Shown piece after piece: positions 1 through 64,000 of a stretch of DNA of 64,000 bases. Numbering within the stretch: position 1 is the stretch's first letter; every line of letters begins with the position of its first letter. The stretch comes from Eledone cirrhosa (lineage: Eukaryota). The translations under genes and the position numbers were made by a program. The stretch is from NCBI GenBank assembly GCA_964016885.1, contig OZ024741.1:83886001-83950000 (forward strand). Reading direction: 5' to 3'. The notes below the pieces were generated by a model. That model saw only the letters and a program-made list of their open reading frames with translations. It had not been told where the DNA came from and made no database searches.

Positions 1-167
1 TACTTTAGGCACAAGGCCACCAAATACCCAGTGCATTACTGGTACTTTATTTTATCGATCCCGTAAGGATGAAAGGCAAAGTTAACCTCAGCGGGATTTG
101 AACTCAAACCGTAAAGGGACGTAACTATGCTAGAAAGCATGGCGTCCAACCCTCTACAGATACTGCC
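1..167 (-). mobile_element. tRNA-derived SINE (MetaSINE-like core), family A
   Basis: Reverse complement matches the copy at 10503-10689: A-box-like TGGCAGTAT, B-box-like GAGTTCAAATCC, core CCTTTCATCCTTACGGG.TCGATAAAATAAAGTACCAG. Confidence 0.8.
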
Positions 168-204
168 ATGTAATAATAATAATAAGAAGAAGAAGAAGAA
201 GGAA

Positions 205-1153
205 GAAGTAGACGCACGTATGGAAAAGCCTCTGTATGGAAAATACCCAGAACGAGCTAACAATCCTGATGTTGACAAAACTTTAACCCATCAGCGGTTG
301 GCATCCTCTGGACTGAAATCGGAGACTGAAGGACTGATTATATCAGCACAAGATCAGTGTCAGCCAACAAAAAATTACCAACCCAACATAATAAAAAATG
401 GATGTAGCCCATTATGCCGTGTATGTAAAAAACAACCAGAGACCATTGACCATATAATTTCAATGTGCAGTCCTATAGCTCCAACCGAATACCTAAACAG
501 GCATGACAGCGCTGCACAATACATACATTGGATAATGTGTAAGCATTTTGACCTGCCCCACCAAAAGAATTTGTGGGAGCATCAACCAACTCCCATACTT
601 GAAAAAGATGACATCTCAATCTTGTGGAACTTTAGCATCCAAACTGACAGAAAAATAGATGCAAATAGACCTGATATAATACTGAAGTACTTTAAAAAGA
701 GGGTATGCCTGCTAATAAATATGTCCGTTCCAATAGACAAGAATGTATCTATGAAAACATTTGAAAAATTGAGCAAGTATAAGGACCTGGAGAGAGAAAT
801 TGGAAAAATGTGGAAATTGAGAACTAAAACAATACCAGTGGTTGTAGGCTCTCTAGGAATGATACCTAAGGGATCTAATGATTACTTATCGCAAATCCCA
901 GGAAACCCGCGTATAGGAGAAATACAAAAGATAGTACTTATGGGAACTGGCCATATACTAAGGAAGATTCTGTCAATATAAGTACATCACAAGTCAAAAC
1001 ACCTAAAGATGCATGTGTGAATATGTATGTTCTTTGTTGAACATGGCGGACCTTGTTGTCTCTTTAGGTCACCGGTTGTGACTTGGTGATAACTCGTATG
1101 AACATAAAGCAATATAAATGCAGCTGTAATAATAATAATAATAATAATAATAA
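205..1153 (+). mobile_element. 5'-truncated R4/Dong-like non-LTR retrotransposon (REL endonuclease C-terminus, 3' UTR, (TAA)n tail)
   Basis: ORF 127-981 has CCHC knuckle CRVC..HIISMC, RHD, RPDI, K..KY and IPVVVGSLG motifs of RLE LINEs; stop at 981; (TAA)n at about 1127-1153. Confidence 0.85.
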
Positions 1154-4100
1154 TGGATGGATAAGCGAGTTGGAACTGTATGGAGTGTGCAGAGAGATTA
1201 GGTTAGAAATGGAGAGTCGAGTATGCCAGGCAAAGGAGCCAGTGGGAAATGAAGGTAAAGAGGTTGAGAGAACGGAGGAAGCATCCGAAGCAGACAATGA
1301 TCTGAATGCTTAAATAAATAACATCTGGAACAAAGATACGGCCATTGAGGAAATGAATGCTGACGGGCTAGGACAAGATTTGGTTGATATCCTAAACTTA
1401 GTGCTAGATGAAATGAACAATGATAGCGTGAAACCTATGAACCTAAGATTTGTAGACAGGAAAAAGTGAAAAGAAACAACAGCTAAGGTAAACAAAGTCA
1501 TCCCATACCTTGAGGCGAGTAACCTTCACCAATGCAACAATATCCTCAAAGCAACAGCAAATGCGGTGAAGAAATTATTTGGCATAAAAACGAGAGGAAA
1601 CAACAAACAAGAAAGATCAGGACCTTGGTGGAAGAAACGACTGAATGGTCAAATCAAGGAATTGAGAAATGACATTAGGATGCTTGAGTGCCTACTGAAA
1701 GCGACACTAAAAAATATAGACACTAAAATTAGACTGGAAATAAAGTACAAAACTAGGAAGAAAATGCTAAATATCATCTTAGAGTAACTGAAGCAACGCA
1801 TTGTAGCAAAGAGTGCAAAGATTAGGCGGTATGAGAGCAGAGTCAGTCAGTATAGACAGAACCGCATGTTTGACAACAACCAGAAGATGATGTTTGGACA
1901 GCTTGAAGGGAAAGAAAGAGGCAACGACTTGATCCCTGAGGCGGAACAGACTAAGACATTCTGGAGAATAATATGGGAGCAAGATGTTGAACATAATGAT
2001 CAGGCAGTGTGGATTGAGACAGTACAGAAGGAGATTAGTGAACAAGCACACCAACAAACTGATTTGAGTATCACAGTTGAAATTATTAAAGGGCAGGACA
2101 AAAAACTAACCAACTGGAAATCACCAGGCCCAGATTGTGTGCAGGGGTATTGGATTAAAAATATAGAATCCCTCGACCCGAAACTGACAACCATGTTCAA
2201 TGACTGCTTGATGTCGGGTGAGGTACCAGAGTGGTTGACAAAAGGTACCATAGTTCTGGTAATGAAAAACCGATTCACGGGTAATGATGTTACCAACTAT
2301 AGACCTATAACATGTCTGTCCGTAATGTGGAAACTGTTAACAAGCATTGTCTCTGAGGAAATCTACCATCACCTCCACATAAACAACTTATTCCCGGACG
2401 AACAGAAAGGATGCCGAAAGAAGTTCCGTGGTACAAAAGCCCAGTTATTTATTGATAAGATGGTAATGAGGAATTGCAAGAGGAGACACACTGGTCTTGC
2501 CATGGGCTGGATAGATTACAAAAAGGCATTCGACATGGTACCTCATTCTTGGATAACCAAAAGCCTAGAGATCTTCAAGGTGGCAGATAACATCAGTTGT
2601 TGAGCAAAAGTATGAAGTCCTGGAAAACAGAGTTAACATCGGGTGGAGAATCCTTCGGAGGCGTGAAGATCAAGAGACGTATCTTCCAGGGAGATTGTTT
2701 GTCCCCTCTGCTGTTTGACCTTGCCCTGATACCCCTGACTATTATACTGCGAAAAGTGAGAACAGGATACAAGTTGGGAAAAGGAGAGCTTACCATCAAC
2801 CACCGCCACTTCATGGACGATCTTAAACTCTTTGGGAAGAGTGAGAAGGAGTTGGATCTACTTGTTCACACTGTCCGTATTTTCAGCAATGATATATGTA
2901 TGGAATTTGGTATTAAAAAGTGTGGGGTCCTAGGTGTTCTGGAGGCAGATAACATCAAGAACAAAAAAATGAAGGAATTGATAAGATCTGAGTACATTAG
3001 GAGAGTAAGGAGCGTATTAAAATAACATCTAAATAGTAAGAATGTCATAAGTGCAGTGAATTCCCGTGCTGTGTCTATTATTAGGTACAGTGCGGGAATT
3101 CTGAAATGGAATGTTGCTGAACAAAAAGAAATGGATAGGAAGACTAGGAAGCTATTGACTATCTACAACATGTTCCACAAGAGGAGTGATGTCGATAGTC
3201 TCTACTTAAAGAGATCTGAAGGTAGAAGAGGTCTTATCAGCATAGAAGACTGTGTTCAGATGGAGAAAAACAACGTGCACAAATACGTGACTGACAGTAG
3301 AGAGCCAATGCTCACAATTGTACTGAAGGAGAAGACAATAGACCAGGGGATGCCCAAGGAGGAAATAACAACAAGGAGGAAGAGCAACCTTCAAGAAAAA
3401 CCCCTTCATAGTACCTTCTTTAAGAAAACTGAATTTAGAGATCCACAGACATAGAACTGGTTAAAAAGAGGAGACCTTAAAAAAGCTACAGAAGGAATGC
3501 TAATGGCTGCGCAAGAGCAGGCCCTCAGAACGAAGTGGTTGAAACACCATATTTACAAGGAGGAGGCTAGCCCACTGTGTATGATCTGTGGAGAGAGAGA
3601 GAGAGAGGAGACTGTGGCTCACATTGTATCCGAGTGTAAACACCTAGCCCAGACTCACTATAAAGGCTGGAGACATGATGTGATGGGCAGGGTGATCCAC
3701 TGGCACCTATGCAAAGTAAACAATTTACCACATTCTGAGAAGTGGTATGCGCATAATCCCAGAGTCGGTGATAGAAAACGATCAGGTGAAGTTGCTATGG
3801 GATTTTAGGATACAGACGGACAAGAAACTGGAACACAATAGGCCTGACCTGATTGTTATGGACAAGGAAAAATGATCGTGCCTGATTGTAGATGTTGCCT
3901 GCCCATTTGACACGAGAGTGCAAGAAAAGAGGATGGAGAAAATTAATCGATACCAGGACTTAAAATGGGAGGTAAAAATGATTTGGAACTGCCATGAAGT
4001 CAGAGTCGTCCCGATTGTCATAGGCGCACTAGGTACTATCTCAAAGAGTTTTCAAGGATGGTTAAAGAAAATTAGTCCAGCCCCGCTTTTTTGAATACTT

Positions 4101-4258
4101 CAAAAGGCATGCTGGCTGGGAACAGCAAGAACCCTCCGATACGTTCTGAATATCTGATGCTGCAGGTAGCGGCTTGATATTCATTTCAACAAACTTTCCA
4201 GTTAAATAACATCAATGACTGAGACTCAAAGAATAATAATATTAATAATAATAATAAT
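1154..4258 (+). mobile_element. Degenerate R4/Dong-like LINE (RT plus REL endonuclease), frameshifted
   Basis: ORF pieces give KSPGPD, YRPITCL, WIDYKKAFDMVPH, IFQGDCLSP, FMDDLKLF, CMICG..HIVSEC, RHD, RPDL; stops and frameshifts; internal deletion near 2930; (TAA)n-like tail 4232-4258. Confidence 0.9.
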
Positions 4259-4315
4259 TTCACACGTATTGAATAGAGCACTATCTCTGTGAGTATGGTA
4301 TCCCTCCTTGTGTGG

Positions 4316-4350
<35 letters not shown>

Positions 4351-4474
4351 TGCGTGTGTGTGTCTGTGTGAGTGTGGTTGTGTGTGTGTGTGTGTGTGCG
4401 TGTGTGTGTGTGAGAATGATATCCCTCTGTAAGAATGGTAAGCTGTAAATTATATTCAATGTAGTTTGTTAACC

Positions 4475-4664
4475 GCATGGCGTCCGACCCGCTACCGATA
4501 CTGCCAATCCACCATTGACGCATTGAGTTACGGCCCTTGCAATTCTGAGTTCAAATCCCGCCGAGGTTAACTTTGCCTTTCATCCTTACGGGGTCGATAA
4601 AATAAAATACCAGTAATGCACTGCGTAATTGCTGGCTTTGTGCCGAATGTAGAAACAATTATTA
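4475..4664 (+). mobile_element. SINE family A with inverted 5' head
   Basis: 4475-4513 is the SINE head on the minus strand; 4526-4664 is the B box, core and tail on the plus strand. Confidence 0.75.
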
Positions 4665-5070
4665 CCGATCTCAATTTCCAGGAAATCCAAAATTGGGAGA
4701 AATTCTGAAAATAGTTCTCCTGAGTACTGCTCATATCCTACGGAAATTGTAATTCTGAAACAATATTTAAAACTATGTTTAAATGTACATAATAGTATAC
4801 AGTATAAGTTTTATTGTTATTTTATTGTCATTCTATCATTTAGTAATAACAACTTTTAAATACACTTTAATTTTCTTATGTTTTAACAGACATTATTTAG
4901 AATAATATTTCTTCCTACCTTAAGGCAAATAATTAAAACACAAATTCCTATCACCGAACAATATTCTTCTTCTAAAACATGCTAGTTATCGAATAGCCTA
5001 CCCATAATACCTACTACAACTTATAACCTGATGCCTCCTAGTGTTTTGAGGTGAAACGTTAAATTATTAT
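4665..5070 (+). mobile_element. Extreme 3' remnant of a third Dong-like LINE
   Basis: 4667-4750 translates SQFPGNPKLGEILKIVLLSTAHILRKL, homologous to the C-terminus of ORF 127-981; the extent of the 3' UTR is approximate. Confidence 0.65.
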
Positions 5071-5094
5071 ATTTTGTTCAAACTCAATGCAGAA

Positions 5095-5500
5095 ATGGTT
5101 TCTGATTTAGAAACAAGGCCAATCATTTTAAGGTAGAGGAAAGACGATTAAATCGATCCCAGTGGATTATTGTTACTTTATTTTATCGACCGCAATAACG
5201 ATGAAAGGTGAAGTTAATCTCGGTATGATTTGAACTTAGAAAGTAAAGGGCCATTACATATAAAGGGCCTTCTATGCTTTACCGATACTGCTAATCTACA
5301 ACAATTATAAAGATTTCTACTTTGGGCCAGCAATTTTGTGGGAGGGATAAAATGAATTTACCAACCTCAGTACCTAACAGTAACATTATCCTATCTACCT
5401 CGAAAGGATGAAAGGAAAAGTTGACATCGGCGAGATTTGAACTCAGGACGTAAAGATCTGCAATTAGATGCTGCATAGCCCTTTTCCAATGCTAATAATA
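5095..5500 (-). mobile_element. Two diverged tandem SINE family A copies (about 5095-5295 and 5305-5500)
   Basis: Both contain the antisense core GATGAAAGG..AAGTT.A..TCGG..GATTTGAACT. Confidence 0.7.
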
Positions 5501-7601
5501 ACATTTTCAATAACAGTAAAAAATGAAGCATCTTATCTAGAAATGTATTAAACTAGGAGAAACTGATTTGAGAAATATTTTGATGTTGAGATTATGTTTA
5601 TCGGTTTATCTACCGCGACCCAGAAATTCACAATGAGAGATCGAAAAAATAATTACCACGCAGAAATAATTACACGGTTAACGCGACCGACTAAACTCTA
5701 AAAAACCCTGCCTAAGCATGGCTAGAATATATTTCCTGAAAACAGTCAATAAAAGAACGGAAGAATACTTGTCTAGATTTGAACCTGAGTCTTAGAAGCC
5801 AAAGTATTGAAATACTTTTCTCTGTGAGCTATTATTCTCTTATTTAATTATAGCAAACCTTTACTTGACCCATCTTATTCCATTGAATAAAACATTTCTT
5901 TAGAGATCGAGTTAATTATACAGCACCAACCATCATGTTTGATAAGAAAATCTAAGCTTCACGTCTTTCTTTTTTATTTTCATGTTTCTTTCTCATTCAT
6001 ATAAAATCTATTATGATGTCTTGACCACACATAGGTATCCAACAGTTCTGGAACTAATAATATTTCTTTCTTTCCTTTTCTTTTATTTGTACTTTTTTTT
6101 AGTCCACCCTTCTACTATTGTCAATGATTTGCAGTTAAAGATAGGCGATCTCCAGCAGTGTACAGAGTTGCATACGAAACACCTGATGTCAGCTTACTAT
6201 CGGCAGATCTTTCATTAGTTTTCACTGGCCTGCCATCAACGATTTCATCTTACAGCCCTGAAGGCATCTTGTATTGAAATCTTAGACAGCTTTTCCGATT
6301 ACTGCTTGCTGATTGAATTGGTTTCAGACGCCTTTCGTTTTGATTTCTGACGAAGACATTTGAGCTCTCTTGACGTAATCCATGGTATATAATTAAGTTA
6401 GGTTGTAATTCTAAAATAAAAAAATCAGGCAATTGAATAAAGAGATGCTGATCGAAATCATTTCACTGATGTTTTGAAAAGGAACGATGGGGACAGTATT
6501 GAAAGAAAATGAATAACCAGAACATTGAGATGTAAACCACGATGGAAATACTTCATTAAGTCGTTTACTTCAACAAAGAAAATTAAATCATTCTTATTAT
6601 TATATCATGTATTCAATAGAAAGATGTATGAATAATGATAAGCATTTTCAGTGATTTACTAAAAATAGTCGAAAATATGTCCAGCAGATTTGATTTGTAC
6701 TACACATCATGTAATTGCCAGAATAATAGTTTTGGCTGTAGCGCTTGACTCTATTCAACTGAAAAAGTTATATAGTATTTTATTTATTCAAACCTTGTAT
6801 ATATTATAATATTTATTTCCTTCATTATAAGTAAAACGAAAATACTAATTTGACCATTCCATAATTTCTAAGAAACCAATCTTTGTTCTACATCAATATA
6901 AGCTAATAATAGTTAATTTTTCAAGTACCCAGAGATTAAAAAAATCACACTATCGTCTAAAAGAAAGACAAGAATTTCCAGTTTGAAACCAATCTCAAAT
7001 AGGTCCTTTGGGTATAACTAATGGGCCATATTTGAGCTATCGTAAAAGGCTATTTATAGTAATATATTTCATGTGTCTTTGTTAAACGGTTATTCTCACT
7101 CCAATTAAATTAATACAATATATCTTCCGTATTTGAAGCGTACACTGGCTCGAATTAATAATCAACTATGGTCGAACAGGAAGAATAGTCTAACGTCAGT
7201 GGTAACCTCTACACTTCTTGCCAAAGACTGGTTGTAATTATATCTTCATATGTAATGAATCATAGGTTATTAATTGTCAAACGTTTGTTGTCTCGGCACA
7301 TATATTTCACTATAGATAAGCATTTAAGTAACACGAACAATATTATATTCGAGAGGACACCAAAGAGTCTCCATCAAACCAATCATACTCACAAAGCATG
7401 CATGGAGCCCAAGCTATTCTAAATGACGTTTTAACATGTTCTTATGCAACAAGGTCGTAGTCAGAAGTTTATGATATTGAAGTTAGCCTCTTAACTGCTG
7501 GGCCATTCAATGTTAAAATGATCAATTGTCCATAATTCTTAGAAATAAAAAGTAAGTCGGAATGTCATGTTACGTGGAAGTTTTAGACATGGCAACACAC
7601 T

Positions 7602-7670
<69 letters not shown>

Positions 7671-8754
7671 ATAATAATAAAATTGAAGACTAAAATCCAA
7701 AGAGGGCTCGATAAGGAAAATATATATCAAATATATAAGAACCGTAGAGCAAATATTTATTAAAATAACGGATTAAAGTTTAAGCAAAGAATCGCTGCTT
7801 TTACCCTTAACGGGATCTTCTGAAACTAACAAAGTCAATCTGTAAACGCAGAACTGGATATTTCAAAAAACGTTGCAACCGGAGGAAGACAGGAAGACGA
7901 TACTTTGGTTCGTGGTAACGTTCGCTGGCAAAGAACGGGAAAAACCGAATAATACGTCATTAATAGGAGCGGTGAAAAACTATTACGCGCAAAGGCAAAA
8001 CCACGTTTATGGTATAAAAGAGGTCGTAGACTAATGTTCTCTTAGGTGGTGTATAGAGACGTTCTCTGGCAATGAACGAAAAAACGAAGATAATAAGTCA
8101 TATGTGGAGCGTGGAGAACAAAGCACGCAAAGACAAAATCACGTAAATGGTATAGCAGAAATTGTAGACTAAAATTCTAACTAGGAGACCAAATGAATCT
8201 CCGCTACAGAGTTAAGAACAAAGTAAATAAATACAATACAGAAGTAATAGGAACAAATAAATACATACACGCAAACAGATACGTACATACACAAGCATAC
8301 GCAAAACCTTACCATGGGTATACAAAACCACGCACATATAAATATGTGTGTGTGTGTATGCTTGTGTACAAATAAATAAATAATTATATTAACGTATATA
8401 AGTAAATAAATACGTATATAACAAGCGCACACGCATACCTACATATAAATACACGAATGTTCGGAGACGTAAGTCAACTAAAACAAGAAGTACACATATA
8501 CACACACCCACCATACGTACGAACCTGCACACTCATGCGGACGCAAAACTCCCGTATACACATAGCCAAACCCTAAATACCAGAATATGTAAAAATTATA
8601 CGCTATAACAGTCAAATATACGTACGAGAAGGTATACATACCTTCACAAAACATACGGGTAATATATACTTACCTATGCAAATAAGTAAAGGAATAAACA
8701 AAACATATACTTAGCTCCCACATCAAGACGTAAAATATCCACGTATAGATCGTG

Positions 8755-11091
8755 CTATCCGTTAGGGTATAACGTGGGGCTGTAATACAGGAAAGTTTTA
8801 TGCAATTTATGTTTACAAGCCAAAATTGCCTCAGATTTTTTGTTTAAGATGTGGTCTGTAGCGTAGAGTATTTCCAGGGCCTCAGTGGCGCAGAGGTCAC
8901 ATGGTCTTTTATTTCCGTTATACGATCTAGCCCTAGCTAGGATCTCCCAGTGTAACTTATTTTGGGTGTCGTTGTCTTTTAGACTCCAGATATAAGCTGA
9001 AAGTGACGTCATATTCCTTCTTAGAGGGTAACGAAAAGAATGGGTATGCATGTAAAGACGCTGCTTGAAACTATTGGCGGTTAACCCTATGTAGGCCCTA
9101 CGGGACGTGGGTGTTACAACCTTACATTTGTAGACAATGTTACTAGAGAGACATTTCCCGGATAGGGGGCAATCAGCCCGATTCCTACAATTACAGTTAG
9201 TACTACCTACAGGGTTGCACGTGTTCCTACGGCTAGGTAGTTTAGCTAAATTTGAAACTGTGATGTTATGTGTAAGGTTAGGAGTCGTAGAGTAAGAAAT
9301 GTTAATAGTATTTCTATTAAAAATGTTATTATATTTATGTGTAGGGGGAAAATGCTTCGTAATAAGGGAAAGAAAGATCTTAGCTAATGGTGTGGCCACC
9401 TCCATATTATATGGTGGGTTAAACCAACAAATGCGACGGGATCTATTTCTTCTAGGTCTATTTTCGTACACTGTATATGCTACCTTATCGACAAATCCAC
9501 TTCGAGCAAGAGCTTCATTGTAATAAGTGGAATGGTCGTTGAAAATGCGCTCGTTGCTGGAAAGACGGGAAAGCCTCAACGAAACGTTTCTTACCAGGTT
9601 CTTGGTTATGCTGGCAGGATGGTTGGAATGCTTACTTATGTAATTAAGCGTATCATTCGGCTTTCTATACGGGTAATACAACCCATTCAATAAATTGAGG
9701 GTAACGTCGAGGTAATTAACGACCGAGAGATTGGCCTCAACCTGTATAGAGAGGTTGAAGCCTTTAAAGAAGGCTGTGAGTTCTTTTCTGAACCTGTCGC
9801 AAGCACGAGGTCCGCACTTAGTCATGGTCAAAAGACCATCGTCACGGTACAAACCACCGCCCGCGTTGGCGAATTCGTCCTTGATAGAGAAAAGAAGGAA
9901 AAGGCCAATAAGATCAGTAACCTCCGCAGAGTCACTGGCGCCCATACTCACGTCGAATGGGGTACTATTGGATTTTTTAATCCAAATAGAGTCGTCGAAA
10001 TTAATCACCGTCTTTCGGGCATTAAGGATGACATCAACTTCAAAATCCTTAACCACTGTGAGTGTTTTAGCGAAATTGATAGCTCTAAGGAGAAGTGGTA
10101 AAGTGATGGAGGAGTAGTAACTGTTGATGTCGAATTGGATAAAACGGCAATGTTCCTTGTTACATATGCCGTTGAACCAATCAATCACCGCGAAAGAATT
10201 GTTCCACAGTGCGAGAGGGGCCAAACATCTAATTTCAGGTATAATTCTATCAAGAATCGTTTTACTAAGTCTACCTAAATCGGACTTCGTAGGGTTAATA
10301 AGCCGAATAGAGGGGTTGTTCGGAAAATTGGATTTGTGATCCTTCAGGGTAAAGTGGGGAGAGATAGGGTCCAGAGGTTCGGTCCGGTCCAGGATGTTGA
10401 GATCAGATGTGATTTTAAACCCAGCATCGTTGATTTCATTGATGACGCACCGATTAGTTTTACGGTAATCCTTAGTTACAGCATTATGTAGTAGTTGATG
10501 GTGGTGTGGTGGATTGGCAGTATCGGTAGAGGGTCGGACGCCATGCTTTCCAGCATAGTTACGTCCCTTTATGATCTGAGTTCAAATACCGCCGAGGTTG
10601 ACTTTGCCTTTCATCCTTACGGGGTCGATAAAATAAAGTACCAGTAATGTACTGGGTAATTTGCTGGCCTTGTGCCTAAAGTAGAAACAATTATGTAGTA
10701 GTTGATGGTAAGTACTGCGCTCCACTTGATATAGGTTGCCAGTTTTGTCGGAATGGACGTGCACGACGTTAGAATCCTTAATAAAACGAATTCTATTCTT
10801 CAGGTCTAGCTGGAAGGAATTGCTCCTATTCCGAAATTTGATATTCCGAATGAGTTCCAAGACATCATTTTCGAAGGGTAGCAATGCTGGGTTCCACGGA
10901 GGGTTATTATAAGTTTTAAATCCAAATTTATCCTGTTTGCTGTCTGCTTTTCGCGGATTATCTAAATAAAAGGCACGCCAACGCAACCTTTTAATGAACG
11001 CGTCTGTTTTCTGTATCAGGAGTTTTAGGTATGGTTTCCTGCTTGGTACGGGTATGTTCTTTGTAGAAATATTCAGATGTTGTTTCTGCAT
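8755..11091 (-). pseudogene. Naiad PLE RT-GIY-YIG ORF (709 aa after removing the SINE insertion)
   Basis: N-terminal KNIPVPS..FIKRLRWRA; RT motifs FDINSYYSSI, MGASDSAE, YRDDGL, YLDVTLNL; CNCR..CPL.GKCL; IVYKC..YIGLT; CDLC..E..LNKKSE. Manual translation across the SINE-free junction stays open. Confidence 0.92.
10503..10689 (+). mobile_element. Young SINE family A copy with 20-bp TSD
   Basis: TSD ATTATGTAGTAGTTGATGGT at 10483-10502 and 10690-10709; A and B boxes present. Confidence 0.92.
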
Positions 11092-11235
11092 GATGAATAT
11101 AAGTCAGTAGAGTGCTCAACCGAAGGAGCCAAATAGTAATAATAATAAAATTGAAGACTAAAATCCAAAGAGGGCTCGATAAGGAAAATATATATCAAAT
11201 ATATAAGAACCGTAGAGCAAATATTTATTAAAATA

Positions 11236-11311
11236 ACAGATTAAAGTTTAAGCAAATAATCGCTGCTTTCACCCTTAACGGGATCTTCTGAAACTAACAA
11301 AGTCAATCTGT
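11236..11311 (-). ncRNA. Type I hammerhead-like motif, variant core CAGAAGA (Naiad pLTR)
   Basis: AGTTT-CAGAAGA-tCCCgttaaGGGt-GAAA-GCA..TGC-TT-AAACT with an extended ACAGATTGA/TTAATCTGT stem; other copies at 7768-7843(-, GAAA mutated), 13770-13845(+), 42787-42862(+). Confidence 0.65.
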
Positions 11312-12207
11312 AAACGCAGAACTGGATATTTCAAAAAACGTTGCAACCGGAGGAAGACAGGAAGACGATACTTTGGTTCGTGGTAACGTTCGCTGGCAAA
11401 GAACGGGAAAAAACGAATAATACGTCATTAATAGAAGCGGTGAAAAACAATTACGCGCAAAGGCAAAACCACGTTTATGGTATAAAAGAGGTCGTAGACT
11501 AATGTTCTCTTAGGTGGTGCATAGAGACGTTCTCTGGCAATGAACGAAAAAACGAAGATAATAAGTCATATGTGAGCGTGAAGAACAATAGCACGCAAAG
11601 ACAAAACCACGTAAATGGTATAGCAGAAATCGTAGACTAAAATTCTAACTAGGAGACCAAATGAATCTCCGCTACAGAGTTAAGAACAAAGTAAATAAAT
11701 ACAATACAGAAATAATAGGAACAAATAAATACATACACGCAAACAGATACGTACATACACAAGGATACGCAAAACCTTACCATGGGTATACAAAACCACG
11801 CACATATAAATATGTGTGTGTGTATGCTTGTGTACAAATAAATAAATAATTATATAAACGTATATAAGTAAATAAATACGTATATAACAAGCGCACACGC
11901 ATACCTACATATAAATACACGAATGTTCGGAGACGTAAGTCAACTAAAACAAGAAGTACACATATACACACACCCACCATACGTACGAACCTGCACACTC
12001 ACGCGGACGCAAAACTCCCGTATACACATAGCCAAACCCTAAATACCAGAATATGTAAAAATTATACGCTATAACAGTCAAATATACGTACGAGAAGGTA
12101 TACATACCTTCACAAAACATACGGGTAATATATACTTACCTATACAAATACGTAAAGGAATAAACAAAACATATCGTCGCATTTGTTGGTTTAACCCACC
12201 ATATAAT

Positions 12208-12858
12208 ATGGAGGTGGCCACTCCATTAGCTAAGATCTTTCTTTCCCTTATTACGAAGCATTTTCGCCCTACACATAAATATAGTAAAATTTTTAAAAGA
12301 AATACTATTAAAATTTCTTACTCTACGACTCCTAACCTTGCACATAACATCACAGCTTCAAATTTAGCTAAACTACCTAGCCGTAGGAACACGTGCAACT
12401 CTGTAGGTAGTACTAACTGTAATTGTACGAATCGGGCTGATTGCCCCCTATCCGGGAAATGCCTCTCTAGTAACATTGTCTACATATGTAAGGTTGTAAC
12501 ACCCACGTCCCGTAGGGCCTACATAGGGTTAACCGCCAATAGTTTCAAGCAGCGTCTTTACATGCATACCCATTCTTTTCGTTACCCTCTAAGAAGGAAT
12601 ATGACGTCACTTTCAGCTTATATCTGGAGTCTAAAAGACAACGACACCCAATATAAGTTACACTGGGAGATCCTAGCTAGGGCTAGATCGTATAACGGAA
12701 ATAAAAGACCATGTGACCTCTGCGCCGCTGAGGCCCTTGAAATACTCTACGCTACAGACCACATCTTAAACAAAAAATCTGAGGCAATTTCGGCTTGTAA
12801 ACATAAATTGCACAAAACTTTCCTGTATTACAGCCCCACGTTATACCCTAACGGATAG
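12208..12858 (+). pseudogene. Inverted duplicate of the Naiad GIY-YIG endonuclease region
   Basis: 216-aa ORF nearly identical to the C-terminus of 8755-10224. Confidence 0.9.
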
Positions 12859-13852
12859 CACGATCTATACGTGGATATTTTACGTCTTGATGTGGGAGCT
12901 AAGTATATGTTTTGTTTATTCCTTTACGTATTTGCATAGGTAAGTATATATTACCCGTATGTTTTGTGAAGGTATGTATACCTTCTCGTACGTATATTTG
13001 ACTGTTATAGCGTATAATTTTTACATATTCTGGTATTTAGGGTTTGGCTACGTGTATGCGGGAGTTTTGCGTCCGCGTGAGTGTGCAGGTTCGTACGTAT
13101 GGTGGGTGTGTGTATATGTGTACTTCTTGTTTTAGTTGACTTACGTCTCCGAACATTCGTGTATTTATATGTAGGTATGCGTGTGCGCTTGTTATATACG
13201 TATTTATTTACCTATATACGTTAATATAATTATTTATTTATTTGTACACAAGCATACACACACACACATATTTATATGTGCGTGGTTTTGTATACCCATG
13301 GTAAGGTTTTGCGTATGCTTGTATATGTACGTATCTGTTTGCGTGTATGTATTTATTTGTTCCTATTACTTCTGTATTGTATTTATTTACTTTGTTCTTA
13401 ACTCTGTAGCGGAGATTCATTTGGTCTCCTAGTTAGAATTTTAGTCTACGATTTCTGCTATACCATTTACGTGGTTTTGTCTTTGCGTGCTTTGTTCTCC
13501 ACGCTCCACATATGACTTATTATCTTCGTTTTTTCGTTCATTGCCAGAGAACGTCTCTATGCACCACCTAAGAGAACATTAGTCTACGACCTCTTTTATA
13601 CCATAAACGTGGTTTAGCCTTTGCGCGTAATTGTTTTTCACCGCTCCTATTAATGACGTATTATTCGTTTTTTCCCGTTCTTTGCCAGCGAACGTTACCA
13701 CGAACCAAAGTATCGTCTTCCTGTCTTCCTCCGGTTGCAACGTTTTTTGAAATATCCAGTTCTGCGTTTACAGATTGACTTTGTTAGTTTCAGAAGATCC
13801 CGTTAAGGGTGAAAGCAGCGATTCTTTGCTTAAACTTTAATCTGTTATTTTA

Positions 13853-13946
<94 letters not shown>

Positions 13947-13950
<4 letters not shown>

Positions 13951-14378
13951 TAATTCAAAATATTAACAAAATAGATATTCTTGTGATCAAGTATATTTTA
14001 TTATACATATTTCAGAGGTACTGAGTTAAGTTCAACAGTACGTCCTCATCAGATAAAATAAGATGATACATGACATACCCTGACATAGTAGATGGTTAAG
14101 ATTCAGTCATGGTAGTATGACCATGACTGAATCTTAACCATCTACTATGTCAGTGTATGTCATGTATCATCTTATTTTATCTGATGAGGACGTACTGTTG
14201 AACTTAACTCAGTACCTCTGAAATATGTATAATAAAATATACTTGATCACAAGAATATCTATTTTGTTAATATTTTGAATTAATATTAATAACTCTGGAA
14301 AACCATTTAACTGTTGAGTGCTTCCAATCTATTGTAAAATTCATTCTTTGATTTATTCATTGAACCTTGTTTAACTTT

Positions 14379-14380
<2 letters not shown>
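13947..14380 (+). mobile_element. Solo PLE pLTR with 167-bp foldback (arms 13947-14113 / 14120-14286)
   Basis: Near-perfect palindrome with a 6-nt loop and an HHR in each arm, flanked by (TA)n; related sequence at 39971-40478. Confidence 0.8.
14173..14239 (+). ncRNA. Type I hammerhead ribozyme (mirror copy 13994-14060 on minus)
   Basis: TATTTTAT-CTGATGA-stem II (GTACTG..CAGTAC)-GAAA-TATGTA-TA-ATAAAATA. Confidence 0.8.
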
Positions 14381-14417
<37 letters not shown>

Positions 14418-14479
14418 GAGCGATATCCTAGCCACTTTCTTGTTGCTTCATCGCATAGAACGAGTCCACATAAAAGTAC

Positions 14480-14511
<32 letters not shown>

Positions 14512-14589
14512 CTTCTTCTTCTTCTTCTTCTTCTTCTTCTTCTTCTTCTTCTTCTTCTTCTTCTTCTTCTTCTTCTTCTTCTTCTTCTT
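14480..14589. repeat. (CTT)n microsatellite (another at about 17412-17532)
   Basis: Direct reading. Confidence 0.95.
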
Positions 14590-14651
14590 TATTTATTTAT
14601 CTTCCTTTCTTTTCCTCTCTCTCACTCCCACTCTCTCTTCCTATGTAAGTA

Positions 14652-14718
<67 letters not shown>

Positions 14719-15123
14719 TCCAAGTAACATACCAGCAGCAGATTAATTGCGACTAATACGAGTTTGACGTGTTCCATTATTGTCCAGGCAACATCTGTAG
14801 TCTATATTATTAAATAAAATATATATAGGAAATTTGTCAGTTCCATCAATATTGTTGCAGCGTTTAATACCTCATTAGACCATTCCCCTCACACTGACCC
14901 AGTGAATTTGTCTCCATTTCTCTTCCCCATCCAATGAATAATTATATTCCTGCACCCATTGATCAAAGGCGATATTCTTTATAGAGAAACCTTTTACTTT
15001 TCAAGACTTCTGTGCCAACTGTTAAGGGAAAGTATTCTACAGACAATTGTCTTGACAGCTTCCTAGGAAAATTATTCTTAGATGAACGCGAAACTAATAT
15101 TATAAATAGGAATATTTATAGGT

Positions 15124-15178
<55 letters not shown>

Positions 15179-15182
15179 TATA

Positions 15183-15302
<120 letters not shown>

Positions 15303-16063
15303 GCATATATATATATATATATATATGCATACAGAATTAGTATATCTACCAACATATATATACAGATGCATACCTATGCTAGAAAATATATAGGTTTTAT
15401 CTTAGTCACTTTGTGGTTCAATGCAAGGGGATGCAGAACAATTATATGAAAGACGTAAAATAAGAAAATTATAAAAATTAACTTACTTACTAAAGTTTCA
15501 CTCCAACTAATTAATTTCTGAAAAGGAATAAACATGGTTTCCAAATGGAAAGCATGGAGAAGCCGTTTCGTCATCAGGAAGTCTGTGCTCAGCTAAGTTA
15601 CCAGGCGATGCGTGGACTCAGGGAACTTATACAATAATAATTCAGTGGATGGAAAAAAGCAAGCGTGGACTAAATTGAAAAAATCACTGCCTACTTGGTC
15701 TGTGGCAAATTCAAAAGAATCAATCACGTGACATCGAGGTTAATCAGTGAGGAGTGGGGTGTTAAAAAGACAGTAGCCCTATAAATGTATACGTGTGCGT
15801 GCATGTGTTTGTATGTGTAAAAGTTAAACAGAAATAATAAACCAAGCGACACAGTCTATTGAAGAGGTATACTAGTTTAACGCTTGAAATAGCAGGAAAA
15901 GTGTCTTCCCCTTTCGACACTACAATTTATCCGTAGATAGAGTTAGAAATGAAATGTAAAATAGATAGATAAAGAGTGAATAGTGAAAGGAACAGGAAAT
16001 ATAAGAACAAATAGGGAAAAAACACATGCATATTCAGTCAGCTACTCTGGAGCTATATATACA

Positions 16064-16410
16064 TCTACTATATAAATGGCAATTTGTGTGTAACCAGTTG
16101 GCGCCTACGCCAGTGATCCGATCCTTTTGAAACTTTACACGCATGTTAAGCTCATATTCAGAAATAGGACTGGCTAATTGGATTTCAATAAAAATCAATA
16201 AGAGAACCCCTGAGGATATCTTTACAATGGAGGAGCAAAGAGAAGACGTTTCAGCGAGAGAGGGCGAAGAGGAGATACTACTACTGTATGTTAAACCCTC
16301 CCTCTCACTACTCCCCTTCCTGCCCCCCACAACTCAGTCCTCCAAAACGAGGCAACAACGTATTAAAAATATACATAAAGAAAGTTCAAACAAAGCCGAC
16401 GACAATCTAA
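16064..16410 (+). mobile_element. Possible non-autonomous Helitron/HINE fragment
   Basis: Starts A|TCTACTATATAAA followed by CCGATCCTTTTGAAACTTT, resembling such 5' ends; the 3' end is not clear. Confidence 0.3.
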
Positions 16411-16436
16411 TTTTGGTTGACGACTGAACAGATGTC

Positions 16437-16493
<57 letters not shown>

Positions 16494-17691
16494 CACATCC
16501 ACTGATATTGAATCTGAACACGTGCACGCGCTTAGGTCAACTGCAGGAATCTGTGATGAGTTAACAAATGTGTGATGATCAACCATGAGAATAGTCCGAA
16601 TAAAATCCAAATAGTATGTTGATGAATATTCGTACTCCCGGCATGTTAATTGTAACATGCCGTCTATGAGATTAAAGTTTATTTTGTCGCTATTTCGAAG
16701 TGTCGAATCGTGGGAAGATTAACACGAATTAAGAGGATGTAACTGCTCCCCCATTATTGACACTTTGCGACAGTGAACGCTGCAAGGCCCTTTTTAGGGT
16801 CAATACTTTTGATTGTTTATCCACTTATTATAGTGTGTTTTCTGGGGTTATGTCTACTATAAGGGAAAGACGAGATGGTTTTATTGAATTGCTTCAGTCA
16901 TTCTAAGGGCTTTACAAACGGTGATATACAGAGTGCTTGAACAGTACCGGAATATGTTCACTCGGTTATAATTTCTTCAATAATTGTGATCACTTCCTCA
17001 ATTGTTCTGTGTTTCTTCTTGAGCGCTAAGGCAGTAAGTTTGCTGTTCTTATACATAAGTTGGTTGAATAAATTCGATATTCTTCGTGCTCAAAGTTCCC
17101 GGGTTTATTCACTCTGAATTCAGAAAGCTGGATGGAAGAACTAATGACTTAAACAGCTTTTGATAGACGCACGCAAAAAATTGATCTACCATAAACACAC
17201 CAAGCAAAGGTTGCTATTGAAAATCCAATATGGGGCCCCAAGGTTGCTAGCATTTCAGGCACAGTCTGGGAACTTCGAATTACCCCAACTTTCCCGGGTA
17301 TTACCTTGTACTGCAGCTAGTATATATATATAGGGAAAGGTGGGGTTATTCGAAGTTCCCAGACTGTGCCTAAAAATGCTAGCATATATGTATATATACA
17401 CATATATATATTTCTTCTTCTTCTTCTTCTTCTTCTTCTTCTTCTTCTTCTTCTTCTTCTTCTTCTTCTTCTTCTTCTTCTTCTTCTTCTTCTTCTTCTT
17501 CTTCTTCTTCTTCTTCTTCTTCTTCTTCTTCTCCGTCCACTTACTCCTCAAATGATAGTGGGAACAGGGTCCTAGTACAGTCCTTCCACTATCTTTATCA
17601 AATAAATGAGGCAATCTGGAATATATATTTGTATGGTATGTCTGTTCTTATGTCTACCCTGTTTATATACTACCAATACAGATTCTAACGT

Positions 17692-17819
17692 CATTGTTTC
17701 CGAAGAAGATGGTATGATCGAACCTATATATTATGTCTGATAGTATACAATTCTCTAACGGCTATAGATCAGTCAATATATCAACATGATCAACCCTCCG
17801 AAACGATCGTAAAACAATG
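17692..17819 (+). ncRNA. Type I hammerhead-like motif with long stem II and CCGAAGA core
   Basis: Stem I CATTGTTT/AAACAATG; GAAA-CGATCG-TA palindromic stem III; ~90-nt stem II; degenerate relative at 42385-42519. Confidence 0.65.
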
Positions 17820-17878
17820 GAAGGAATATGTAATATAACGTGCCTTTGTTATTATTATCATTGTTAAGATACTATCGA

Positions 17879-19873
<1,995 letters not shown>

Positions 19874-20095
19874 GGAAGTGTGGTAAGGAACCAGATGGAC
19901 CATAATGCACCAGAGTACTCAATACTTAGGATGGTAGAGTGGGTAATAGGAAAAGTTGAAGACCCCGACGGCAGAGCTCAAGCCATTTCGACGGCTATTT
20001 CTGGACGCCGAAACGGCTTCAGCTCTGCTGTCGGGGTCATACATTTTCATTCTCCTATTACCCACTCTACTATCTGGTTCCTTACCACAACTCCT
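19874..20095. repeat. ~220-bp imperfect foldback, probably a PLE pLTR end or MITE-like element
   Basis: TGTGGTAAGGAACCAGAT...ATCTGGTTCCTTACCACA and GACCCCGACGGCAGAGCT...AGCTCTGCTGTCGGGGTC; related to 52510-52575. Confidence 0.7.
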
Positions 20096-20099
20096 TCGT

Positions 20100-20158
<59 letters not shown>

Positions 20159-20831
20159 GTATGTATCCAGTAACCGCAAATCCATAGGGGCACAGTTATA
20201 AACTGAAGTCTGCAAACATTCCTTTGTGTGATGTGCGCAAAAGTTTTTTTAACCTACAAAATATAAACATAAAGTAATACTTTTGGCCATGTACACATGT
20301 ACGCTTTAACTGTAGTCTGTCTAGGATAAGATATTAAAATCTCGTAATAAAACTTTGACAGCTGGACTTTAACATTTGTACTGTTTATCGGTATTTTACG
20401 ATAGATACTGAATCCTGTTAAGGAATTATGATTCGATATTTTTAACACCTTGTAGGAAATATGTGACGATTTTATTATTTTATTGACGTGATACTGATTT
20501 TGAGCTGAAACAACCGTAACTTATAAAGGATATGAATGTCCCTAATCATGCATTTTTGTTGTCGTTGTTTTTTTGGTATTCTTTATAGGCTTTTTTAACA
20601 TTCCATTCTCATATGTGGTCTGTCATGACCACAGGATCGTAATGCAAAAAAGCAACACGCAAAGATTGATGGATTAATGGATGGATGCTTTTATGCATAT
20701 ATGCATATTTGCACATATGTATAAATGAAAGGATGAATGGATGGATAATGACTGTGTTTATGCATGTATGATGTACGTGTGTATGAAGGGATTGATATGC
20801 CTATTATGAATGTTCGTGTGCATATATGTCT

Positions 20832-21385
20832 CAGAAAGATGCTCGGTATCAAGTGGCAGATGCAGGTGAATGATGTTGAGGACCTTGAGAGAAGTGACTG
20901 TCGGGGGATTGAGAGTATCGTCTACTAACGGCATTTGCAGAATGGAGGATGATCGAATCGCAAAACAACTTTTGTATGGCGAGATTTTTAAGTGTAACAG
21001 ACCACCTCACAAGCCAAGGCTCCGATTCAAGGATTGTGTAAAGGACTGATTTTTAAAAAATGGTTTGATAGATGCTCTTGAATGGGAGATAGATGCTCTT
21101 GAAAGAGAGAGATGGCGCGGAATGGTGAATGATAGGGTCCATAATTTTGAGGACAGGCGCATAGAGCACGAGAAGGTCAAACGGGATGTGCGTAGGCAAT
21201 GCCCTAGTGTATCTCTCGAAACAATCGGTGTCTCCATTGAATTGATGTGCCCTGAGTGTGGAAATATTTCCTTGAGAAAATCTAGTCTCAGGAGCCACAG
21301 TCACAGCCATGTTCAAAGAGAACCAGTGAACTATCATCTCACCGTATTCTGAAGGTTCACAAGCAACTGGAGGCCAAGGAGATCC
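20832..21385 (+). mobile_element. RTE (BovB-like) LINE 3' remnant
   Basis: RKMLGIKWQ, RMEDDRIAKQLLYGE, KPRLRFKD and a C-terminal C2H2 CPECG..RSHSHSH; stops present. Confidence 0.8.
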
Positions 21386-22324
21386 ATAGTTGTTGTCAAT
21401 ATGCAAAGGAGTGCAAGTCTCTAGCAAGCATGAAAAGCCATATCCGAGCGTCACACATCTGAATCTGGAAAGCGATTGCAATACTCTTAGCAAGTTTTGC
21501 AGCCATCATTTGTATATTTACGTATGCAAGTATTTGTATATTTATGTATGCATGTATGTATGTATTTCTATATTTTTGAATTCATGTATTTATTAATATA
21601 TATTATTAATATATGTATGCATGTATGTAAGATTATATGTATTATGTACGCATGTATATAAGTATGTATGCATATAGGTAGGTGTGTATCTATTTGTATA
21701 TTTATGTATGTATGTATGTATGCATATACAAGAATTAGTGTGCTGCTGAATACTACTTCCGCATCTATATAGCTTTGGATCCCATTGTATCGTTCATTGG
21801 GTAATGGTTTTACTGTAACCTCGTATCAGCCTTCTGACTGTAGTATATATATGACGCTAACACGCCACCATTTCTCGATAATCTGCAGTTTCTTTTCGTG
21901 TGCATCGCTCTCTCCCTCATTTCTTCTTTATCCTCTCTTTGTCTATTTATCTTCACTCTTTCCTTAGTTCCCTCACTCTCATTATCACATCTTTACTCTG
22001 TAACCCCTCCTTCTGTCAATTATCTCTCAACTTCTATTTCATTCTGCAACTCGCCCACTTTCATATCAGGTAAACCACACAATTCTTCTGTGTTTATAAG
22101 TTTCTCAAGGTTAACAACTTTTAATTTTCCATGCTAAATTCCTTTTAGTCATATTTTTTAAATGTACTTTCCTATTTTTCGTCGAAAATGTCGCCTTCAT
22201 TCGTTGTTTTGTTATCGTATCATATACATCATCCCAACAGAGTAGTTTTTCAGTCTGTTGCGCAAACAGGAATATCAAGTGCAAATACCAGCTTCGTATC
22301 CAAAGTTGTATGACAGCGATATAC

Positions 22325-22411
<87 letters not shown>

Positions 22412-22413
22412 TA

Positions 22414-22985
22414 TAGGTACGTTATTCCGGGTTTAATCGGAGGTAACCACAGTAAGTGAGGTACTCAATACTTAGCAGAGTATAAAGGTTTTAAAATATA
22501 GATGAGTTTCTGCAGGACTAGAACTGTTTCATTCTTTAGAAATCATCAGGAATCTGACTTTCCAAAAATAAATGTTGTGATATTTATATCGTTTCAGGTG
22601 GTAGGAGAGGGTGAGTAGTGGGATGGGTGAAGGTCATTGGTTGAAAGTTAAGGGAATTCATTAAAAGCTTATTCTTTAAGTCTATAGTTTATATTTAGAG
22701 TAACAAAGACAGAAAGGATTCTATAAACAAGTTCAGAATGGGATGCCACTCCTTATTCTTAAGTTTCGCTTAAGCTAACAATGCCTATATTTCAGGTGTC
22801 TATAAGATGGTTGGAGGTCGGTCATGGTTGATGGATTTAAAGAAAAGGGAGATTCTTTAAAAGCTAATTCTTTAAAGCTCTACTTAGAGTGACAAAGACC
22901 AAGAGAATTCTATAAACCAGTTCAAAATATCGGGTGCCTATCATATCATTATTGTTATATTTCTCTTAAGCTATATTCCAGGTGT
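22414..22985 (-). mobile_element. PLE pLTR fragment (family of 34084-34592) with degenerate HHR at 22505-22555
   Basis: Reverse complement matches 34330-34592; cleavage triplet mutated to GCA. Confidence 0.75.
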
Positions 22986-23124
22986 CAACAGACACATTCA
23001 TACACACACACACACACACAGACACACACACACACATATATATATAAATATATATATACACACATATATACACACACATATATATATATAAATATATATA
23101 CATATATATATATACATATATATG

Positions 23125-23171
<47 letters not shown>

Positions 23172-23192
23172 GTATATATATTTATATATATA

Positions 23193-23225
<33 letters not shown>

Positions 23226-23476
23226 GTGGGTATGTCTGTATATACATATATATATATATACACAGAGATATCCACGGTATGTTGTGGGGTCCACATACAC
23301 ACACACACAGACATACATGCATATATATATATATATATATACATATACATACAAACCCACATATATATATATATATATATGTATATGTGGGTATGTATGT
23401 ATATACATATACATATACACAGAGATATCCACGGTATGTTGTGGGGTCCACATACACACACACACAAACATACATG

Positions 23477-23544
<68 letters not shown>

Positions 23545-23546
<2 letters not shown>

Positions 23547-24932
23547 AAAAAATGGGGAGAAGAATACTGCATGTTTGCACATGGATAACATGTTATAAAA
23601 TGAGTCCCTCATCAGTGATTTACCAACGGTCATAGGTATTTCATTGCATTAAAAATCATATACCTCACGTTGGCGCAATAATAACTAAAATAAGTTATTA
23701 GGACAATTAAAACGCGTAAAGCGAGTGAGACAAGTAAACAACACAGAGGAAAGCTAACCGAAGATAGGAAAGACACAAGCTACATAGTTATTCTATCAGT
23801 ATAAGCTGGGTGAATATATGAACGAGTAGAAAATAGACCTTTCGAGATGAATCCAATGTAAGAAAGAAGGAAAATCGTTAACATCGCGAACGGGGTGAAG
23901 TGAGAAGGGGAGAAACAGTGAGTGAGTGAGTAGAAGTGTGAGGAAGAGGTCAGTAGAGAGAAAGTGTTAACTGACATGACAGAGGGGACGAAAGAAAGTA
24001 AGAGAAACAGAGAGAACGAGGAAGCAGTAAGAGAGAGAGGGAGAGAAAAACAGAATCGCAGTTTAGGTAAATATATGTGTAAAAATGGGGAGAAGAATAC
24101 TGCATGGTTGCACATGGATAACATGTTATAAAAGGAGTCCCTCATCAGTGATTTACCAACGGTCATATGTATTTCATTGCATTAAATATCATATACCTCA
24201 CGTTGGTGCAATAATAACTAAAATAAGTTATTAGGACAATTAAAACGCGTAAAGCGAGTGAGACAAGTAAACAACACAGAGGAAAGCTAACCGAAGATAG
24301 GAAACACACAAGCTACATTGTTATTCTATCAGTATAAGCTGGGTGAATATATGAGCGAGTAGAAAATAGAACTTTCGAGATGAATCCAATGTAAGAAAGA
24401 AGGAAAATCGTTAACATCGCGAACGGGGGGAAGTGAGAAGGGGAGTAACAGTGAGTGAGTGAGTAGAAGTGTGAGGAAGCGGTCAGTAGAGAGAAAGTGT
24501 TAACTGACATGACAGAGGGGACGAAAGAATGTAAGAGAAACAGAGAGAACGAGGGAGCAGTAAGAGAGAGAGAAAAACAGAATCGCAGTTTAGGTAAATA
24601 TATGTGAAAAAATGGGGAGAAGAATACTGCATGGTTGCACATGGATAACATGTTATAAAATGAGTCCCTCATCAGTGATTTACCAACGGTCACAGGTATT
24701 TCATTGCATTAAAAATCATATACCTCACGTTGGCGCAATAATAACTAAAATATGTTATTAGGACAATTAAAACGCGTAAAGCGAGTGAGAAAAGTAAACA
24801 ACACAGAGGAAAGCTAACCAAAGATAGGAAAGACACAAGCAACATAGTTATTCTATCAGTATAAGCTGGGTGAATATATGAGCGAGTAGAAAATAATAAC
24901 TAAAATAAGTTATTAGGACAATTAAAACGCGT
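23545..24932. repeat. Tandem repeat, ~530-bp unit x ~2.6
   Basis: AAAAATGGGGAGAAGAATACTGCATG recurs near 23548, 24081 and 24608. Confidence 0.9.
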
Positions 24933-24941
24933 ATATATATA

Positions 24942-24989
<48 letters not shown>

Positions 24990-24994
<5 letters not shown>

Positions 24995-26182
24995 ATACTT
25001 TGGTAGGGTCATGTTGCCAATAAGAAACACACGCGCCAATTGCTTTCACTTCAGTTTATTATATATTTTTAAATTTACAAGTTTATAAATTTATAAATTT
25101 CTGGTTGGTTGGTTGGTTCCACAACCAGATAGTTGTTTATATATAGTCATAGTCCTTTCGTCACACACTCTGTGACCTCTTCAGTGACTGGGGATTCCTT
25201 TCATTGTTTCTGTGCCTCTCCTTTGTTCTGTCCTACGCCATTTTGTTTCTGTGTGTGTGTTGTGTGCTCAGTCTGCGCATGCGCCACGTCTGGGTGTCTG
25301 TGTGTGTTTATGTTCATTTATCTATTTGTTTATTTGTTTATTTATTTACATGTTACTGGTTGGTTGTTTGTTCTATGTGCGTGTGTGTTTTCACTTTGTC
25401 CTTAATTGTAAGTTGTGATGTTGCTATTCCACTCATATTTTCTATTTAAATTTGGTTGTAATTCTTTTATGTTTATTGCCTCTGTAATTTGTCTAAACAT
25501 TGCATCTTTTCGGTGTGTAGATTCTATTTTTATTTCTATGTTCTCTAATTTACCCTTGTGTTCTATCTTAGCATGTTGGTAGAGTACAGATGATTCTTTA
25601 TTATCTTGAAGGTCTCGCCAGTGTTCATTTATCCGTTCCCCTATACTACCAGCTGTCTCACCTATGTACACTATATTTTTGTCTCTACATTGTCCTTCAG
25701 TACATCTTATGCTATACACTACATTTCTAGTTTTACAGTTAATATGGGGGCTTATTTTACAGGTTATACATTTCTTATCTATACATGAGGGTCTTTGAAA
25801 AGGGTATGTCTTGCTAATAAGTGTTTTTACGGAGGTACCTGGTCTTTCTACTATCTTAGTATTGAGTTTATGTTTATTTAGGGCCCTTCTAAATTTGTAG
25901 GCTAGTTCGCCTCTAGGGGTTGTATCGATGAACATTACACTCTGGTATTTATTGCTATCATACCATGAGTTTATTCTATTAGCCTTGTTCCTAGTTCTTT
26001 CTATTCTATTCCAAAATGTGCTCCTATACAAGGGGCAGGTCCCATTTATGTCATTATTTACCATGTTTTCCTATTTGGTTCTGACTCCTCTATACACTCT
26101 GATTCTATCTCTCTGATTGTAGCCAGAGAATTGCATACGGTGGATGAAGTGTTGTATGTGTCTCTCTAGTTCTTCGGGGTTG
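24990..26182 (-). mobile_element. 5'-truncated PLE (non-Naiad) with GIY-YIG ORF 25402-26064 and pLTR
   Basis: C..C..C..NVVYSIRC..YIGET..ERINEH..RQITEA..LNRKYE; HHR at 25145-25189; second copy at 60662-61960. Confidence 0.85.
25145..25189 (-). ncRNA. Minimal type I hammerhead ribozyme in PLE pLTR
   Basis: AGTCA-CTGAAGA-gGTCAC..GTGAC-GAAA-GGAC-TA-TGACT. Confidence 0.75.
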
Positions 26183-26274
26183 CACATATACATATATATA
26201 TATACACACATAAACACACACTTACACAAATATATATACACATATATACATATACACATATACATACACACATT

Positions 26275-26369
<95 letters not shown>

Positions 26370-26502
26370 GTATCCACATACATATATATATATATGTGTA
26401 TGGATGAAACATTGTTAGCTAATAAAACTAGCTATTTATAAGCAGTTTGGGGTTATCCCTATAACTATATATATATATACATACATATACATATATACAT
26501 AT

Positions 26503-26575
<73 letters not shown>

Positions 26576-26579
26576 AACA

Positions 26580-27352
26580 TACACAAACATGCCCATATGC
26601 AAGTACATGTGAACGCACCTACACACAGCGATATGCATACAAACGAACGGCCACTCATACAAATACATACAGACATGTACTCAGAAACATACGCATATAC
26701 ACAGGGACATAAAAACAGCTCTACAAGCAGAATATGCAGATAGGTAAGAGGTACTTACATAACCATTGTGCCGTGTTTCAGGTTGAGGAGGGATAAGGAT
26801 GGGTGGTAAGGATGTAGAGGGTCTATTTTGTCGGCTGGCGTTTAAAAAAGAAGGGGAAGTCATTTTAGCCATCGGGTATTGAGACTGGCTTAAGGTATTT
26901 GAAAGTTGCAAAGTTTTTGTGCATGCAGTTCGGGCAGTGTTCAGAGAGTTTGAACAGTAGCGGGTGCTTGGCGAATAAAATTTCGTAGCTCTCTGAGACA
27001 CAAAGGTCGCAGCACTTGTGTCCTCCGTTGTATGGGCGCGCTTAGTGGAGTATTTTCCATTTAAGCGTGAAGGGGGTGGAGTCCTTTTGAGGTCCCAAAC
27101 ATAGGAGGCGAGTCTGGTTTGATTTGTCCGGTCTTCTAAAGGAGTGGGTATGGGCATACCAACAGGTCTTAAAGTTATAGGCAGTCATGCCGATGTAAGT
27201 CTTTTTGTTGTTGCAATCATCGGTGCCTGAGATGAGATCGCATTTGTATACGATAAATACCACAACATTTATTTTTGGAAAGCCAGATTCCTGATGATTT
27301 TTAAAGAATGAAACAGTTCTACTCCTGTAGAATCTCATCTATATTTTAAAAC

Positions 27353-27356
<4 letters not shown>
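26580..27356 (-). mobile_element. Truncated Naiad PLE (GIY-YIG remnant ~26880-27255) with 5' inverted pLTR piece carrying an HHR (27285-27335, +)
   Basis: VYKCD..YIGMT..FK..HTHSF..LASYVWDLK..WKIL..CDLC; the adjacent segment matches 34425-34520. Confidence 0.75.
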
Positions 27357-27403
<47 letters not shown>

Positions 27404-27406
<3 letters not shown>

Positions 27407-30158
27407 ATTAAATAAATGGAAACTATATTTATAAAACCATATTTATTTCGTTATATATATTTCAGGGATATCATATTAACAATATTTTATGCCATCTTCA
27501 GACAAAATACAATATAAACAGTCTTATAAATAAATAGATACGACATACCTTTCAATCACCTTGCATTTGGGAGGTTGATTTGGTAGTAAAAAATATTGTG
27601 GACAGTTGTAAAAAGAAAGAGATAAAGAGAGAAAGAAAGAGAAACGAAGAAAAAGAAGAAATGCATGTGACTAAATAGAGGGATATAGAAAGATAGATAA
27701 AGAGAAGAACTTCATGTAAAGAAACAGAGAGAAATATATATATAGAGAGAGGAAAAAAGAAAGAGATAGATAGAGATAGATAGAGAAATTTGGAAGTTGA
27801 GTATCGGTTGATACATTTATTTATTTATTTATTTATTTAGCTCTAGTATTAATGTAAAGAGAGATGTATGTAGTTAAGAGAGAAAATAGCCGTTATATAG
27901 AGAGAAAAAAGAGAAAATGAAAAAGAGAAAATGAAACATAACCAGACATAAACGATGCAGAATTTAAAACCGCTATGTTTTATCCGTAGAAAATATTAGT
28001 TCGTATAAAACAGGCATTATAATGTAAGTACCAGTATTCATGAATGAGACATGTATCTATAATGTGTGAAAAGTAATGATCTTATGTCTAGTTTTTAAAA
28101 ATTCATATGTTTATATCATAATTATAAACAAACTCCCAATTCACACGAAAATATCACATAAAATTCAAGTATACATATATGTGTGTATATATACACATAT
28201 ATATATAGAGTCTATATTAATTTTAACAATACTATTCTTGTCTTTATTCTACCTGATTGTCGATCAAGCAGAAATAGAGAACAGATTTCAATATATTAAT
28301 AAAAATAAAAATAAAAATAAAAATAAAAATAAAAATAAAAATATCAGAGACAAGAAAATAAATAAATAAATAAACAGAAAACTAAAACATTTAATATTAA
28401 AAATAAAAAATATTATAAAATATTAAGAAATATTAAAAAATAATACAAATAAAACAGAGATCAGCCTTTCAAAGTTAATTGACAATATATTGCCAAGATC
28501 ATCATAAGCATCAGAGTCGAAACAGATAAAACAAAAATTGTTTACCAAATCCTGTCTAGCAGAAATCATTCCAAAAGTTTAGGATACCCATTTGGTCTAC
28601 ATATGTTCTTATATATAATATAGAAGTTTATCTAGTTTAAAATTTAATTCGATATATTTGGAGCATCAGCTTTTAGAGTAGTTTAATTATTCATGAAGAA
28701 TGTTTTAATAAAAAGAATGTTTTAATAAAAAGAAGAAATCGAAAGATTTATCGGCTAGTTTCATAAATAATTACAAATCAAATCAAAACAAACATAATTA
28801 CATTTTAAATTTAAATTTATATTTAAACGTTGAGTTCAATCTATGTCTGCAGCAACTGAATAAATTTGTCCGTAGATTAAGGGAATTTTTAGATTTTAGT
28901 ATAAAGAATATCTCCTCCGAACAGAGGTCACATGTCTCAGAGGATGAATTAAAAGGAATCCCCCTTGAAACTATATTCCAAGTCGTCGAATATCTAACGT
29001 TATCATGCCTAAGTTGCCAGAGTACGCCTGATAGTGCTGTTGAAGATTTTCTGGATGGATCTGTGAAAGAATTCCTGTGGTTGTTATAGCGAAGTTTAAA
29101 TTCCGTCGATGTAGAACCAACGTAGTTAAAAGAATTAACGTCCGTTTTAACATTACAGTTGTATATTATATTTTTAACTAAGCAGTTGTTATTTAACGGA
29201 CATTTAGATCTATCTCTACAGTTACATTTGTTAACTTGGATATTATTTATGCTATTATCGCTAGGTTTTAAGTTCCTGTTATTTATTCTATTAATATTTT
29301 GCGCTAAATTTTTGGTGGATGAGTAGGTTAGTTTTATAGTATGTCTATTGAAAATTGAGTGATACCTATGTGTTCTAGGGAAGCGATTATCGAGAGCTTT
29401 AAAAAATAGTTTAGCAATGTGGGTTTTAATGTTTAGTGAGAAAGGGGGGGCAAACCATATTATATTCCTAGTTCTATTTCTTTTATGGCTTTTGGAATTA
29501 TTGTAATGCTTTCTATTATAGTTGTTAAGGTTGTGGCCATAATTAAAATAGTTGTTATTTTGTTTAATTTGTTTATCATTATCTATGTACATAATTTTAT
29601 CACTATATCCTGCTCTAGCTAACGCTTCATTGTAATAATGGGCTTTTTCGTCGAAAATCTTTTCATTAGATGAGATTCTAGAGATACGTGATTGAACAGA
29701 GTTTACTATAGTATTTTTAACAGATTTGGGGTGGTTAGAGTTAAAGCTGACATAGTTTAAGTTTTCATTCAACTTGTGAAATGGATAGTGAAGACATGTG
29801 TTGAGATTTAATGTTATATCTAGGAAGTTGACTATTCTATGGCTATTCTCAATTTCTATTTTTAGATTAAAGTGATTAAAAAATTGTGTAATTTGTTTTC
29901 TTTTTCTATTTAGTTCAGAGTTATTATTATCAATAAGTAAAAGCATGTCATCTCTATATAAACCTCCGGTAGTACCAGGTATTTTCCTATGCAGCGAATT
30001 GATTAAAAATAAGCCCACAAGGTCAGTTACCTCAGCTGAGTCGGATGATCCCATAGTAATGTCAAAATTGTTATCTCTATCTGCTCGGGTCCATAGTTGG
30101 TCATTAAATTCTATCAATGTTTTCCTAGCCGATAATATAATGTGCATTTCATTGCTAG
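27404..30158 (-). mobile_element. 5'-truncated Naiad PLE; ORF 28798-30147 (RT C-terminal half plus GIY-YIG)
   Basis: MGSSDSAEV, YRDDML, FLDITLNL, CNCRDRSKCPL, IIYNC..YVGST, CDLCSEE; 3' pLTR ends at (TA)n. Confidence 0.9.
27444..27509 (-). ncRNA. Type I hammerhead ribozyme in Naiad pLTR
   Basis: TATTTTGT-CTGAAGA-stem II-GAAA-TATATA-TA-ACGAAATA. Confidence 0.75.
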
Positions 30159-30161
30159 TTA

Positions 30162-30683
<522 letters not shown>

Positions 30684-33643
30684 CATACATACATACATAC
30701 ATACATACATACATGTATGTGCTGATATGTCTCTCTATGTATGCGTGTGTGTGGCTGATATCATTTATACAGTGTATTTTTCACGCTACAATTAGCCTTT
30801 CAGTAACCAGAGTTAACCAATAAAAAGTACCAATTTTGAATAAACAATGGGTTTGATATGTTTGCTTAAACTCTTAGGTTTCCCTAATTTGGTAGCAGTG
30901 AAATGACTTGAGTGAGTAAAGGTATTAGTTAAAACCAAAATGAATTGGATTAGGAACGACTGCACTAAGTATATAGTACTTGTTCTGCAATTAACAGTTT
31001 CATACATATAAATCGAATACATTGGCTTGATCGTTTGCTAAGAATGACAACATTTCAGAGGACACTGAAAATCTTTAATACCATATACTGGGACTTCAGA
31101 ACGAGCTGAGGTTCATGCCAATAATGTTTTGTCAATCGCAAAAATTATTCACGTTCATTGTCTAAGAATGCGGGCATCATGCATTGCGGTAAGACACCAA
31201 CTTTAGCTCTTCGCCCTTTAGGAAATCTTTCTGTTAGAAACAACTTTATAAAACTATAAAAAACAAAAACAAATAAAACATTTGAATTTGCCAGAGACGA
31301 AATCCCTACCCCTTATAGTTAAGTGACTCTGAAGGAAGGTCAACTATTGTGCGTTTTGTGTGTCGAGTTTAATACTCGAGGAATTAATGAATAGATGGCA
31401 ATACACAGAAAGAAAAGGTTTCCAACTAATATCGTTTTGAAAAAGATGAGATGTATGTGTCTTTTGTTTGTTGTATATAATATTTCGCTAACGTAGTTTC
31501 AAGGTAGATAGCATGATTGGAATTAAATTTACACCTGACTGATATGCAAGATTTTCTGGCCGGGTTTGATGAGTTTGTTGAGTGTATAAATGAGACGGTT
31601 CGCAAACCGTACGTCTGACGTAACGTTAAATGAAGCGTCTTGCTTTCAAAAGCAGAACTACCAAGCCAATCCAGTAATCGAACATTTAGCCTTTTGATCG
31701 TGAGTACAACACCTCGGCGGCTAAGCCGTGTGCCTTCCTCTAATAGTTTCAAAATAGACAACGTGATCAATGCAGTAAAGTTTTCTTATTGATAAATGTC
31801 GGGGAGCAGATAATATTGTCAAACCAAACAGGCACTAAATTCTTCTTACTTCAATGGAGATGTTAAATAAAGATTACCACGGGAAATATTATTGTAAAAC
31901 GATTCTTACATTTCTCTTTACTATAACCAATTCAACCACAATGTCTTCTGAAGCTTTGTAATTTAATAATAAATTTAAGTGTTCGCAAGTACATTACATT
32001 GCTGCCGATTCGTATATTATTGAATTTGAAGTCCTCAACACACAAGTGCATACACAACACCAACACATATGAGGGAACGTATAACCTGTCAGCTGAGCTG
32101 CTAGACTTAGCAAGCAGATCTCCGTCAAATCCAACTCTACCGTCTTAATAAAAGAAAGGATACATTCGACAATGTATTACCTGACGAAGAAAGGATTATT
32201 ATGCCTATAATGTCTTTAATTGTAAATCTGGGCTGATTTAAACAATGAGGCAACAACAGTTAGGTTAACAATTGTATTAATAGTAAAAAAAAAAGTATAG
32301 AAATTTGCACAAATTTGTATATGACGGCTATCCTGAGGGACCACTATAAACAGTGTTAGGCGTTTATTTCAGCCTGGTACTTATTTAATGGCTCTCTATT
32401 TCACAAGCCTCTAATTTATAGAATATAAAATGACACATGCTATATATAGATATCATACTAGATATGAAAAATGTAATAAACTCTAGTTTGAAACCTAAAT
32501 AATTATCTTCATCTCCTTGTAAAGGACAGTGGCTGTGGTGTCACCGCAATTGTTATGGCAGTTAGTCAGGAATGCGGATTTATCAATATCTTCTGTCATA
32601 TGCAGGCGGGGTGCAGTTTTGAGACTTGTCATTGATGCTATCGAACAAACATTACCTTTGACTACCTCTTCTTTGATCGCCCTTTACTATGTTCTGAATA
32701 ATGGCTTCGGAGAGAAGGCCGTGACCGCATACATCATACATCCATCACATCTTAAGTCGACTTCAAAAGAAGCAAGCTTTTAACTGAGTGAGATATGAAA
32801 GTTTGTGGCAAGTGATGAGTGATTACACCTTGGTCATAAATCTCATCTAACTAGTCCAAGCAGTGTACAAACACTCAAACCCTGCAATTCCCTTATATAA
32901 CAAAATTGAAAATAGCATAAATATAACTATTCGAATTCAGCAGAGCTTTGCTCTCACCAAAACGTTTAAACACCTCTCAGGAAAACACGACGCTCTAGAA
33001 AAATGACAGTGATACTCAAACATTTGCTTTAACATATTTTCTCGAACAAACACTCGCATACAGACTTTAGTTCACACATCACTCCTCAGCATACAAATCT
33101 ATTTGAATTTTCACACTATACAATACATTAATCTTTAGTACATCCATCCAAGGTAAAATAAATTAAATATTTCTGCCACTCTGTAACAGAGTTTATAGTG
33201 AGATAAATATGAATTGTTATTACTGTTTTCGCGTAGTAGGTATCTGTAAAGAAGCCAAAGAAAATAACTAAATGGGTTTTGAAATAAAGAAAGAACTAGT
33301 TCTGTGAAAGTTTACATTAAATAGCAAAATATATTTATCGTATGACAAAAGCCATTTTAACTAACCGGATTTTCATCATACTAAATGTATTTAGGAGATT
33401 CAATACACGATATGGGTTAGCTAACATTTTACTTATTCTTTTACCATCACCAAATTATGTATTTACGCTACAGAATTTAGGAATTATTCACTAACACTTT
33501 GAGTTTTTATATATTAGGAAGGCATTACAAAATATCATCAGCTCTTTATATTTGAATTAGTTTGAAACTGCCTGGCAGAGATTCTTAGTTCACTTATCAT
33601 ATATCAAACAATCTCAAATAATGTAATATATTTATAAACATTT

Positions 33644-33706
<63 letters not shown>

Positions 33707-34043
33707 TAGATAGGGAGAGAGAAAGTGAGATGTCCCGTTACATTTCAAAGCCACTTAGATGTACATGCCTAGAGCTTAATTTGTGAAGTAGTTATTAAAA
33801 TATAATTTATGAAAAGTAACAGGAGAGACCACAAATATATTTGGACTAACACCCACAAGGTCACTATAACAACACCTCATATGTCATTTATAACCTACCA
33901 CATTTATCATAAAAACTTTTGCATTATACTTCATCTGAATTCATTTTTCTTTAATTCTTAAAAGGTTTTAGATTCCACACGCACACACACATACACATTA
34001 ACATATACACCCGTAAACATACATGCTCATGTATGCACACATC

Positions 34044-34080
<37 letters not shown>

Positions 34081-34083
34081 ATA

Positions 34084-34592
34084 TAGTTTTAATATAGATG
34101 AGATTCTACATGATTAGAACTGTTTCATTCTTTAGAAATCATCAGGAATCTGGCTGTCCAAAATAAATGTTGTGGTATTTGAATGTGTTCAGGTTGTAGG
34201 AGAGTGGGAAGGGTGGAGGTCATTGGTTGAAAGAAAAGGGAATTCATTAAAAGCTAATTCTTTAAGGGTATAATTTATATAAATTATAACCTTAAAGTAT
34301 TAGCTTTTAATGAATTACCCTTTATTTAACTTTAAAGAATTAGCTTTTAATGAATTCCCTTTTCTTCCAACCAATGACCTCCACCCATCCCACTCCCCAC
34401 CCTCTCCTACCACTTGAAAAGATATAAATACAACAACATTTATTTTGGACAGCCAGATTCCTGATGATTTCTAAAGAATGAAACAGTTCTAGTCCTGTAG
34501 AATCTCATGTATATTAAAACTTTTATACTCTGCTATGTAACGAGTACCTTACTTACTATGGTTACCTCCGATTCAACTCGGAATAACTTACC
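34084..34592 (+). mobile_element. PLE pLTR with inverted 5' copy, two HHRs (34101-34151 minus; 34455-34505 plus)
   Basis: 34084-~34265 is the reverse complement of ~34330-34520; (TA)n flanks. Confidence 0.8.
34455..34505 (+). ncRNA. Canonical type I hammerhead ribozyme
   Basis: AGATTC-CTGATGA-tTTCtaaaGAAt-GAAA-CAG..CTG-TA-GAATCT; all three stems pair and the cleavage triplet is GUA. Confidence 0.85.
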
Positions 34593-34629
34593 TATATATA
34601 TATATAAACTAGAAATTGATTGACATATA

Positions 34630-37600
34630 CATATGCAAATGAGATTAATCACCTCATTTACACAGACGAGAGAAGTATATATTCTCGCCTGTCTGCTAGT
34701 CCAGCAGTCTCAAGCGGTGGGAGGGATCGTTCTGACGAAGGCCAGTTAAGCCTGAAATGCATAGACGGCTGCCCCCCTTGGTTCTGCTGAACATCACCAG
34801 AGGGCGTTAGCCCCCCGCTGTTTGCATAACTACAGCTTCCTAAAACTGTATTTCTTTGGAGATACTAAATATTTATACATATTGTATAAAGCTATGCTTG
34901 AAGCGAAATCCTATTTCTTCTTTATTATAAGTTGAGCCAACTTATGCAGCTTCAACATGCAAATGAGATTAATCAACTCATTTACACAGACGAGAAAAGT
35001 ATATATTCTCGCCTGTCTGCTAGTCCAGCAGTCGCAAACAGTGGGAGGGACCGTTCTGACGAAGGCCAGTTAAATCTGAAATGCATAGAAGGTTGTCCCC
35101 TTTGCTTCTGCTAGACATCACCAGAGGGCGATAGCCCACCAGTATTTGCCTAGCTACGGCTCATAAAACCGTATTTTATTTTAGATACCAAATATTTATA
35201 CATATTGTATTAAGCTATGCTTGAAGCGAAATCCCATTTTTTTTATTATAAGTTGTGCCAACTTATGCAGCTTCATATGCAAATGAGATTAATCACCTCG
35301 TTTACACAGACGAGAAAAGTCTATATTCTCACCTATCTTCTAGTCCAGCTGTCGCAAGCGGTGGGAGGGACCGTTCTGACGAAGGCCAGTTAAGCGTGAA
35401 ATGCATAGACGGTTGTCCCCCTTGCTTCTGCTGGACCCCCCCCCCCCCCAAGTGTTTCTTTAGAGATACGAAACATTTATACATTTTGTATAAAGCTATG
35501 CTTCAAGCGAAATGCTATTTCTTTTTAATATAATTTGAGCCAACTTATGCAGCTTCATATGCAAATGAGATTAACCACCTCATTTACACAGACTAGAAAA
35601 GTATATATTCTCGCCTGTCTTCTAGTCCAGAAGTCGCAAGCGGTGGGAGAGACCGTTCTGACGACGACCAGTTTAGCCTGAAATGCATAGACTGTTGTCC
35701 CCCTTGCTTCTGCTGGATATCACCAGAGGGCGTTAACCCCCGTGTGTTTGCATAGCTACACCTTCTTAAACCGCATTTCTTTGGAGATGAGAAATATTTA
35801 TACATATTTTATAAAGCTATACTTGATGCTAAATCCTATTTCTTTTTTTATTATATGTTGAGCGAACTTCTGCAGCTTCATATGCAAATGAGATTAATCA
35901 CCTCATTTACACAGAAGAGAAAAGTGTATATTATCGCCTGTCCAGCAGTCGCAAGCGTTGGAAAGGACCGTTCTGACGTAGGCCAGTTAAGCCTGAAATG
36001 CATAGACGGCTGTCCCCCTTGCTCGTACTGGACATCACCAGAGGGTGTCAGCCCTCCCGAGTTTGCATACTTACGGCTTCCTTAAAGCGTATTTCTTTGG
36101 AGATACGAAATATTTATATATATTTTATTAAGCTATGCTTGAAGCGAAATCCAATTTCTTTGTATTATAAGTTGAGCCAACTTATGCAGCTTCATATGCA
36201 AATGAGATTAATCACCTCATTTACACAGACGAGAGAAGTATATATTCTCGCCTGTCTTCTAGTCTAGCAGTCGGAAGCAGTGGGAGGGACCGTTCTGACG
36301 AAGACCAGTTAATCTTGTAATGCATAGACGGTTGAGCCCTTGCTTCTGCTGGACACCACCAGAGGGCGATTGCCCACGGGTGTTTGCATAGCCACGGCTC
36401 CCAAAACCGTATTTCTTTGGTGATACTAAATATTTATACATATTGTATTAAGCTATGCTTGAAGCGAATCACATTTCTTTTTATTATAAGTTGAGCCAAC
36501 TTATGCAGCTTCCTATGCAAATGCGATTAACCACCTCATTTACACAGACGAGAGAAGTATATATTATCGCCTGTCTTCTTGTCCAGCAGACGGAAGCAGT
36601 GGGAGGGACCGTTCTGACGAAGGCCAGTTAAGCCTGATATGCATAGACGGTTGTCCACCTTGCTTCTTCTGGACATCACCAGAGGGCGTTAGCTCCCCGG
36701 TGTTTGCATAGCTACGGCTTCCTAAAAGCGTATTTCTTTGGAGATACAAATATTTATATATATAGTATAAAGCTATGCTTGAAGCGAAATCCTATTTCTT
36801 TATATTATAAGTTGAGCCAACTTATGCAGCTTCATATGCAAATGAGATTAATCACCTCATTTACACAGACGAGAAAAGTATATAATCTCACCTTTCTTCT
36901 AGTCCATCAGTCGCAATCGGTGGGAGGGACCGTTCTGACGAAGGCCAGTTAAGCCTGAAATGCATAGACGGTTGTCCCCATTGATTCTGCTGCCCCCCTC
37001 CCCCCCAAGTGTTTCTTTAGAGATACGAAATATTTATACATATTGTATAAAGCTATGCTTCAAGCGAAATCCTATTTCTTTTTAATATAATTTGAGCCAA
37101 CTTATGCAGCTTCATATGCAAATGAGATTAATCACCTCATTTACACAGACGTGAGAAGTATATTTTCTCGCCTGTCTTCTAGTCCAGAAGTCGCAATGAA
37201 ATGCATAGATAGCTCCCCGGTGTTTCCATAGCTACATCTTCCTAAAACCTTATTTCTTTGGAGATACTAAATATATATACATATTGTATGAAACTATGCA
37301 TGAAGCGAAATCCTATTTCTTTTTTATTATAAGTTGAGCCAACTTATGCAGCTTCATATGCAAATGAGATTAATAACCTCATATACACAGACGAGAAAAG
37401 TATATATTCTCACCTATCTTCTTGTCCAGCTGTCGCAAGCGGTGGGAGGGACCGTTCTGACGAAGGCCAGTTAAGCCTGAAATGCATAGACAGCTGTCCT
37501 CCTTGCTCGTGCTGGACATCACCAGAATGGCGTCAGCCCTCCCGTGTTTTCATACCTACGACTTCCTTAAAGCGTATTTCTTTGGAGATCCGAAATATTT

Positions 37601-37934
37601 ATATATATTGTATTAAGCTATGCTTGAAGCGAAATCCAATTTCTTTTTATTATTATTTGAGCCAACTTATGCAGCTTCCTATGCAAATGAGATTAACCAC
37701 CTCATTTAAACAGACGAGAGAAGTATATATTATCGCCTGTCTTCTAGTCCAGCAGACGGAATCGTTGGGAGGGCCCGTTCTGACGAAGGCGAGTTAAGCC
37801 TGATATGCATAGACGTGTGTCCCCCTATCTCCTGATGGACATCACCAGAATGGCGTTAGCTCTCCCAAAGTGTTTGCATAGCTATAGCTTCCTAAAACCG
37901 TATTTCTTTGTAGATTCCAAATATTTATACATAT
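34630..37934 (+). repeat. Tandem array of 11 ~320-bp hammerhead-containing units (retrozyme / satellite-2-like)
   Basis: ATGCAAAT at 34633, 34957, 35277, 35559, 35882, 36196, 36515, 36836, 37116, 37358, 37681; HHR motif in 10 of 11 units. Confidence 0.92.
36926..36978 (+). ncRNA. Best-preserved array hammerhead (unit 8); predicted cleavage after 36966
   Basis: GGGACCGTT-CTGACGA-AGGC cagttaa GCCT-GAAA-TGCA-TA-GACGGTTGTCCC; palindromic stem III ATGCAT. Confidence 0.88.
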
Positions 37935-38241
37935 ACAAATAAAATAAATAATTATATATTCTATGTCAAATCATGCACTTTTTCTTTTTTTGAATTTTAA
38001 AATTTTAATTTATTTATCGATAGCTTTGTAAATATGTTAAATAATTGAATTTTGACGCTTTAATATAGAAAGTAATTTTCCGTTAACAGGGCCAACAAAT
38101 TAAGTAGATAAAACAGACAATATATTAAAGCATGCACAAAATCATAGATACATACATGCATACGTTTATACAAATATACAAGCTCCAAAATTATGTACAT
38201 AAAAACGCACATCATTTTGGAGCTTGTATATTTGTATAAAC

Positions 38242-38351
<110 letters not shown>

Positions 38352-38546
38352 ATACTTGGGGAGGGTCATATTTGCGTAATATTGCCAGAATTAATAATAT
38401 ATATTATATATATATATATATATATGCATACATATATTCATTCGTTCATACGGGTGTGAAAAACACAGTATAGTGCACAGAAAATAATATGAAATATAAG
38501 TTATATGGATTACACTTTAATGCAGTATAATGTACAACGTTGACTT

Positions 38547-38677
<131 letters not shown>

Positions 38678-38690
38678 TATAAATATATAA

Positions 38691-38723
<33 letters not shown>

Positions 38724-39592
38724 CGTATTTATACACACACATATATATATATATATACAGATCATATATTTGTCAGTATCTGGAAAATCTAATGGCGATG
38801 GCCTCTGTATATAATAGAACATCAAAGTAATATTTACTGGCTCTTACCGAAAAGGAAGAAATAACTAATGAAAAATACAGGAAATGAAGGCTACATGATT
38901 ATTTCTATTTCGTCTTTACTTGCAAGTGGTGGGGATACAATATTTCTTATTTACAAATTTAATAAAAAGGACATTCGGTACTATTTATTGTAATAACTGT
39001 GGTATATAAGTAGAATCGTTAAGGTGTAGTACCTGCAATATTTACTTCCTGCTTTAAAAAAACGGCTCAGGCCTGATAAATGAAATATACACAAACAAAA
39101 TTGTTGTAGCCATGGCGATGTCAAATTCTATCGAGGCATTATTCTCCTAGAGTCGTTATGGCATATAAATAGATATATGTTCGCATATAGCCAACACAAA
39201 AAGAAAGGCACACAAACAAACTCACAATCACACATGCACTCTTACTGTCTTTGCTTCACATAAGAAACCACGACCCTTTCCATGGCCTCCAATATTGGTG
39301 GTCTGGAAAGAAGACATTAACCACAAACCGGAGTTAATGCCAGAAGAGTTGAACAAATGTGGAAATCCGTAATGATAATCAAAACCCAGCTGGAACTATT
39401 AAATCTGGGAACGGATTAACTGTACCACGCAAATAGGCCTCAGTGGTGTGTGATCGCATTACAAACATGGCAAGCTATCTCAGCCGATACGCAGGTAAAC
39501 AATCCCAGCCACTTTTGCAAAGATGTTCCCGGCAGGATCATAACTCTCTCTCTCACTCACACATGCACACACACACACGCACACACACACAT

Positions 39593-39623
<31 letters not shown>

Positions 39624-39970
39624 CGGGGTAACAAATTATTGTTATAGGTAGTCCACTTAAGTGTAGTCCAGTTATGGTACTCCGGGTAGTGGATGATGTC
39701 AACGCTTGGCTGCGTTTGACTCAACAATGCGTTTCTATAGTGATGTTGCGAGTACGCTGTAATTCCTATGTTGTAAACACTTGGAGTTATGATAAATCAG
39801 GAAAGAAGAGTGACACGGTTTGCTATACAAAAAAGGTTTTTAATATCTAGAGTTCGCTACCCGCTTATTTTCAGGTTATTCGATCACCAATAAAAACGTG
39901 AAAACAAGCGGGTAGCGATCTCTAGACCTACCAGTTCTGAGAAACAATTATATATATATATATATATATA

Positions 39971-40039
39971 TTATTCAAAATATTAATAAATGAAGAATGT
40001 TTTTATTCCTCGTTTCTCAACTATATTTTCTTCTTTTTT

Positions 40040-40070
<31 letters not shown>

Positions 40071-40478
40071 TTTTTGGGTTTATTTCTCGCCTTTTTCTTG
40101 TCTTTGCATCCCTTTCTATATTTCTACCTTCCTCTATGTCCTATTCTTCTCTAAGTTTATCATATTATTTGTGGTATAAAAACGCTGAGAGTTGGTGAAA
40201 TAAATCACTGCCACTAGAGGAATTGAATAATCAAAACCGTAGCGGTATGTGGCATATCAAATCATATATTTTGTCTGATGAAAACGTTCTTAAACACCAT
40301 TGTACCTTTGAAATATGTATTTTATATAAAATATATTTTTTGATTATGAGAATATTTTTCATTTATTAATATTTTGAATAAGATTAAATACTCAAGGAAA
40401 ATCTGTTGTCGAGTGCTTCTAATCTATTGTAAGATTGTATTCGTTGTATAATCAACGAAACATATTAATCTTTGTTTA
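39971..40478 (+). mobile_element. Solo PLE pLTR with degenerate HHR (40266-40334) and a short 5' inversion
   Basis: CTGATGA..GAAATATGTA; shares GAGTGCTTC.AATCTATTGTAA with 14314-14340; 39971-39998 is an inverted copy of ~40352-40381. Confidence 0.65.
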
Positions 40479-40639
40479 TATATATATATATAAAGGATAT
40501 ACTGACCACTACACCTGAATGATAAGGGTTTTTGCACCTAGAATTTTCCCCTTGTGGAAGACCAACATTCATACATGGATATCTTGCCCCTCTCTCCACG
40601 CCACCGATGTTAGGTAAGGGAATGTTAAAAGCTGATACA

Positions 40640-40800
40640 CATTGGCATTAGCACTGTCTCAATACCATATATTCCTACAGCTGATTGAACTGGAACAATG
40701 TGACAAAAAGTGTCTTGCTGAAGGACATAAAGCACCGCGAATGGAACTCACAACCTCACGATTTTGAATCCACATGTCTAAGTACTAGATAAATGCCTTC
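40640..40800 (-). mobile_element. Old tRNA-derived SINE family B (other remnants ~56095-56220 minus, ~59235-59460 plus)
   Basis: Shared ..TCCTTGAGC.AG.CACTT..TT.ACGTTG.TCCA.TC.A.TCA.C core and tRNA-like head at 59236. Confidence 0.55.
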
Positions 40801-40823
40801 ACACAGACAGGCATATGTATATG

Positions 40824-40854
<31 letters not shown>

Positions 40855-40858
<4 letters not shown>

Positions 40859-42706
40859 TAATAAAAATAATGAATAGAAACAAAGAAACAGTTCCTTATA
40901 TTAAAAAATTCATCATCCTTTCTAGGATATATATGTGTGTGTTGGTATGTATATCATATAGATCTATGTAAAAATGTTATAAGCTATTTTTACTATGCTA
41001 GAGAAAAACTTCCCGTCAAACCATAAATACCAGCACATTTTAAATAGATCAACGGTCAAATTCTCAGGCTCCACAACCAAAAATATACAACAAAATATAA
41101 GTGCCTACAATGCATATAAATGTAAAAGAAACCATGAATATACCACCAACACATCAAACTAACAATAATACTAAAATAAACCACAGCTAACCATCATCTC
41201 ATTCACATACAACAAGTCGAGAAAATTCCACACCTAATTTGACTAACTCCCCTGATATAACATTCACGAAAAATTGTAACTGTAGAAACAAAGCAAATTT
41301 CCCATTAAAAAGAAATTGCTTTATTAATAACATAGTATATAAATGTAAAATTAGCACTAAGGAGTCAACTTATTCATATATAGGAACTACTTCTAACCAA
41401 TTTAAAGTAAGATTTAATACCCACAAACACAGTTTTAAAAATGCCGCATTACGTCCTACAACATCCTTAGCTGAAATAATTAATAATTATAGAAAAAAGA
41501 ATATCGATTATAGTCCTGGAGTGTGCTCAAAAGAGCCACCCCTTATCAAAATAATAGATATGAATGTAGATTATGTTCCCAGGAACTTTTTGAAATAATG
41601 AAATCTAAGGATGTCCTATTAAATAAGCGACAAGAATTAATTATATCGTGCAATCATAGAATTAGAAAAACTTTCAAATATTATAAACCTAATTAATATA
41701 CACTTATATTTTACAAATTATTATAAATAAATTAATATTCTACTACGAAGAACTGCATAATTTTATTTCCCTTTTACAGCTCTCTTTTCCTAAAATTGAT
41801 ATCAATAAGTATACATATAAACTATTTTAATTTCCTGTTATGAATCTAAATTCCTTGTAATCTATATAAGTTTATTTCTCACTAATACATTTATCCCCAC
41901 AAAAAATGTTTTTCATTCGTTTTTAACAACATTCTTTAATAACATCTAACTCTTATTTATCATATCTATATGAATTAATATAAATTTATACCTATAAATA
42001 TACCTATCAATTAAATTAATTTAATTTCTTTTTATAGATCTAAATTCTTTATGTTTTAAATAAGATTGATATTTTTCACCGACACATTTATCGTAAACTT
42101 TTATTCTCCTTAGATTTTAACATTAGCATTATTCTTTAATAACATCACATTTTCGTGTACCTTTCACCGGCTTGACCTATTTTCACCCCCAAAGTAATCT
42201 TTTCATTCAAAATATACTTTCCATTCAAAACTGAAGTCTGCATTCCTCTACCCCTCAATTAAATTTCTACTACTACTATTCTATCAACTTGACCACTTAC
42301 TACTTTTCTATTGGTCAATTCAAAACCTGTTCCCAAACAGACCTATTATATTAAATCTTTGTTGTTTTTTTTCAATAAACAAATATCATTATTTCTCAAG
42401 ACAGCATATATATGTGTAGGTATGTATATTCCCTCTGATAGTTTGTAAAATTTTTACATAGATCTACATGATATACATACCAACACACACATATATCCTA
42501 GAAACGATCGTAAAATGATGAATTTTTTTAATATAAGGAACTGTTTCTTTGTTTTTATTCATTATTTTTATTAATTCATCTTGATTCTGTTTTCCTATGT
42601 TTTTCATCGAAAAGATTTTGAATATATCTTCTCTTTTCATGATATTTGGATTACATTGAGTTCTTCATACTGATTGGACACTACCGTATATTTTGGTAGA
42701 TTTATC

Positions 42707-42712
<6 letters not shown>
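40855..42712 (+). mobile_element. Degenerate 5'-truncated Naiad PLE with inverted pLTR piece
   Basis: CNCRNK..IVYKC..YIGTTSNQFKVRFNTHKHSF at 41239-41598; 40855-40985 is an inverted copy of ~42440-42575. Confidence 0.8.
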
Positions 42713-42740
<28 letters not shown>

Positions 42741-42744
<4 letters not shown>

Positions 42745-42959
42745 TTAAAATAACAGATTAAAGTTTAAGCAACCAGTTCTGGGTTTACAGATTGACTTTG
42801 TTAGTTTCAGAAGATCCCGTTAAGGGTGAAAGCAGCGATTATTTGCTTAAACTTTAATCTGTTATTTTAATAAATATTTGCTCTACGGTTCTTATATATT
42901 TGATATATATTTTCCTTATCGAGCCCTCTTTGGATTTTAGTCTTCAATTTTATTATTAT

Positions 42960-42964
<5 letters not shown>
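42741..42964 (+). mobile_element. Solo pLTR end of the 7666-13860 Naiad family, with short 5' inversion
   Basis: 42773-42964 matches the reverse complement of 11134-11325; (TA)n on both sides. Confidence 0.9.
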
Positions 42965-43009
<45 letters not shown>

Positions 43010-43012
<3 letters not shown>

Positions 43013-44219
43013 TCCAACGTGCCCTAAAACTCAGTACCCAGGACCTTAGACACCCTAAAGTAAATCAACCGAAACTAAAAGCTCTTCCATACATCTCCAC
43101 ACACAACCCCTCAACAATGAGGCCTTTGACACAATCCTCCAGAACATCCCTGTGTTGAAAAAGGACCATAGAATGAATCAAATCCTACGAGCACACGTTA
43201 TCATAAAGAGCAAAAGACAATCTAAATCAATGAAAAACATCCTAACATGTGCCAAAATACTGCCAACCACAACAACGAAACCCACAGTAAAAAAATGCGA
43301 TAGACCCAACTGTGGCATATGCATCCACCTAATAGAGGGTTCGGAATTATATTTCAAAGAAGGACAACGTTTTATAGTAAAACACAATTTCACATGCGCA
43401 TCAGAAAATCTAATATATGTATTAACTTGCTCAGGTTGTCGAGAACAATACATAGGCCATACCAAAAGCAGCCTCCGCCAACGCATGACTGTCCATAGAT
43501 CCCAAATTAAAATACGGGAATACAGGAAAATACCACTGAGTGAACACATTGATACCTGTGCCGCCCAAAATCATCCCAACATCAGAATCTTTCCCCTCTA
43601 CAAATTTAAAGATAATGCCACCCACACCCCGCGCATCAGCAAGGAATCTTACTTTATTAACAAATACGGACCCCCGTTTAAACACTTCTTCCTAAGACGA
43701 ACCCACAACATACACACGTCAACATACATACCTACATCAGCATACATCTCTATCCACATATAAACACAATGACATACGTAAACACACATGTTCTATAGTG
43801 CAACACAAATATACACAAATTTGCATACCTTTTTATGTCTATAGATATAAACGTGCCGACACACACACATACATAAACGCAAACATGCATTGCACACTAT
43901 TGGGCACATACATATTTGTACACAAGTATTCCAATACGGCAAGGCCTAATGGATTCCTCTTGCAGTACGTACAATCTGGACACCCACACACACCTTGGTA
44001 TTATGCCAATACTATATATCATTTCACACCTTTTATTATTAAGGTTTTTGATGTTCTATTGAGATAATCGTTTTTACTGAAAATATCGAATAATGAACAC
44101 CATTTTACCAGTATCACAAAATTAAATACTGGTCCACCCACACACACACACATTCTCACACACACACACATACATATATACACACACACATACACACGCG
44201 TACATTAACATACAAAGAG

Positions 44220-44278
<59 letters not shown>

Positions 44279-44789
44279 TCTTAATAGGCATTTGAACTGT
44301 CAACAGGGTGCGGTTCGCGCACACATCCCTGCTGACCATTATCACAACAACGAACCTCTTTACTACTACTACTACACACACACATATTTGTTTTGAAAGA
44401 CTTATTTTTCAGTGACTTCTCAATCAGCCGACACAAACCTACATTTGGTGCAAAATCAATTTTTTACATTCACATGACCTCTACCGACCAATCAAAATTG
44501 TTTGACCACAATAATTTTTGCAACACAAATTGGCGCAAAACTTATTTTAATACCGCTGGAGCCACTTTTTTCACATAAAAACAGGTAGAATTTCCCAAAC
44601 TAATCAGATTAGAGCAAACATCACGGACGCTCTATCTCAAAATTATTTTTGAAAAGCATTAGAAATGCGCAACCGGTAAAACTTAAAACCAAAACTGAAT
44701 ACTAACCAATACTATTACTAATTCTCACTTATTCCTAATTAAACTATTTTTCACTGTAAACAATTTGTCAGCATTTTCTTTTCCGTTTA

Positions 44790-44793
<4 letters not shown>
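43010..44793 (+). mobile_element. 5'-truncated Neptune-type PLE (GIY-YIG ORF 43152-43763 plus 3' pLTR)
   Basis: CDRPNCGIC..FTCASENLIYVLTCSGC..YIGHT..LRQRMTVH; homologous to 48811-49400. Confidence 0.85.
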
Positions 44794-44854
<61 letters not shown>

Positions 44855-45513
44855 TCGTGTGCTTGGAGGTTTGTGTGTGTTTCTGAGAGTATACCTTTAT
44901 ACTAAAAAATATACAATTTATTAATCAAGGTCTATATATCACCTACTCCCCAACAATATCAGTAAAACCGTATATAGTATTCACAAAAATGCTAGTCAGA
45001 TAGAATGATAGATCTGACGTTGTTGAAGACTTAAATGGAAGGCCATAATTATGTATAGAACGGTGTGGAGACGGAGGCAGTGGATAAACACAGAAATATA
45101 ATTCCATCAATTCTTTTTACTGATCTTTTTTTTTTTGCATTTGCCAAGACAACCAGGATTATATCTTAGATTACTGCAACACTATTTCCATACGGTTTGA
45201 GGAATATATATATTATTAGATTCCACCATGGATAGCCACATGCTATAAACTCTCTCCAAATGCATGACATCATCATTATTACACAGATCTCTGACTTTTG
45301 TTCCTAACCTACTGGAATGTCTTATAGTAATTCTATATTTGGCACATATATTTTGATTCCCCCAAGAGAAATATGGTGAGATTTTAAGATTGGTTTTGTC
45401 ATATATTTTCTCAATGATTTATATATGTGTGAGCTGGATTGAGGTTTCAATCTGCGTCGTATATATTATTAGCAATGGTGACACATCACCGACACAGGTG
45501 AGGTTAGACAATA

Positions 45514-45646
<133 letters not shown>

Positions 45647-46405
45647 TAGACGTGTGTGTGTGTGTGTGTGTGTGTACAAATATTCATTCTTACATATATA
45701 CAATAATCACTATATGGAGAGTGAAAATGACAGCTACACACACAGAACTATATAACCTATAATTTGTTGAAATCTGGGACTATGTATTTCTTGAATCAAG
45801 ACCCAGCCAACATGACCACCAATTCCACTCCTGGTAATCACTAGAAAGTGATTCAGTGTGACACGCATTGTGAGACATAGTCCATCAGACGGGCTTCCAA
45901 ACAGTTTCACTCTCACAAATTTCTCACCCAACCTTTCATTCGACTCAAGACTATGTTGAGAAATATTTATCCACGCAATGTTATCATTGACTATACCTTA
46001 GAATGAAGATGTAAACTTATTTATGTAGTGTGTGTTTATTTTAAACCTTGTCTTTCTTTGCATCTCATCATCCATTCTTTCTACATTGTATGATAACATT
46101 CTTCATGGTATTTGTTAGTTTGTTTTTTTATTCGTGTATTTATATTTCTTGATTTGCGGCTTTGTTTCAACTTTGTTTCGACTTTGTTTCGACATTGTTT
46201 CAACATTAGTATTTTCAAATATTGTCAATGTACTTAATTATGTACACACACACATGTTCTCGCGCTAAGTTCTTAAAAAATGCACTGGGATTTAAAACAC
46301 CGTTTCTTGTCTCATTGATTGTGCAAGAACAGTAATTTAAGCAGCTTGTGGAGTCATTGACAAAATACAACTGATTAATTTCGTAAAGGCCATTATATAT
46401 ATATG

Positions 46406-46447
<42 letters not shown>

Positions 46448-46655
46448 CGTGTGAAGTTATATATCTGGCGACATACGGTATGTTTATAAATGAACATTTA
46501 GAAAGCCTTCCACAATAAATTTGAAAACTGACATTATAGCGCCATCTAGTGTGTTCCAACAGCAGCAAAGTACGGGCAACCAGTGATGATGAGGTCATCA
46601 TTTCTGACTTTAGTCGTTAACAAACTGGTACTGTTAACCGCTTATTGTTGGAACA

Positions 46656-46843
46656 TAATTGTTTCTACTTTTGGCACAAGACCAGCAATTACCCAGTGCA
46701 TTACTGGTACTTTATTTTATCGACCCCGTAAGGATGAAAGGCAAAGTTAACCTCGGCGGGATTTGAACTCAGTCTGTAAAGGTACGTAACTGTGCTGCAA
46801 AGCATGGCGTCCGAACCTCTACCGATACTGCCAATTCACCGCC
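46656..46843 (-). mobile_element. SINE family A, full length
   Basis: Closely matches the reverse complement of 10503-10693. Confidence 0.9.
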
Positions 46844-47510
46844 CTAAAAGTTGAAAGCGGCTATATATGCCTCTTGACCAGGATTGAACCCAAGGACAGG
46901 ATCTCCACCGTCTCTAGCACCTACGGCTAGGTCACGGAACATAATATAAGTCAACAAGTTTAGAAGCCTATTTACATTGGCTGATCAGCCAAAATTGCAT
47001 ATTGAGTCACGGCTCAGCCGCAGTTAAAATAAGGACATTAACTCTAACAGAGCTTTGTATATGAAATATGTGAAGTTTTATATCTGGTGACATACGCTTT
47101 GTTTAGCATAAAGCCATGGTTAATAATGTAACACTCCCGCAACGTGTAGCTCGAGTATATTTCGGTTTGAGATGAGAACGATGCATATATAAATACTATA
47201 TCAAAAACATAACGGTATGAAGGTCTACGTTTGTATATATTGAATAACCAATACACGAAATACATACATATATACACAACCGAAAAGACTATTGTTCTTT
47301 AAAATAAATGATGTTCACTACCAAATTACATGAAAGTTTCCTCACAGAGGAGAAAGTATTTCATAAATAATTGTATATATAAATTATAATAGATCTAAAT
47401 GGGAGAGCCACAATTTGCATAATATATTCATAATCTAATTATACATCCGAATATATATACATATATATATTTCAATTTAAAATATAAATGTATGAATGAG
47501 AGAAAGAGCC

Positions 47511-47629
<119 letters not shown>

Positions 47630-47694
47630 AAAGATGAAATCGAAAATGCAACTGGAGTCTTTTTTTTTTTTTTTTTTTTTTTAAATATATATAT

Positions 47695-48271
47695 ATATTT
47701 GGTTTCATTATCGGTTTCGCAGTTCTTCTGATTTTCAAAAGTAGAGTTAAGATGGAGGGTCTGTGGTTTTTCTCACATCTGGTTGGTCTCTGAATGTTAC
47801 TTGTTATATATGGAAAAAGTGGCTCGAAATGCCAGGTTTTTCGAGAAGTAGTTTGATTGGTTGGTCAATAATTATAATAAATTTCGCGCCAGTTCGCGTT
47901 ACAAAGTTCTTCAAACAAGGGGGGGGGGGGGTCACAGGTTGTTTTTTTCATATATATGAGTGTTTGAATTTCTTTTTACTTAAAAAAAGGGGGCTCACGA
48001 AGGCTTTTTTTTAATAAACGTAATTTGATTGGTTATAAATGAAATTATGGTTGTCACGTGAACAAGTTTTCATTCAATTTTCGCGCCCTTATTTGGAAAT
48101 CTATTCTGTAGCCTTTTTAGAGAATGTTATCACAAGCAAAAGATAATGGTCAAGAGAAATGGGATGGGAGAATTGTTCTGGTTCAGTGAATATGGTTAGA
48201 TCGCTGGGGTGTCAGAATTCAGATTTTCTATTGTATAAAGAAAGTAAAGATATGTATGTTTATTTGTGTGC

Positions 48272-48326
<55 letters not shown>

Positions 48327-51300
48327 TATTGGAAGATGATTCTATTAGTAGAAATGGGGGAGGGAGTTGTGTGTGCGTGTATATGGGTGTTATGTGTGTT
48401 TGTGTGCGAGTATGTTAAGATGGAGAGAATATATATTTTGTGTGTGTGTATATATGTGTGTAGGAAAGTGATTCTATTAGTAGAAATGGGGAGGGAGTTG
48501 TGTATGTGGGTGTGGGGGTTGTTATGTGTGTGTATGGGTGTTATATGTGTGGGAGTATGATTAGCATGTTAAGATGTATATATATATTGTGTGTGTGTGA
48601 ATGTGTGTGTGTGTGTGTGTGTGTAGCAAAATGATTCCTTTAGTAGGAATATATTTGAATGAACATATTTTCCTTACTTATTCGTATTTGTTCTGTTGTA
48701 TTGTCAGTGCAAACGTATGTTTAGGTTTATTTAGTTGGGGTTTTTATTTTCTAAAGTAGAAGGTGTTATGTGTGTGTGTATGTCATGTTATGGTGTTGAC
48801 ATAATGTATATTAAACCATATTTAATGCTGGTCTATATTTTTGAATAAACATATTTTCCTTATTTATTCGTATTTGTTCTGTTGTATTGTTAGTGCAAAG
48901 GTAAAATGGGAAGACTTGGAATTTGGGTGTCTTATTACTTGCGCAAATGTCTAGATGTGCGCTTAGTGGTATCTGTCTCGTGGTTGGATCTCCTAATTGT
49001 TGGTGATGAACTGTCATTCTCTTTCTGAGTGTGAGTTTAGTTTGTCCTATATAATCTTCATTACATCCTTTAATTTGCATCATTTAATGGCATAAAGAAG
49101 ATTTTTTGATGAGCAAGTGAAGTGATTTTTTACAGCAAAATTTTGTCCTGATTTAAATGTATACGTGTTGCCTTCAATGAAGTGAGTGCAGGTTTCACAA
49201 TTAGAGCGACCACATTTTTTGATACTTGGTTGTGGGTTTGTGGTAGGTAATTTGGCATTGGTGAGTAATGTTTTCAGTGATTTCGGTTGTCTTTTGCTTT
49301 TGATTATTTTGTGTGTTTCAAAGGCTTTTTTCATTCTCGGGTTTTGTTTTAGTAGTGGGATGTTCTTGTGAATAGTGTTGTAAGCTTCCGCATTTCTTGG
49401 GTTGTGTGTTGAGATATATGATAGAATATTGGACGTACCTTGAATTTGTTTCTGTTTTCGTAATTCATCAATGCCTATTGCTTTAGCCCTTTATATTCCA
49501 TTATTTATTAGTAATAGTGGGTACTCTCTCTCGAGTAGAATTTCCTTTAATTCTTGAAGTCTTTTATTTCGCGTTTCATAATTGGAGACAATTGTGCAAA
49601 TTCTTCTTGCTAGGTTAAAAGGAATGTTCGTCTTCGTGTGCTTTGGATGGTTGGAGGTGAATAACAGGTATTGTTTGGAATCTGTTGGTTTGTAGTGTAT
49701 GTCAGTTTCGATATTTGTGTCTTTTTTAAAGATTAAGATGTCCAGAAATGGGAGTTGATCTTGGCTGTATTCCATTGTGAATTGGATGTGGTTATTGATG
49801 CCGTTTATTAAGTTTTTGAAATCCTTCAGTTAGTCGAGTGTTTGGAACCAAAGAATGAGACAATCATCCAAGTAGCGTTTCCAATTCTCTGATAAATATT
49901 TGTGGAAGTTCAATCCGTATTTAGATTTGGACTGTTCATATATCTGGACATCTAAGTATGCCATGACTAAGTTGGCATAATTTGGAGCGGCTTTTGTACC
50001 CATCGCAGTCCCCGATATTTGCTTGTAAGTATTGCCATCGAAATAAAAAAGTTGTTCTGTAAGATGAATTGTAATCCCTCGGTGATGAAGCTTTTTTCTA
50101 TTCTGTCAGGTATCTCATTGGGATATTTCTCTAGCCAGAATCCTATTGCTTCTAGTCCGTATTGGTGTGGGATCGTTATGTAGAGATTCACTACATCGAA
50201 AGACACAATAATAGTGTCGTTGTTGACATGTTTGGGGAGGTGATTTAAGAGGTCCAGATCGTCTCTTACAAGGCTTGGTATGTGTTTGAGAATTGGTTTT
50301 AGTAGTATGTCTATAAAGTTGCTCAGTCTGTGTGTTTCACATTGAGGGCCCGCTACAATTGGTCTTAATTTAAGGTATGTGGGGGTATTGTGTGTTCACG
50401 CAGGCTGAGGTGGATTGTTTACAGGCATCGTTAATTATTTTACACTTGTGGATCTTTGGAAGTCCGTAAAGGTTGCTGGTTTTGTATTCAAAAAGTGTTA
50501 AATAATCGCGTTCATTTTTAGTTAGGTCTTCCTGGTATCGATAAATCAGTGTGTTTAATCGGGTCATTGTTTTTGATTGCTGGTAGTTTTTTACTCTTTC
50601 ATAGTAATTAGTATTTTGTAAGAGAGAGAATATAGAATGTTTATATTTTTCAGCCTCCATAATGACAACAGTGCTTCCCTTGTCCGCTTGCTTAATTATA
50701 ATGTCTGTATTGTTTTTTAGTTCATGGATAATCTACCATTCCCTTCGACTTGGGTTTGGTTTTAGGTTGCGGTAGTTCATGGTATGGGAAGGTAGCTATG
50801 TGGTCACACAATTTGTCCAGAACTCTGTTTCTGCCTTTTGTTGGGTTGTAGCTGCTTTTATTCCGTACAATTGATTCGTCGTTATTCTCCTTGTCAAAGA
50901 ATTCCTCTGTGAGACGTAATTTTCTACAGAAGTGTGATATATCGTCATTTATCTCATTGGGGTTAGAGTATTGTGGTGTTGGTGTGAATTTCAGTCCTTT
51001 GGAGAGAATTTTTACTTGTTGGGCTGAGAGGTTTGTATTTGAAAGGTTGATTATTTTTGGTTTTTCAAAATCGGTTTGTGCCACCGGGTGTTGTGAGTCC
51101 TGTAGCCTTGGTCTAAAAAATGATTTTTCTGGAATGTTTTTTCAATGGTATTATTATATCTAATGGTATTTCCCCAGTTGTTGTGTGGTCTTGTATAGAA
51201 GTTTCGGACGTATTGAGGTTCGGTTTGTTGATAGTCCGGTTTGTAGATTTTGTTCCTTTGTGTGGGTTGGGATCTACGGTTTTGGAACAGGCTCTGTGTG

Positions 51301-52330
51301 GGCAGGGGTATACGGTTTTGGAATAGGTTTTGTGTGGATTGTGATCTGCAGATCGGGTCCTGCCTTGTGTTCGGGGATCTTCGGTTTTTGTTAGTAGGGT
51401 TATAGTTTTGTCTATGGTTACTGGGATTATCGTTATAGTTTTGCTGGTGGTATGTTGGACGTTTTGTTACTTTTTTTGTTATTTGTTGTGCATATGGTGT
51501 GTGAGTTTTAGTTTGGTTTAAAAATGGGTTACCTGTATGTTGTTCCTTTTTGAAGTCCATTTCGTAGTTGTTGAACCAGGTGGCGTTTTTTTCCTATCGC
51601 TGGAGGGATGTTAGTTCTTCATCCTCACGGTTTTCTTTCCAAAGTTTTAGGGTTTTTTTGTAGAGTAGACCTTCAGAGTGCTTTGAGATTTCTGTGTCCA
51701 TCTGTTGGTCGAGTGACTTGAATTTTTCTTCGTTGGAGTTGGCTCTTAATTGCAACAGTTCTATTTCTGTTTTCAATCTTTCTAACGCCATTTTTTCCCT
51801 AAGTCTTTGTTGGTTTTCTGGTTCATTCGGGATGGGTTTTATTTGGAGTTTTTGGGGAGGATGATTGTGGTAGAGTTTAGCCACTTTTCATATATGTCTG
51901 CCCTGCCATTATTTTTTAGGAGATTCCAAAGGGCGAATTTGCGGGCTGTGAGCTTTTGAGTCCATATGTGATTAGGGTATTTTTCACTGAGTGGACATCT
52001 CGTAGATTGGGTTCTAACGGTTGTTCCAGCTTTTGGAGCATTGCTGTTTCAATGGTTTCGATTAGTTTAGTTATTGCTGGAGTAATATTCGTCTCTTGGG
52101 TATTTTCTGTTTCCGCGTGGGGTCCTTTTTTATAGATGTGTATTTGGTCCACTTTGTTGGTCAAAATTGAGAGTTTAGAGGAAATCTCTTTGAGTTCATT
52201 TAAGATGTCCTGGTTCAGTGAGTTGTTGTTTTGTTGAGACTTTGGTGGCATTTTCGGTCTTCGTGTGGTGGGTATATATTAGAAAGTGAGGTTTAAAAAA
52301 AATATCTTTATATCTGTCGAGATCCCTACA
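47695..52330 (-). mobile_element. Near full-length, frameshifted Neptune-type PLE
   Basis: INLS..LSKGLKFTPTP, LYGLPKIHK, RPIVAGP, FDVVNLY..IPH, GTAMGT.AAP.YANL, RYLDD, PFLDI..YKPTD, CGRSNC..C, YIGQT..RKRMTVH across 52251-48811. Confidence 0.9.
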
Positions 52331-52418
52331 TACATATATATTTTAATTTGAAATAGTAATGTTCTGGGCAAGCTTCGATTAAGATGTTCTATATATATGT
52401 TACGATAACTGCAGTTAC

Positions 52419-52456
<38 letters not shown>

Positions 52457-52579
52457 ATGTAAAGTACCAGGAGGCCTACAGCTGATATCCGGCCGTTTCG
52501 GCAGCTAGATCCACTCTACTACCCCAAGTATCGAGTATTCTGGTGGGTTATGGTCCACCTGGTATTTTACCACACCCTA

Positions 52580-52615
<36 letters not shown>

Positions 52616-52739
52616 GGGGGGGGGGAGTGCGCGTGCGTATGTGTATGCGTACATTTGGTAATTACTGTGTTTTTTTTATCCGTAAGAATTAAGTTGTGAT
52701 GTTTCATTGTTAAACAGGTTTGTTGGGTGCACATTTTAG

Positions 52740-53750
52740 AATATAAACTTAAATATTAGGGCCAGTCGATGAATGCTTTAATACGATATCTGAAGTGATC
52801 TTTATACATTTTGGGCATTTTGGAAAGTTATGATTGATTTCACAGCTTTTATAATTTCATAGAGTACTGATTGACTTCTCTCTTGACTACATCCCATAGA
52901 AAGTAGTCCAAATTATTTATTCCTAGAGAACTATGAGTCTACATGTTTGGTGAGATGTGATCGCGGGGATTGTAACTCCTTATTTCTTGAGCTGTTTTAT
53001 CCTTATAAGGCGCAAAGTTTTACAGGATGGTGTTCTTTGATCATCTTCTCTATTCAGAGACTCATAACACGCCCAACAACTCATTATAGTCAGAACCCTT
53101 GACCCTTAAACCCAGAGGAAAACTGTGAGCAGGTATGACATCCCACTTACTGTCCACGACACCCAGAATCCTCACAATTGCCAAAAACCTTGAGTAAATG
53201 ACCGTTGGAACGTCTTTTTGTTGCTCTGCATAACTATTTGTCATACGTTGGTTTGACCTTTCCGTTCTCATCCAAGTTTTTCTCATCACAGAAGAAGCAA
53301 CGCATCCGGATATCCTAATGCTTCAGCTTGTTCACAGGGTGTCTGCGAGGGTCATGCGGTTATATTTTGTTTTTGTAGACAGGAATTGGTCTCTCCGCAT
53401 CACATATGACTTGTATCGAAGGTCTTCATGTACATTTCTTCCGATAGTGTACATTGAAGTGTACTCCGTATGCAGTTCATATATATCCCTTTTTGCACCT
53501 TTCGTACAAATGTAGGTGTTCTGGTAGTATTAAGATACTTAGTAAGCCTTTTACGTTAGGTTACTCCTGTAGTGTATCCGGCAACAGCTTTCAGCTCTTT
53601 GCGAAATTTCAGAACAAAAGACCGTGCAAATTTCAGGAAGAATCTGTAAATCTTTATGCTCTACCCTTAAGGCAATGATTATAGCATGCCTTTTCGTTTG
53701 CTGTGTTAACTGGATGTGGCCCATCATTCATCCGGAAAAAATATATAATC
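52740..53750 (-). pseudogene. Decayed Tc1/mariner (DD37D/maT-like) transposase
   Basis: Minus-strand pieces VHEDLRYKSYVMRR.QFL, FF.DEKNLD, KDVPTV..LGVV..IPAHSFPLGLRV; boundaries approximate. Confidence 0.7.
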
Positions 53751-54420
53751 AGAACAACTTAGCAAATAGTTAGAGCTATAAAAAGACGTTTCCTCAAAGA
53801 ACTGAACAACCCTGTATTTGAATACGATAAGCTTTAGTTAGATATGATTATCGTTAGAAGACGAGACTATGAAATAATTGAACTCAGAGGGTAACCGCCC
53901 CGAAAGTCATAGGCATATGTATTTTCTGATAACGGCGCCAGAACATTGGAAATGCTGACATAACATTAACTACCAATATTTTACTCTGTTCAGAGAGATG
54001 ATTTGAAAATGTTTACACTTCACATATTAGTTTGAAATTTGTCGTGTTTGTGCACAGGGATGAATATATATTACACATCAGCTGTTTAATGCTGACTTTA
54101 ATACTTGAGTCTGTTAACATCTTAAGTACTCAAATTATGCAAATGGACAAGTCGACTTTCGTTTTTAGTTATGGTTAAAGTGTATATGAAGCCTCTCGTA
54201 ACACATTTCTTGTTGGATTGTGGTCGATGTAGATGGATTCATAGGATAGCTTCTCAACAAAGAGCGACATTCGGTTCAAGTTATTTATCTATTTTCTCTC
54301 AACCGTGGTATGCTTAAAATAAGATGTGCAAGCGCATTTCTCAAATCTTCAGATACAGCCTGTATTGTTTGTGTGCAAATATGAACCTATAGTACATTTC
54401 AGCTGGTTATTGTACTAATT

Positions 54421-54488
<68 letters not shown>

Positions 54489-55073
54489 CAGTTCTGTGAA
54501 TATTCAAACACAGGTGTGATATTATTGGATTATATCATATTTCGTTTTCGCGAAGTTTCCATTCATTATAAATAAGTTTTGGGAGTTTCAGACTGCAGAT
54601 TATTGACAATACGTATTATAAGATTGAAAGACATGATGGTTTTATGGCGATTTCTCATATCATGGCACTGACATCAGTTTGTAAACCGTGAAGATATTAA
54701 CTCAATGAGGACCGGATTTATAATATGAGAAATGAGATGGCATTCAAAATTCTATCGCTATCAATAATGTATCATAATCTATAAAGCTCAGTGTGTGGTC
54801 ATGCTCCTTCGTTATAGAAATCTACGATATAGAATTTCTTCAATTGAAATTTACAATTCAGTATTCGAAATAGTTTCGATTGCGTCTTGACGCAGATAAT
54901 TGACGCAGATAATTTTTTCAATTTCACCCACAATTACGCAAAAAAATAGATAAAACTTAATATTTTACGATTTAAACTGCTGAACACTTTCTACTACCAT
55001 TCAAAATCTATACAACTTCATACTTTCTGCTACTTTCTCTTTCCAAGCTTGATGGTGATACTGTCCGTTCACA

Positions 55074-55497
55074 CTCCCTACTGTCTTAAATTTAGAAAAC
55101 ACATATCCTCTATGAGGTTACGAAACCTGCTAGAAACAGCAGCTAACTCTCCCCCATATCACACCCCTCCCCACACCACTCCCTACTGTCTTAAATTTAG
55201 AAAACACATATCCTCTATGAGGTTACTAAACCTGCTAGAAACAGCAGCTAACTCTCCCCCATATCACACCCCTCCCCACACCACTCCCTACTGTCTTAAA
55301 TTTAGAAAACACATATCCTCTATGAGGTTACTAAACCTGCTAGAAACAGCAGCTAACTCTCCCCCATATCACACCCCTCCCTACTGTCTTAAATTTAGAA
55401 AACATATCTTCTATGAGGTCACTAAACCTGCTAGAAACAGCAGCTAACTCTCCCTCATATCACAACCCTCCCTACTGTCTTAAATTTAGAAAACACA
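55074..55497. repeat. Minisatellite, ~105/92-bp unit x4
   Basis: CTCCCTACTGTCTTAAATTTAGAAAACA at 55074, 55179, 55284, 55377, 55468. Confidence 0.95.
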
Positions 55498-55754
55498 CAA
55501 ACAACCATGCAGAACAACTCCATCGCAGCTCTGTTGTTCGGCTGGCATCGTCTACGCGCGTGTTGAGCAAGTACTGTGAAACAATAAATTTCAACACTTT
55601 TTTGCACAGAGATAATATCCATAGGCGAAACTACAATTGTCACTGCTGGCGCAGCTCATGCTTCCGGGTCTGCAATTCATTCACCCAGTGCCTGGCAGAC
55701 AAAAAAGTGCTGCCATAAAATGGGTGGTGCAACCTAACTTTGGTAACTTAATGA

Positions 55755-55784
55755 CCCCGAGCAACGCCGGACTTTAATGCTAGT
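55755..55784 (+). mobile_element. Helitron-like 3' terminus
   Basis: CCCCGAGCAACGCCGG hairpin-like motif followed by CTAG|T. Confidence 0.5.
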
Positions 55785-58700
55785 TATTAATAAATCTTTT
55801 GAATGACATATTTCCCTGTTTCTATAGCTAATCGTCCATCATATCAAGGCGTCGGAATAATATTTTAGTCCTGAATGCGATATCGTTTAAAAAACTGTTA
55901 CAGTTACAATGAGAGAGATGAGATGGAGAATGCGAATGAAATATATCTGAATAGTATGTATGCTAGAGTCCCCTCGGTTACAACCTTGAATGTTCCAATT
56001 GTTTAAACGATGGAATACACTGCTCAAAAAATCAAATTGAAAGTCGTAGAGCATTCCACAAGTCAGTGTATCATTTACGTATTCCTTATATGTGACAGTT
56101 GAGTGGACTGCAGCAACAGGAAATATAATGTTTTGCTCAGGAGCACAAATCGCTGCCAAGAATCAAACCATGCGATTACGGACTTGAGGCGAACTACCTA
56201 CTCAGTAAGCAACGTTTCCTCACACACACAAACGCACACATGCTTCCACTACTAACAATCTATATCACAACATTAAAATACACACATATTTGTAGTTACT
56301 GATCAGTGGATCAATGTAGGTATTCGAATAATACATTATAGTAAACATATTCTTTGCACGTTCCTTCTAGTTCCACGTAAATTACTAATGAAATGTTCTG
56401 AATATGAGAATTCATAAAATCCTTATACACAATGTTAAAAGTAGGATACTTATTTTACATTTGACGAAGATCTGGTTACTATTTCTAGCAGGTCGGTCAT
56501 AATTGCTGTATCTCTGCCATTGCTCATTTTAAATTTAGCTGCAACATATTGAAAAATATTGTGTTGCTATATTGAACCGGATGATTAAAGGTATTATGTA
56601 CTAGACTTAACCCTCATAAACTTTATTTAATGAACATATCACATATATATTTTTTTAAAATTAACTCTCAAATGATTCACTTGATTGCTGTAATAAATGT
56701 TAACATTAGCGAAATACACTTCAACAATTACCTTTATTATGTAAATACATATAAATAGGCAAAGTGAATTTAAGCATTAAGAAAAACGAACAAAAAATTC
56801 AACAAAAAATAAGATTTGAGTTTATCAATAAAAGATAATACGGTGTAAAATTTAACGTTTTATCTAATTTTACATTATATATTTATAATTCGATATTTTC
56901 TTTTCGTTTTTATTACTTTACTTTTTTCTTTTTAAATCGTTCTTTGACATTTATAATCACTTTTTGATGAATGTCTGTGAAATGGTTATTTCTGTTAAAA
57001 ATTCAAAAGATTTATCTTTTATATTTCATAAAGTAAATTCCTGTTATATTCTTCTATTGAAATATCCATCAAAGAAGTTGTTAGCTTAAATTCAAGATCC
57101 ATACATTTTAAACACTTAGAACTAATTAAAAGATTATTTTAAAAATAAAACGGTATTATTGTACAGAATGTATTCTGAAATTCATTATGTCTTGACCACC
57201 ACAACAAAAGTAACAACCACATAGTGTGAGTCCATTGACGCTGTCTATACCTGATAATTTATGTTCTAGAAATATCAGTCAAACTCCCGGCAATTCACAA
57301 CCTATCACCTTGAAAGCGGATAGAAACATTAGACAACATAGTACTACACATACTAAACATTGGTTTGATAATGTTTGGAAAGATTTTATTCATAGGTTGT
57401 CTGGTCATGGATAACCTACGTAAATAAATAATAACAACCAATGCCAACGTAAAGTCAATTATGGATTAATCATGTAAATATATCATGAATTAGTATGCAT
57501 TGTTTGTTAATAGTGATTATACAATAAGGAATATGAAATAGACACCCAACGCTTTCGACGATGGGTGATCCAGTTGTCTTATCAATAAGACTAACTGCTC
57601 ATGAAATTAATTTGTGTGTAACTGAATATTTCACAAGCGCATATACTCTTAAATAATTATCTGTTTGATTCATCCTGCCAGCGTGAATCAAGGTCAGTCT
57701 TTTGAATTACGATTTCAGTATATCTGATGGGTTTTTGAATATATTCCGTCTAACCAACTTCACTTACAAGGCTAACGTCAGACTGTGGCTTTAATAAATG
57801 TTACTTGCCTCAGATGTCAGGCAGTGAAATCGTACCATTTTACTGATTTATATTTATTCAAGAATGTCTGTGTTAATAAAAGCCCTTCAATGTGATCGGT
57901 CAACTTGCTAAATATAGCAATCAAATTTTCTTCACATCGCACGGAGTCATTTTACAAACAAGATATCAAATTACATCGTCTAGGACTAGATGTTAGTAGT
58001 GAAGGTGTGAGTGTAGTAATTAACAAATGCAGATCAGAGGAGGTGGTGAAAATTAAGCACACTCTACGCGAACAAGTAATAAATATTTCAGGCAGGTTCT
58101 TCATAGAATCTGTAAAATGCTTCTTCAAGGATTACCTGGAATATGGCCAGGCAGCAGAAACACTGTTAGAAAGATCTAAAATAGAATGACTGTTAGACGT
58201 ATCAGCAATAAAGATCTTTGTCTGTAACCTGTCCTGTTGTATTTGAGCTGTCTTTGAACTTACCTGGGCATAAAATCGTATGAGGCCTTGATCTGAGGTT
58301 TCTCCGTGATACTGTTTGCGGTTTTTTTCTGTTGACTTTCACCTGTTCTTTAAAGGTTTGGCATATAAATAGTAGGGATACAATAACATCCTAGTCAATT
58401 TCTAAAACGGTGAATTCGACCTGGAAGTAACGTCGTTGATCGTAGCTCTGCTAAACCATAACACAATGGAAATAAGCGACGACTTTTGAGTTAGGCTGTT
58501 GCTGCTGAAGATGAAGATGATGTTGGTGATGAACACCATCTTCTTGATCGTGATGATGACAATACAGATAGGGGAGGAGAAAAGATGGTGACAGCATCAG
58601 TAATGGTTGTGGTTATGGTGATGATAGATGTTTTGATATCGTAGATTGAGATGAGGCGGAGTAGGAACGCTTTTGGCAGTGGTGTTGGTGATCATGGTGT

Positions 58701-59684
58701 AGATATTGGTAACACGGGTGAAAAGTAGGGGAGAAGGAAAAATGGGACGTCAATGGCATTAATGATGGCGACGGGGTTGATAACGCAGGTATAGAAGGGA
58801 GGAGGCAAAAAGATAGTGACGTCAACAGCAATGAAGGTGGTGATGGTGTTGCTAATGTAGTAGATGGAAGAGGAGGGAGAGGAGCAGCAGGAGGAAATTT
58901 ATTGACGTCAACAACACTGATGGTAATGATGGTGGTGATGATGGGGATGTATATATGTTCAGTAAACATTACCTCATCACTATCAACAGCCATCCAATCG
59001 AAATGAGATGTAAATAAACACAGCACATAACACATCACATCATATCTCCCCAATGAGAAATATATAGACTTTTGATATACACAGTCAATACTCTTTGAGT
59101 AGATTACATTTTCATCTTGCTAACACCATTGGCTGTTAACTGATTGTTATATTATTAAATGTTTTTACTTCACTTTTGTTTCTTTACCATTAATTTAATC
59201 ACTATATTTCACCAGTCAACATAATACGCAGTGATGGCGCATAGTTTAGTGGTTAAATCATGAGTTCGATTCTGGAGGTGCGTTGTTTCCTTGAGCGAGG
59301 CACTTCGTTTTACGTTGTTCCAATCCATTCAACATTGTGTTAAGGTTAGAGGTGGATATGGAATGTTCAGTCACTTACTCGTTACTTTCACGAGCAGGCT
59401 GCTTTGTTGATCGAAATGTTGATGATCGTAAAACTGGAACACTCGTCAACTGAACCGACATTTGTCCAACACACACAATACATATATACGTAGCCTAGTA
59501 ACTTCTACAATATCTTCTCCGAGTTCATTGAGGCCATCTCAATTTGGTGGGAGGAAACTATTTGGAAGCCAGACATATAATTATTTTCTTCATTGTACTG
59601 TGTCGTTTGATTCGTTATTTCTATTTGCATTTTGCATGCGTACATACGTACATACATACATATATACATAAATACATAAATACA

Positions 59685-59742
<58 letters not shown>

Positions 59743-60618
59743 CTATCATTTAGGTAAACCTAAATCGTTCATATGATAATTCATTAAACTTCATTTCAGG
59801 GATTAGCTCTAATCATATGAGTAGTGAGCATATTAGTGGGATGCCGAAATATTTCACACAATGCTGGGGCGGCCTGGAAACTAAGTAAAACTGACAGAAC
59901 ACTGATAGTTTCTCCGGTAAAACATTAGTATTTAGAATGTTCAATATCTTCTGAAGGTTTGGTATAAGCATTAAAGTGGGAGTCCAGCATTTGGCAAATA
60001 CGTGTTTCGACTCCCATAGATTGTTATGTTAATTTTCCTTTTTCAATTTCACTTCATACTTATAAAATCTCTTATATTTGTATTTATTTCTTAGAAGCAC
60101 ACATCGTTGTCATATAACAGCTTTCTATTTCACATCTTTTTTTTTTTTTTTCATCTTTCCTAAACTACATTGTCAGCTCTTTAGTACCCAAGTCATGCAA
60201 CTAAATAGACCTTGGAATCTTCAATAAATATGCAGAATTTTTAAACGACACAACAGTTTATATTATAGTAGAATGTAGGAAATGATTCTGACAATAGTGG
60301 TGAAACACCAAAGGTAGGAAGTTATTAATGATGTCAACACCTCCTGGCATCTTCTTAAGAAGTTATTTTTCCTATCCACACATACATTCAAGCATGCATA
60401 CATACATGCATTGATATATATGTTTGCATACATACACACACACACCCATATATATATATATCAAAGGTATATATCGAGTTAGAAACTCAAAATAGTCTCT
60501 TACAATAAAATAGCTCTAGGAAAGAGAATTTTTCCGAGCCGTATATTATAATTGAATATAAAAGAAAAACGAACACATATATGTATATATCTGTGTTCGT
60601 TTTTATTTTATATTCAAT

Positions 60619-60661
<43 letters not shown>

Positions 60662-60667
<6 letters not shown>

Positions 60668-61960
60668 ATACTTTGGGAGGGTCACGTTGCCAATAAGAAA
60701 CACACGCACCAGCTGCTTTCACTTCAATTTATTATAAATTAAATTATAAATTTAAAAATATTTATACATTTCCGGCTGGTTGGTTGGTTCCACAAACGGA
60801 CGATTGTTCATATATTTTCAAAGGTCTTCCGTCACACATTCTGTGACCTCTTCAGTGACTGGGATTCTGTTTTATGCCTCTCCTTTGTTCAGTCCTAGGC
60901 CATCTTGTTTTTGTGTCTTTTGCGTCCTTAGTTTGCGCATGTGTTACATCCGGGTGACTGTGTGTGTTTTTATTTGTTTATTTATTTATTTATTTATTTA
61001 TATGTTACCAGTTAGTTGTTTGTTCTATGTGTGTGTGTTTTCATTTTGTCCTTAATTGTGAGTTGTGATGTTGCTATTCCATTCATGTTTTCTATTTAAT
61101 TTGGTTGTAGTTCATTTATTTTTATTGCCTCTGTGATTTGTCTAAACATTGCGTCATTTCTGTGTGTAGATTCTATTTTTATTTCTATGTTCTCTAATTT
61201 GCCCTTATGTTCTATTTTAGCATGTTGGTAGAGTACAGATGATTCTTTACTATCTTGAAGGTCTCGCCAGTGTTCATTCATTTAATCGTTCTCCTATGCT
61301 ACGAGCTGTCTCACCTATGTACATTATATTCTTATCTTTACATTGTCCCTCACTACATCTTATGCTATATACTATGTTTCTAGTTTTACAGTTAATATGG
61401 GGGCTTAGTTTACAGATTATGCATGTCCTATCTTTACAGGGAGTTCTTTGAAAAGGGTATGTATTACTAATAAGTGTTTTTATGGAGGTCCTGGTCTTTC
61501 CACTATCTTAATATTTAGTTTAAGTTTATCTAGGGTCCTTCTAAATGTGTAAGCTAGTTCACCTCTAGGTTGTATTGTTGAACATTACACTCTGGTATTT
61601 ATTGCTATCATACCATGAGGTTTATTTTATTAATCTTATTTCTAGTTCTTTCTATTCTATTCCAAAATTTGCTCCTATACAAGGGGTAGGTCCCATTTGT
61701 ATCATTATTTACCATTTATTTTCCCATTTGGTTCTGGTTCCTCTATATACTCTGATTTTATCTTTCTGATTGTAATGGTGGATGAAATGTATGTGTCTCT
61801 CTAGTTCTTTGGGGTTGCGCATGCGGGACACGTTCCTCATCACCTTTACTAAATCCGCAATCAGTATGTTGACTTTGGTGTGATCCGACAATATATGAAC
61901 AACCGCCCGTTTGTGGAACCAACCAACCAACCGGAAAATGACCCTCCCAAAGTATAACAG
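60662..61960 (-). mobile_element. Second copy of the PLE at 24990-26182, with inverted terminal piece at ~61905-61960
   Basis: High nucleotide similarity; NEHWRDLQD..RQITEA; HHR GAAA mutated near 60828. Confidence 0.85.
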
Positions 61961-62806
61961 TATAGGTTTCAACACACGTTTCAGATAAAGAATCTTGCTA
62001 AACAAATGCAGAAACGAAATATATATATATATATATACGTACATATATTTCGAAGCTAGTGGTTTGGCTTTTATTTTGGGTTCTTTTTATATATGAGAAT
62101 GAAACACAGTGATTCGACAGAGATCGATAGAAAAATGTACAAGACTAAGGTTGAAATACTCCGCGGCAAATATTGATGTAGTTGCACCAGCATCGCCAGG
62201 AATATGATTGAATGAATCTAAGAATATATCTTTCTCTATTTTCTCTAACTTCTCTCTTTTAGTCTGTATCTGCTTCTGTCTGCCTTTCATATCTCTGTAC
62301 GCCCTCTCTCTCTCTCTCACTCTCTGTCTCTCGTTCTATATTTCCTTTCCACATTCCCGCTCTCCCCCGTTCTCGCAAACATTATTTCTCACTCTCTCTG
62401 CTTCTCTGTTTTCTCTCCTTTTCTTTTTCCAATCGATTTCCATTCAATCTAAGCTTGTGTCTGGCCATAAATATATGATCTGTGCAAACTCAGGTTTTAG
62501 TATAATGGCTAAACAGATGAGATGTATATACAGGCTTACATTTAATTTTTCATTTGGCAAAGCAATGTGAGAATATTAATAAATTGGATAATCAAATGCA
62601 TATTGCATTGTCAGTGGCGAGGGGCAAAGATCAAAGATGTGTGGATGTCTGCAAACGCAAATAGATATAAATACAGATAATCATATAATTTTACACTCAC
62701 ACACAAATATGCACACGCACAATTCTCTAAAGCCCTGCTAAACCATCAAAACAAATATATATTATGTTTGTATGAATATGTATATATAAGTATATATGTA
62801 TAAATG

Positions 62807-62933
<127 letters not shown>

Positions 62934-64000
62934 CTGTGTGTGTGCGTGTGTGTGTGTGTGTTCAAAGGGAAGAAAGAGAAAGGTATACATAAATGCTAAG
63001 GTTACAGTTCATCTCTATATATTTTTCTCAAACTACATGAGGGGAACACAGTTCATTAGGTTTTATTTTTAAGCACTAAAACCTTTTATTAGTGCTTCAT
63101 ATAATACATAGCAGATTTGAAAAATATGTACTGGGCATGATATGATCGATAAAATCATTTCATTACGGCGCCGCAGAATAGCTACTGCATAATGACTACA
63201 ACAATAACATAAACACAATAACAGAATATAGATACCCGTGAGTGACCTTGTGTGTGTAGTTTTACGTTTTATTATGATAAATTGGTTGCTGGGGAGATAT
63301 CTTGTTTGATGACACCGGATAGTGACAGGGCATCTTACCTGTCAGATATGGTGGCCTCAGTATCCAGTCTCCAGTCACGCTGCGCCAGCCAGCATTCCTT
63401 TTGCTGGAGACCTCTTAGCGTGACCTCATGAACAGAGCTTTCTACAACGCAACCGTACCTACTGCAATCAAGGAACGCGAGGCGGCCTATGCGATATGGA
63501 ACCACTTCGGCCTTCACCCTGTGGGCGTTATCCAACTCTCCTCTTCGTGGACGAAAACCCCACCTAGACAAATGGCACGCCATCCATTGTAACATTTGCT
63601 TTGGTCAGACAGGTGCACCGGCTTGACCAACACCATCTGGCCTGTTTTCGCTTGGCCTCAGAAAAGCCCACATAAATGCATGGCTCAACGCAGTACCACC
63701 ACTCTTTACTGCAACTATAACGACAGTTTGTGTATCGATCTTTCCCTGAGGCTCGGCTTTCAAAGAAATCATAAATCATGGCCTGGAAGCCACAATTTTC
63801 CCTTTCCCAGTTAGTTCCAATGGAGCTGTACAAAGGCGACATTAAAAGGTCAGATGGCTTGACAATCCCCACTTTGCCCTAATCTGGGATGTTACATGTG
63901 ACACCTCACTCATAGGCAACCTGGTACTTTTTCTTATCAACTCAGGTTTCACTGCACATCAGGCCGAAAAGGCAAACTTTCAAAGTCTCGGCCGTTCTGT

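Follow-up and report, generated by a model that had tools for sequence, protein, structure and literature searches.

How did an array of eleven hammerhead-bearing repeats without any open reading frame arise in the genome of Eledone cirrhosa, and could it give rise to small self-cleaving RNAs? The question is posed by a locus inside a 64-kb stretch of forward-strand DNA, called the window here. The evidence points with good confidence to a dispersed, protein-free element of 322 bp with a type I hammerhead motif, likely spread by the reverse transcriptase and endonuclease of a Penelope-like element (PLE), of which the array would be an old copy that has expanded locally and is now mostly broken. 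In the following, we discuss the array and its ribozymes, the family to which it belongs, the marks left by insertion and the later history of this particular copy.

The array and its hammerheads

The array is made up of eleven tandem units of 242-324 bp with pairwise identities of 80-95% (Table 1), in agreement with the eleven repeats of about 320 bp that the original prediction had recognized from the bare sequence. One internal deletion is common to units 3 and 8, two other deletions are found in unit 9, and the GC content of the unit is 0.38-0.40. The family unit contains no ORF, its longest ATG frame covering 42 amino acids and its longest stop-to-stop frame 77, and the description of the repeat as non-coding can be retained. 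Differences between the units are not assembly noise, because exact matches to unit-specific stretches, for example to 35410-35544 and 37716-38100, occur in short contigs from a public sample; this check drew on three contig sets of unrecorded kind from a single sample, possibly the assembly's own source, and none of the contigs spans the array.

A type I hammerhead layout can be recognized in ten of the eleven units, unit 9 having lost its 5' half by deletion. It consists of a 7-bp stem I, the sequence CUGACGA, a 4-bp stem II with a 7-nt loop, GAAA and a predicted cut after AUA. In stem III, one A-U pair closes the palindromic loop UGCA, which confirms the short palindromic stem III proposed earlier. 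The integrity of these motifs is a different matter. When the units were scored one by one, unit 8 alone had no defect in the core or in either stem; core damage affects units 5, 6, 7, 9 and 11, and stem II is broken in units 2, 3, 4 and 6. What had been counted as ten hammerheads holds for the layout, while an intact motif is confined to unit 8 and, nearly, to unit 1. In unit 8, cleavage is predicted at the base that the original prediction had named. With regard to two consecutive complete hammerheads, by which an active copy is recognized, units 1-4 have intact cores and units 2-4 a broken stem II. For the 5' strand of stem I in unit 8, full pairing is possible with the 3' strands of four units, namely 3, 6, 7 and 8. 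Rfam, the search of which had been recommended, returned no hammerhead family at gathering score in the window and none at E≤10 in 34000-38500.

Table 1. Features of the array and its immediate neighbourhood, in positions of the window
Feature	Position	Strand	Unit start	Unit length (bp)	Remark
Tandem array of eleven units, subfamily A of the 322-bp mobile family that carries a hammerhead and no ORF	34629..37934	+			
Hammerhead, unit 1	34725..34770	+	34631	324	a single mismatch in stem I, core and stem II undamaged; cut predicted after 34763
Hammerhead, unit 2	35049..35094	+	34955	320	core intact; damage in stems I and II
Hammerhead, unit 3	35369..35414	+	35275	282	core intact; one stem II mismatch
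Hammerhead, unit 4	35651..35696	+	35557	323	core intact; two mismatches in stem II, one in stem I
Hammerhead, unit 5	35966..36011	+	35880	314	core position A9 changed
Hammerhead, unit 6	36288..36333	+	36194	319	GAAA core and stem II broken
Hammerhead, unit 7	36607..36652	+	36513	321	A14 changed, as in unit 11
Hammerhead, unit 8	36928..36973	+	36834	280	the only one without a defect in the core or in stems I and II; cut predicted after 36966
Hammerhead remnant, unit 9	37198..37207	+	37114	242	3' half only
Hammerhead, unit 10	37450..37495	+	37356	323	weakened stem I, absent from the predicted fold; no damage to core or stem II
Hammerhead, unit 11	37773..37818	+	37679	256	A14 changed; unit stops at 37934
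Array 3' end	37925..37934	+			near unit position 252, where the 3' ends of dispersed copies most often lie
Octamer-like ATGCAAAT, start of each unit	34633..34640	+			invariant in 11 units
Inverted pair of pLTR fragments, outside the array, from a different, very abundant PLE-like family	34085..34590	.			hammerhead motifs at 34461 (+) and 34145 (-)

A dispersed family with two subfamilies

The search for dispersed copies that had been suggested along with the original prediction was clearly positive: the 3.0-Gb assembly contains 1,355 exact matches to a 23-nt stretch of the unit and none to a control. Extrapolation at 4-5% divergence suggests a few thousand copies. The first 100 of the 1,355 matches, all on one chromosome, fall into 85 loci once five duplicates have been removed, and these 85 loci form our sample of dispersed copies. 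These copies are partial tandems of 0.2-2.4 units, most of them 1-1.5 units long with one hammerhead per arm, and the longest arm among the 85 loci measures 741 nt. A genome search for two core motifs spaced one unit apart gave 20 matches, three within the array and 17 elsewhere, and the latter loci have at most about 2.4 units per arm. The eleven-unit array is the longest copy of the family found by these searches, of which the two-core search recovers three of the array's ten junctions and subfamily A only, such that other arrays may escape it.

Two subfamilies can be distinguished. Subfamily B is older and has a longer unit, with a stem II of GAAC/GUUC compared with AGGC/GCCU in subfamily A, and one pair of stem I is U-A in B and C-G in A. 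Compensatory changes thereby separate the subfamilies at three of the four stem II pairs and at one stem I pair, each represented by 6-10 sequences. Covariation was analyzed in 39 sequences with an intact core, namely ten of subfamily B, 27 of the 33 of subfamily A (second arms of the same loci were dropped) and two array units. The hammerhead pairs in this set contain 39 double-change cells, compared with 14.7 in shuffles and with none of 500 shuffles as high, which is to be read as support for the stems and not as a probability, because the set was filtered for the core and only about four events lie between the two subfamilies. The compensatory changes lead us to infer that selection maintained the hammerhead in the source elements. 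Once inserted, the dispersed copies decay neutrally, with changes in 26 of 638 cases in the core and 406 of 11,205 elsewhere.

Folded as a circle, the family monomer has a predicted energy of -109.1 kcal/mol (z -7.0, 60 shuffles) and pair probabilities of 0.68-1.0 in stems I and II. Such a circular consensus fold had been proposed as a check, and it is indeed highly paired with both stems formed; all six hairpins named beforehand are present in it. The monomers of the array are predicted to fold less well, at -44 to -93 kcal/mol and z values from -0.6 to -6.1.

These observations bear on the alternative that the locus is an ordinary AT-rich satellite whose resemblance to a hammerhead is due to chance. 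The missing Rfam match and the degenerate state of most units would fit it. It is nevertheless close to untenable, as it has to account for a full canonical type I layout, a strong predicted fold and the dispersed insertions of PLE type described below, and it is contradicted by the compensatory changes in stems I and II.

Insertion structure and mobilization

The dispersed copies preserve a record of how they were inserted. An inverted arm, truncated at its 5' end, is often present, and adjacent arms on opposite strands are arranged head to head in all 41 pairs found at the 85 loci. Arm ends were counted in 85 subfamily-A arms with an identity of at least 88% and a length of at least 60 nt. 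Ends cluster at unit positions 246-260 (36 arms) and 284-299 (24 arms), giving 60 of 85 at two sites compared with about eight expected. The two sites lie about 40 nt apart beside (TA)n, and a microsatellite follows after 53 of the 60 canonical ends but after only 4 of the 25 others. When the 41 inverted pairs are sorted by end class, 18 combine a long with a short end, none combines two long or two short ends, and 23 include an unclassed end. The tail is found on one end only in all 18 classifiable pairs.

The predicted cleavage bond is crossed by 72 of 89 arms, and twice in seven of them, in a sample that is biased towards such arms by its selection through a motif upstream of the hammerhead; none of the 89 begins at the bond, within positions 128-140. 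Since inserted copies run through the cleavage bond, the template was an uncleaved multimer or a ligated circle and not a cleaved linear monomer. Private variants in common were found at 6 of 4,561 sites for tandem units, 28 of 10,123 for inverted arms and 73 of 324,550 between loci. The three-way sites are few: one is common to all three copies, three are confined to the tandem pair, and five link the inverted arm with just one of the tandem units.

PLEs are described as forming partial tandems, adding an inverted copy that is truncated at its 5' end, carrying a tail of 30-40 bp at one end and favouring microsatellites (PMC8557442). The tail is explained by reverse transcription that starts at either of two positions inside the RNA, with uncleaved RNA as the main template, and for an anole PLE the internal start was demonstrated in vitro, as reported in PMC11167929. 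Judged by its insertion structure, the family was probably spread by Penelope-type machinery.

Search for a coding parent or partner

The same signature would be left if the unit were the pLTR of a rare autonomous PLE, with the dispersed copies as truncated ends and the array as a satellite grown from one such end. Every PLE insertion trait is present, and there is precedent in Xenopus, where 24 of 57 retrozyme families are described as homologous to catalogued elements, nearly all of them PLE termini (10.64898/2026.07.22.740005). In addition, a fragment of a Penelope-type RT lies 21 nt beyond the 3' side of a divergent copy, L059; the unit itself, however, is missing from the 3' end of this PLE. 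The sequences upstream of the copies also speak against a pLTR. Arm extensions on this side are the unit's own 3' part, a junction observed 63 times, and PLE coding sequence abuts the 5' side in none of the 85 loci, the nearest being a fragment of 30 amino acids at a distance of 185 nt. A neighbouring true pLTR family, in contrast, already continues into its ORF in 2 of 19 loci. We therefore regard a pLTR origin, which the original prediction had itself raised as the case against it, as quite unlikely.

Because the unit is preceded by itself and by no abutting coding sequence, the element is non-autonomous on the 85-locus sample, which comes from one chromosome and which a rare ORF-bearing parent could escape. 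The PLE insertion signature and the absence of 5'-abutting PLE coding sequence in these loci together make the family a non-autonomous PLE of the non-LTR retrozyme type.

Which PLE served as the partner was approached from several sides. PLE-like coding fragments lie somewhere in 19 of the 85 loci. Autonomous PLEs exist in the genome, as indicated by 758-aa open frames in 18 of 150 scored matches of the young PLE-like family that neighbours the array. The 758-aa ORF gave no firm match in PDB or Pfam. No likeness to the unit was found in 33 loci of this family, and no partner emerged from these loci, the fragments in the window or nine widened loci. The window also contains GIY-YIG fragments. 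Its PLE fragments have no DNA similarity to the unit beyond (TA)n, so they are not established as mobilizers. Of the mobilization by surrounding PLEs that had been put forward originally, the involvement of PLEs is thus borne out by the dispersed insertion structure, and the role assigned to the surrounding fragments is not.

Origin and state of the array

The variants of the array allow its history to be retraced. A C-to-T change in stem I is found in all ten units that keep the site compared with 1 of 58 dispersed copies, which argues for a single founder copy. On its 3' side the array stops where copies of the family most often do, and we infer from this that the array began as a normal insertion. 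Subsets of units have 31 non-CpG variants in common, compared with a mean of 6.9 and a maximum of 16 in 2,000 draws of 11 dispersed copies, and the unit pairs linked by variants (3/8, 5/10 and 7/11) resemble the outcome of block duplication and conversion. Variants shared by subsets do not agree with one rolling-circle event after which the units decayed independently. Growth by duplication and conversion at the DNA level is likely, and re-insertion of multi-unit RNA in place may be an alternative route.

Divergence from the family consensus is 5.7-10.9% in the array units (mean 7.5%) and has a median of 4.3% in dispersed A copies (n=66), 13 of which reach 7% in a set biased to low divergence. 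By this measure the array is older than most copies. Twelve dispersed copies carry its stem I change; they fall on two haplotype backgrounds and have no set of array variants in common, and no daughters of the array were detected among them. With a rare fixed variant, higher divergence and no daughters detected, the array was rejected as a master copy.

Does the array retain traces of selection? Counted by cells, changes inside it affect the core in 4 of 116 cases and other positions in 157 of 2,034, a difference that is not significant by columns: 3 of 11 core columns and 5 of 8 stem II columns are variable, no different from the 40% background. Invariant runs of at least 9 nt number four compared with 0.9 expected (p 0.005). 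Pure neutral decay does not explain them, and they may be conversion tracts or the result of weak selection. Among these runs are an octamer-like 8-mer and 9 nt that span stem III and the predicted cleavage site, both free of variation across the 11 units.

The octamer-like 8-mer ATGCAAAT at the unit start invites the idea that the array is an active source, in which an internal promoter of octamer type is combined with intact halves in units 1, 8 and 10 that cut their neighbours as double hammerheads and release circles of about 320 nt. The two invariant stretches are in line with this, the octamer reaching a nominal p of 0.016 in one of six tests, as are the length of the array and the full pairing of unit 8 with its neighbours; newt satellite 2 is described as having an internal snRNA-type promoter (PMC2220036). 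In the host, however, U1 and U2 genes have in common a proximal motif containing TCAGT and a distal CCTCCCTT-like motif, and on the unit the host U1 promoter matrices score 4.0 and 5.6 at best, which is the level of shuffles. An octamer lies upstream of 2 of 12 distinct U1 genes and of none of seven distinct U2 genes. An internal snRNA-type promoter was rejected on the grounds that the host U1/U2 motifs are absent from the unit. Taking into account the variability of core and stem II at background level and the lack of a common array variant set in the twelve dispersed copies, we judge an active source to be very unlikely. The original view of a locus that produces RNAs of about 320 nt finds no support: most of its hammerheads are broken, its divergence is high and its fixed variant is missing from the dispersed copies at large.

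A possible route of amplification and its implications

For the reading that we favour, an old and decayed copy of a PLE-spread element, the following steps can be proposed. A PLE protein would nick AT-rich DNA and, as the end pattern suggests, prime reverse transcription inside the RNA at either of the two end sites, using an uncleaved multimer or a ligated circle as template. The hammerhead would cut multimers to monomers of about 322 nt, probably as a double hammerhead, and host ligases could close them. At the present locus, a founder insertion would have been expanded to 11 units, likely by duplication and conversion of DNA, and would then have decayed without clear selection on the ribozyme.

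A bolder version holds that a Penelope-type enzyme rolled round a ribozyme-made 322-nt RNA circle and left its cDNAs as the dispersed copies, and that the array still supplies circles from an internal promoter, with intact halves cutting broken neighbours. As a whole we consider it unlikely. If true, rolling on a 322-nt circle would document in a genome, for the first time, that circular RNA had served as template for retrotransposition in an animal.

Mobilization of animal retrozymes by PLEs was previously argued from co-occurrence and pLTR similarity. In the present family the marks of PLE insertion, with clear-cut counts, are borne by a hammerhead unit that has no ORF, and the RNA that was copied was not a cleaved linear monomer; for these reasons the family offers a ready system for deciding between circle and multimer as template. 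It also lets one ask which PLE enzyme accepts an RNA unlike its own ends. The array itself is chiefly an example of the birth of a satellite from one such insertion.

Comparison with known systems

The sequence-level features support the assignment to the non-LTR retrozyme type made in the original prediction, with a canonical type I hammerhead, no ORF and a short tandem unit. Metazoan non-LTR retrozymes are described as low-GC (<45%) tandem units of 170-400 nt, and most animal retrozymes as predicted highly paired circles (PMC7229834, section 17 for the latter). The family resembles this description in its short low-GC unit, its type I hammerhead, the lack of an ORF and the presence of PLEs in the same genome, and likewise in a highly paired predicted circle with the ribozyme exposed. 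It differs in being a new sequence family, seen here as DNA only and mostly as 1-1.5 units. In subfamily A, furthermore, pair 10.1-11.1 is A-U, a pair for which G-C is reported to be highly conserved in hammerheads (PMC4209133). Stem III, one pair with a palindromic tetraloop, is by description like that of axolotl HHR_Amex1 and newt satellite 2, and hence of the amphibian one-pair type and not of the two-pair type described for invertebrates (PMC7229834).

Similarly, the retrozymes described by Li, Clavereau and Pollet in 2026, mainly from vertebrates, are dispersed monomers with rare multimers and a link to PLEs, and include the birth of a satellite from one locally amplified insertion (10.64898/2026.07.22.740005). 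The link was drawn there from co-occurrence and pLTR similarity; here it is drawn from the inverted arm, the one-ended tail and the microsatellite target, no pLTR homologue having been found. In the same report, eight of nine Xenopus retrozyme dimers are described as not cleaving in vitro.

With the pLTRs of EN+ PLEs and with non-autonomous PLEs such as MRC1 the family has in common the partial tandems, the inverted 5'-truncated arm, the one-ended tail of 30-40 bp and the microsatellite bias (PMC8557442). As described for EN+ PLE pLTRs, the hammerhead lies upstream of two 3' ends and the template is uncleaved RNA (PMC11167929, PMC4209133). In contrast to both, the family is ORF-less, its hammerhead is canonical with a long stem I where a minimal one is described (PMC4209133), and the upstream neighbour of the unit is the unit itself. 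Literature searches on retrozymes, hammerheads, octopus and other cephalopods, and PLEs listed no description of the family, and the supplements of PMC7229834 and 10.64898/2026.07.22.740005 could list relatives. Taken together, the family is likely new, whereas its kind, that of the animal retrozymes, is known.

Branches of the 322-bp element and host snRNA genes

Subfamily B is an older branch of the 322-bp element, with an extra hairpin that makes its unit about 20 nt longer. Its hammerhead pair 10.1-11.1 is G-C (A-U in subfamily A), its cut site is mostly AUC and, where seen, it is likewise self-tandem and without an ORF. At L059, a divergent copy with a hammerhead variant of its own is followed after 21 nt by a 5'-truncated Penelope-type reverse transcriptase (RT)/endonuclease frame, a junction that represents either a nested insertion or a chimera.

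The host U1 snRNA genes are clustered in tandem with a period of about 2.7 kb, and the U2 genes likewise with a period of about 2.2 kb. Both have a proximal motif containing TCAGT at around -60 and, at around -250, a distal motif resembling CCTCCCTT.

Penelope-like elements and a candidate enzyme source

Several families are represented among the RT/GIY-YIG fragments in the window that resemble Penelope-like elements (PLEs), two of which (8755-11103 and 12043-12858) are arranged in inverted orientation. The hammerhead-like segment at 25130-25200 is likely the terminal repeat (pLTR) of the PLE carrying the adjacent GIY-YIG frame, and no clear hammerhead fold was found in the units spaced by about 530 bp.

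The highly abundant pLTR family at 34085-34590 is distinct from the 322-bp unit family and has its own hammerhead motif. One of its 30-mers gave 8,816 exact matches in the assembly, with a strand bias (5,443 versus 3,373) that may reflect a large tandem cluster somewhere in the genome. An ORF was reached from the pLTR in 2 of 19 loci, and 18 of 150 scored matches lie within open frames of 758 aa, which contain RT-like motifs and a weak C-terminal GIY-YIG match. This is a young PLE-like family; no DNA similarity to the 322-bp unit was found, and the family stands as a candidate source of the enzyme.

Features in the window and at loci elsewhere in the assembly (L numbers)
Feature	Position	Strand
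LINE-type RT, frameshifts and stops	115-3808	+
PLE-like RT/GIY-YIG fragments	8755-11103, 28798-30165, 49080-51141	-
PLE-like RT/GIY-YIG fragments	12043-12858, 41191-41598, 43059-43763	+
Third hammerhead-like motif, inverted pair next to (TA)n	14052/14181	-/+
Third hammerhead-like motif, further copy	40275	+
Abundant pLTR family, fragment	22418-22679	-
Abundant pLTR family, fragment	27253-27353	+
Abundant pLTR family, inverted pair of fragments	34085-34590	
Three units, CTGATGA close to unit start	23615, 24148, 24675	-
Hammerhead-like motif immediately 3' of GIY-YIG frame 25402-26070 (-), (TA)n at its end	25130-25200	-
Hammerhead-like motif, grouped with 25130-25200	60800-60870	-
Divergent copy of the 322-bp unit with the neighbouring Penelope-type RT/endonuclease frame	L059:601-1549	-
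Subfamily B copies	L061, L062, L064, L065, L072, L084, L115, L129, L137-L139, L147, L153, L157, L171	
Host U1 and U2 snRNA genes	L036-L055, L175-L186
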